From contig CM119371.1 of assembly GCA_051294905.1 (NCBI GenBank), positions 32,552,001 through 32,616,000 on the forward strand: DNA of 64,000 nucleotides, written 5' to 3'. The notes beneath the pieces are model-generated. The model was given only the letters and a program-made list of their open reading frames with translations, did no database searches and was not told the DNA's origin. A program made the position numbers and the translations under genes. The stretch is from Botryllus schlosseri. Taxonomy: Eukaryota. This document shows positions 1 through 64,000 of the stretch, in pieces; position 1 is the stretch's first letter, and each line of letters opens with the position of its first letter.

Positions 1-435
1 TATCACGCCCAGCCTAGTGGTTTCTATCTGTCATTTGTACTTGAAGTTATTTAGTGGTTATATCACATGAGTAAATGGATTTTTTGTCGAGTTTTCAATT
101 CCTTCATCGGGACAGATTAGGAAAAGAAATATGGAATTTATATTTCAAACGACTGTTTGCTAATTTGATGAGACTTTTTGACAACTCCAAATCCAAAATG
201 CTACCTCTAACATTTCATTTTCCCACAAACCCCAACAAAACATCTCTAAACATTAGGATGTGTCATCTCAGACGACCATTTTAATGATGTGAGTCCTGAA
301 GTTTTAGCAAGTATGAAGCGAAACCGTTATGCCTTTCCTAACTGAAAAAATAGGTTATCAATCACGTTACAAATTTAGAGGTTTCGCGGACCCCCTGAAA
401 ACGCTTCGTGGACTCCCGGTTGAGGAGAACCACTG
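1..435. mobile_element. Right part of a hAT (Buster/Charlie-like) MITE, cut by the window start
   Basis: Ends CGCGGACCCC...GAGAACCACTG at 435. Same family as 11829..13093, 14748 onward and 44717 onward. Confidence 0.75.
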
Positions 436-1164
436 ACCTAAAACTTCATATGTCTTGGTGCACCGTCCAATGTCCAACGACGATATGCCCATTTCTATAA
501 ATACTGCGTATTTTTTCTTGGGATATTTGGCAACTGGAAATCACAAATGTTGAATAAATATTCAAAAAATACTCCATAATTTATGATAATTCACGAAATA
601 ATTTTGGGCCCGATTCGAGCTCGCCCCTCCAATTGGGGTTTTGGGGGTGCAGCAGTTACGGTCCTGCTTATATAACAATGGATATTATTATTATTATTAA
701 TAAATAATGCATATACATTAATGCATAGGGCATACATCGTAAGTCAATCCATACTAGTTTCAATGTGGAACATAGGTTTGTTTTGGAGACGGGTCCACGA
801 AAAGTATTAAATCTTTGAAACCGCTCCGCAGAGCTAAAATGGTTGCCGACCCCTTCCTTAATACATACTTTATAGGGGTGTGTTCTGCGCATCCTTCAAC
901 GATTTGAAATCTTTTTATATCTGAAAACTCCTCAAATTATCAATGACTTTAGACAAACACTCATTGAGCAAGCACATGCATTGCAGTTTTGCACCAAAGC
1001 CACCCATGGCATGTAGAATTTTACTTTGTCTTAGATTAGAACTTCTATGAGTATGTTTCTGTGACTTCATTCTACGCTCAGCTCAGATAAGTGTTCTTGA
1101 GATGGTCTATCCACAATGTCTGAATCTCAAAAACTTCAGATATTCAATACTGAACCAGCTAACA

Positions 1165-2669
1165 CAGTGGTTCCCAACCTTTTTCATCTCGTGCCTCCCT
1201 TGGCCGAAATTTAAGCCAAAATTCCCCCCTTAGGATAAATCTGCCCGATGATTAAAAATGATCGTTTTTACGGCGCAAACACCTGTTGACTGAGAGAATA
1301 AGTACCGAGTGATTGTTTCTAGCAGTGCTGTAATAACACTTTGCAGACCTCTAAAAACAATGGTCTTGGTCCCAATCAAACAAATTGTTGAAGGCTTGAC
1401 TCAACAGACCCCCACACTTCCATTTGTGTTTTCGGCTTACCATGCACCAATCGCTAAAACAATTGCCGTGAAAAATCAGTATGCATAAGTTTACAGGTCA
1501 TGCGATTTTTTTCTCAAGCTTGCGTATGCATTTGGCAATAATATTGGTACTTTCACATATGGCATAGGGTTGACCAAACTCGAGTCTGACTCGGGTCACC
1601 ATTTTCTGATGACTCGACTTGACTCAAGTCATTTTCTCAAAATGCGGACTCGACTCGACTCGAGACAATCTGGGTATTGACTCGACTTGGACTCGAGTCA
1701 TTGTGCATGACTCAAACCAAGCCATATGACTCGAGACTATAAGACGGTCAAGGCCGCCATTTCATTATAATTTCGAAGAACAGTAAAGTGACCACCCTAT
1801 CGGAATTTCGTCTAGTGATCTTGGTACTTGACAATGCGACAAGAAACTGCTCAAAGTGAGGAAAATTAGTACATCACAAATCCAAATCATTCAATATCAC
1901 CAATCAGTGTTGACTTGAGTGTGACTTGGAATCGGACTCGAGTCATAATACCATGACTCGGACTCTACCCTGAGCTCGGAGACTTGGACTCGGACTTGAT
2001 CAATGGTGAATTGAAAGTGATTCGAATTGACTCTAGTCAAAATCATGAAAGTGAGATTGATTTGTGACTCGGAGCCTCGTGACTTGGTTACAGCATTGAT
2101 GTATAACGTACACGTGATCAGACTCCCTGCTGGAGCTCATTGAAATTTAGGACATCCACTACGTTTTGGCAACATTGCACCGAGTTTGACATGTCTTTTT
2201 TTCGATCAGGTTGCTGTTCACTAAAAATAAAGCAAGGCTAGCAATCTCTTTGACTTGAATCGATGACGTTGGAATATTTTGTCACTCTCTGAAAATGTTG
2301 ACTTGAAAATATAAAATATATATTTTCACTAGAGGCCTTGTTGTGATAGATTCGGCAGGACATTTGCTCGCTTAATATACATTTGATTGAGAGGCCGTCA
2401 CTGGCCTACAAGATTGCAGAAAATCTGAACTAGTTTACAAAAGGGGGGGATTTGTATGTGAAAAAAAAATTTCAAATAGCATTGGAACATAATTTCCGCA
2501 AACAAAAAACAGGCATAAGGAGCATACGTTCGAATATAACTGGTTGACTACATGACAGTTCGGACATGAACAATTTGAGAAATCCGTTACAATTCTAAAG
2601 TGGAATTCCTCCCTAAAAATTGCAAAATTCCCCCCAAGGGGGGAATTCCTCCCCCGTTGGGAACCACTG
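1165..2669 (+). mobile_element. hAT MITE with nested insertion
   Basis: TIR CAGTGGTTCCCAAC...GTTGGGAACCACTG. Perfect 8-bp TSD AGCTAACA at 1157-1164 and 2670-2677. Confidence 0.92.
1565..2098 (+). mobile_element. GACTCGAGTC-repeat MITE nested in 1165..2669
   Basis: Many GACTCGAGTC/GACTTG subterminal repeats. Colinear with 34344..34901. TSD not clear. Confidence 0.75.
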
Positions 2670-2739
2670 AGCTAACAGAACACATATCTCTAAAAATATC
2701 AGTAATAATCACCCACGTTATAAGAACGGCTGCAGAGAC

Positions 2740-2745
2740 TTTATT
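2740..2745 (-). promoter_or_regulatory. Candidate polyadenylation signal of ZF1
   Basis: AATAAA on the minus strand, about 300 nt past the ancestral stop. Present at the equivalent site of ZF3 (46121-46126). Confidence 0.4.
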
Positions 2746-3045
2746 AAGCGTCTAACCCCCGAAGCGGCTAGATGCGAAAGACACAGGAACAACACAAGAC
2801 ATCACTTCTATAACAGGGAGCGGTATAGAGCACGGCTGCCACATATTGACTGCAATTGTACATGTGAATATCCCTATGCATTTTATGAAACGTCAATGAA
2901 TTTACGTCAGGAAATATTGGAGAACAAAATCGAATAATTGGACAGAGATGAAAAAAAAACGTTTTTCAATTACCTGAATGTAATACATGTTAATGAGTTT
3001 ACGCTTGGAGTAACCCTTCGCAGTATATGCTCTCTCCCATACATT

Positions 3046-4747
3046 TCAACCAAGATTGTTGATGCCAGTATGCACATTCATATGCAGAGGTGGTCAGTAA
3101 CGAAGTACTTCTACTTTTTAGAGGTACTCAAGTAGTTTACCTCTACTTCTGGTACTTACTCAAGTAGATCTGAATTTCGCTACTTCCACTTCTACTTCGT
3201 ATTTTTTTGTGATCTACTTACTTACTTTTCGCTATTTTCAGTTTGTCAAGTAGAAGTAGTTTAATCCTTCCTCCAGGAAGATAGCCGGAGGAATTTCGGG
3301 GCTGTTTTGACGGAGTATCAACATTTATTTATCATAAAAGTTGAGTAAAACCCAGAATTTTCGTCGCGCTTCGCGCTCAGTGGATAAGGAGTAGCCAGTA
3401 TGATTACACGAAAGTATCGGTGAATATAATTTGGGTAGCGGGTTGGCGTGGTTCCGTCCACAGCGCATTGTCGCCCTTTGCCCATATGGAATAATTCACC
3501 ACAGTATGTATGGCTCATCATAACGTTTGAAACTGATGTTTCGCAATCTAGCATATACTTATCATATCGTAATCCAGCAGTCCATGGCCTGTCATATAAT
3601 CTGGAAAGTGAACTCGGACTTTTTTTAGTTTTAGAGCTGTTTTAGCATACCACCTTTGAAACTTTCTGTCTTTAGATATGAAATACATATTCCGCTTTTA
3701 GAAGTAGTATTTACATTTCACTTTCAATTCCCAGTATCATATACTTTCATCTCTAATAATATCAGTTCTTTTGTCTCGATAACATACATGATGAAGGATA
3801 AAGAAAGTGTAGTAATGCCTTTAATTTCCGGAAATAAAGCAACACAATATGGCATTTTCACCATATTTATTATTCACGTTTTATAATCGCGCAAAGTGCT
3901 CACACCGTATCCTATACAACTTCTCCTTATTTCTCTTCGACTGCACCACGGGCCTTATAATATGGGGGAGGGCGCCATACCATGATATTTTCTAAAACGG
4001 GCTGTTCGATTAAACATAGGATTAGTATCGCATTTCCATATCAATATTATCATTTTTATCCCATGATGCGGACGTATGCATATGCTGTCGAAAATTGAAT
4101 ACCTCCTGGTATATATCAATATGAATCAAGCTCGGCACCTTTCACATTGATCAATTTGCACCTTTTTCATCCATGTGAACGAATTACGATCGTTTTCACA
4201 ACTACTTACTTACTTGAGTAGATTTAAAGTCAGTCAATTTTACTTCTACTTCAAGAAGTTTTAGGTTGCTTATGGAAAAAGTACTTCTACTCGTACTTGA
4301 GTAGATTTTTTCGTCGCTACTTCCACTTCTACTTGAGTAGCTTTCTTGACTACTTTGACCACCTCTGTTCATATGTCGCCGGAGGTGATTCTTCTGATTA
4401 AACGCTCTACTGCATAAATCACATTTATGATTTTTGATGCCAGCATGTATGTAAATATGAAGCTTGCGGTGACCCTTCTGAGAAAATCATTTTCCACATA
4501 CATCACATTCATAATTTTTTACAGCAGCATGCATATCCATACGGATCTTGAGCTCACGCTTTCCGAAAATTGGTTTACCACATATATCACATTCTCATTT
4601 TGTGACGCATGCGTGCCTATCCATATGAGGCTTGAGTCGACTAAATGCTTTTCCATATACATCGCATTCATGACGATTGATGCATACATGTTTTTTCATA
4701 TGTAGCATGAGGCTATTCTTGTGAGTTAATTCTCCCCCACATGCTTA
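3046..4747 (-). pseudogene. Dead 3' tail of ZF1: five decayed C2H2 fingers after the current stop, split by a MITE
   Basis: Manual translation past TAA 4745: C*ACGGELTHKNSLMLHMKKH, CDVYGKAFSR---LKPHMDRH, *ECDICGKPIFGKRELKIRMDMH, CDVCGK*FSQKGHRKLHIYIH, CDLCSRAFNQKNHLRRHMN[MITE]VHTGINNLG* (TGA 3046-3048). The last two match ZF3 fingers 20-21. Confidence 0.9.
3085..4367. mobile_element. hAT MITE with TACTT/AAGTA subterminal repeats, inserted in the last dead finger of ZF1
   Basis: TIR CAGAGGTGGTCA...TGACCACCTCTG. Perfect TSD TTCATATG at 3077-3084 and 4368-4375. Empty site in ZF3 near 46457-46464. Confidence 0.93.
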
Positions 4748-6280
4748 ACATTTATGTTTTTTGATGACAGCATGTATCTTCATGTGAAGACGGAGGTTAT
4801 TCTTCTGGGAGAATACCTGGCCACATATATCACGTTTACCACTTTTTCTTCCATCATGAGTATCCATATGACGACTAAGGTCACGCTTCTGAGTAAATGC
4901 TTTCCCACATACATCGCATTGATGATTTTTGGTGCCGGAATGCATCTCCATATGAAGCTTTAGCACATTCTTCCTAATGAATGGTTTACCACAAACATCA
5001 CATTCATGTTTTCTGACACCAGCATGCATATCCATATGATAATTGAGGACAGGTTTATGAGTAAATGTTTTCCCACATACATCACATCGATGATTTTTGA
5101 TGCCAGCATGTATAACCATATGATTTCTGAGGTAATTTTTACGAGAAAATGCTTTACCACATAAATCACATTCATGATTTTTGATGCTTGAATGCATCTC
5201 CATATGAAGCTCTTGCTCATATTTCGTGATAAACGGTTTACCACAAACATCACATTCATGTTTTTTGACACCAGCATGCATATCCATATGACGCTTGAGG
5301 CTCTGTTTCCGAGTAAATGCTTTCCCACATACATCACATTCGTGGTTTTTGATGCCAGCATGCATATCCATATGAAGCTTGAGGTCACCCTTCCGAGTAA
5401 ATGCTTTCCCACATACAGCACATCCATAATCTTTGATACCAGCATGCATATTCATATGTTGCTTGAGGTCCAGTTTATTAGTAAATGCTTTTCCACATAC
5501 ATCACATTTATGTCTTTTAATGCCAGCATGCATATCCATATGACGTTTGATGTGACCATCCTGAGTAAGTGCTTTTCCACATACATCACATTTATATTTT
5601 TTGATGCCAGCGTGCATATTCATATGTCTCCTGAGGCCATCCTTCCCAGTAAATGCTTTCCCACATACATCGCATTCATGATTTTTGATGCCAGCATGCA
5701 TATCCATATGACGTTTGATGTGATCATCCTGAGTAAATGCTTTTCCACATACATCACATTTATATTTTTTGATGTCAGCATGCATATTCATATGTTTCCT
5801 GAGGCCACCCTTCCCAGAAAAGGCTTTCCCACATACATCACATTCATGATTTTTGATGCCGGCATGCATATCCATATGACATTTGATGTCACCATACTGA
5901 GTAAATGCTTTTCCACATACATCACATACATGATCTTTGATGCCAGCATGTATATGCATATGTTTACTGAGGACATGTTTCTGGGTAAATGCTTTCCCAC
6001 ATATATCACATTCATGTCTTTTGACGCCAGCGTGCATATCCATATGAGACTTGAGGTAGCTCTTCAGATGAAATGATTTCCCACATATACGACATTCATG
6101 ACTTTTGATGCCAACATGCATATTCATATGTCGCTTGAGGTTATTCTTCATTGTAAATGCTCTCCCACATACATCACATATATGAGTTTTGGTGTACGCG
6201 TTTTGAGAGAATTCTTTTTTGGCAACATCGCATGGATGATCATTCAAGTCGTGCTGAATAGATAATTTTTCTGACTCCAT
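4745..6280 (-). CDS. ZF1: tandem C2H2 zinc-finger protein, 511 aa, 16 intact fingers plus 1 with Cys to Arg
   Basis: 28-aa CxxC-x3-F-x5-L-x2-H-x3-H repeats with AGIKNHE-type linker. 34-aa leader. Start context CGACATGG shared by all three paralogs. Confidence 0.93.
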   Translation of the reverse strand: MESEKLSIQHDLNDHPCDVAKKEFSQNAYTKTHICDVCGRAFTMKNNLKRHMNMHVGIKSHECRICGKSFHLKSYLKSHMDMHAGVKRHECDICGKAFTQKHVLSKHMHIHAGIKDHVCDVCGKAFTQYGDIKCHMDMHAGIKNHECDVCGKAFSGKGGLRKHMNMHADIKKYKCDVCGKAFTQDDHIKRHMDMHAGIKNHECDVCGKAFTGKDGLRRHMNMHAGIKKYKCDVCGKALTQDGHIKRHMDMHAGIKRHKCDVCGKAFTNKLDLKQHMNMHAGIKDYGCAVCGKAFTRKGDLKLHMDMHAGIKNHECDVCGKAFTRKQSLKRHMDMHAGVKKHECDVCGKPFITKYEQELHMEMHSSIKNHECDLCGKAFSRKNYLRNHMVIHAGIKNHRCDVCGKTFTHKPVLNYHMDMHAGVRKHECDVCGKPFIRKNVLKLHMEMHSGTKNHQCDVCGKAFTQKRDLSRHMDTHDGRKSGKRDICGQVFSQKNNLRLHMKIHAVIKKHKC

Positions 6281-7053
6281 GTCGCCCTTGTTATGGAAAT
6301 GACCGTACGATGGTGTTTATTTATTACAGTGGAATATCTGTTTTCAAGTTCAAAGTGGTTATTACATATTTTCAACAATTTCTTCAGTGTATATACCAGT
6401 AAGCTAGTTCTTTGACGGTATGGCACTGTCTGATAAATATGAAACTATGAAAGTGTCGAACTAATCTTAACAAAGAGCAGCATTAGACTGTCATTGTCAT
6501 ACTATTATATCATGCAATAAAAATATTATCACATATTTAAACAATTTGGTCGGAATTAGTCAAATAGCATCAATGCGATCATCATTTTGATCACTTTTGA
6601 ATAATTCAAACTATAGACAGATAATACCACTATGAAAAACTATTGACAAAACATCCTCAATTTACAACAAATCCCCGATCAACTGGCAAAGCAACATAGA
6701 GCTTTGTGGTAAAGGTGCATATATATCTGCTGGTGCAGAGAACGTATGGCTCATTTTTGGACACGAAATGGCCTCGTAGTTGAATCTTCAATCTCGCACT
6801 TAATTCTCGTCTTGGTTATAAATATCGCTGTAACGATTTGGTGGATTTCATAATGGCCTGAATCATTATTCTTGTGGTAGCTGAGACAAGTGTATGTGAG
6901 GTTACCTTAACATACAAAATATAGACGTATGCAAGTTAAACTCAGATGTCACTACTAAGATTTTTATTAATGTCATTTCGACACCATTGGATTTTCGAAA
7001 GGCACAATGGCACTCCGATGTAATCCGGTTTTGACAAAAATATGTATATATTA

Positions 7054-7480
7054 TACGCTTACCATACGTCCTCTTTTAAGAGGATTTGTCCTCGTTTTTG
7101 GCTCTTTTGAAAGTGTCCTCGGAGGACGCCCTTTTGTGCTCTTTTTTGAGATTTTGTCCTCTTTTTTGAAAATTCAGGTCAGATTTAGAGCAAATTGCGA
7201 GTGATATGCCGCAAATTAGCACAGAAGTGAAGCTCCGGCGGGTATTTCAGGTCTGAGCGAAAAGATGACCTTTTTTTTTTTTAGTTATCCACCTGGCAAT
7301 GCGGAAAGAAAAACGGTATTTTTAGCTCTGAGCGGAAATAATGACCTTTTTTTTTTAGTCAACCGATCACAAAGTGGAAAAAATTAACCGGTTTTTCAGA
7401 ATTCTACTCCGGTTTTGCTGCAAGTTGCAAATTTCTGAAAAAGTGTCCTCTTTTTAGATTTCCAAAATATGGTAAGCCTA
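7054..7480 (+). mobile_element. hAT MITE (TAGGCTTACCATA / GTCCTC family)
   Basis: TIR TA(C/G)GCTTACCATA...TATGGTAAGCCTA. Perfect TSD ATATATTA. Relatives at 25988..26491 and 41965..42361. Confidence 0.9.
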
Positions 7481-10400
7481 ATATATTATCCCTCAGGTAT
7501 CACACACTTACACTATCATAACATTCGGGAAATATTAGTCTTAAATTAGAATTACGTTTATGATTCACAATGAGCAGACTATGGGACTTCTACAACGACA
7601 GGCCTGTAAAGTAGGCTACAAGATGTAAAATGGCAAATGATGAAAACACCGACATTGAAAACATCTATGTCACAAACGACATGGATATTGAAAAAAAAAA
7701 TTTGACTTTGTAAACAATTTTTACACTTTTTTGTCCTAAAGCAACAATTATTACAATATTTTTACTTTTTTTGCGATGTTAAAAAAAACCTTGTCTTTAA
7801 CCATGGAAAATCGCGCTTCGTTATAAGAATTTTTTGCGTCGTGACATTCAAAAGATATTAAATAGATATTACAAGAGCGCTCTGGTGTCGTCGCGACCCA
7901 AAATTGTACCATTCGTGTCCCATACTTCAAGAACTCCTGTCCTGCAGTCATAGTCATGTTTAAAGCGTGGTAATAACCGCTGCCGGTAGGCCGATTTACC
8001 TAAAATATACGCATTTGCTCGTACTAATCATATTAAAATCTGGTCCTGTGAAGACATGTACTCGCCGCAAGCGCAACGGAGATTTTCAAGTTGAATAGAT
8101 CTCCAACAAACGACCAACGTAATATTTTAGGCCCCTTCTATCTCTCCAGAAATGGGGGTTTGGGGTGCAGCAGCTATGACCCTGGTAGATCGTCTTCAGG
8201 GGCGTCAAACATACGGCCCACGGGCCGATTCCGTCATACCAGGCCATTTTATGCGGAAGCAATTATGAGTGAATTCTTGTATTATCCAGCACGTTTACAA
8301 CAAATGTTGTTCACAGAAGCCAAAAAGCCAACGCTAGACCGTCTTGACATAAACCCAAATTGCGATTTAATACTAATGAGCATGATTTAAATATCTGCGT
8401 TTATAGTCAAACTTGAAACGAAATGGAGCATAGAAATATGCAAAGTTATGTTGTCGTTAAAGCCACTATTTCAGTGGTTTATAACTGTATTCAGCCGGCC
8501 AATCATCGTACTCTTGCCAATTCGATTGTTTGCGAATGAAGGTGTTTTTACAATGGAGCCACAAATGAACCGTAACTATCACGTACACAGGCACCTAGAA
8601 AGATTTGTGCACATTATGGCCGTCCGATCACTTCGCGAAACCCAATGATCCAATTCCCTCATCCACCACGTAGTTGGGGCGTTAGTTCCACCATGGTAAG
8701 GAATAATATAGCCATACTGTACCAGCTTCTTTAAACAATTTTTTGGTGAATGGGATAGGTCAACTACAGAGAAGTAGAGAAATATTTTTAATATGCGAGA
8801 TGTACGACTGTACAGGTACACAGTATCTCCTGCACCTATTTAATTTGCAATGTCATACAATCAATTCATGTGCTTCTTACATTGTGTGCAATGATTTCAC
8901 GGCTGGACATTTTAACCTTACGCTTTTAGAAGTAGTAGGCTATTTATGTTTCATTTGCATTTCCCAGTATCATATTCTTTGAGTTATAATTAATGTCAGT
9001 TCTTTTGTCTGGATAACATACATGTTGAAGTATAAATGCAAGTGTAGTAATGCCTTTAATTTCCTAAAATAAAGCTACACAATATGGCATCTTTACGGTC
9101 CACAATATATTTTATTAACGTTTACTAATCGCGCACAGTGTTTACAGCGTATCTTATACAATTTCTCCGTATTGCTATCCGACTAAATTACGGATCTTGT
9201 AATATGGGGATGGTGATATTGACGCATCTGGAGTCATAGCTTGAATCGAGTACCATTTTCCGAATGACCTGACTTGAGTCACTCCACTGAAATAAATCGA
9301 CTTGACTTGAGTTTGACGCATGCATATTATTAAATCATTCATGACTTGAGCGTGATTTTTTAAAAGTCTTTTAAGTCATCAACTATTCTGCCTCGCAAAA
9401 CCTCTCGATCAATAGGCATTCTATAATCCTTTATTCACTGGATTCGACTTCCGTTTACGTTTCGGATTTGTTAAGTTCGATCAGCATGCAGCGACATCTT
9501 ATTTTCAGCATTCTCATTCCATTATACACATAGAAGAGTATATTACAGCAGACAAGATTCATTTAGACAACGAGTGACGTATGTACTACCCTGGAAGAAT
9601 CCATACCTGACTATCGAAACATCAACTTCTCAACCTCTCTCATATTGGATGACTTATGGTTAGCAATCAAAGTTACAAAATATTCTAAAGACTAGTGAAT
9701 TAGACAACGAGTACACGCCGCGCACAATATGTGCAATATTTTCAACACAGACCTGCACAAATTAGGCTACTGCATTTTCAATAAGCGCAGCTACAATTAC
9801 TACTACAAATACTCAATTTTTGAAACTAGCAATTAGAACTAAATACAGAACTACTCACTTTTCAAACTACGCACTCATAACTAGAACTGGAACTAATTTT
9901 TTAAAGCCCGCAACTAGAACTAGATCTAGATCCAGCTAGAACTAACGACATTGCAAAATTAATACACCGCTGAATATATAGCAAAATTTTGACTTGACCC
10001 GCGAACCTATATTCACTGCTTCTTATTCTCTGAAAAATAATTTCATTTTACTAGGGGACACATTGATTTTTATTTTGTCGGAAATACTATACACGGAATC
10101 GTCATTCCAAAAGGAAGTGATTCGAGTTTGAAATGGGAGAGATTTCGACCCTCAAACCACACCCGCTGGCTACGCAACTGTCAACAGTGATGGCTTTGAG
10201 CTATCAAACGGTGCATAAAGATCATTCAACAGAACACCGGTATATCGAATCACGCAAAACGACAACACGGGCCTTTTAGTTGTTTGGCAACTAATATTCT
10301 TCAAATGCGAAACTAGAACTAGAACTATAGAACTACTCACTTTTCAATATCCGCATTTAAAAATAGAACCACTCACTTTTCAAAATCCGAAAATAGAACT

Positions 10401-11828
10401 AGAACTAGAACTACTCCGTTTTTAAAATCTTCAACTGGAAATAGGACTTGAACTACTCAAAACACCGTTAGTTATAGTTGAACGGCAACCAACTAAACGA
10501 GTAATGTGTACAAGCTTTTTTCAACAGTTTAACTATGACTTAACCCTCAAGTAATATAAAATAAATTAGTAGGGTATTTCAACAAATACGAATCCAAGCT
10601 GCATCGTAAATCAATTCGAGTAGATTTCATACTCGAAATGCTGGTACGCTATATGATCCATTTTTCCAGCGACAAATGATATTGACATGCTTTTAGATAA
10701 ACATTGTTTTGTCAAATTCTACACTGGTTTCTGAACATTATCCCTGGCGCGTGTGCTATCATGTGTATGGTAATTTTAGAGGGTATCAGGCAAAATGGTC
10801 ATATTTCATCATAGGATACGTATCAGGGTACAAGTAGCACACATTACCGATTCCATAAACAATATTCTATATTCGTAATCGCGCTATCTTCCCAATGTAA
10901 AATATATCGCATAGCAAGCTATCTGGAAAGCAGGGTTAGCCTGACTAATGCTGACTATGAGCTTCCCATAATACTCACGTTCAGATAGACTACCGATAGC
11001 GTCGCTAACACCGTTAACGTGCATAGCGAGCTTTTACCTCGATTTTGTAAGTCACGCGACGATGCATGAAACAGACTGAAGCCGGATGTAATTTAATGCC
11101 AAACCCCCATGCACGAATCGCGTTAACGCGCTGCGCGTGTACAGCTGTGAAAATGCTGATAAATCAATGGCCAGTTCCCTGAACAATGAATACTCTTAAT
11201 AGTGATATACGTGTGGCTATCAACCATTTTCAAAGTGATCTTTTTATATTGTGTTGTACCTACAACTGTTGCAGCTTACTTTTATTCATAAGTAGGCCTA
11301 TATGACAAGAGAATCATATTGAAATCATAGTTGTACTTTGAACTATGTCCTGTTTGCCTTTAAAGTTTTATTGCAAACAGTATATATATATATAAATTCA
11401 TTGGCATAAACATTAAATATTGCACCGTGTTCAGTTGACATACTAAATCACATGATCCAACATGCACTCAGTAGTAACTATTTCTGCGGTACGAAAATGA
11501 CCATCATTTATAATATAACGTTACAGATTTGCACTTTGCCGTACATGGGCTACTCGAAATAATGCTCGGAGGTATCGGGCTACAAACATTGTCCACACAA
11601 AGGGGAAACAGTAGATAAAATCTTATGTAGGTGATAAATGAGGCCACAATACCCTGATCTCAATCAAAACAGTTGCAAAGTAATATTCATATAACGTACA
11701 ATGTACATCATGGATAGAGTTGTCTCGATGATTTTAAATCTAAGCATGTCATTGGGAGGTATTTGAAAGCCAACGTCGTCTTCTAGAAACTTTTTAATAC
11801 CTATATTCAAACGAACGTCTTGCTAGTG

Positions 11829-13093
11829 CAGCGGTTCTCAAACGGGGGTCTGCGGACCCCTGGGGGTCTGCGAAGCCTCTAAACTTGCAAAATGATTTAT
11901 TATTGTAAGTCAGTTTTCGCTTCATTACTCCTACAACTTCATGACTCACATCGACATAAAGGCCGTCTGAAATGACATGTCCTACTGCGCAAACTCATTT
12001 TAATTGCCAAATTGCCAATAGCCTACTGATAAAAAAGGTATTGCGGTTCAGAGAAGTTTGTTGGAGTGATATACAAAACCATTAACCCAGACCAACTTCA
12101 AGATGAGCTCCTGAATGAAAATGGATAGGATGGACGTTATGTGTTCAATGAAAAATCGGAGTCTCGATTTTGGTGCTATATATGGTGCGATCATACTCAA
12201 AGGGGTCGTCAGTTCCCATTATTATACCATTCACCCCACCCATATTTATAGAAATAAATTTTCGGCACTCGGTCATATCAAATCGAAGAGGCGGAGTTTC
12301 AAGACATGGCCACGAATTTCAGGAAAGTCAGCTTCAGAATTTGTTACCGTCTACCCAATTTTCACATAAATAGTGTGATATTAGTTTGTTGCAATATTTA
12401 GCACTATAGCCAGCAATTAATATTCGTAAAACACAGATGACGATTGCCCGATAATTAAAGCTTGTTTGTGGTATTCATGGTGTTTTTCGACTACTATGGT
12501 CTTTCACACTAGACCATTGTTGCTCATTTTTATTTAATAGCTGCCGACTTCTATCATGACCCGCTTCTAGGCTTTTATAAGACACTGTTTACATGAGATG
12601 GCGAGGAGGAACTTGGATAAGCCTCCAATACATGGGTAGGTATTTTGGAGGCGACCTCGGTCGGACTCGAACCCGCAACCCAGTGGTGGTTGCTGCTGTT
12701 TGTTTATTTTCTGAGGTATTCATGGTGTTAGTCGACTACCATTGGACATTTTTCATTCCTTAACTGCCGGTTTATACCACGGCCCACTTCTAGGCTTTTT
12801 GTGAGACACCGCTTACGCGGATGAGGTGGCGAGGAGGAGCCTAGATAAACCTCCAGCATTTAGGTATAGGAATTCTGAAGTCGTCCTCGGTCGGACTCGA
12901 ACCGGCAACCATTGGTGTTGCACCCGCGGATCTCGCCACCGTGTTGCTGCTGTGGAATGTGGATTATACCACTACGCTATCTCGTTAAATTGAGCTAAAT
13001 TGAGCTAAATTGAACTAAAATTTGGGGAGGGGTCCGCGGGGTCCTTGGTGGTCCAAAAGGGGTCCGCGAAGACAAAAAGGTTGAGAACCATTG
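11829..13093. mobile_element. hAT MITE containing two SINE copies
   Basis: TIR CAGCGGTTCTCAA...TTGAGAACCATTG. Perfect TSD TGCTAGTG. Empty paralogous site near 31992-31999. Confidence 0.92.
12462..12983 (-). mobile_element. Two tandem copies of a tRNA-derived SINE (about 12462-12690 and 12697-12983)
   Basis: B-box GGTTCGAGTCC on the minus strand in both. A-box-like TAGCGTAGTGG in the second. Shared body. Plus-strand relative at 62436, 3' fragments near 35450 and 51625. Confidence 0.75.
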
Positions 13094-13148
13094 TGCTAGT
13101 GAATTTCGTCATCCACCACCGGCAACTTCCACGCCATAATCGACTCTG

Positions 13149-13204
13149 CAGCTACATTTCTATTGCTCCAAACCTGCAGGTTTGGAGCAATAGAAATGTA
13201 GCTG
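13149..13204. repeat. Perfect 56-bp spacerless palindrome
   Basis: CAGCTACATTTCTATTGCTCCAAACCTG|CAGGTTTGGAGCAATAGAAATGTAGCTG, 28 of 28 pairs checked. Confidence 0.97.
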
Positions 13205-13733
13205 TTTCCCATTCCCATATCATACTCGTTGACGAAGCTTTCGGATACACTCATGACGATCCTGTCTGGCTCACAGCGCAGCGTAGGAACAGGGATCGTG
13301 CAAGTCTTCCCCAAATATGACCCGGACTGGGATCGAACCCACGACCTACCGCTCGAAAAGCCGGACGCATGACCATTACACTATCACGCTCGGTATGGAA
13401 AGAAAAGGACTTAGTTTATTTTTGTCCTTGATGTTTTTGCGGCATATACACCGACTCATGATACACATACACACGATATGCGCATATGCATACCATGAGT
13501 GGAAGATGTGCTTGTGCATATGGCGCTGGACAAGGACGGTGCAGATATAGCCTTGTGTGGCTTTCTAAGTCTCGCACCACCTCTCCATGCTATCCCATTA
13601 ATGCATGAGCGCCAAGCGAAGAAGTCGTGGATATCTGTTTTACTAATCAGGTCTTTGGTCTGACCCGTCCGCGGATCAAACCCACGGCCTGCCGATCAAG
13701 AAGCCGGACGCTTCGCCATTACGCTATCTTGTC
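13205..13733 (-). mobile_element. Two tRNA-headed SINE-like elements of a second type (heads about 13317-13394 and 13660-13733)
   Basis: Minus-strand A-box TAG(T/C)GTAATGG and B-box GGTTCGATCC-like motifs. Absent from the paralogous block near 32040-32060. Confidence 0.65.
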
Positions 13734-14747
13734 TTGGGAAACCTAATACATGCTATAACTCGGTCAGTGTATGAGAACGCAAAAATACAGGGAAGACACA
13801 TTATAACAGTGCTTTTAAACCTTTTGGGATACCAATTCGCCCTTTTTCTTGGATAATGAATTTCATTCGCTCAAATCAATCAAAAATTGGTATAGTTTGC
13901 CTGATGTCTTGGGAAATAAGCTCCAACACGATCACTGAGAGTAGGCACATTAGAGCTCGCTACCTTATGATACGTTTCTCAGATTAGTGTTTTGTTTTTA
14001 TTTTTCGATTTCCCATTCCCTGTCTCGCGAGGTAATGGGAAGAGCAAAGATCTACCCCTAGAAACTTAATAACAGTTCGAAAACCTTCAATAACCAACAA
14101 CCTGCTTCTTGGACCACTAGAAAAACCAGAGATTTTGTGGCATCACGCGACTCGAACCTCACACATGAAAAATATGGCATTATGGCAAACTACCGAACGT
14201 GAAGACCACAATTGTACGCAACGCGAAACATGTCTGACGCACGCGATTACGAATAGGTGCGATTTAAATTCCTCTGCTCGTCACTACTGTCTTCTCAGAT
14301 TGCAAGAACGGGACTATTAGGTGCAGTGCAGACTGCCGACAACGGAGCGTATCCATATCGCAGGCTTCTGCTATCCGATGACGGTCATTTTTGGCTAAGG
14401 TTTTGTCGCCGCTGATGTTTTGGCACCGCATTTTATCAGCGGTATGTTGGCCAAAACTTTACATCTTCATTGGCCCCGACATAGAAGGGGTTGTCCTCGA
14501 AATAAATGTGTCTCATAGGCCTGAACGCGCTCGTTGCACATCCCTACATTAGTTCATCTCAAGGTTATTCGGCCACGTCTTTCAGAAAACCAGTCGTAGA
14601 AATGCTATCATGAACTCGAACCATAGAACGCAGATTCTCATGATCAAGCCATATTTACTGCGTGTCTCAACAGTGACCTTTATGTAAAGACTATCGCAGG
14701 ATTTTTTTGCAATAAACTCGACAAATACTACATATATATCAATAGAT

Positions 14748-15410
14748 CAGTCGTTCCTTTTTGTCTTCGCGGACCCCTTTGAACCGTGATCGACCCCGCG
14801 GACCCCCTCTCGTTTTAGTTCAAATTTAGCTCATTTATCGTACAACCGTCATCTATCTTGTGCAAATATCAACTCAGGGCTAGTGATAAACCGCAACAAA
14901 ATGACCGTTCTTGAAAACAATATCATACTATATGTAGAAATATGGATATACTTTTTTTTTATTACGGAGGGACTTCTTTAGCTGTATTTCTTATTTCTTG
15001 AAATATGTGGTCGTGTCCTAAAAATTCCCGCCTTCGATTTCATATGAACCAGTGCCGAAAATGCATTTCCACAAAGGTAGCTGAAGGCGAATGTAATATT
15101 AACGACTGACGCTTCCGAAGACACCTTTGAGCACGATCGCAACATATATGCCATCAAAATTGAGAATCAAATTTTTAATGAAGTTATCACTTCCAGACTA
15201 GTCATTTCTATATATCAGCTAAACTTCAAGATATTCTGGAATAGGGGTCATGTATATCACAGGAGAATATGGATTCCCTGATGAGGTTTTAATCTCTTTT
15301 TTTAGATGAAATAAAAAATACTCTTTTTAACAGACCTCAACAAAACATCTTTAAACAGCAATATATTTGTATCAGTAGGCTATTGGCAACTTGGAAATTG
15401 AAATGAGTTC
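14748..15410. mobile_element. Partial hAT MITE, same family as 11829..13093
   Basis: Starts CAGTCGTTCCTTTTTGTCTTCGCGGACCCC. Body similar to 44717-45120. Right end not resolved. Confidence 0.6.
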
Positions 15411-15863
15411 ACACCAGGGGCGTCAAACCTACGGCCCGAGAAGCCATTCCCAGTAGATTGAAAAATATATGTATTATCCAGCACATTGGTCACAAATGTT
15501 GATTTGCTTGGAAGAAAATACTTCCGTTAAATATTCCCCCACGGCAGCAAATGTTGAAAATGTTCGTAGGAAACATTATATTCACCAGACTATGGTGTTT
15601 TGGTGTCACACTTGTTACCACTATAGGAACAAATCAGTGACATTGACACCCAATTTCGAAAAGGCAAAAAGTGCACACATGATTTGAGTTTTATGGAATA
15701 ATGTGCCAAAAAGTAGTTATTCACACAAGCGAAAACCACTATGCTGAGCCGTTATATGAGGTTTACATGGATAATATATTATTTACACAAAAATATAATT
15801 CGGATATCGGTGCATTGTTGCGCTGCAGTATCATTTCTGACTCGGAACTAAGTCGCCGGAACG

Positions 15864-16015
15864 CAGGGCTGTGGAGTCGGTAAATTTCACCACCGACTCC
15901 AACTCCGACTCCGACTCCGACTCCTGAGTCTTTAAACGTACCGATCCCGTCTCCGGCTCCGACCCCGACTCCTGAGTCTTTTAAAATACTGACTCGTACT
16001 CCAACCCCGACTCCA
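15864..16015. mobile_element. End of a GACTCC-repeat hAT-type MITE
   Basis: CAGGGCTGTGGAGTCGG followed by (GACTCC)n arrays. Confidence 0.6.
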
Positions 16016-16319
16016 ACAGTATTACCAATTTGTCGAAATGTTGAGTTATAGAGACGGTGCCAGAGGACAAATGCATCATGACATTGTAATAGCTGTCGCG
16101 TTATAATTTAACAGCTTGCAGCCATTTGCATGCCACAACCACAGGTATAGAATATTTTAGAATGCAACAAGGATGGATCTGATATCAGAGCATTTGAGCA
16201 GTGTAGCCTGATCCGCGTGTCGGCATAATCCTTGTATATATAGGTTATCGGACACGTCATTGCCAAAGTCAAATGAAATCACCGTTCGAATATTGAAAGA
16301 GATCAACAACAACCTAAAC

Positions 16320-17874
16320 CAGCGGTTCTCAACCTTTTTGGACATGCGCCCCCCTTGGGGATGGTCGAAAATATTGCGCCCCCCTGACCCCCACCCCTAC
16401 ACTTTTCTTCATGTCAAAAAGAGAACATCATCTAATACAAAGGTAGGCAACCTTTTTGCTAATCATGGCCCATTTCGATTACTTATGAAGCATGAGGCAG
16501 CATTCCAGGGCATAGCCGTAATAAACTAACTGGACGCGAAATACCTATGTTAATCTGTCCATATCCATTGCCGGTGAACTACGGAGTCCGGACGACTATA
16601 CTTAAAGCCTTTTTCGTACGTACCGAAATCGCGAGTCGCAATGGTATGAATAGATGCTGGGGTTGCATATTGTCGCGCGGACCGCGAAAAATTTTCAGAT
16701 TCACGAATGAATTCCGTAATTAATAGTAGCATATGACATATTATTATCAAATATTTATCCTCTCCTAGCCCATGTGATCAGATACACTGGTAGGGATCAT
16801 TGAGAGAGTGCTTTTGAAAATTTAGGGCAAGTTATAAATGATAATGCATCTTCGGGTGGGCCAAATGTTATTAGTTACTTGGTTGCATGCTGTTATTTCT
16901 TGACCCCCGATTAGGATTGTCGATTGTATCGGTAGTGGAAATAAATTAAAATCGCCCAAATGTACCATAAACAAATTCCTTTCGTGCGGAACGCACGATT
17001 CCGATTCTGGCCAAGAGTGAGGAGCGCGCTACTATATTAAAATCGAAAAATTAGGTTATGCTGAATTGCGCGGAGTGTGAAGAAAATTTCAAGATCAATT
17101 AGAATCTCTCAAAAATTTTGGAGTGAATTCGTAATTTCAATTTGCATGTCAACGGATGCCAACACATACTAATTGAATTAGGTGTCGACGGCCGCACAAA
17201 TTCCCGTCTACAGCAACAGGTCGCTCTTCCCTGATCTAATAGTATACATATGGTATGTGTTACGCCAAGTTTGAATCCGCATTCCAGTTGTTGAGTCTTT
17301 AACATTTCTGACAAATTTCCCCAAACTTGTTTGAAAATAGCAAAAAAAAAATTGAACAGGACATCAAATTATTTCAAGGTAGGTTGCACTGAGAAATCCT
17401 AATGCTGGTAGTGACTACAGAGAGCACGACATCGTTCTGTACTGACATGCTAAATTTGATCCGTTTTGGAATTGAATAAATTGTGTTTATTTAGGGTAGC
17501 TTAATTGAGGGCGAAATCGGGCCACTTATATTGCATCTAAATCTGTGTTAGGCAGTGCAGTTCGCCAATTATTAACAATAGCTAACCAGCGCACCGAACT
17601 TTAGGCTACTGCGACGCTATGAAGTAATGAATGACTTACACGTGGGAATTGCTCTCAATTTTCAAAGAATATCAATAATTTGCTCAAATGAAGTTGAAAT
17701 CAGCCCATACTCCGATGAGCGCGAAGGCTGGGGTTAGAATTTGGTGAGATTTCTTGAATACGGAATAAGTTTCATCTTTAAAAATCCTCTTCTCAGAATG
17801 ATTGTGATACACATTTTTATCAGAATTCATACACACGTAGTTAATTTGTCGCGCCCCCAGGTTGAGAACCCCTG
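16320..17874. mobile_element. hAT MITE with nested element
   Basis: TIR CAGCGGTTCTCAACCT...AGGTTGAGAACCCCTG. Perfect TSD ACCTAAAC. Confidence 0.9.
16438..17233. mobile_element. Charlie-like hAT MITE nested in 16320..17874
   Basis: Degenerate TIRs, perfect TSD ATCTAATA. Relatives at 53201..56330 and 43130..43320. Confidence 0.82.
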
Positions 17875-19723
17875 ACCTAAACATAATAATTGTGTCATTG
17901 TAACATAAATGTTCAATCGCCGAAGAATCCATTAGTGTTACAGCCGTGGAGCGTACCCCACTCACCTTTAATTGACGATAATGTTATGGATAAAGGTACA
18001 CAACGCTCCATGATGGCACTAACTAAACATCAGGGGAGAAACAATATGCCAATGGTTGCCACAGCGACCTGCTGAAATAGGTAAACGCTACACAACTCAA
18101 GCTACGACCTTTTCATATGTAACTATTCTCCCCGATTTTTGATAGTATGTTGCGTCCGTGATAGTACCAATGCACGGCGTTTCGAGTCACCAGTCCTTCT
18201 CTGAGTGTAACGTTTGACCCGACTCAACTCATTTTATCAACTCGTCAGTCCGAGCTCGAGTAATTTAAAGAAAGGTCGCGCCCAAGACCAAATCACAATT
18301 TTCAGTCACGAATCATCAACGGGTCATGTTTTATTATCATGATCAGGTAATCAATGTTCCCTCTAATTGAGGGTTATTTATTTTTGTGACTCAAATTCTA
18401 GACAATCCTTAGCGCCCACTAACGGATTTCAAAATGAGGTACGAGCACATTGTAGGTCAATATGACGTCTCACTAGCAAAGCTTTGCCTATCGACCAGAG
18501 GTAGTCACGATCCCGTTCAAGAGTATGTGTTTGTGTGTTGTAAGTTGTAACCAGGACCAAAATCACATTTTATCACCCCTACCGGCCAAATAAACACTGA
18601 TCTAGGGCCCGCCATAGGCTAATCTATGCAACTTTTGGGAGATTACTATATGCATCCGATTTCTATATGCATCCGGTAGCTAAATTCCCAATATGACTTC
18701 TGTCAATAATATTGCTATTCCATATATTACTATATAGTTTTGATCCTCTTTCCATCCACATGATAAGCGAGTTAGCGTTTCTGTTGGAGGATGATGACTT
18801 CTAAAATGCAGGAAGCGTAATTGTACATTGTTAACTCATATTCACGTCAAACCGATAAGATTATTTATCAGCCAGATGGTGGTGCGCACCACAGAGCTAT
18901 ATAAACACCACGCATCCGGTGGTTTCCAAACTTTTGTGGTGGCGACTCCCTTTCCAATTTCAAAATGTTCCGTGGCGCAGCTCAACATAGTTGATCAGCT
19001 GAATCTTAAAAATAAAAGTTCAGCACCTTTCCCAGACTTACTTGTGGCCTGTTCCGAAAGCTGATTATGTTCAACATCTTCGCGAACCCCAGAACAAAGG
19101 TTTTCAATTCAGAAATAAAATGTGTGCCAGTTAAATATTGTTGAATACTTGAAAACCCAAAATGCCGAGTCAGGTCGCGTGTTTGAGACCACTGGCATAT
19201 GGCATATACCCTGATTCCCTCCATAGAAATTTCAATGTGGAACATAGGTGTTTGCTGCATATCGATCCACAAAATGTATTTTATTTTTTAAACCGGTACG
19301 CAGAACAAAAAGGATTCCCGAACCATTCTCTAATGCAGAGGTGGCCAACCTTTGTTCGCCAAAGGACCATACGGGATTTAAGAACCACTGAGCAGGACAT
19401 TTGAATATTGATGACCTTTTTTGTCGTCCGATAGAAGCGAGCCGAATTAGGTGACGTTAAAAACAAGACTTACATTACTACACATTAAAATTGCTCCAAT
19501 TATGACATGTAAGCTTTGTATGCAACTGTGCAGTGTGAAACTGTGCATTCATGACCTGGTCACGTGAAGCGCGAAAATATTTCATAGGTAATGCATGAAT
19601 TCTATCTATAAATATGTTTCTTGCATATATTGGGGGTCGCCTCTGTATACCACTAGGGTCATTTGGCAAGGACAGGATAATTCGGCGTTTAGACATAGCA
19701 ATATCGAATGTTTCGGTGAACAT

Positions 19724-21330
19724 TAGGGTTGTCCATATTTGGATAATCTCGCAAATCCTGCGTATCCATGTCTCATTCTATAGATCATTGATAAATAAAC
19801 GTCGATGAGCCTGCAATAAACTCACAGGAAAGTCGTTAAGATTTGTCTAAATGCGTTTGAAAGTGGCTGCCACAGAGTGGGGGTACCAGCGACCAGAGAA
19901 CTGCGGGAGGACTAGTAATCATGAAATCACGGCGCTTGATTGGGTAAGCGGCTATGCTTGAATGATTACGACGGTGGCGGCTTGCTGATCAGCTGTTCGA
20001 GGAGTTTGCTAGCGGCGGTGAATCTGTAAGCGCATTGTAGGTTGGTCCGCAGACGATGATTTGAGATTGATTCGGGATATGTTTAGTAACATATTTCATA
20101 ACGAACAAAAGACAGCTGGTTCACAAAAACGTTTGAAACATGACTGGCTTATTGTGAAGGTAACCGTTGTAGTCTGTGTACCTTGCTTTCATCGAGGGAA
20201 AGCACTGAAACACACAAAGAAACATTGCAATGGCACTTATGCAAGTAGCGAACTAATTTCTAGTTTAAGAAGGGATGTACCATCATTAATTACAAATATA
20301 AATCTTAACAGTGATCATACTTTGTCTGATCTTATTAGGCTCTGGTCGTGGTATATAATTTAAGTCTTGAATGCTCTACGGTGGGCTGAATGGTCCGTTT
20401 ATGCGTGGCAGCTGTCCGATTCTTACAGCATATTGAATCTACCCGTAAGTGCTGTCAAAGTCGTCAATCATACCACAGAAGGAGATCTAAAGGTATGCAC
20501 AGGCTATGCGGGCAGGGTCAGCAAAACTACAGTTTGCTTGTAGAGCTTAGCCTCTCCCAAATGAATCATAGATCATCATTGGCTGCATCACACCTAATAT
20601 TTGAATCAAACCAGATATGAATATATAAATGCATTTAATCGATGCGGTAGTTACACTTCTTCAGAGTTCCAGTGTAAGCTACCTGATCGGTCCACATATC
20701 ATCTTATAAGCATACAGGATTGTGCCCCGCAGCATCCATCTCACATGCTGTGCTGCACCAGTTTGGCGATGGCTAATACTTTACCTGCACCCAGGAAAGC
20801 AGGAGGACTCGGCGTAATCGCAAGCATATCAGACTAGATGCTTTTCGGATTTATACTCACTTCTACAAGTTCACAATCATTCGCCGTTACACCTCGGCCA
20901 TGTCTGCAGTAGGCTATTGCTGCTATAAACCTATCGTAACCGTAACCGACTTTTAAACTAAAACATTAAATCACCAGGTGTCACATATTATTGTTAAATC
21001 ACCAACCTACAATGCCCTTACAGAATCATCGCCGTTAGCAAACTTCTTTAATGAGTAGAAGCACGTAATCAGCAAATTGCTGCGGTCGTGATCATTCAAG
21101 CATAACTGATTAACCAATCATGAGCCGCGATTTCGTGATTACTAGTCTTCTCGCCGTTCTATGGTCGCTGGCACGCCCACTCTACAGCAGCTACTTTCAA
21201 ACGCATTTAGACAAATCTCGACTTTTATGTGATCTTATTGCTGGCTCATTGACGTTTTTTTATCAATAATCTATAGAATGAGACATGGATACGCAGCATT
21301 TGTGAGATTTCCAAATTATGGACAACCCTA
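19724..21330. mobile_element. Long-TIR non-autonomous DNA element
   Basis: About 320-bp imperfect TIRs (19724-20046 and 21001-21330) starting TAGGGTTGTCCATA. Perfect TSD GTGAACAT. Confidence 0.92.
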
Positions 21331-21686
21331 GTGAACATGCCTTCATCATTTTGTGCAAATGTTTCATCGCCGACGATCTCGCTGCGAGCACACGAGCGAA
21401 GTCACATGTTGTACGAGGCATTGTCTCCTAATTGCGAATATAGTTGGACTCAATTCTGTAAATTACGCGTGTTTATAATTTTCAGGAGGGACCCCAATAT
21501 AAATCGACTGACAATAAATCATGCGAAGAAAATTTCAAGTCAAAAATATCTGCTGCATGATATTATATACTTTATGGTCAATTGGTCATATACGAATATC
21601 TGCGATAAATGTGGCTGGCCCCTTACTACGCCACCGCGTCGGAACTGATCTTTTAGTCATCATCATATTTCGCGGTCAGGCTAATT

Positions 21687-22110
21687 CAGTGGTTCTCAGC
21701 CGGTGTGTCGCGGCACACTAGTGTGCCATTTACGTCTCGCAAGTGTGCCGCGAGAGATTTATGCGAACATTTTGAAATTATGCTACTAGAATTGTAAAAT
21801 AATATTTGGTTTCAAAGCTGCGGAGGAATTGACAATGATTCCCGGGTCAAATCATATCCTTCGTAGACGTATTTGAGACATGTCCGCAGATATAGAAGAT
21901 ACCGTAATTTCTTCTTTGAGGCCGAGCAAATCCTACTTGAGTGCTCCGAAAAGGTAGAAGTACTTCTTCAGATACCCCTTCCGTACGACTGTGGGTGCTG
22001 CTAAGCATTCTGGTACTTTTCAGGTGCCGTAAGCCAAAAAATTGTGAGAACCAAGTGTGCCGCGAACTATTTTTCATTTTCAAAGGGTTTCAAAACGTTG
22101 AGAACCACTG
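21687..22110 (+). mobile_element. Buster-type hAT MITE, derivative of the 27267..29905 family
   Basis: TIR CAGTGGTTCTCA...TGAGAACCACTG. TSD GGCTAATT/GGCTAACT. Confidence 0.88.
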
Positions 22111-22345
22111 GGCTAACTAAATATTGGTTGGCCTTGCAATTTACCTGATGTTATAACTAATTACGAGAATTACCTCGCGGGTCACATTTGGCCCGTGGGC
22201 CACGAGTTGACCGCCCCGACTCTATTATATACTTGTGTTGTGTGCTATGCGTCCTTCGACTGCTGGTACCTTCATCCTATTTACAAACTCTCGACTTAGC
22301 AATGACCTTAGACTTCCCCAAATTGAGAAAACATGTACTGTACAG

Positions 22346-24165
22346 TAGGGTTATGACTAGAAAAAAATTCAAAATCTTGTGTGTCCTGTAGTCACAAACG
22401 ATGAACTTTTGTGTCCTGATTTCGAAATTAACAAAACTTGAGACTGGTTAAACGAAAACCTCTCCCACAAAATTTTTCCAGTTTTCACTGTATTAGGCTT
22501 TTTTATAGACACAGACTATATAATAGATATAACGACTGATTTGAATTTAACTGATCCAATTTTGATTACGAAGATTTAAAATAGTATTTTGGTAAATTTT
22601 GATCGCTCATATTGAATTATTCCTATCGTTTTCTTGCTTGCAGTAAAAATTAAATAATTAATCAATAATTATTAATTTCGATTTTAGATCTAGAGACTGT
22701 ATCGATCGTATAATTTCAATTTATCTGACACAAATCGAACTGGTGGATCGAAAAGGCGAAAGTAGAACAACTTAACATATTCTCAGCGATCTTTAAAACC
22801 GATTAGACTGAGGAATATGGTGAAAATTTGAAAATGTCTTATCATATGTGACTCAGCATCTGTTGATACTGGGCGGCGGAATGGCGTTGTTGTGACACTT
22901 CAAATTGCAATGATGAGCAATAATTTTCATAAACCACAATACATCGGTTGCCAACATAATACTATCGATTCTTAAAGCATATATCAGATTTCTTCAATCC
23001 AACATCCTCAACAAATCCAACTGTCGGATACAATTTTGGGGATGATATGGGAAAACACTACGAAAACTTGGTACAATCCATCAAGCCAGAATTTCAAATG
23101 AAAATATTAGAAATCCGAGGATGGAGGGATGATTTTAAGTTTATCTATGTGCTGTGCAGAGCATGCCGCTCTTTCAGAGAAAATAGTAGATACCACTAAT
23201 CAAAGGGCATAAACTTTCCATCTCTACGCAATGGGAGATGGAGCTCAAGGCCTATAATTCCGTTCTTCCAAGTCCCCAGATGGAGAGTAACTCTTGAGAT
23301 ATCATGTTTATTCCTCGCAAATGCGTGTCAGGAATCCTGATATTCTAACTAGATGTCTATAGATAGAATATACTGGAGCCCAACCGTTTGTCGGTTCGTC
23401 GATAATATCGGGACGATATCACACTTTGAAAGAATTATCGGTAACGGCCATTGAAGATGAAAAATTATCGGCAATTTTCGTGACGTCACAACATGGCGGT
23501 AGGAATTCCGAAAACTATAATCTTTGACCGCTACACTGAAAATATTGATATATGACACATAGCTTACAGGTGTCCAGGTGTAGCCTTTCTAGTTTATTTC
23601 ATGCTCAAATATGACAATGGCTGTAAGCATGTTCAAATAAATGCTCTGAAGCTTTGAAAATGTGCTAATGTATATTCAACTTCCTTCGAATATCGGCTGA
23701 ATGTATTGCGGTTCTTGGTCAAGGTGTAAGATATCGGTTATATCGGTATCGACCTAAAAATCCAATATCGGTCGGGATCTAGGGTAGCCTATACCAAAAT
23801 TTATTTACTGCTATTTTGCGCTCGAATGTCCTGCAACGATAAAGTGCCTTAAAATCCCATTGGAAGTCGGATATTTCCGTTGTAGATGTCCCTGACACTA
23901 ACATAATAACAGAAAGGGAAGTCAAATTGATGGATGAACTTTACCAGAATTACAAAAGGACATATATATGAAGATTAAATTTGTAGCAAAGAATACCTAT
24001 AAATTGTAAATTTTTTCTATATTTGTACCAGTGTCGAAAATTGAAGTTAGTTTGTTCGGGACATTCTTTTCGATTTGAACAAAATGATTATAATATCATT
24101 AATTTATACCAAAATGCTCATTAATTCCTGCTACAGGCAATTTTTTTCTTCTAGTCACAACGCTA
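22346..24165 (+). mobile_element. Decayed hAT (hATm-like) transposon
   Basis: TIR TAGGGTTATGACTAGAA...TTCTAGTCACAACGCTA. TSD CTGTACAG/CTGTACTT. Absent from the paralogous flank near 975-990. Contains a transposase relic and a CCGATA-repeat MITE (about 23374-23781). Confidence 0.8.
22841..23270 (+). pseudogene. hATm-like transposase relic
   Basis: Fragments IICDSASVDTGRRNGVVVTLQ...KPQYIGCQHNTID, GWRDDFKFIY and PSLRNGRWSSR resemble the DTTxxNTG, CxxH and ARW motifs. Stops and frameshifts present. Confidence 0.75.
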
Positions 24166-24670
24166 CTGTACTTACATGCACCAAATGGGATACAAAAGTG
24201 TGCTATGACTTAAATTAGAATTTAGTAAGTACATTTACTGTGACCTCATTTTACGCTCAGCTTTGGTCATTAGTGTATAGCACGCATGATACGACACGTA
24301 TCCTTAAGTTAGATTCTTCAAGAACATGTTTCCACAAATATTGCAATGACATCACAATGACAAATATCTGTAACGGGAGTAGCTTGACACAATACGTCAT
24401 TAGGAACAGAAAAAACTCTTACATGGTATAGTGTTGTAAGAAGTGTCCAAGCGAAGCATTCCTCAATTTTTATTCCAATCTTGTGAAATTTCCAAAGGGT
24501 CAATTAGCAGGATTATTTAATTGAGATGGACTATCCACAATATCCTGATTTCAAAAACACAGATATTTAGTACGAAGCCAGCTAATAGAACACATATCTG
24601 TAAAAAACTTCCGTCTGTAGTTGATCACTCTCGATACAACCGCTGCTGCAGCGACTTCATTAATTACATT

Positions 24671-24800
24671 TCAGTCAGGATTTTTGACGCCTGAATGCAC
24701 ATTCATATGATGCTTGAGGTCGCCCTTCGTAGTAAATGTTTTCCAACATCACATTACATTACATCACATTCATGATTTTTGGTGGGAGCATGTAAGTACT
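24671..24800 (-). pseudogene. Dead terminal finger of ZF2
   Basis: A 4-nt and an 11-nt insertion. Remnant reads HAPTKNHECDV...KTFTTKGDLKHHMNVHSGVKNPD* (TGA 24671-24673). Confidence 0.85.
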
Positions 24801-25573
24801 TGCATGTGACGCTTGAGATCACCCTTCTTCTTAAATACTTCCCCACATACTTCACATTCATAATGCTTAATGTAAGCATGTCCATCCACATGACGCTTGA
24901 GGTTACTTCTATGCGAGAATGATTTGCCACATATATCACATTCATAATTTTTGATGCTAGCATGTATATTCATATGATAACCGAGGTTACCCTTCTGGGT
25001 GAATGCTTTCCCACATATATCACATTCATGATTTTTTATGCCAGCGTGCATGTCCATATGAAGCTTGAGGTCAGTCTTCCATGTGAATGCTTTATCACAT
25101 ACATGGCATTTATGATTTCGGATGCCAGTATGTATATTCATATGCCGCTTGAGGTAACCCATCCTAGTAAATGCTTTCCCACATACAGTGCACCCATGAT
25201 TTTCAATGCCACAATGCACATCCATATGACTCTTGAGCTCGCCCTTCGTGGTAAATGCTTTCCCGCATACATCACATTCATGATTTGTGATGCTAGCATG
25301 AATATCCATATGACACTTGAGGTGCGCCTTCCTAGTAAATGCTTTCCCACATACATCACATTTCTGATTTTTGATGCCAGCATGTATGTCTATATGACGT
25401 CTGAAGTTATTCTTTAGAGTGAATGCTCTGCCACATACATCACATCTATGATTTTTCATGGGAACACGCACGTGCGTATGAATCTTGTCAATTTTCTGAG
25501 AAGACTCTTTCCTGGAAATATCGTTTGGGCGATCTTTCAAGTCCTGATCAACAATTGATTTTTCAGATTCCAT
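24770..25573 (-). CDS. ZF2: C2H2 zinc-finger protein, 267 aa from MESEK, 7 intact fingers, 8th broken by a frameshift
   Basis: Same finger and linker consensus as ZF1 and ZF3. Start placed at the ATG shared by all paralogs, although the ORF is open to 25672. Could be a young pseudogene. Confidence 0.85.
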   Translation of the reverse strand: MESEKSIVDQDLKDRPNDISRKESSQKIDKIHTHVRVPMKNHRCDVCGRAFTLKNNFRRHIDIHAGIKNQKCDVCGKAFTRKAHLKCHMDIHASITNHECDVCGKAFTTKGELKSHMDVHCGIENHGCTVCGKAFTRMGYLKRHMNIHTGIRNHKCHVCDKAFTWKTDLKLHMDMHAGIKNHECDICGKAFTQKGNLGYHMNIHASIKNYECDICGKSFSHRSNLKRHVDGHAYIKHYECEVCGEVFKKKGDLKRHMQVLTCSHQKS

Positions 25574-25987
25574 GTCGGTCTTTTTGTGGAAATGATCATA
25601 GGAGATCCACATAACGTTTTTATTTATTACACTGAAGATAATATATGATTCCAAGTTCAACGTGTTTAACATACATTTTTAACAGATTGTCTTACCACAT
25701 GAAACTTACTCTCCCTCCTGATACTCATCAGGGAAATCGTCAGCAACCGGAAGTGAATTGGATGGAACAATGTATCACCAAATATGAGGTCACATGCATG
25801 AAATTTCAAGGAATTGGGACGAAAAGACCGTTTAAGCTCAATGTACGGTTATTAGATAAAAGACGAAATCCTTTTGCTGGCACAAACTAGCTTAGCGTAT
25901 TTTGACGAAAGTCGACTCATAGGAACAAAGAATAATGAGTGACCAGCCTCTCGCGACAAGTGACGAATTCGACGAAATAGTAGTATG

Positions 25988-26491
25988 TAGGCTTACCATA
26001 TTTTGGAAATCAAAAAAGAGGACACTTTTTCAGAAATTTGCAACTTGCAAAACCGGAGTGAAATTCTCAATAATCGGTTAATTTTTCCCACTTTGTGACT
26101 AAAAAAAAAAGGTCACCTCTTGTGCTCAGAACTCAAAATACCGTTTTAGTCCCCACATTGCCAGGTGGATGACTAAAAAAAAAAAAAAAGGTCATCTCCT
26201 CCGCTCAGATCTCAAAATAACGTTTTTTACTCCACATCGCCAGGTAGATGACTAAAAAAAAAAAGGTCATCTTTTCGCTCAGAGCTAAAATCACCGTTTT
26301 TCACCCGTCGGAGCTTCACTTCTGTGCTAATATGTGGCATATCACTCGCAATTTGCTCTAAATCTGCTCTAAATCCTAAAAAAGAGGACAACATCTCAAA
26401 AAAGAGGACAAAAGGGCGTCCTCCGAGGACACTTTCAAAAAAGTCAAAAAAGAGGACAAATCCTCTTAAAAGAGGACGTATGGTAAGCCTA
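25988..26491 (-). mobile_element. hAT MITE, same family as 7054..7480, inverted
   Basis: TIR TAGGCTTACCATA. TSD GTAGTATG/GCAGTATG. Three internal ~75-bp GACTA(n)GGTCA repeats versus two in the other copies. Confidence 0.9.
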
Positions 26492-26799
26492 GCAGTATGA
26501 TACCAATTGCCTAATTGCATATGATCTCACAAACATTAAAGAATTGGCATGTCAAAAGAACGGAGTTTAAATTTTGAACCTCAATGTCCCGCGTGTACGC
26601 TGGTGCAGACGACGTATCACCACAACAGTCTCAATACAACTACTGAAAAAGGCTCAATACGGTTGCCCTATTTTCGTAGACAAAGATCTGCACGCTCACT
26701 ATATCTTGTCAATATGACGTCACACCAGCAATGCTTTGCCTAACCTTTACATTTCGGAGTCTATTTCTGAACATAGTGTCGTGAATTCATTAGGACTAG

Positions 26800-27190
26800 G
26801 CTATTGCTCACTTGTCAGAGCCCCAAAACGAGCGCAATATGGGCCGAACTCGATACACCAAATGTCGAGAATGATCAGTGGCACCAGTATAACCACCCAA
26901 TTTCAGTCTGGTCACCATATAACGAACAATTCGGTGATATTGACCCCTCATTTTTTAATGTTTTCGAATACACGGAGAGAAGTGCACTCGCGTATCTTTG
27001 TTACCTACTGACAATCTACAATTCTATATGGGTGTTACGTTCTCAGTCACAGAAACGCTTGCCAGTTCCAAGAGTCAAAACATCAATCTACGGCGAAACT
27101 TTTCTTCATCAGCCGCCATCCTGTGGAACAAAACCGTTTTATTTACACGAGCGTTCGAACCACAGTAGTGTTTATTCTGCATTACAACTA
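26800..27190 (+). pseudogene. 3' fragment of a CR1/L2-type LINE ORF2
   Basis: LRSQSQKRLPVPRVKTSIYGETF followed, after a frameshift, by SAAILWNK, like the C-terminal LxVPRxxTxYGxxxF...LWN motif. Confidence 0.65.
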
Positions 27191-27358
27191 TATGCACTAG
27201 GGATGGTGTGGACTCCTGAAAGGTTCGGGATCGTGTGAACGCGAACCATTTTGATAGGTTCTGTATCAGTGCTTCTCAACCGGTGTGTCATTTACGTCTC
27301 GCAGCGTGCCGCGAGCGATTCCTTCGAAATTCTGAAATGATTCGCAAATCAATTCTAA

Positions 27359-27866
27359 TTGAAATGAACCCGAATATTTTCGGCTGACACTCGTCAGGGG
27401 TAATCGTCAGCAACTAGTAGAGAATTGGAAAGAACATTGTATTTCAACAATCGTATCACAAAATATGACGTCATCCGCTTAAGATTGATGCTGATCGATC
27501 AAAGGCCATTAATTCTGCCATCGGCAAACATCAGTTATATAATCCGATTTGTGCGAATAATTATCGAGACGACCGATTTCGAATCGTTGGGCGAGGCCGT
27601 TCACAATTCCATTTGTGTGCCTTTGAGTCGACTTTTATCAAAATACACCAACCGAAACTTTGTCAACAAAAGGAGTTCGTGTACCACCTAAAAATAGTAC
27701 ATTGAACGCTCTCTCATTCACGAAATTTCATGCTGGTGACGTCATATTTTGTGATACGATTGTTGATATGCAATGTTCTTTCCAATTCTCTACTAGTTGC
27801 TGACGATTACCCCTGACGAGTGTCAGCCGAAAATATTCGGGTTCATTTCAATATGAATATACTATT
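27359..27866. mobile_element. Palindromic module with ~115-130-bp inverted arms, unclassified
   Basis: TTGAAATGAACCCGAATATTTTCGGCTGACACTCGTCAGGGG...TGACGTCA and its reverse complement. Also at 48931-49304 and 50441-50814. Confidence 0.85.
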
Positions 27867-28576
27867 CAATTGTATATTGAAGTTATGTAACTCCAAGAAG
27901 CTCTTCAAATCAATTCTAGTATATAGCAAACGATCAACAATCGAAATCGAGCTCGATGTTAATTTTGTATATTTGACAAATATAAATTGATATTATGCCC
28001 GCAATCATTCTCCCCCGCGAACTCGCTTTTCCCGACATATCGCGTGACTTGACGGTTGAGTTTAGTTTTGCACAATACGTCGTTTGACCGCAGAGAAGTG
28101 CAGACACGGCGACGCCTGTATGACGATGCAGTATCTCTCATTGTCTCCCCAATCACCAGCGAGAAATGAACTACTTTAGAAGTGACGTTGGCTCTCGAAT
28201 TACAAACATAACAATCCCCATTTCGATGCCGGACTTCGGGTAAAATGTAGGTTTGCAGCATGACGTTCTGTTGCCGGCGTCGAATATGACAATCGAGAAG
28301 TAAGGTTGATCCAGTCATATCAGTTAACAAACTTTCTGGCTTCGGTTACCAAAACGTTTGAAGTTTCGACTAGATCGCAGCAGGTCAGTTTTGTGGTAGT
28401 TGAGGTGCCAGCTAAAAATCCAAAACCTCACACGGAAGCAGAAAAAGTTATTTTCCCTGGCTTGCACAGGAATTGTTACAAATGTTCGCGACTAAACTGC
28501 AGATTAATTGAAAACGATTCCCATGTCAAATAATCCCATTCGTACACGTATTTGATTTGGGACATGTCCAGAGATA

Positions 28577-29690
28577 TTTGCATATTTGGTAGATATCTTT
28601 GACCACTTAAACAAGACAAATTCCAGAATGCAAGCAAGAATGAAATCTCTTATCTTCAACAGATAAAATTAGAGAATTGCAAGAGAATTTCAAAGTGTGG
28701 TCAGTAGGAGCAAGAACTTATTGTAGCGCGTTCTCCCTTTTCTCCGAACGAATAAAATCGAAATCGCGCCGTTAGTTGTTCAGCATCTCAAATGCTTGCA
28801 TGCAAAAATAAACACTTATTTTCCAACACTGTAGTAACAGAAAACTATGCATGGGTAAGAAACTCATTCTTGCCGCAGGAAACCCATCTTACTTAAAATC
28901 TCAAAGAGGAGGAAGAGCTGATTGAGATCCGTAATGACGTTAACTTGTTTTTATGGTTAGGACTGGCCAAATCGAGTACCTGAGTGATTCGATTCTGAAT
29001 CACGTATTACGCTTCGAGTCGAGTATTCAAGTATCACTCATTATAACGTCACAACATAATATGATATGTCAAAGTTCATATGCGTACCTCTTAGGCTACC
29101 AAAAAGGATATAATGGCTTTTATCCGTCATGTTAAAGATACTTCGGTATTTTTTTGACCATACCGATTTCATTGCACTTCTTGACAATGTTGTGGGATGA
29201 TCATGACTTCGGAAATGTATTATTTCCAGTAACGGTCGTAGTTTTGTACTATGTCTCGTATGCTGCGACACGGCTAATCAAAGTTTCAAGGCTTTCTCGG
29301 TGGAAAATGTATTAAAACTATGATTCTCGTTAGTAAACTAACTTTCAGTTGTGAGGAGCGTATAACTTCAGTACTCGAAAAAATCGTCTTTCACTACTCG
29401 ACTCGAATCATTAAAATTGATAATCGATTCAGATTCGAGTACTCGAATCATTGTGCCCAGCCCTAGTTATGGTACAATGAGATGTATTATTATCCTGATG
29501 GATTATCATTGCATTGGAGAAAAGGCAGCTATGATTTTACTTCAATTTTTCACGTCGTAGCTGTGCGAGACAGGATTTCCTTTCTGGTCAACATACAAAC
29601 CAAAAAGAGAAAGAGGTTACTTGCTGTTGAAGAAGAGACGAAAGTGAGAGTAGCATTATCGAATGTGCGTTCATACATTGACTTTGTTTC
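28577..29690 (+). pseudogene. Buster/SPIN (ZBED5/SCAND3-like) hAT transposase C-terminal relic, split by MITE 28958..29465
   Basis: FAYLVDIFDHLNKTNSRMQ, STDKIRELQENFKVW, QHLKCLHAKINTYFP, WVRNSF, EEEELIEIRND, then KAAMILLQFFTS*LCETGFPFLVNIQTKKRKRLLAVEE..VRVALS. Confidence 0.88.
28958..29465. mobile_element. hAT MITE with ACTCGA/TCGAGT repeats
   Basis: TAGGACTGGCCA...TGCCCAGCCCTA. TSD TTTATGGT/GTTATGGT. Confidence 0.82.
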
Positions 29691-30186
29691 TGATGAAATT
29701 GAAATTGTTTGGCTTTCGTTGGAACTGTTCAATTTATTACAGACACTGGATACACTGCAGAGGTGGCTGCATTAGTCAGCGTTACTACTGAATTGGTTGC
29801 TGCTAAGTATTCTGGTAGATTGCAGGTGCCGCAAGACAAAAAAGTTCAGAACCACTGTGCCGGTGTGCCACGTACAATTTTTCATTTCCTGAGAGCGCCG
29901 CGAGTGCAGTGCAGTGTTGCGGGCCGATGCGGCCCGCGGGCCGTAGTTTGCCCACCCCTGACATAGAGCAAAATTTTGACTTAGCCCGCCTACGTATTCC
30001 ATGCTACCCATTCTCTGAAAAATAGTTTCCAATATCTAGCGTAGGGGTTGGCAAGTCATTAAATGTTAAGAACTGTACTCAACTGGATTTCATTTTAATT
30101 GGCAACACAATGATTTTTATTTTGTCAGTATATCAGACATAGAATTGACATCTCAAATTGAATTTGAAATGGGAGAGCAGTGACGG

Positions 30187-33120
30187 AATTTTGACTTGAC
30201 CCGCGAACGTATTCAATGCTTCCCATTCCCCGAAAAATAATTTCATTTTACCAGGCAACACATTGATTTTTATTTTATCGGAAATAATATACACAGAATC
30301 GACATTTCAAAAGGAAGTGCTTCGAGTTTGAAATAGGAAAGATACTGACCTCCAAACCCCACCCGCTGGCTTCGCCACTGTTAGCATTTATGGCCCTGAG
30401 CTACCAATGGCTGCATAAAAATCATTCAACAGAACAAATGGTATCTCGAATCACACAAAACGACAACACGTGCGCTCTAGTTGTTCGGCAACTAATATTT
30501 CTTCAAATGTGAAACCAGAACTAGAACAAGAACTACTCACTTTTCAATATCCGCAATTAGAACTAGAACCATTCACTATTCAAAATCTGAAACTAGAACT
30601 AGAACGGGAACTATTCAGTTTTTAAAATCTGCAACTGGAGAAATAGGACTAGAACTTCTCAAAACACCGTTAGTTATAGTTGAACGGCAACTAACTAAAT
30701 GTGTAGTTTGTTCAAGTCTGATTAAACAGTTTAACCATTACTTAACCCTCGAGTAATATAAAAAAAATAGCATTTCAATAAATATTAATCCAGGCTGCAT
30801 CGTAAATTAAATTCGAGTAGATTTCATATAGTCGAAATGCTGGTACGTATGATCCTTTTTACGAGCGACAAATGATATTGAGATGATTTTTGATAAATAA
30901 TGTTTTTTGAAATTCTCTACTAGTTAGTGAATATTATCTATGGCGCGAGGGATATTATGTGTGTGGTCATTTCGAAGATATAAGGCGAAATGGGCATGTT
31001 GCATCATAGCCTACTTATCAGGGTACAATTGGCACAGTTCCCGATTCCATAAACAAGATTCTATAGTCATAGTTGCGCTATCATCCAAATGTAAAATATA
31101 CAACTGAGCAAGATGTCTGGAAAGCTAGGTTAGCCTGACTACTGCTGACTATGAGCTTCTCATAGTACTCACGTTCAGATAGACTACCGAAATCTTCGCA
31201 TGGCGAGATTTTACATCGATTTTGCAAGTCCCGTGACGATGCATGAAACAGACTGAAGCCGGATGTAATTAAATGCTAAACCCCATGCATGAATCGCGTG
31301 AGCGCGCCTCGCGTATATAGCTGTGCAAATGCTGATAGATCAATGGCCAGTTTCCTGAACACTGAATACTCTTAAAAGCGATATACGTGTGGCGATCAAC
31401 CATTTTCAAAGTGATCTTTTTATATTGTTTTGTGCCCTACAACTGTTGCAACTTACTTATTTTCCTAAGTATATGACAAGAAAATTGTAAATGTACTTTG
31501 GACATTGTCCTGATTGCCTTTAAATCAATATTCCAAACGGTACATATATATGAATTCATCAGCATAAACATCAAATATCGCACCGTGTTCACTTGACATA
31601 CTAAATCACATGATCCAACATGCACTCATTGGTTACTATTTCTGCTGTACTAAAATGACTATCGTTTATAAATTATAATATAACGTTTCAGATTTGTACT
31701 TTGCCGTACATACTCGAAACAGTGCATTAAGTAATGCGCGGAGGTATCCGACTACAAGCATTGTCCACACATAGGCGAATCAGTAGATACAATCTTATGT
31801 AAGTGATAATTGAGTCGACAATACCCTGATCGCATTCAAAACAGTTTCAAAGTAATATTTATAGAATGTGCAATGTACATCATGAATAGAACTGTCTCGG
31901 GTATTTATATCATCGCATGTCATAGGGAGGTATTTGAAAGCCAACGTCGTCTTCCGAAATCTCTTTTATACCTATATTCAAACGAACTTCTTAGTAGTGA
32001 ATTTCGTCATCCACCGCCGGCGACTTCCACGCCATAACCGAGTGTGCAAAAAGTAGCTAGTATGGGAAACCTAATACATGTTCAAACTCGGTCAGTATCA
32101 GAACGCAGAAATGCAGGAAAGACACATTATAACAGTGCTTTTTAACCTTTTTGGATACCGATTCGCACTTTTGTTTTGTAATTGAATTTCATTCGCTCAA
32201 ATCAATAAATATTGTTATAGTTTTCCTGATGTCTTGGGAAATAAGCTCCAGAGTAGACTCATTAGAGCTCGCTACCTTATGATACGTTCCTCAGACTTGC
32301 GTTCGGTTTTTATTTCTCGATTTCCCATTTCCTGTCTCGCGAGTTCATGGAAAGAGCAAGGATCTCTCACTCGAAACTTAATAACAGTTCGAAAAACTTC
32401 AATAACCAACAACCAGCTTCTTGAACCACGAGAAAAATCAGAGATTTTGTGGCATCTCGCCGAGCCTCACACCTGGAAAATATGGTATTTGTAATATTAC
32501 AGTTGCATGCCACGATTTTAAGGACATTCATAACATTAACTACCGAACTTGCAGAACACAATTGTACGCAACACGAAACGTGTCTGACGTACGTGATTTC
32601 AAATAGGAGTGATTTAAATTCCCCTGCTCGTTACATTTGTACTACTGTCCACTCAGATTGCAAGAACAGGACTATTCAGTGCCAACCGCCGACAACAGAG
32701 CGTATCGATTTGGAAAGGCTTGGCCATCCAGCGACGGTCATTTTGACCGTGCTTTTGTCGCCGCTGATGCTTTTGGCACCGCATTTTATCAGCGATATGT
32801 TGGCCAAACTTTACATTTTCCGGTGCCCCGACAAGCCAACATAGAAGGGTCTGGTCTCGAAATAAATGTGTCATGCGGTCGTTGCACAGAAATGCACACC
32901 CCTACACTAGTTCATCTCAACGGTCTTCGACGACGTCTTTCAGAAAACCAGTCGTACAAATCCTATCATGAATCCAAACCAAAGGTCGCAGATTCTCATG
33001 ATAAAGCCATATTTTTGCTTATTGGATATAGTATGCAACAACAGTGACCCTGGATATGTAAAAATCATCGCCGGATTTTTTGCAATAAATTAAACAAATA
33101 CTACATACATATCAATAGAT
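30187..33120 (+). repeat. Segmental-duplication block upstream of ZF2, paralogous to 9984..14747
   Basis: Colinear similarity throughout. Lacks the insertions seen in the ZF1 copy. Confidence 0.9.
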
Positions 33121-33565
33121 AGTTCTGGCAACGTGTCGACCTAACATCATATACTCTTTGCGGCCAATACTTTAATAACCCTTGAAGGGGTGAGAATTTG
33201 CGCTGCAGTAACTTGCGAATGTGAGTCTGTAATGTTGGTACTAATCAATGAGCTCTTACATTGTTGTGCAACGTTATTCGACTCAGCTAGATTGACAGTC
33301 ATATATACAACAATTTCATGGGGTTGGCAGCAGTGGCGTAGCAGCAGGTGCTGCCACCCATGGCTTTTCTTGAAAGTGCCGCCGCATAAGCACACCGCAG
33401 CAAATTTCGACATAGTTTCCTGTTCGAGCACTCTTTTCAATAAAAATAATTACAAATAATATGCCGCGTATCAGAAGTTCTATGTTGCTTGAGAAAGAAG
33501 CCCATCTCAGCGTTTATAATGCCAAAAACAATAATGACAAGAAATTGAGAACGAATGTATTAGTC

Positions 33566-35033
33566 CAGGGGCGGCCAACCCGTCACCCGCGAGAAGATTT
33601 TGAGTGGCTGGCGAAATAATTCGCGAAATTAGCTGTAATATTAAATAATAAATATTCCATGTAATTTATTACCGTTATATATATCGTCTGCTATCGGCGC
33701 AACAAAGTATGTAATTTACTGTGAATTTTCAAGGTCCATCAAAAGTTTGATAAGCTTTACTGCGAAATTTGGGTTGGTAATGACTTGAGCATCATTTCCG
33801 ACGCAATGGCGTAGCCAGGGGCCAGCCAGATTTTTCATAAGATCTTCGTATATGATCATAAAGTAGAATATTTCGTGGTAGATTTATTTGACTCGATATT
33901 TTTATTAGCACTTAGCGCGATTTATTGTCACTCAAATTCTTGCTTATAGTACTCCCTCCTTAAAATTCACCGAATTGAGTCTGACAATACTCGCAATTAT
34001 GAGAGAACGTGTCGTCCAACATCCGACTTCGCATCTGCATTTGTAGAAAGATGATAGGTGATGATGAAACATTCGTACAAAATGATAGACGCCTCTACGC
34101 CGGAATCTACGATATTTATATGCCTAAGCGCCGAATATTCGTGTCCTTGTCAAATGAGCGCAGCGGCATGCAAAGGCGACCCGCAATATATGCAAGTGGC
34201 AGAGGTATTGGCCGAACTCATTCATTATAATTTAGAAAAATGTTAGCGCTTGGCTCGGTTAGTTCACGAGTGCACTATGCACGCTGACTTTTCACGACAT
34301 AATTGTTATCGATTTTGATGCCTAGTAATATACGTCTTCTTTCCAGGGTTGTAATGACTCGAGTCAGACTCGAGACACGATTTTCTGATGACTCGACTTG
34401 ACTCGAGTCATTTTCTAAAAATACGGAAATCACTTTACTCGATTCGAGTCAATCTGTGTATTGACTCGACTTGGACTCGAGTCATTGCGCATGACTCGAA
34501 CCAAGTCATATGACTTGAGACCAAGACGGCCAAGACCGATATTTCATTGTGATTTCGAAGAATAGTAAAGAAACCACCCTATCGGGTCGGGACTTCGACT
34601 ATTGGTACTGGTACTTAAAAAGGCGACCAGAAACTGATAAAAGTGAGGAAAATTAGTATATTACAAACGCGAACCAGTCGATATCACCAAACAGAGTTAT
34701 AAAAGTGGGTTTGACAAGACTTTAACTGGAAATTAAGCAGTCAACACGATGACTTGGACTCGGACTCGAGTCATAATACCATGAGTCGGACTTGAATACC
34801 GGGTCGATGACTTGGACTCGGTGGTGAATTGAAAATGACTCGACTTGACTCGTGTCAAAACTATAAAAGTGAGATTGACTAGTGACTCTGTTACAACCCT
34901 GCTTGTTTCCGTATAGTCCGGCTCGCTCCTATCGAACGACTCAAGAAAGGTCATCAAAATTCAACATCCAAGTGGCCTGCTCAATGATTCCCAAATCTCA
35001 TGTGGCCCTTTGACCGAAAAGGTTGGCGCCATG
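33566..35033. mobile_element. Charlie-like hAT element with nested MITE
   Basis: CAGGGGCGGCCAACC...GGTTGGCGCCATG. TSD TATTAGTC/TATTGGAC. Confidence 0.7.
34344..34901 (+). mobile_element. GACTCGAGTC-repeat hAT MITE
   Basis: TIR CAGGGTTGTAA...TTACAACCCTG. TSD CTTCTTTC/CTTGTTTC. Confidence 0.9.
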
Positions 35034-35799
35034 TATTGGACAAATATAAAAAAAATCAATAGCCGCCTCAAAACTGAACTCTCCGGACTTTCAGCGGAAC
35101 GAAATCAGCGACAATATTCTAAAAATCAAGTTTTTGAACGTAGTCCCTTTCTATAAAAAGAATGGATAGAGGTGATAGCCGATACTCATTCACGGTATAA
35201 CGTAAATAAGACTTTATCAGTTTGAGCTTTGAGAATCTCGTCTCAGAGCTCGCAATTGAAACACAAATGGTCAGACACGTATGGTGTCGAATCATGTAGG
35301 TGTGATTTACCTAACCACCGTAAAACATCGAACGCTGTTGCATTACGATCAAAAGTGGTTTCACGGCTCCGCACCAGCCTTTTAAATCTGTCAATTTCCG
35401 CATCTAACTCCAATTTAACAATGAAACACTGTTTTTAACAGAAATCTATTATTGTTGTTGTTGTTGTTGTTGTTGTTAGTATTGTACACATGGTGTTCGG
35501 CTACAATGGCCTTTTACACCAGGTCTTAAGAGTCTGACAAAGCCATTAGCGTCACAACTGTCTGCCGGTGAGGATAACGAATTCAGCCACCGGTAGTAAA
35601 ATACGTGAATCTGATAACAGTATTGTGAGATGAAACGGTATGCCTACATTCGCCGCTGTCGTCTTCAAGTGATTACGGTGGGTCGAATAGTGTTGGAAAT
35701 GAATTGAAAAGTATTCGACCGTATCGTCGACGTATCGCATAAACCCATCTCGTGACATGCAATTCTGCGAAGGTGCCAGTGGATTCTACAGTGGCCCGT

Positions 35800-36177
35800 T
35801 TGCAATCTTATCAGAATTGATGAGAATGTACGTGAGGATATGCTGCAGCTTGGCATGATTGGCCATACAGAGGTGACCCGCAATATATGTAATTGATATT
35901 AGTATCGGCAGAACCAATGTAAAACATCGAACGCTGCTGCATTACGATCAAAAGTGGTTTCTCTGCTCCGCACAAGCCTCCTAAATATGTCAATTTCTCC
36001 ATCTAACTCCAATTTAACAACAGAATACTGTTCATAATCGAAAGCTATTGTTGCCTCTTTGATTCCGGCTGGTCGGGACAACGGAACGACCGCGAAATAG
36101 CCGTCTAAGTTTGAACATCGGCATTGTTCCGAATATTCGCTCGATATAATTTCCATTATCATGGTCAATTTGGTCAT
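35800..36177 (-). pseudogene. Probable hAT transposase C-terminal relic
   Basis: ELDGEIDIFRRLV...DVLHWFCRY*YQLHILRVTSVWPIMPSCSISSRTFSSILIRLQT resembles the LRIxxTxPxTxCxxERxFSxLxRLKT dimerisation motif. About 100 bp of it is duplicated at 35320-35425. Confidence 0.5.
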
Positions 36178-36578
36178 AGTGTTGCGGCGCTCCGATTAAT
36201 CGGAACAATCGGTCTTGACGGCTGTTTCGGATTGGTTCAATTGTCATGCTCACATTTTAATTTGTGTTTTCGGAATCAGTGCGACACTAGCTTTTGATTT
36301 AGACCAGTTGATCAAATTTGAGGTCTCGGGGTCTTCAAAATGACTTCTTTTCTCTATTTGTACTGGCTACTTGATAAAATTGTTAGGTTAGCTAATTTAA
36401 GCCTACACGCCAAATTTGGTTCAATTCCAACCAGTATAGCCTCATTGCTACAGGAGAAATAAGTTTCTGTTTATCACATAAAAATAAATACCAATATAAT
36501 TGAAAATTATCTGTTCGCTCCATCAAAGTGTTAGGTTGTTTACAGAAACGATGTTCACCAAATTTGGTTCAAACCCAA

Positions 36579-37151
36579 TTTAACGCAGAGCGAATGTTTG
36601 TAGTTGTATAATTGTATATCTGACTCCAAGAAAGGTTGCGTTTACAATTCGCTGCGTGTTTCTTCTTTCGTTCGACGGACCGGCGTACGGCCTTTCGTAC
36701 GGCCTTGTTGGCTGACGTACCACGAAGCCTGTCTCTTGCACACGTATTCGATGGATCACACTGACGAATATATTTTGTTTCCGTCTCCCCGACTTGTAAC
36801 TTTATTGAATGTCACGTACGGTTCAAAATGCAATATATTTCTCGCAATTGGTGAAGTACTTATGAATGTCTATCGACTTCCGAACCAGCTAATAATCATG
36901 AATGTATATCAACTTCCGAACCAGCTAATAATCATGAATGTATACATCAATGTCTCTACGTGGTATTACACACGTATATCTCGAAATGAACCCAACGTCG
37001 TACGATTTCATATTTCGTTATCTACGTTCACACGACAAATTATACGGCTCACAAAGGTATTATCAGGTTTCAGTTCAGGGAATTAGGTAAGGTTCACAAC
37101 ACTCCCTATTGCTCAAATCTAAAAATGGTGTGAACAATATATTTCGTTAAA
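36579..37151 (-). repeat. 3' LTR
   Basis: Termini TTTAACG...CGTTAAA. Internal 36-bp tandem repeat at 36862-36945. Minus-strand AATAAA at 36801-36806. Confidence 0.95.
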
Positions 37152-37153
37152 AG

Positions 37154-37162
37154 TTCCCCCTT
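37154..37162 (-). promoter_or_regulatory. Polypurine tract
   Basis: AAGGGGGAA, 2 nt before the 3' LTR on the minus strand. Confidence 0.75.
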
Positions 37163-38266
37163 GCTACCCAAAAGAACTTGGTGTAAAAAAAAACGAATAT
37201 ATTGTTCAAAATGTTCGGTTATAAATTCCCCCTTTCAGCCAAAGAACTTTGTGTAAAAAAAAACCGAACATACCGTTCAAAACCTTCCATATTGGTCAAT
37301 ATCTCATACCTAGGGACATACGACATATGGACGGGGGCTAACCATAGGGACTGAAGCTAATCCTAGGGATTGGAGACAGGAAACGATTTTATATGCAGGG
37401 GCAAAAGTAAACTAATGAAACGACATACCATCCAAGCGTGGCATTCGGAAACCCTAAATTACATAACCATCCCGGGATGACACGAAATCACACCATTACG
37501 CCCTAGAGGCAACTGAAACGCAAACCAACCATATTAAGCGTTCAAAGACAACTAAAGAAATAAAAGACATTAACTAGCACAAAAGCGGTACTATCAGCAA
37601 CATTAAAGATCACATCGCATGTAATCAACAAGTTAATGAAAATTTATAATAAAGAACAACAAAATGAAACACAATACAATGCAAGTCATAGACGAAACCA
37701 GTCTATATGCACTGACGAATGCCATCACGTGTATGCAAGGTCAACACCATAATTCATCCAGCAATCATGCTTCAAAACCCACAGAACATGCTATTCACTG
37801 TCATCAATCACTTCTTTTTCTACTTTCTCATTATTACTGTCAACCCGTCCAGCGGGAACAGCAACCATTCCTACCAAATCCGTGTTGTCTGTACACAACA
37901 ACAGAGGGCTTATGGCAATCCCACAACCATTCTACAGTGACCATTTCAAATATGACGCAAAGTTCCGTGAAGCATAAGCGGGCCTACACGAGCCTAACAT
38001 TCTGGTGTCCGCACATATTACTACAACGCATACCTTAGCAACGAGCTTCGGTGACCCCCACCTTACATTCTACGACGGGAGTCACAACATGATGCAGCAA
38101 TCCTGCATTTACATAACATATCACTGTATAAAGCGCAATTTAACCGCGCCTATCTTTACTTTACGTTTATGCGATTCAACAATCGATGAAGCAGCAATCC
38201 TGCGTTTACACACATATCAATGCATAAGGCACAACTTTCATCACGCATATCTTCATTCTACGCGAT

Positions 38267-38545
38267 TTAATGCAACACGTAATCATTCAAATGTCTTGGT
38301 CTAACAATTCGTCTCCCTCTGGACGTATATCTTGGACTTGACTCGTTTAGAGTTCTGCCTTCACTACATGTTTGGGTCATAGCGTTATCGTCCAAAATGG
38401 ATTCATGCCCACGATTATCGCGATCGACATCCACAGGTACGCATTCATAGATACGCTCTCGGGACGCGCTACCAATACTACTCGGACAATCGCTCTCGGG
38501 ACGCGTCACTAACACTACCCGGACAGTCGCTACCGCTGTCATCAC
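38267..38545 (-). pseudogene. Integrase C-terminal tail relic
   Basis: Ends RYTSRGRRIVRPRHLNDYV, like the TRSGRxVRxPxRxxDY tail of many Gypsy pol proteins. Confidence 0.65.
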
Positions 38546-39282
38546 AACTAGACAAAATTACATGTACGTCACCCGGATTTCCCGCGGAGTTTACAAATCA
38601 ACAACATTAGGCGATCAAAAAAAAACACAAACATCACTTAATACCACAAAACAACACATACACGATATTACGGCAACATTAAAGGATACATTACATTGGG
38701 CATTCAGAACACCGATAATATCACTCGCACACGAACTAATCAGCAAGACACTGTTATGGGTATTAAAAGGCCTAAATTCACTTGCAATCATTTTATTCTA
38801 AATTGATATGAAACTTCCTAATTCATATCACGTAGCATTTAACGTTGATATATACCAACCGAACGAGAGTGTGCCCTATTTATTGTATTACATGCAAAGC
38901 AATGTTTGCAAATATCATGCACTACCGCGGTGCATATTTTCTCAATGATATACTCAACATAAGGGTATCGTCGTATGGCAGAGGCCTAATATCTCTTCAT
39001 AAGGCTTGCAATATATCATTATTCATCACACGTACATATCAAGCTATTCAGCTATTGGATGCATCATGGCATCGAATAAATAGGGTAGCCTTCTTGCCAC
39101 GGGTTTACCCGCACACATCTCTTAACAAAACATCATGCTATATAAGCACCTGCGTCATACATCTGCAAGCAGCGCAGTATTTGACCCGCAGGAAATGCGA
39201 CCCCTACCTGGGTAGAGAAACCAATGATTGCAAGTTACTCTACTAAACTATACTTTGTCAATATCCCAATAACAGCAACCAA

Positions 39283-39708
39283 CTAACGTCGTAGTGCAAG
39301 AGCATAAAATCGATCTACCTTAAATTTTTCTAATCCGTGTGATGCATTAATCAGCGATTTCAGAGCTCTGGGGTTCATGCCCGGAACTGTCTCGGCATAA
39401 AAGTTATTCCACTTCTGATCAATCGGAACATCAAAACGGTCCAACAGAACCTTTTTAAGCAAGTCGTAGCAATTAGGATCATGTGGGCCTGGAATACTTC
39501 CATCGATAGCGGCTAAGTGTGCGTCATTCAAGTTCCTCAACAAGATTAGATATTTAGCTTTTTGCGACCGCACATTTTCGCCCTCGAGCTGATGTTCAAA
39601 TATTCTGAAATACAGCGCCGGTTCCTGCTTGTTAAAAGGTCGATCGATAGTGATCTCGCGAGAAGTGAATCTATCCAGAGATTCATTGTCACTACTTTCC
39701 ACTCCCAT
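39283..39708 (-). CDS. Truncated Gag (N-terminal capsid-like domain, DUF7041-like), 141 aa
   Basis: PFNKQEPALYFRIFEHQL...RSQKAKYLILLRNL...PNCYDLLKKVLLDRF matches the PFWxxxPxxWFxxxExQF...KF...L...YxxLKxxLxxRF pattern. It is the first Gag-like ORF after the leader. Confidence 0.8.
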   Translation of the reverse strand: MGVESSDNESLDRFTSREITIDRPFNKQEPALYFRIFEHQLEGENVRSQKAKYLILLRNLNDAHLAAIDGSIPGPHDPNCYDLLKKVLLDRFDVPIDQKWNNFYAETVPGMNPRALKSLINASHGLEKFKVDRFYALALRR

Positions 39709-40489
39709 TTATGACAGTGAATAGCAATTGCTCATGCGAGAATTGAAAATGATTACCTTTTCGTTGCCCGTACACGCAAATGTCGTACGGCACACAGACG
39801 AAGGTTCCGCAGCAATAACAGCTCAGCTTCTAGCACGAATTATTGGCTATATCACTGAGAAAACAAAATTAAAGTAAGCCACATGGAATTTACACCGAAA
39901 TACTAGAAATCATCTACTTTTAATTTACTTATTTAATCGGAACTGGAATACTCACACCACTATACACATTTACAACTTATCTCGACTCTCTGACATGACT
40001 CAAAGAATGAATTCTGATATTTATGCAATTCACTACACACTCCACCGTCTCTGAAACCGAAATAAAATGCAAAGCCCTCTCCGGGAATGCTACTTAACTT
40101 CAAAATATGGTACAATCCTCCGTATCTTCTGCGCAGGCGCTCTTCGTTGTCAATTCTTCTTGCGAGAACGTCGCGATGCCTTTTGTTTCCGTCGTCGCTG
40201 TATTGCTGATTGATCTTTCTCGCCGTTGTGCAAGGCGAATCTTCGATTGTCAATTCTTCTTGCGAGAACGTCGCGATTACTTTTGATGTCCGTCCTCGTC
40301 ACTGATTGTTGATTGAACGTTTTCACCTTCGTGCGATGCGTATGGTCTTTCTCGCCGCTGTGCAAGGCGAATCTTTATATTTATCGTGTCCGTGGTCCGT
40401 TGCTATATTGCTCTTTCTCGCCGTCGTGCAAGGCGAATCTTTATATTGATTGTCTTCTGTCGGTCGGCCGGTCGGTCTTGATTGATTGA

Positions 40490-40506
40490 ACGTCGGGAGG
40501 TCACCA
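40490..40506 (-). promoter_or_regulatory. Primer-binding site, tRNA-Trp-like
   Basis: TGGTGACC(TC)CCGACGT, 1 nt after the 5' LTR. The tRNA-Trp complement is TGGTGACCCCGACGTGAT, so this has a 2-nt insertion. Confidence 0.8.
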
Positions 40507-40507
40507 C

Positions 40508-41080
40508 TTTAACGCAGAGCGAATGTTTGTAGTTGTATAATTGTATATCTGACTCCAAGAAAGGTTGCGTTTACAATTCGCTGCGTGTTTCTTCTTTCGT
40601 TCGACGGACCGGCGTACGGCCTTTCGTACGACCTTGTTGGCTGACGTACCACGAAGCCTGTCTCTTGCACACGTATTCGATGGATCACACTGACGAATAT
40701 ATTTTGTTTCCGTCTCCCCGACTTGTAACTTTATTGAATGTCACGTACGGTTCAAAATGCAATATATTTCTCGTAATTGGCGAAGTACTTATGAATGTCT
40801 ATCGACTTCCGAAACAGCTAATAATCATGAATATATATCAACTTCCGAACCAGCTAATAATCATGAATGTATACATCAATGTCTCTACCTGGTATTACAC
40901 ACGTATATCTCGAAATGAACCCAACGTCGTACGATTTCATATTTCGTTATCTACGTTCACACGACAAATTATACGACTCACAAAGGTATTATCAGGTTTC
41001 AGTTCAGGGAATTAGGTAAGGTTCACAACACTCCCTATTTCTCAAATCTAAAAATGGTGTGAACAATATATTTCGTTAAA
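40508..41080 (-). repeat. 5' LTR
   Basis: Direct repeat of 36579..37151 with the same TTTAACG...CGTTAAA termini. Confidence 0.95.
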
Positions 41081-41767
41081 CCCAAGTCGTGGAAGCGGAG
41101 TTATTGCAGTCGCTAAATTTGGATTTGAATAAAATAGTAATTACGGTCGGCACCACTATAATAAATATTTGAAGAATTGGTCACCGTAAATACTATTTTA
41201 TTCATAATCCAAATTCTTCGACGGCCATAACTTCGCTTCCACTGGTTGGAATTGAACCAAATTTGGTGAACATCGTTACTATAGACAGCCTAACAATTTC
41301 ATGGGGTGAACAGAAATTTTCAAATTTTTTGGTATTTATTTATATATAGTAAATAGAAACTTTCTTCTCTTGTAGCAATGCGTCTACTGGTTGGAATTGA
41401 GCCAAAGTTGGTGTGTAGGCTTGCATTAGGTACGGTTCTCAACATTAAATGACTTGGGAACCCCTGTGGCCGAGCTGGGCAATTATTTTTCTGAGAATAA
41501 CAAGCAGAAATACGTTGAAGGATAAGTCAAAAGTTGGCACTATATGTGGTGCATGAATTCTAAAATGATGTTAGTCTGAGTTTTAGTTCTAGTAGCGGAT
41601 TTTGAAAAGTGAGTAGTTCTAGTTTTAGTTGCGGATTTTAAGAAGTTGTTAGTTCTAGTTTTAGTTTTAGTTATCGTTCCTGGATTGAAAAATAATGAGT
41701 AGCTCTAGTTCTAGTTCTAGTTGCCCTTTTTGCACATCGAGTAGTTTGTACAAGTCTGTGCACGAGT

Positions 41768-43010
41768 CAGGGTTGTATCCAAATCACAAGGCTTCGAGTC
41801 ACAAGTAAATCTCATTGGTACAGTGTTGAATCGCGTCATTTTCAATTCGACACCGAGTCAAGTCAGGGTGCAGAGGGTCAAGTCCGAGTCATAGTCTTAT
41901 GATTCGAGTCCGAGTCTGTGTCATTGTGTTGACTGCTCGGTTTCCAGTTGAAGTCTTGTCATTATAGGGTTACCATACGTCCTCTTTTAAGAGGATATGT
42001 CCTCTTTTTTGAATTCTTTGAAAGTGTCCTCGGAGGACGCCCTTTTGTCCTCTTTGTTGAGAATTTAGGTCATATTTACTGCAAGATTGGACTGATATCC
42101 CGTAAATCAGCGCCGGAGTGGTGCTCCGGGTATTCCAGGAGCTGGGCGGGTAGTTGACCTTTATTTTTAGTCAACCATCTGACAATGTGGAGGGAAAAAA
42201 GTGTATTTTGGGCGCTGAGGGAGAAAGTTGACTTTTTCTTTGGTCAACGGACTCAAAGTGGGACAAATTTACCATTTTTAAAGAATTCTCCTCTGGATTT
42301 GCAAGTCTGAAAATTCTGAAAAAGTGTCCTCTTTTCAGATTTTCAAAATGTTGTAACCCTATGATATACCCATTTTATTATAACACTGTTTGGTGATATC
42401 GAATGGTTCGCATTTATAAAATACTAATTTTCCTCAATTTTGGCCGTTTCTGCTCTCATATTCAAGTACCAGTATACCAATAGATGAAATCCCGACAGTA
42501 TGGTCACTACACTATTTTTCGAAATAACAATGAAACGTCGGTCTTGGTCGTCTGAGTCTCGAGTCATATGACTCGGTTCGAGTCATGAACCGTATTTTGA
42601 GAAAATGAACCGAGTCAAGTCGAGTCATCAGAATGTCGTGACTGGAGTCGGATTCGAGGCATTAGAGAATCCTTGTATGAACCCGTGCTCGATGGTTGTT
42701 ATAGCAACCAGGGTTGAAATGACTCGAGTAAAGACTCGACTCGAGTCGAGTCATGTTTTCAAAATACGGAAATGACTCGACTCGAGTCAATCTGTGTATT
42801 GACTCCACTTGGACTTCATTTCGCATGACTCGAGCCAAGTCATATGACTTGTGAATCAGACGACCAAGACCGACATTTCATTGTAATTTCGAAGAATAGT
42901 AAAGTCACCGCACTATTGGGATTTCATCTATTGGTACTGGTACTTGAAAATGCGACAAAAATCTGTTCGAAGTGTGAAAAGTTAGTATATTATAAATGCG
43001 AACCGGAATC
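41768..43010. mobile_element. Cluster of GACTCGAGTC-family MITEs (inverted copy about 41768-42675, partial forward copy from 42710) with nested GTCCTC-family MITE 41965..42361
   Basis: CAGGGTTG termini, similarity to 34344..34901 and 7054..7480. TSDs degraded. Confidence 0.75.
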
Positions 43011-44022
43011 GCCTATGCCCATGCGTAACAAAAACAAATTTCTTTAGTGAGGAACACAGACTCCCAAGCTTTATTTCTTTGTGGAGCTCATCATTTTCTT
43101 CTGCTGTTGGCATATGTACTGTGAAGCTAAAATTGATCGAATGAAGTCGCATTGAATCACGCAGGACGCGAAGAAAATTTCAAGATTACTGAATCTCTTA
43201 AAGAATTTGGGAGTCATAAAGCCTATTTGCAGGTCCACTGCCGTCAACACATAGTAATTGAATCACATGTCAACGGCCGTATAAATTTACTTCTACGGAC
43301 GCAGGTTGGCCACCCCTTGCAATATAGGGATAGCATATTTTGAGACCCAAAATCAGGCACTCATTACAAATTCGAAATTTATTATATTGGACGAGAATAC
43401 GGGTAATTTGAAAACCTATATAGGATATCCTGTTGTGTTGCCTTAAAAGAGTTATGTTACCATCTCCACTCCTGCAAAACCAACGAAGTAGCTCGCAACT
43501 CGTATGTTTAAACAAACTTCGCTAAGTTGCGACCGTACGAGTTCATGACATTTAGCAGTAGAATAAAGGCAAAGTCGCATTTCTTTGTAGTTGCATAGTC
43601 GTAATGGTAATTTGGATGAAAATTTATTATTATTGACGGCTTACCAGCAAAAAGGTTGAGAGTGAGAGTGAGAGAGAAAGAGAGTGAGAGGAAGACAGAA
43701 AGAGAGGGAGAACCATAGCCCTAGATGTCAATAGCTTCTCAGTGCTTAGTGCTCAGAATTTCACATCCCGTGGTGGATTTGAGGGGATTTCGGTATTCTG
43801 GCAAAGTCAATATTTGGATTTACGGAATCAGTGCGTCGATAGCATTTGATTGATGCTAGTTATTATAAATTATCAGCTGTCCATGATGAATTACATTATC
43901 GAGGTGAGGCACGACTGGCAATTATCTTATACTTGTCCAGACGACAGGTGAGGTATTGCCTCACTCCCCTTCCTGACTGCACGTCACTGAAATGATCCCT
44001 CCGCAGTACCATGCTTATTGCT

Positions 44023-45125
44023 TAGGGCCGTAACAGTACTTCGTCAGCCCCCCTCAAAACGGTGGTCTCGGGCCCCTATATGATGATATATCGAACTGCT
44101 GGGGTGCTTCTCCCCCCAGACCCCTCAGGCCGCACGCTGTTTACCACTACTTGTAATCTACATTGGAGGCCGTTTACTGAAGCAGCATTTCTGGCGTTAA
44201 TGCGCGAAGCGCGAAAGATTTCTATTATTCATGAATGATTCGGTCAATAAGATCGGGAATTGCATGTATATTGTTGTTGCAATCAATTTCTTGTCCTCTC
44301 TGCTCACGTAATCAGATTTACCGGTAGAGCTGACTGAGGTGTCTTGGATACTGTATGGCCCGTTGGTATGACTCCGTAGCATGATGTTATTTCGTGACCT
44401 CCTGTCTGCTATATAAAAAAAATAGAATCGCCCAAACGTAGGCTATTAAACTAAAAGACGCACACGATTTTAAATTGGTATTTCTTCACTGGCATATAAT
44501 TTTTCCGTGCGTGATGGTATCTGTCTTGTGAGGTTCAGATTGCCGAGACAAGAACATTCGGCGGCCGTCATTTAGGCGCATATGGACAATTAAACCTATA
44601 TGTGCATATAACGAAGTTTTCGGTCAGCACAAGGGCAGTGCTTTTCGGCCAAGGTTTTCTCGCTGCCGATCGTTCTGGCACACTTCTTGGAGTCGCATGT
44701 TACATGGCGTAAAACACTGGTTCTCAATTTTTTGTCTTCGCGGACCTCTTTTAGACCACCACGGACCCCGCAGACCCCCGCAAGTTTTCGTTCAAAATTA
44801 GCTCGATTATCGCGCAACCGTCATCTGTCTCGTGCAGTGTAGGCTATTGATAAACAGCAACAAAATGACTTTTCTTGAAAATAGCATCACAGTATATGTA
44901 AAAATTGGGTAGACTTTTATTATATAGTAACGAATTTTGCAGCTGTATTTATTGTCTTGAAAATCCGTGACTTCGATTGGATACGAACGAGTGCCAAAAA
45001 TCCATTTTCACACATATATATTGGTGGCGAATGTAATATTAACGCGTAACGCTTTCGACGACAGATTTTTGTTGTGAGTTTTTAATAAAAAGTTCACGTC
45101 CAGCCTAGTCGTTTCTATCTGTCGT
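44023..45125 (+). mobile_element. CAGGACCGT-family element fragment plus the left part of a hAT MITE (from 44717), truncated by a deletion
   Basis: 44490-44716 matches 63470-63700. 45093-45125 matches 1-34 and then jumps to the equivalent of about 780. Confidence 0.7.
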
Positions 45126-45518
45126 TTCTGGTCTGTTTGGCAGACGGGTCCATGAAAAGTATTTTGTCTTTGAAACCGCTCCGCAGAGCTAAAATGGTTG
45201 CCGACCCCTTCCTTAATACACACTTTATAGGGTTGTGTTCTGTGCATCCTTCAACTATTTGAAATCTTTTTATATCTGAAAACTCCTCAAAATATCAATG
45301 ACTTTAGACAGACACACATTGAGCAAGCACGTGCATTGCAGTTTTGCACCAAAGCCACCCATGGTATGTATAATTTTGCTATGTCTTAAATTGGAACTTC
45401 TTTGAGTACGTTTCTGTGACTTCATTCTACGCTCAGCTCAGATAAGTGTTCTTGAGATGGCCTATCCACAATGTATGAATCTCAAAAACTTCAGATATCC
45501 AATACTAAACCAGCTAAT

Positions 45519-46050
45519 CAGTGGTTCCCAACCGGGGGGGGGGGGGGGGAATTTTGAGATTTTTAGGGGGGAATATGACTTTGGCGTAGTATCGGAAGAT
45601 ACACTGGGTTCACATGGTTTATAGATTTTTGTGGTATTGAACTGTAGAAATTATTTCTTTACAATTGTACCTATCTTTGGCCGATTTTAGGCTAGGTGGC
45701 GGATTTCAATGTCTTCCGTAGATAATACACCCCCTGATAAAGTGAGGCTCTCGAGACGTTCTCGTTGGGCCCGCGACAGCCTCTCGACCAAATTGCTACT
45801 AAGCAGAAAAAAGCCAAGCCGAATTCGACACAAGGCCGCTGGTGAAATTGTTTAACTTTTTAGCCATACGGTCCCCAATCGACAGGAATCGGACATAACT
45901 GAATATGTCTGGCCATTAATTGCTCAGTCAACAAGTGGCTGGGCGTTAAAAAGCACCTTTTTTAGTCACAGGCAAATTTTTCATAGGGGGGAATTTTAGC
46001 TTAAATATCGGCCATTGGGGCCACGAGACGAAAAAGGTTGGGAACCACTG
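45519..46050 (-). mobile_element. hAT MITE related to 1165..2669, opposite orientation
   Basis: TIR CAGTGGTTCCCAACC...GGTTGGGAACCACTG. Flanks AGCTAAT and AGCTAACA. Confidence 0.88.
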
Positions 46051-46425
46051 AGCTAACAGAATACATATCTGTAAAAGTATCAGTAATAATCACCCACGTT
46101 ACAAGAACTGCAGCAGAGACTTTATTAAGCGTCTAACCGTCGAAGCGGCTAGATGCGAAAGACACAGGAACAACACAAGACATCACTACTATAACAGGGA
46201 GCGGTATAGAGCACGGCTGCCACATATCGACTGCAATTGTACATGTGAATATCCCTATGCATTTTATGAAACGTCCATGAATTTACGTCAGGAAATATTG
46301 GAGAATAAAATCGAATAATTGGACGGAGATGAAAAAAAACGTTTTTCAGATACTTGAATGTAATACATGTTAATGACTTCACCCCTGGAGTAACCCTTCG
46401 CAGTATATGCTGTCCCCCATGCATT

Positions 46426-48294
46426 TCATCCATGATTGTTGCTGCCAGTATGCACATTCATATGTCGCTGGAGGTTATTCTTCTGAGTAAACGCTCTCCC
46501 ACATAAATCACATTTATGATTTTTGATGCCACCATGTATATACATATGAAGCTTGAGGAGACCCTTCTGAGAAAATGCTTTACCACAAACATCACATTCA
46601 TGTTTTTTGACACCAGCATGCATATCCATATGTTTCCTGAGATTATTTTTTTGAGTAAATGCCTTCCCACATACATCGCACCCATGATTTTTGATGCCAG
46701 CATGCATATTCATATGAAGCTTGAGGTCTCCCTTCTGGGTAAATGCTTTCCCACATACATCACATCCATGATCTTTGATGCCAACATGCATATTCATATG
46801 ACACTTGAGGTGATCCTTCCGAGTAAATGCTTTCCCACATACATCACATCCATGGTCTTTGATGCCAGTATGGATATTCATATGTTGCCTGAGTGCATGT
46901 TTATAAGTAAATGCCTTTCCACATATATCACATTTATGTTTTTTGATGCCAGCGTGCATCTTCGTATGAACCCCGAGGCTCTTCAGCTGGGCTAATGTCT
47001 TCCCACATACATCACATTTAATACTTTTGCTGCCAATATGCGTTTTCATATGACAATTGTGATCAATCTTCCTAATGAATGCTTTCCCACATATCTCACA
47101 TTGATGTTTTTTGACGCCATCATGAGTATTCATATGAATTTTAAGGCAACGGTTACTGGTAAATGCATTATCACATACATCACATTTACGATTTTTGATG
47201 CCGGAATGCATCTCCATATGAATATTGAGGTCATTCTTCCTCAAAAATGGTTTACCACAAACATCACATTCATGATTTTTGACACCAGCATGCATATCCA
47301 TATGAAGGTTGAGGTGGGCCTTCTGAGTGAATGCTTTCCCACATACATCACATGCATGGTTTTTGATGCCAGCATGCATATACATATGTCGCCTGAGTTT
47401 GTTCTTATCAGTAAACGCCTTCCCACATACATGACATTCATGATTTTTATTGCCAGCATGCATATCCATGTGACACTTGAGGTGAATCTTCTGAGTAAAT
47501 GCTTTCCCACACACCTCACATTCGTGATTTCTGATGCCAGCATGGATACTCACATGTTTCCTGAGGGTATTTTTCCGAGAGAATGCTTTTCCGCATACAT
47601 CACATTTATGATTATCGATGCCTGAATGCATATCCATATGAGCATTGATTTCAGCCGTTCTGATAAATGTTTTACCACATACATCGCATTCGCGATTTTT
47701 GATGCCTGAATGCATCTCCATATGAACCTTGAGTTCATTTTTCCTCATAAATGGTTTACCACAAACATCACATATATGCTTTTTGACACCGGCATGCATA
47801 TCCATATGAAGATTGAGGTCGCCCTTCTGGGTAAATGCTTTCCCACATATATCACATCCATGGTCTTTGATGCCAGCATGGATATTCATATGTTGCCTGA
47901 GGTCATGCTTATAAGTAAATGCTTTTCCACATATATCACATTTATGTTTTTTGATGCCAGCGTGCATATTCATATGTTGCCTGAGGCTACTCTTCTCAGC
48001 TAATGCTTTCCCACATACATCACATTCATGTCTTTTGACGCCAGTGTGCATATCCATATGAGACTTGAGGTGGCTCTTCAGATGAAACGATTTCCCACAT
48101 ATACCACATTCATGACTTTTGATGCCAACATGCATATTCATGTGTCGCTTGAGGTCACCCTTCATAGTAAATGTTCTCCCACATACATCACATATATGAG
48201 TTTTGGTGTAGACGTTTCGAGAGAATTCTTTTTTGGCAACATCGCATGGATGATCTTTCAAGTCGTGATTAATAGATAATTTTCCTGACTCCAT
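46426..48294 (-). CDS. ZF3: tandem C2H2 zinc-finger protein, 622 aa from MESGK, 21 fingers
   Basis: 21 x 28-aa repeats, all with both Cys and both His. 34-aa leader nearly identical to ZF1. ORF open upstream to 48366. Confidence 0.95.
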   Translation of the reverse strand: MESGKLSINHDLKDHPCDVAKKEFSRNVYTKTHICDVCGRTFTMKGDLKRHMNMHVGIKSHECGICGKSFHLKSHLKSHMDMHTGVKRHECDVCGKALAEKSSLRQHMNMHAGIKKHKCDICGKAFTYKHDLRQHMNIHAGIKDHGCDICGKAFTQKGDLNLHMDMHAGVKKHICDVCGKPFMRKNELKVHMEMHSGIKNRECDVCGKTFIRTAEINAHMDMHSGIDNHKCDVCGKAFSRKNTLRKHVSIHAGIRNHECEVCGKAFTQKIHLKCHMDMHAGNKNHECHVCGKAFTDKNKLRRHMYMHAGIKNHACDVCGKAFTQKAHLNLHMDMHAGVKNHECDVCGKPFLRKNDLNIHMEMHSGIKNRKCDVCDNAFTSNRCLKIHMNTHDGVKKHQCEICGKAFIRKIDHNCHMKTHIGSKSIKCDVCGKTLAQLKSLGVHTKMHAGIKKHKCDICGKAFTYKHALRQHMNIHTGIKDHGCDVCGKAFTRKDHLKCHMNMHVGIKDHGCDVCGKAFTQKGDLKLHMNMHAGIKNHGCDVCGKAFTQKNNLRKHMDMHAGVKKHECDVCGKAFSQKGLLKLHMYIHGGIKNHKCDLCGRAFTQKNNLQRHMNVHTGSNNHG

Positions 48295-48669
48295 GTCGCT
48301 CTTTTTATGGAAATGACAATGGTGTTTATTTATTACAGTGGTAATAATATCTGTTTTCAAGTTCAAAGTGGTTATTACATATTTTCCACAATTTTTTCAG
48401 TGTATATACCGGTAAGTAGTTCTATGACAGCATGGCATGGTCCGATAATTATGGAACTATGAAAGTGTTGAACTAATCTTAACAAAGAGAAGCATTAGGC
48501 GGTAGAGAGCGCCATTGTCATGTTATTATATCTTGCAACAAAAATAATATAACATATTTTTACAATTTGATCGGATTTAATCGAATATCATCAATACGAT
48601 CATCAGTTTGATCACTTTTGATCAAATCAAAATATAGTCAGATAGTAACATTATAAAAAAGGTAATGAG

Positions 48670-51281
48670 TAGGGCGATTTTTTTTTGACCTAAAAAACGG
48701 AAGATTTTGACCTAAAAAATCTAAATTTTGACTTTTTTTGACCTAAAAAAACTGAAATTTGACCAAATTTTGACCTTACGTATGCAAATTAGGTGTTTGC
48801 GCACATAATATCAAAATTGTACTACTTATCTTCATTTCTGGTTGGAACTGTCTGTCCTTACAAAGTAGATTGGCCTGGAAAAACGTTTTGGGCACAAAAA
48901 CTAGCAAATTTTACATGAAAAAACGATTAAATAGTATATTCATATTGAAATGAACCGGAATATTTTCGGCTGACACTCGTCCGGGGTAATCGTCAGCAAC
49001 TCGTAGAGAACTGGAAAGAACATGGTATATCAACAATCGTATCACAAAATATGACGTCATTTTTGTGATTTGGAGTCGACTTTTATCAAAATACACCAAC
49101 CAAAACTCTGTCAAAAAAAGGAGTTCGTGTACCACCTAAAAATAGTACATTGAACGCTCTCTCTTTCATGCTGGTGACGTCATATTTTGTGAAACGATTG
49201 TTGATATACCATGTTCTTTCCAATTCTCTACTAGTTGCTGACAATTACCCCTGACGAGTGTCAGCCGAAAATATTCAGGTTCATTTCAGTATGAATATAC
49301 TATTCAATTGTATATTGAAGTTCTGTACCTCCAAGAAGCCCATGAAAAAAGTAGTATTTTCACGAAATCTGGCCCTATGAAGAATGCCAGTAGTTACATT
49401 ACGTATTATGGTGGAAATAATTAAAATTTGTTGTAGTACAACGAACGAAAGATAGCTTACTTTCCTACATTCTCGGGTAGAAAGTGTTTGTCCTTACTAA
49501 GTTGCTTGCCAAGAATGGAGAAAGAACGTTAAACAGCAGCGGTGTTTGGCTGACAACACTGAAGTTGTGTGGACACTGCTGGTGACACACCGTGTTGCTT
49601 CATTCTGACAATGTTGTCTATATTACAATTTTTCAGCTTGCGCTTGTTGATATATAAGAATCATGCAATGTCCAAGCAGTCTTGCTTCATTTAGGATATT
49701 GCGGCACGTTGACCATAAAACCATGTCACTATTTGTTTCATTTGATCGTTTATGATTAGGGCGATTTTTTTTTGACATGTCAAAAAAAGTCAATATTAGG
49801 TCAAAATTGTAGCGTTAGGTCAAAATTTGTCAAAATTGTTTACAAAGTCAAACATTTTTTGACCTCTGAATTTCGTTTGTATCGTAGATTTTGCGCTGTC
49901 GGTGAGCTTATCACTTGATATTTCACAGCTTATAGCCTACTTTATAGGCCTACCGTTGTAATCGACCCATCGTCATGCTCATTGTGAATCATAAACGATC
50001 AAATGAAACAAATAGTGACATGGTTTTATGGTCAACGTACCGCAATATCCTAACTGAAGCAAGACTGCTTGGACATTGCATGATTCTTATATATCAACAA
50101 GCGCAAGCTGAAAAATTGTAATATAGACAACATTGTCAGAATGAAGCAACACGGTGTGTCACCAGCAGTGTCCACACAACTTCAGTGTTGTCAGCCAAAC
50201 ACCGCTGCTGTTTAACGTTCTTTCTCCATTCTTGGCAAGCAACTTAGTAAGGACAAACACTTTCTAACCCGAGAATGTAGGAAAGTAAGCTATCTTTCGT
50301 TCGTTGTACTACAACAAATTTTAATTATTTCCACCATAATACGTAATGTAACTACTGGCATTCTTCATAGGGCCAGATTTCGTTAAAATACTAGTTTTTT
50401 CATGGGCTTCTTGGAGGTACAGAACTTCAATATACAATTGAATAGTATATTCATACTGAAATGAACCTGAATATTTTCGGCTGACACTCGTCAGGGGTAA
50501 TTGTCAGCAACTAGTAGAGAATTGGAAAGAACATGGTATATCAACAATCGTTTCACAAAATATGACGTCACCAGCATGAAAGAGAGAGCGTTCAATGTAC
50601 TATTTTTAGGTGGTACACGAACTCCTTTTTTTGACAGAGTTTTGGTTGGTGTATTTTGATAAAAGTCGACTCCAAATCACACAAATGACGTCATATTTTG
50701 TGATACGATTGTTGATATACCATGTTCTTTCCAGTTCTCTACTAGTTGCTGACGATTACCCCTGACGAGTGTCAGCCGAAAATATTCCGGTTCATTTCAA
50801 TATGAATATACTATTTAATCGTTTTTTCATGTAAAATTTGCTAGTTTTTGTGCCCAAAACGTTTTTCCAGGCCAATCTACTTTGTAAGGACAGACAGTTC
50901 CAACCAGAAATGAAGATAAGTAGTACAATTTTGACATTATGTGCGCAAACACCTAATTTGCATACGTAAGGTCAAAATTTGGTCAAATTTCAGTTTTTTT
51001 AGGTCAAAATCTTCCGTTTTTAGGTCAAAAAAAATCGCCCTATTTATGATTCACAATGAGCATGACGATGGGTCGTTTACAACGGTAGGCCTATAAAGTA
51101 GGCTATAAGCTGTGAAATATCAAGTGATAAGCTCACCGACAGCGCAAAATCTACGATACAAACGAAATTCAGAGGTCAAAAAATGTTTGACTTTGTAAAC
51201 AATTTTGACAAATTTTGACCTAACGCTACAATTTTGACCTAATTTTGACTTTTTTTGACATGTCAAAAAAAAATCGCCCTA
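48670..51281 (+). mobile_element. 1.3-kb hAT-type non-autonomous element (outer copy) containing an inverted copy of itself
   Basis: TIR TAGGGCGATTTTTTTTTGAC. Perfect TSD GTAATGAG at 48662-48669 and 51282-51289. Empty site in the ZF1 flank near 6640. Confidence 0.95.
49757..51042 (-). mobile_element. Inner inverted copy of the same element
   Basis: Both TIRs present. Perfect TSD TTTATGAT at 49749-49756 and 51043-51050. About 99% identical to the outer copy. Confidence 0.95.
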
Positions 51282-51349
51282 GTAATGAGAGAACATTATA
51301 AATTTTCAACAAATCACCCATCACCTGGCAAAGCAACGAAGAGCTAGGT

Positions 51350-52246
51350 CAGGGGTGGGCATCATACGGCCCGCGGGCCGGATCCGGCCCGCGAAGGGAT
51401 TTTGTCCGGCCCGCGGACAGTTTTCCGTTTTACATGATAATGTGGCCCGCGGCCCTAGTCTGCCGAGATTTCCCACTAATTGCTTACAACGTCAAATTTT
51501 AGTGACTGCATGTGCATGTTATTATATACGTATATGCGCAGCGTGCTAGAGTGGAGCTTACGCGTAAGTTCGTCGAAGCGAGAAGACTTGCATTATCGGC
51601 ATTTGCGATGTACTCAACCCTAATTTCGTTTGTGGTAATCATGGTGTTTGTCGACTACAATGGTCAATTACACCAGGCTGATATTTCTTATTTTTCATTC
51701 TGTAACCGCCGACTTGTAGCACGGCACACTTCTAGGCTTTTGTAAGACGAAAACACTGCTTATACCAGGGGTCGCCAACTCAAAACGGGTCGCGGGCCAC
51801 TTTTCAAATTTCGTAGAGGTCGCGGACCGCATGAATTCAATATCGAGATTTCTCAGGCCACACAGTTGAACAACGATGCTATCTCGTCACCTACTCAACC
51901 CTAACGAATATATGTGTTGGTAAATTAGGGGTACCGGGGTTATCGAACTCCTTGAAATCTTAATTGAGGATTGCACCGTGTGTTGATTGATCAAATAGAA
52001 GCAGACATGGCGGCGCCTGTATGACAATGCTATTCTCAAATCCACATTGTATTCGTCATTATCGGCGAGAAATGGCTTTGAAATGACATTACTGTCGTTA
52101 AAATGTATTCATTAAATGCGATTTATTCCTTGTATATGTGGAATGTGGATAAATGGGCGAATATCGTATCGATTCAGCAATCCGGCCCGCCAGTTACTTA
52201 ATTTTCCTATATCCGGCCCGCCGACTCGAGAAGTTGCCCGCCCCTG
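51350..52246. mobile_element. Charlie-like hAT MITE with GGCCCGCG repeats
   Basis: CAGGGGTGGGCA...TGCCCGCCCCTG. Perfect TSD AGCTAGGT. Empty site near 6700 in the ZF1 flank. Confidence 0.92.
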
Positions 52247-52680
52247 AGCTAGGTGGTAAAGGTGCATCCGTATCGTCTGGTGCAAGTGTCGGGAACGTAT
52301 GGCTGGCCTTCACAACGCAGATTTTATTGAAGTTCTCAATAACACGTTTCATAATCTTTCTCGGGCTCGCACAATCCATAGAATGTAATGTGTACGCTGC
52401 TTGCAGCAAATTATCTGTTTACCGTAGTCATTACACCTTCTAGCACAGAGGTCCTACAGCAGTGGTTCTCAAACTTTTTAGACAGCGACCCAAATCTGAG
52501 TTTTAGTGGCATCTCGCAACCCAAGTCTCACACATCAAAATTAATGCATCTAAAATATTGGTAAGCTATAGGTTTTTACGGGCATGTATGACATATAGAG
52601 AACGTATTACATAATTTCCGACGTGTCCACATTATGGGCTATGGTACCCAACATAATGATACCAGATATTTACTAATTAT

Positions 52681-53057
52681 TCGGGTGATTTTCGGGACCT
52701 AAAAACGGAAGATTTTGACCGTAAACATGAAAATGTTGACATTTTTCGACGTTAAAAAACCTAATTTTGAAAAAATGTTGCCCTCATGTATAAAAATTAT
52801 GAGTTTTCACGCATAATGCTAGAATTGTACTACTCATCTTCATTTCTGGCTGGAACTGTCTGTCCTCACATCACGAAGTATGGTACAAATACAATTAAAA
52901 TGTATTGTAGTACAACGGAAGATACTTTCCTACATTCTCGGGTAGAAAGTGTCTGTCCTTTGTAAGTAGCTTGCCAAGAGTGGAGAAAAAACGTTAAACA
53001 GCAGCAGTTGTGCGTACACTGCTGGTAAAAATCCGTGTTGCTTCAATGTTGTCTACA
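52681..53057 (+). mobile_element. Old diverged left part of the 48670-family element
   Basis: GACCTAAAAACGGAAGATTTTGACC... colinear with 48670-48860 and 49415-49620, without the intervening palindromic module. Confidence 0.75.
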
Positions 53058-53418
53058 TCAGTGGTTCTCAACCTCCCCCCCCCCCCCCCGCGGACCGGCA
53101 AAATTACAAAAGATATGTGGCGGACCGGTGAACCTTGAAAATTGAAATCAACCCCAAATGTAATGTATGCAGCTGTTTTCCTGCAAGTATGGTACTGGAG
53201 CAGGCGTGGTCAACCTTTTTGCTATTCACGGCCACATTTCGATCACTTATATGGCCTACGGCCGCATACCAGGACACACAGTCGTGATGAACTACCTAGA
53301 CGCGAAATACCCATGTCCATTACTGGTGAACTCCGGACTAATCGACTTTATGATATCGTCTTACCCTACGCGGGGAAATCACTATATAGTGCTCACGTTA
53401 TGAATCGTTACTATAGGA

Positions 53419-55711
53419 TAGGGTTGCCATACGTCCGGAATTTCCCGGACATGTCCGGAATTTCACTGAAAAATCTGCGTCCGGGAGGAATTTCTAAAAT
53501 ATGCCTAAATGTCCGGAATTTTGAAGGCTTGAAGTAGGCTTAAAATTTTTTCGTAAATAAACAAACAATATTATTTCAAGCTGATTTATGCTATTCAAAA
53601 TTATTTCTTCTCGCATCGCGTGAGTTAATGCAACGTATATTGATATTAGTATGGACACCAGGTACTACGCTCGCCAAATTAGCAATGAAAATAAATATAA
53701 ATAACCATCATATACTGAAATAAGTCTGATTGTAATCGCAATTACAAGCTAACGGTATATTATTAGAGTTGGTTAAGGCCGATTGGTTGCTTCTGTCGCA
53801 GACAGTGGCTCCGAATCTTGAGGTCGTATTCCCTTATCCATGGATCGCGATGATGTTGGACGTATAATCAGCTTCCTATGCCGTAAGTGTGGGCAAGCTG
53901 ATTTTTTATAGTAATCAGCTTATCCAGTTTGGAGCTGGGCCACGGAACATTTTGAAGTTGGAAATGAGGTTGCGACCATAAAAAGTTGGAAATCATCGGA
54001 TGTGCTACCTGCTGGTGCATTTTATAGTAGCCTAACATATGGAAGAATCAATCATATTGACAGAAGCCATTCAAAAAATTCAACAGCCAAATGCATATTG
54101 TAAGTGCCCAAGAAGTTACATCGACTACCCTATGGCAGTGTTGGGATCAAGTCACTACCTTCGAGTCACGAGTCATCTCGAGTCATTGCACATTTTGACT
54201 CGAGTCAAGTCAAGTCAGTCGATTTTCAAAAGTGACTCGAGTCAAGTCAAGTCACTCGATTTTTGGAGGTGACTCGAGTCAAGTCGAGTCAAGTCAAGTC
54301 AAGTCACGAGTCAAGTCACAATTCAAGTCAAATTGAATTTTCGCAGTATGAGTGATGATTCAAAGTCATTGCATTTTGGTAGATGCATGAAAGACATATT
54401 GATTGGCCATATATATTAAATCAAATAATGAGTATGAAGTTGAATATACATTCAAAACGCCGTTGTATCGCTCACGCGCACGTTTATCTGCTAATGAAAT
54501 ACGTGAGCCAAAATAAAGGATCGAATACGAAGCGCCGAGAAGTTGAAACAAATTGATATAGTACAATACACTACCCCTCTATACATCCTTGAGAATAAAC
54601 TAAATAAAAAAGACAAATAATAAACTGTATTCGTTCGTTCAAACCATACAAGAGGGTTGGTTAGGGTGAACACTGCGCGATGTAAGCACTGAGCCGGCTA
54701 AGAAACATAGATACGTTGCTATTAGATTATTCTACTGCTAGTACATAAACGTAAGCTGTTTATCATTTCTATTTTGGTCAATATATATGTGATGTAACAA
54801 TGCATGATTAGTGAAAGGTACAATCCGTGAATGACCGGTTTCTCTCACAAGTCACACCGGCGTTTAGAGGACAAGCCGAACATAAATAGGGTACAGAGAT
54901 TTAATCGACACCGTTTACTTGATGACTTGAAATTGATTCGTAAATTTCGCTCCGAGTCAGGAGTCAATTCACATTTCTGAAGCGCCGAGTCAAGTCAAGT
55001 CAAGTCATTTTTACAAAGTGACTCGAGTCAAGTCAAGTCATGCGACAAAGTTGACTCGAGTCAGACTCGAGTCAAGTCATGACTCGAGTCATCCCAACAC
55101 TGCCCTATGGTGGGCCCAAGATCAGTGTTTTTTTCGGCGGAAGGGGGCAGAAAAAATGTTGTTTCGGATCTGATTAAAACACATAACCAGATAGCCGCAC
55201 CGACCTAACAGTATAGCAGGGCTGTCAAACACAATCCCGACAGGCAAGACACGGCCCGCCAGACGATTCCATCCGGACCGTGGAGAAATCTATTACAGAC
55301 CCCAGCAAGTAGCAATCACCAGAGGCCACAGGCCCAATTCATGACCTATGTTCCTCCATTCCTGTACACCAGTGGTTCGTGGTTCCCAACCTTTTTTCAC
55401 CCCCCAAGTACCATTTCGAGGTTTTATGCAGTGCTCGCTTACCACCGACATAAGATAAGCGCGCCGAACGCGGTCAAAATGTTTCCACAGTGTTGTGGTG
55501 CATTTTAAGGCGCAGTATATGATTTCTGTAGTGGATCCATTTGAAATTATTGTGGTCAAATATATCAAGACGGAATTTGGTTAGGTAAGAATGGGCAATG
55601 CTTTGATAGTGTGACGTCATATTGACGAACAATGTGTCACTTCATTTTTAAATCCGCTGGTGGGCGCTAAAGAGTGTCCGGAATTTGCTTCACAAAAATA
55701 TGGTAACCCTA
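53419..55711. mobile_element. hAT MITE (TCCGGA repeats) with nested elements, itself inside a Charlie-like element (about 53201-56330)
   Basis: TIR TAGGGTTGCCATA...TATGGTAACCCTA. Perfect TSD CTATAGGA. Confidence 0.9.
54136..55102. mobile_element. AGTCA/GACTCGAGTC-repeat hAT MITE
   Basis: TIR CAGTGTTGGGAT...ATCCCAACACTG. Perfect TSD CCCTATGG. Confidence 0.93.
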
Positions 55712-56354
55712 CTATAGGAACAATGATCTTGGCGCGCAACGTGAAAATTTTTTCAAATTCTCCAACGAATTTCATCATTAATACTGGTAGTCTCTTATAT
55801 TACTATTTATCCTTTCTCAGTCAATGCGATCAGATTCATCGGTAGAGTTGATGTAGGGAGTGTTTTCGAAAATTTTGGCAATTTATGAATGTTGATGCAT
55901 CTTCGGGTGGGCCGATTGTTACTGTAGTCACTTTGTTGCGTGTTGTTATTTCTTGACCTCCCATCAGGATTGTCGGTATAGTGGAAAGAGATTGGAATCT
56001 ACCAAACGTACCAGAAACAAATTTCTTTCGCGAGGAGCGTAGACCTATAATTCCTAGATGGTGTTTCTATATGGGGTGCATCATTTTCCTCGGTTGTTCG
56101 CATCTGTACTGTGAGGCCCAGATTGCAAAGGGCGCTACGACAATATAATAATCGAAAAATGAAGTCGCATTGAATCAAGCCTAACGCGAAGAAAGTTTCA
56201 AGTTTAATTGAAATATCTCCAAAAGTCGGGAGTCAACTCGCAAATTAAATTTTCATATCGACGGCGGCCAACACATACTAATCGAATTACGTGTCCACGG
56301 TCGCACAAATTTCCTTCTGCGGCCGCAGGTTGGTGCTGTACTAAAGAGTGACAT

Positions 56355-56583
56355 TCTTTTCGTATTTAATGCATCTCTGGCTTGCACAATCGCCTCTGCA
56401 TTGGCTTGGTGCTCCCGATATTGACTCTGGCCTACATAATCGCATCTGCAATAGTCCTGGTACGAAAGAGATAATCGCCGGCCTAACCATCGCGTCTGCG
56501 GGCCCAGCATGCGTTGGCTCCCACCCCTCGGATGGCTTGGTTGACAATATGCCGTTAAGTGTATTCTGATAAGTGATTGTGAG
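56355..56583. mobile_element. Short insertion with a 13-bp TSD, probably a truncated non-LTR retroposon
   Basis: TAAAGAGTGACAT at 56342-56354 and 56584-56596. No TIRs. Confidence 0.6.
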
Positions 56584-56877
56584 TAAAGAGTGACATCGCT
56601 AAACTGAATGACATCGAATGTTGGGAAATATGTGTGATTGTTTGTACGTGCAAGCGTAATTGATTTCCACTAATACTTAATTCGAAAAGAATTGAAACCC
56701 AGTCATTTTATTTCAAACACTGCCATCTTATTTTTCGGCTGGCTACGCTCCTGATCACATGAATTTATCAAGGAGGGATTTGAGAGAGATATCACGCCTT
56801 CCTCAATTCCGATATAGGACAGTATGATTCCAGTATCAGCTACCCGTCCTTCCAGTACTCCGAACCTATACAGACGA

Positions 56878-57096
56878 ATGGTTCAAAAGGAATGTGAAGT
56901 GTTTGAAGCTTCCGGGAAACGACTTGCCAACCTTTAGTCTCGCTACGAAGCGCTGATTACTATTAGGTTCACTTCTGTGGAGGCGGAAAGAGCATTCAAT
57001 GCATGCGGACTCTATGTTACAAAACTCCAGTGCCGGCTACAGGATGCCACGATTGATGCAATGTGCGTCATAAGGAGGCCGTTGCTGAAGCAGTGA
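56878..57096 (+). pseudogene. hAT transposase dimerisation-domain relic
   Basis: KECEVFEASGKRLANL*SRYEALITIRFTSVEAERAFNACGLYVTKLQCRLQDATIDAMCVIR. Probable right TIR ...CAACCCTA ending near 57324. Confidence 0.88.
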
Positions 57097-58333
57097 ACAT
57101 TATATTTGCGTGATTTTTCTCCTATTCATTTGTACTGCGCGCGTATACATAAATCAATAATAACACTGTGTTATGATTTTGCAATCCATTTTTCATGCAC
57201 ATCTCGTGAAATCGATTGTCTCACTTAGCAGTTATTATCCGGTTAACCCGTTAGATAAATTCCAAATATACGGATATATCCGTTATCCCGATCATAAAAA
57301 ATATTGTTTTCCGAACCAACCCTAGTACAGGCCAAAGAAAGCGGTCATATTTCAGGAAATAGACGATCCAAGTTTTGTATGTTAGCAGACTGACGAAGTT
57401 AAATATAAATATTCGAGTCAATTTCATGGTCAAAATACTGGCACACTCTGAGTTTTTTACGGTTAGCAACAACTGATGTTGACATGACTAGAGTCATGGC
57501 TTCAATATAGAAACGTTTTCGGAAATACCTCAATTAAGTAGCTCTACTAAAATGAGTTGACCTGATTCGAATGTCGACGTATGCATATTTCTGAATGAGT
57601 CACGACTTGGGTGCAAATAGTCGAGTCATCTTTCAAGTCATCAGCTATAATGCTTCGAAAAACCTCACGATCGACAGGCCTACTAAAATCCTTTATTCCC
57701 TGGATTCGATTTCCGTTTACGATTTGGACGTGGTAAGTTGGATCAGCATGCCGTGACAACACGGATAAAGGAAGCGATATTGGGATGCCATGAATGGCCT
57801 TATGAATAGTAGTGACGAGCATTATAATATCAATAAACCCATGAACAAATATATTCAATAAGTTTGAAAAGAATTGAAGCAATTTCGAAGAAATCTGATA
57901 ACAATTTGCAATAAAAATTTTTTTCTACATGAATAATTTGTCTACTCGATCTGCCTTCACAGTACAAAGTTTGCAGCCATCCTGCAATTATTGATACTTT
58001 CTTGGAATTGTGCTCCCAGACAGCTTTGAATAAAGCATACTTGTTAGGAGCATTCTCATCTCATTACTCATATAGAAGACCGATTAATTCGTACAGTGAG
58101 CGATGTATAGTATTATCCCGAAAGAAGCCAGGTTACAACTAATTACACGCAAGTATAAAAATAATTGAACAAAGTCCGAGAAACCAGATCACTTTCAAAA
58201 TGAGTCACCCTTGCGCACTTATGGTTCGTTACCAAGGTACCAGAATAAGAATAGTATAGAAGAGAACGAATGCAAGCCTGACATAGTCTGTAGCCTACAA
58301 TATATGCAACAGTTTATCAAGGTCTCTCTAATC

Positions 58334-59411
58334 CAGAGGTGGGAAAACTACGGCCCGCGGGCCGCATGCGGCCCGCAACACCGTTCTGTGTGGCCCGCGA
58401 GAGTCTAGAGAAACTTTTTAAAAATATCGAAAATGCGTACTAAAAATCGAATTAATGCAGGGACTTGATTAATTTTTTATTAGTATATTTCACCATGATA
58501 ATTCTAAGACAGGGGGCGTGGAAGCATCTGAAGGGGGCGCAAAGACGAGCTCCACTGAAAAAACTTTTCGCGCTAGGCGCGATTTACATCTCGTTCATAG
58601 TTTTTGCTCTGTATTTAGTCTGAATTACATGTAAAAATCTCTCATCCACAGTCGTAACCTTCCATGCCATCAAACTACCCGTTAAGTTTGCTAGCATCCT
58701 GGTTTCGTTTTGTAATATGACGAGAAGGGTGGCGCGAAATATTTCACCATCATCAGGGGGGCGGGTCTTAAAAATTTTAAGAACCATTGACCTAACGTAA
58801 ATACTTGATATCACAGCGGGATAGCTGCAACGAGAGTGACATAATTTGTATCACGAGTGGGATTTCTGATTGGCCGCTCCATTTTCTATTATTTCAGTGA
58901 TGTGCTCATAAAAACGATTCGGGCGTGTCTTAGGTAGATTCGTTGTCTGTATGCGTAGAATTAGGATATTTATATTTTATCTACATATAATAGAAGAGTG
59001 TTTGAAGCTAACATGGTTATGATGCTGTCGCCATTGTGTGTCCTGGAACTGAACCAAAAGTGGAATTAGTACATCTATGAACGGATCGGTGCTCACAGAT
59101 TTAAATTTCAATTCTGTTCTAAGAATCGGGCCAACCGATCGGCTTTCATCTCTGTAGTTTTGACAAATTGGTTATTGAGGTCCACCAGCCTATGAAATCT
59201 CGCCACTATATGTTTCTGACACGTGTACGATATCATCAAAGCAATGTTTGGCTTGTTTGAAATAAGCACATATATTATCTCCACGTCCTCGCTATATAAT
59301 CAAATGTCAATATTGCGTTTTGGTTTATAATCCCAATTTTATATAGTGCGGCCCGCGAATGGATCCAGATGTTGAATGCGGCCCGCGAGCTCCAAAGTTT
59401 GCCCACCCCTG
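58334..59411. mobile_element. Charlie-like hAT MITE
   Basis: CAGAGGTGGGAAAACT...AGTTTGCCCACCCCTG. Perfect TSD CTCTAATC. Confidence 0.9.
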
Positions 59412-60939
59412 CTCTAATCCCTTAAGTTACATGGGAATCATCATTGTTAACAAATACGAGATCAGTATGAATCGTATATTATATTCGAGTAAGTATCATA
59501 GTCAAAATACTGGTATACTCGGAACTTTTCGACCAGGCACAACTGATATTACAATATTGTCGATATAAAATGATCTTTTTAATTATGCACTAGTTGCTGG
59601 CTATTACTCCTGACGAGTGTCAACCGAATATATTCAGGTTAATATCACAATAAATATACTAGTCAGTTGTTTATTTTAGGTTTATGATAATTTTGTAGTA
59701 TAACAGACAAATATGCATGTTGCGTCGTGCGTATCGCGGTGCAATCAGTGCTCCTCGATGCCATAGACCAGTGGTCCCCAACCTTTTTCGACTCATCGCC
59801 CTCTTATAAAGCTCGAAAAATTTCCATCGCACCCCTAGAAGGTGACCCAAATTTGAGATCTATTGAGGTCTCGTGACCGCCGTTCCCTCTAAGCTGCGCC
59901 CGTGCGCAATTGCGCAGTGCTGACACGGAAAATCTAAGCTGCGCACGAAAAAGCCGAAGGGATGACCGTTTTTTAGTTAGCACCACAAAATTAACGAGAA
60001 AAGTTGTAATTCGGCAGTCCGATCAAAGTGATGACCTTTTTTTTGTTGCGCGCTGCTGACCAACGGACCGCGCAGTTAGTCGGTGAATGCGCACAGACAG
60101 ATTTTGCCTAAACCCCAAACGTTCAACGATAAGTTAGATGGCCATTACTGTACTATTCGGTATCATAACAACTAATACTGTCCTCCACAAATCTAACCGC
60201 ACAGGGTTATTATCGTTTCGGAAATCGTTGGAGTTACTAGTATGCTAAAAAATAAGGCTACTTCGAGAAGCAATGCTGTTTTGTTACGTCTATAAAGTAG
60301 CAGTGGCGGCTCGTGACAATATCGGGTTGTGGGGCAAGGGCTGCAAGCGACTTTTTATTAAGATGACGTCACAATGGCGTTTTCCAACGTAAACAAGTAA
60401 CTTAATGATGGTACGGTAACATGAATTTGCCGGCAACAGTGGTTTTAACATATGTGCCACGAGAGGTCCGCCGGTGAGCTGTGACTTGAAGTGTGGTAAC
60501 TGCGTAAACGGCGTACCGAACAAAGATTCAACACGTTTCATGTTCGCACTAGACCTGGAAATGACTATACCTCGAGAGATAACGTAAGCCTAACTGGAAA
60601 AGTCAACGAGTTCGGACAGATACGCAATGGTTATCTCATAGATTGGGCCTGTCATATTGAATCCAAAACATCATTCTGAAGAACTAAGAATAGCAGCCTC
60701 GGAAATTCGGTCTCGGTACAGCATAAGAGATTTTGGCCTTGAAACTGGAGACTGTAACACGACACATACGGCTTTATTACTGTCTATAGGTCTGTTGCGA
60801 AATCGCCTTTGGAAAATATATTACCGAATAAATACGTGGATGAAAGCTTTAAACTTAGTGCAATGTTGCATGACATCATCGAGAAGTGGTCTCATGGCTC
60901 TTTTCGGTATGGTACACTGTCAAAATTAATGCGAACAAA

Positions 60940-61890
60940 CCAACACCGAATTTTGCGCAAAATTTACTGAGGAATAGGCTGATCAAGTGATCAGCTGTTA
61001 GCCGCCATCGAAAACGAAATAGCTATTGCGCTTGACAGCAGGGGGTTGTGAGCAAATGGCTTGAAGGCCACAATTTCACGGTGAAATTGACATTGGAGAA
61101 TATAATATCAAAGTAAATATTTGAATGCAAACTGAGAATGATATGATCGTCTCAGTTAACGTTACCGCAGATACACCGGCTTTTGCGTGAAATCCGCAAT
61201 GCGTTGTATGCTAAAGTGTCAGATCGGAGCACATCTCTACCATACTCGACCTTGATAACGAAATTACTGCCCTAATCACTGAGTGTCAAGCTTGAGACTT
61301 GGCACAGCGTTCGGTACTAAAACCAAGACATACCGTGCAAAAGCTTATGACGGATCTAGGTAAGGAGCATCGTTAAAATCAATAGATACCAATACCGGCT
61401 TTGCGTATAATCTGTTAGCGATAAATGACGAGTCAGCTCTCACTCGAATTAGGAAACGAAATTACCACTAACGCAGTTCAGTGACGAACTTAAAACTTGG
61501 TACAGCGTTCGATACTAACATTAAGACTTACCGTGCCAAATTTCATAACCGATCTCAGTATTGAACATCGTCAAAATCAATGGATACCAATACCGGCTTT
61601 TGAGTAAAATCTGTTTGCGATACATGACGGATCAGCACACACTCAACTTCGGAAACGGAATTACTACCTTGAACTTTAAGTAGAAAACCTGAAACTTGGG
61701 GCAGTGTTAAATACCACCATCACGACATGACATACCAAGTTTCAAGAGTTTTCATGGTGTTAAACACCATCAAAATCGACCTATACCAGCAAAGGTCGAC
61801 TAAACTCATATTACGGTAATCGAGTTCAGATATAGATACTATTGTTACATCACACCTTAGGGGCGACCAGGCATATTTGCCCCGCTTGCT
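60940..61890. repeat. Diverged ~200-bp tandem repeat, 3 clear units (61169, 61384, 61582) plus partial units
   Basis: Recurring ATACCGGCTTT...AACGAAATTAC...AACTTGG...CCAA(A/G)TTTCA...CATCGTCAAAATC. Confidence 0.75.
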
Positions 61891-62435
61891 CGGCTATTTT
61901 ACGAATAGGAGAGAGTAAATCACCGTTTCTTTATTGTGCGCGGCTTTGAGAGAATAGACAGTAAAAGCTTGTTATGAGCGCTATCGGAGCATGCCCCGGC
62001 TAGGCATTCGCAAAGCGAAAACACGGAAGAGAATTCGATTTTCGCAGAGACTTCGCTATATATGGGCATTTACAAGCGAAAGGACAAGAAGAATACGATT
62101 TTCGCTGTCATTTCGGTATATATAGATTGGTGTGCGTCTATAAATGGTAAAGAATTGCTATTGAACAGAATATTAGGTGGGGTAATGCCCCAGTTGCCCT
62201 ATAGGACGAGCCGCCACTGTAAAGTAGACCAATTAAAACTTGATCGAAAATCAACTGTATCGCTTACTTGCGATGTCATATATAGGGTTGGCAAATGCAG
62301 AAAGGCTCTGGAAGTCATAGGCTATATTTCATAACATAATAGCTTATCAAACTGACTGTAACATAACCAAATTATCCTCATCGTTCGAGATGTCTTTACA
62401 TCTTAATAGAGATCAGATAACATGATTGGGGAAAT

Positions 62436-62557
62436 GAGTGGCGCAGTTGGTTAATCACTTCAGTCACGACACCAATGGTTGCTGGTTCGAGTCTCGGCTC
62501 TGCTATGTTTCTATGTGTCGGAGGTTTATCTGGGCTACTCTTCGCCGATCGCGCTGT
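62436..62557 (+). mobile_element. 5' part of a tRNA-derived SINE
   Basis: A-box TGGCGCAGTTGG and B-box GGTTCGAGTCT. Body GGAGGTTTATCT(G/A)GGCT..TC.TCGCC shared with the 12697-12983 copy. Confidence 0.75.
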
Positions 62558-63384
62558 ACTTCCAGCGCCTTGAAAAGCTCAGAGGAAGAGAGAGCCGAAC
62601 TCCAGAAAGATGGCAAAAAAAGACCAGGTTGCAGGCGCATGAAAAGCGAACGAGACTGGTGGTGGAAGCGCGCGTGCATGGACGTCGTCCTTGATAGTTG
62701 AAGAAAATCGAACGAGCAAAACTAGTGCCAACGTGCCAAACTCGAAATTGTGGTGCCAACTAACGTGAAAATGTGCCAATATTCATAAATTTGGCCCCGA
62801 TATGCGCCAATTTGCAACACTGGATACTTCGCAACGACACACTAAGCAGCAGTATTAACAGAAAGTGTTCGTGCTTGCTGGCTCACGCAGAAACAGCTGA
62901 TATTTGATTAATTATGATGTAACAACAGCGGTGTATCCATTGAGAATAAACGACCGTCAATGACCGGATGGTACGAGGTTGGTAGAGTTCATAAACAAGT
63001 GAAATAGGTGTAATAGGAGGCAAATTTACGGGACTTGAAATTCATTTCAGGTATCGCAGGCTGGAATGTATTGAGCCACTTTTCTATCATCGTCGATCTC
63101 ACATAAATTGAACTGAGCAAAAACCAAGCACATATTGAATCATTATTTGACTGAAAGTTCTATCGTTTTCGCCCCCTATCGCCCCCTTGTCCGTTTCGCC
63201 CCCCTATTGCCCCCATCGTTATTTTCGCCCGCTGGATCACCAAATCGCCCCCTGGGAGGCGGTATCTCCCACGCTGGGTACCACTGCCATGAACCATATA
63301 TTCCTTAATTGCGATTGTTCTATTTTCCCAATGCAAAATACCCCACATACCAAATTACCTGGAAAGCTCGATGAGCCTGACTAA

Positions 63385-63928
63385 CAGGACCGTGTAGCAG
63401 CACTTCGTCAGCCACCGGAAACGTTGGTTTCGCCCCCCTCCCATAGGGCGATAAACCGAAGTATTCCTTTATTGGCATATAATTTTTTTCCACGGGGTAG
63501 CACTTGTCCTGTCGGGTTCAGATCGCCAGAAAGGCAACATTCAACGCCAACCGTTGATGCGCATATGAACCATTGAACGTATATGTATAGTATATATATA
63601 TCGAAGTTTTCGGTGAGAACAAGGGCATTCCTTTTCGGCCAAGGTCGTCTATCTGCTGATCGTTCTGGCACACTTCTCGGAGTCGCATGTTACATGGCCT
63701 ATAACTTCATATGTGTCGGTGCGTCGTGGTGCAGTAATCTCCGACGCCGAAGTATCCATTTCCAAAAATCTTTCGTATTTATGTTGGGGTAAGGGTACCC
63801 CGAAACCAAGAGATATGACTAGGCTATATTAAATCACGCACAGTGCCAAAATTCTTTGAAAAAGTCAAGTTCGCGTTCGAGTCCGCCTCTTCCAATTAGG
63901 AATTGGGGGAGCGGCAGTTACGGTCCTG
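63385..63928 (+). mobile_element. Non-autonomous TIR element (CAGGACCGT...ACGGTCCTG)
   Basis: 9-bp TIR, no clear TSD. Fragments at 436-666, about 8130-8184 and 44023-44716. Confidence 0.7.
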
Positions 63929-64000
63929 ACTCCAATATAGCCGTTTTAACGCGCCATCGCCCCTATCGCCCCCGTCGTTCGTTCTCGCCCCCAGCCCTAT

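Follow-up and report, generated by a model that had tools for sequence, protein, structure and literature searches.

A young, non-autonomous Ty3/Gypsy element resembling the CsRn1 group, with non-TG/CA ends and a putative second contact site for tRNA-Trp

The window analysed here, a 64,000-nucleotide stretch of Botryllus schlosseri contig CM119371.1, contains an LTR retroelement on the minus strand that is about 4.5 kb long, bears a gag and has a direct LTR pair, a target-site duplication, a primer-binding site and a polypurine tract. The 5' LTR (40508..41080, minus strand) and the 3' LTR (36579..37151, minus strand) are each 573 nt long and read TTTAACG...CGTTAAA, as the initial annotation had described; their alignment shows 8 substitutions and no indels (1.4%), and the element is young and recently inserted. 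AATAAA lies at LTR position 346 of the 5' LTR (40735-40730). On the element (minus) strand, a tRNA-Trp-type primer-binding site interrupted by a 2-nt bulge (40490..40506) begins 1 nt after the 5' LTR and a 9-nt polypurine tract (37154..37162) stops 2 nt before the 3' LTR, in agreement with the spacings first noted. A fold prediction places the tract in a hairpin (37128-37212; z -5.8 relative to 200 shuffles), one arm of which is formed by the first 20 or so nt of U3. A second, diverged copy of the 70-nt unit containing the tract (37214..37282, minus strand) has its own shorter inverted repeat and a fold z of -1.7. The insertion was received by a MITE-like host foldback repeat, the left part of which occupies 36392..36578 and the right part 41086..41429; read mapping shows this repeat to be a high-copy family.

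With direct LTRs, a duplicated target, a primer site after the 5' LTR, a polypurine tract before the 3' LTR and a gag of the retrotransposon capsid family DUF7041, the element belongs with Ty3/Gypsy-type retroelements. DIRS-type elements start with TTT, and this start is the only feature in favour of an origin that does not involve an integrase, whether as a DIRS-type tyrosine-recombinase element or by segmental duplication. The features just listed, together with the restoration of the host site when the element is removed, have already largely refuted such an origin, which we consider extremely improbable.

The gag is represented by a truncated frame of 141 aa (P0001, 39283..39708, minus strand) that covers the N-terminal part of the capsid and matches Pfam DUF7041 above the cut-off (E 2.5e-9); its neighbours in the Atlas are DUF7041 and Retrotrans_gag proteins. 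A homologue search gave six matches, of which five are real: all five match DUF7041, four of them above the cut-off, and two carry the CHCC motif of CsRn1, at identities of 28-29%. The top match, P0002 (3274 aa), was rejected as a tandem-repeat protein with no matched stretch. In the element itself the CHCC motif (CX2HX9CX3C) is absent from all three minus-strand frames, and the gag frame ends before that region. Searches for homologues of P0001 at near and at longer lengths gave none among 19 and 372 candidates, respectively, and a gag profile search returned six proteins, all gag-only and two of them already in the query, with no gag-pol partner. Among the open reading frames of this copy, searched with Pfam, no reverse transcriptase or integrase-core frame was found. 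A stop-to-stop frame of 96 aa (38267..38557, minus strand), whose end we take to resemble an integrase C-terminal tail, has no Pfam match and scores 0.76-0.82 in the Atlas against integrase C-terminal families, below the threshold of 0.9; it is a probable pol remnant. The element is thus internally deleted, defective and non-autonomous.

We then considered how firmly its ends are placed. The initial annotation held that several independent lines of evidence fix the boundaries. This is correct for the U5 end (36579/40508), but the boundary evidence is more interdependent than supposed and the U3 edge can be moved. The CCCAA duplication it reported is indeed present at 36574..36578 and 41081..41085, but its length is not unique: with the U5 end fixed, duplications of 3, 4, 5, 6, 7 and 8 bp all fit the sequence and leave an identical empty site. 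Excision of the element in silico restores colinearity with the other foldback arm (81% over 350 columns), but this does not fix the U3 edge because A-runs lie on both sides and the empty site is the same for every length. The joined U3 end is AA-3' under the 5- and 6-bp readings and TA or TT under those of 7 and 8 bp, while a 4-bp duplication fits only if one G is left unmatched. Under no boundary does TG occur where the polypurine tract meets U3, and CA is absent where U5 meets the primer site. From the base composition of the window, a 5-mer duplication at a fixed place has a chance of about 8e-4 and a 7-mer inverted end one of about 1e-4.

Non-CA ends with a different U3 edge and stagger, namely TTAACG with 6 bp, AACG with 8 bp, or a 4-bp family with an irregular junction, make up an alternative that we consider unlikely. 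Besides the fit of all these lengths, a 4-bp duplication would follow the rule for CsRn1 (PMC2582038), the purine run and the TG start are separated by three bases in CsRn1_Cv1 versus two here under the 5-bp reading, and about 12 nt of the left flank are similar to the LTR end. A separate point against the reading favoured below is that letters 36573-36574 differ from the nearest host-family variant in the read mapping, which may mark an irregular junction. Nevertheless, only the 5-bp reading yields both perfect 7-bp inverted ends and LTRs of equal length, whereas under the 4-bp reading the extra G mismatches the base on the polypurine-tract side, and the C common to both flanks, which is T in the nearest host variant, must be a product of chance.

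Mutation after insertion does not explain the ends, as the initial annotation had argued, and all four are non-TG/CA. Its further proposal of a symmetric change at four ends stands less well: four ends are not four events, and the ancestral TGTAACG...CGTTACA was assumed, not seen. Reverse transcription generates both LTRs from the same U3 and the same U5, so a single change at the U3 start would suffice on an AA-ended background. The idea of an exceptional Gypsy integrase that accepts AA is, for its part, half known, since the literature already reports an AA-3' right (U5) end in the CsRn1 group and, in errantiviruses, departures from CA at both termini. What we did not find described is the TT start, nor a Gypsy TT...AA end, in a search of largely open-access literature. 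The TT start, resting on one copy, appears undescribed.

To place this copy within its family, reads from four of the 24 listed runs were mapped. Depth over the element was found in 30 of 30 bins for two runs (X1 and X5) and in 26 of 30 for a third (X7), with 403 substitution sites, and the fourth (X19) gave 0 reads; marine-metagenome read rows, which made up small shares, were left out as evidence of habitat. The element is a member of a multicopy, diverse family. As a weak indication, positions 37121 and 37129 show near-fixed differences in contigs that, by their distance-to-end values, seem to reach across the U3 edge, and, similarly weak, no substitution at 37149-37151 appeared among the best 40 of the 403 rows. 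None of the 18 loose ends listed (of 606) lay at an LTR edge; these, like the 15 listed of 70 joints, were mostly host repeat, which displaced loose ends at the LTR edges. Patterns of the LTR ends matched 0 loci in viral contigs and 0 in metagenome contigs, so that from read mapping and both contig sets no second insertion with its flanks was obtained, and the number with known flanks is one. Scanning viral contigs for the primer site yielded 60 + 1 loci, of which none had a gag match; a scan for the U5 motif gave none, and eight pattern matches to P0006 yielded no confirmed one.

These results bear on a second alternative, in which the canonical U3 end was lost during replication, either from this copy alone or from a small non-autonomous subfamily, and insertion was the inefficient work of a conventional TG...AA or TG...CA integrase, with no lineage of changed specificity. 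The element is defective, protein homologue, profile and viral-contig searches found no autonomous partner, and the non-canonical ends of lotus elements are polyphyletic and mostly recent in the portion of PMC9804982 available to us, all of which would suit such a loss. It is nonetheless distinctly improbable in our judgement, given a multicopy, diverse family with no terminal-base difference among the 40 best-supported of 403 rows, and perfect inverted ends that suggest selection on the attachment sites.

The primer site is complementary to tRNA-Trp, as in CsRn1. Its first 8 nt equal the published CsRn1 site (PMC2582038), and its distal 8 nt are complementary to a tRNA-Trp gene (L062), a reference tRNA that is not the host's own. 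Within U5, 40 nt upstream of the 5' LTR end and primer site, lies a block of 10 + 10 nt complementary to tRNA-Trp (40548..40570, minus strand), repeated in the 3' LTR (36619..36641, minus strand). Its score against tRNA-Trp is 31, a value reached by 0 of 2000 and 1 of 2000 shuffles, compared with 14-18 for six other tRNAs, and the duplex has a predicted energy of -35.5 kcal/mol. In the best alignment the match is confined to nt 26-51 of the tRNA, which comprise the anticodon arm, the variable loop and the 5' strand of the T-arm and include no A or B box. Other copies have lost single bases at 36631, 40558 and 40560, all within the spacer between the two 10-nt blocks; these losses would lengthen the pairing. 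Two of three matches to the U5 motif in genome contigs are tRNA-Trp(CCA) genes; their match is partly by construction, because they were found with the window motif itself, and the independent point is that the isotype is that of the primer. The window contains no tRNA genes, the region of U5 and primer site forms no stable fold (z +1.7), and the one match of an Rfam search of 40400-41100 was judged to be chance. A combined pattern of primer site and U5 matched 23 loci in metagenomes, two of them with tRNA-Trp genes, and none had a gag match, resembled the element or was an LTR element.

By analogy with the primer activation signal (PAS) of retroviruses and the bipartite sites of Ty1 and Ty3, the block suggests an extended interaction with the primer. 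Alternatively, it could be a neutral relic, either of template-switch capture of a piece of the primer tRNA, or of a SINE of tRNA origin or a promoter like that of Helenus, which we regard as possible although on the unlikely side. Reverse transcription of the primer would yield the identical orientation, captured tRNA pieces in Gypsy elements (PMC3286476) and tRNA-like sequences in the LTRs of Helenus (PMC10886601) have been described, and no relative with the block was found among the 23 metagenome loci. In contrast, the alignment is restricted to nt 26-51 and omits the A and B boxes, which Helenus retains, and the tRNA is the primer's own, matched 40 nt from the primer site by exactly 10 + 10 nt in an otherwise variable family. 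The question of a relic concerns priming only and is compatible with the reading of the ends given above. In the largely open-access literature covered, we found no description of a tRNA-Trp-complementary U5 block; on the strength of one copy, it appears to be undescribed.

Taken together, we consider it probable that this is a recent, internally deleted, non-autonomous Ty3/Gypsy element of CsRn1 type that was mobilized in trans, joined at both ends as AA-3' with a 5-bp stagger, and whose RNA held tRNA-Trp at two places. The partner would have supplied an integrase of the CsRn1 kind. Integrases of this kind already accept AA-3' at the U5 end, so a TG-to-TT substitution at the start of U3 may have been tolerated. 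The substitution would have turned the ends into perfect 7-bp inverted copies of each other, and reverse transcription would have spread it to both LTRs. Both ends could then have been joined as AA-3' across a 5-bp stagger. The tRNA-Trp that primes minus-strand synthesis would be bound both by the short, bulged primer site and by the U5 block, with the latter pairing with the anticodon arm, the variable loop and the 5' strand of the T-arm, as PAS and the Ty1/Ty3 sites do. More tentatively, and with somewhat less than an even chance in our view, there may be a CsRn1-like sublineage in marine animals that has left the CA rule entirely. Its integrase would join both ends as AA-3' across a 5-bp stagger, and its RNA would hold tRNA-Trp bipartitely, through the bulged site and a U5 stretch of about 20 nt that opens up the anticodon arm and the T arm.

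At present the case consists of a single, well-defined insertion, and its AA end has a partial precedent. If such a sublineage exists, it would be a natural end point of a series from CA/CA through CA/AA to AA/AA and an instance, among animal Gypsy elements, of long primer pairing upstream; the U5 block offers a testable case of such extended pairing between primer and template. If the ends are family-wide, they would provide matched natural integrases for CA/CA, CA/AA (CsRn1) and AA/AA (this element), a set from which the residues that read the penultimate LTR base and set the stagger might be found. LTR finders that demand TG...CA would miss this element, as initially pointed out, and such filters, along with lists of non-canonical ends from plants, would miss animal families of this kind.

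Finally, we compared the element with known systems. It resembles the CsRn1 group, which includes CsRn1, PwRn1 and AgCR-1 to -14, by sequence features, this copy having no reverse transcriptase for phylogenetic placement. As far as described in PMC2582038, CsRn1-like elements start with TG, end as TGT...AAA or TGT...ATA, use tRNA-Trp and make 4-bp duplications. The element shares a primer site of tRNA-Trp type, a DUF7041 gag with CHCC in two of the closest matches and an AAA-3' U5 end that agrees at 7/7 positions with the CsRN1 3' motif MSYYAMA (PMC3601003). Unlike the group, it starts with TTT instead of TGT (4/7 between TTTAACG and TGTGGYG), has perfect 7-bp inverted ends, lacks pol, which in the group encodes an integrase with a GPY/F module, and the CHCC region in this copy, and in its single insertion shows a duplication best read as 5 bp, a length we did not find described for the group in the largely open-access literature searched. 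The consulted text of PMC2582038 and PMC3601003 makes no mention of a U5 tRNA-Trp block in that group. Both ends agree at 6/7 positions with the rGmr1 motifs. AA is not universal in the CsRn1 group, since CsRn1_Cv1, the single CsRn1 sequence compared, is CA-ended; with a 3' LTR of TGTGGG...CTACA it was rejected as an AA-ended precedent.

The errantiviruses gypsy, ZAM and Idefix are likewise Gypsy elements with non-CA ends on both sides, and ZAM has 7 complementary terminal bases. However, their ends are AGT...AnT (PMC5408687, PMC3601003, in the text available), their gag family is another and they are target-sequence specific, and the ends of our element agree with the Zam motifs at only 4/8 and 2/5 positions. 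Plant non-TGCA elements, as presented in 10.1101/137141 and in the part of PMC9804982 at hand, also have termini missed by TG...CA filters, but they are mostly Copia; the eight lotus Copia end types given in the latter have a purine in second position, and TTAA is absent among them. Helenus TRIMs, too, are non-autonomous and have LTRs that contain a tRNA-like sequence. In the accessible account (PMC10886601) they retain both boxes (A and B), which serve as a Pol III promoter, and show no complementarity to their own primer site, whereas the match in this 4.5-kb, gag-bearing element, well above the limit of <1 kb without coding remnant, lacks the boxes, is confined to nt 26-51, lies antisense to the element RNA and involves the isotype of the primer. 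In the retroviral PAS/A-loop and the bipartite sites of Ty1 and Ty3, template sequence other than the primer site base-pairs with the tRNA's T arm or anticodon, according to the sections consulted of PMC11181671 and PMC5371799. Judged by sequence, the element is a candidate for the same principle in an animal Gypsy element, with about 20 nt in two colinear blocks directed at the anticodon arm, the variable loop and the 5' strand of the T-stem.

The retroelement at 36574..41085 lies on the minus strand, as given by the positions of its primer site and purine tract, and carries two LTRs of 573 nt each (36579-37151 and 40508-41080) which, in an ungapped comparison, differ by 8 substitutions and lose identity at both edges (36579/37151 and 40508/41080). 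Both LTRs have the termini TTTAACG...CGTTAAA and CCCAA stands on either side of the element, bearing out the TT...AA-ended LTR pair and flanking CCCAA of the initial annotation. On the element's minus strand, the primer site starts 1 nt past the 5' LTR and a 9-nt polypurine tract (PPT) ends 2 nt short of the 3' LTR. The element sits within an arm of a host foldback repeat; once it is removed, the site aligns with the opposite arm at 81%. At the duplication edge (36573-36574) two neighbouring letters are unlike the nearest host-repeat variant in the reads, and the left flank shows similarity to the LTR end for some 12 nt. We also observed short tandem or near-tandem duplications in U3 (36862-36944 and 40791-40873), the 5' leader (40135-40447) and the 3' non-coding part (38084-38253 and 38454-38531).

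The element boundaries had been described as independently fixed, which holds for the U5 end and not for the U3 end. At the U5 edge, a T in the element stands against a G in the continuing host, and the same end inside the element precedes the primer site. With this end taken as given, any duplication length from 3 to 8 bp is compatible and leaves an identical empty site, so that colinearity with the other foldback arm cannot pick among them. Only the 5-bp reading makes the LTRs equal and their inverted ends perfect over 7 bp; an AA-3' end follows from the 6-bp reading as well, and the 4-bp reading requires one unmatched G. Whichever reading is taken, TG is missing from the PPT/U3 junction and CA from the U5 end. 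Since the internal LTR ends are not in contact with host DNA, junction repair cannot account for these internal ends. In addition, the PPT and the U3 start fall within a predicted hairpin (37128-37212, z -5.8) whose stem joins the initial 20 or so nt of U3 to an inverted copy upstream. The 70-nt PPT unit occurs twice (the whole region being 37128-37282), and in the second copy the stem differs, is again self-complementary and has TATAAC in place of the LTR's TTTAAC.

A 141-aa frame at 39283-39708 matches Pfam DUF7041 above the cut-off. An unfiltered protein search with the element gag returned six matches, one being a repeat artefact; DUF7041 was found in all five others (four above the cut-off) and CX2HX9CX3C in two of these five. 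According to the accessible part of one source, CsRn1-like elements carry this motif as their Gag signature (PMC2582038). The gag frame of this copy ends before the corresponding region, and no RT or integrase-core frame was found within the element. A 96-aa frame at 38267-38557, for which Atlas leads to integrase C-terminal families, all sub-threshold, has a C-terminal end that resembles an integrase tail. Because gag is truncated and RT and integrase-core frames are absent, the element is internally deleted and non-autonomous. It is a CsRn1-like non-autonomous Gypsy element, named so rather than placed as a group member since it departs from the group's TG start and its rule of 4-bp duplications, and RT is absent.

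Sequencing reads were compared from four of 24 listed runs (X1, X5, X7 and X19). Read depth extended over 30/30 bins of the element in X1 and X5 and 26/30 in X7, with none in X19, and 403 substitution sites were recovered; the family is multicopy and variable. As a weak sign from other copies, the U3 edge seems to be spanned in X5 and X7 by contigs that carry near-fixed differences at 37121 and 37129, and no difference at terminal LTR bases appears among the best 40 of the 403 substitution rows. The reads yielded no second insertion with flanks among the 18 of 606 loose ends listed, mostly host repeat, and LTR patterns gave 0 loci in viral contigs and 0 in metagenome contigs.

Beyond the initial annotation, the U5 of each LTR contains a minus-strand block (40548-40570 and 36619-36641) that is complementary, on the element RNA strand, to nt 26-51 of tRNA-Trp, which is also the isotype of the primer site. 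It comprises two 10-nt stretches with 3 nt between them, located 40 nt upstream of the primer site, itself with a 2-nt bulge, and downstream of AATAAA at LTR position 346. Alignment of the block with two tRNAs, whose genes were not the host's and had been retrieved with the block motif itself, scored 31, a value attained by 0/2000 and 1/2000 dinucleotide shuffles; the best score elsewhere among 212 window tiles was 24, and six other tRNAs scored 14-18. The duplex is predicted at -35.5 kcal/mol, and in the reads one-base deletions of other copies map to the spacer, where they would lengthen the pairing. A pattern search of genome contigs gave three loci, two of them tRNA-Trp(CCA) genes. Such genes of apparently eukaryotic type, one within a cluster of seven tRNA genes (contig L062), were seen in two contigs from bacterial genome bins (L062 and L064), probably as contamination. 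Among 23 metagenome loci matching a pattern of primer site plus U5, 0 proved to be a relative carrying the block, and the literature searched describes no U5 block complementary to tRNA-Trp. Accidental capture of the primer tRNA would yield the identical orientation. Pairing outside the primer site has precedent, in the accessible parts of the sources, in the retroviral primer activation signal and A-loop (PMC11181671) and in the bipartite sites of Ty1 and Ty3 (PMC5371799), and the block is a likely second primer-pairing site.

Elsewhere in the window, three minus-strand frames of C2H2 zinc-finger arrays, repetitive with an 84-nt unit, lie about 21 kb apart (4745-6316, 24770-25678 and 46426-48396). 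At 48736-51295, 99% identical arms of roughly 1 kb form a large inverted repeat around a 229-nt centre; together with another inverted copy at 51043-51295, it is probably a young foldback element. Dispersed duplicated segments with 78-85% identity pair 9985-11828 with 30187-31999 and 13735-14751 with 32063-33123.

The changed ends are indeed seen on both LTRs, but in reverse transcription both LTRs receive their sequence from a single U3 and a single U5, so the four ends amount to two independent facts. AA at the U5 end is precedented in the CsRn1 group: in the accessible text, PwRn1 and 14 mosquito CsRn1-like elements have TGT...AAA or TGT...ATA ends, 4-bp duplications and a tRNA-Trp site (PMC2582038). 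The element behind the proposed Gypsy lineage with AA-3' ends is real and the proposal is partly right; an AA right end is already known for the CsRn1 group. The U3 start would have to change once more, a step plausibly tolerated by an integrase that joins AA-3' already. In the literature searched, of limited coverage, no TT...AA Gypsy end was described, and we found no published description of the TT start or the probable 5-bp stagger. As far as the accessible sources go, errantiviruses end AGT...AnT (PMC5408687), plant non-canonical ends belong for the most part to Copia, and those of lotus keep a purine at the second position (PMC9804982). The fly element CsRn1_Cv1, as partly seen in supplement 2 of PMC3630058, is CA-ended, so that AA is frequent yet not universal in the group. 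Its 3' LTR begins TGTGGG and its deposited 5' end is without the first TG; its duplication, reported as 6 bp, appears on our reading to consist of 4 bp together with the TG of the LTR itself. In the primer site, the first 10 nt are identical between CsRn1_Cv1 and the Botryllus element. Compared with the CsRN1 attachment motifs in the accessible part of PMC3601003, our element fits MSYYAMA at 7/7 positions and TGTGGYG at 4/7, and it fits the rGmr1 motifs at 6/7 at each end.
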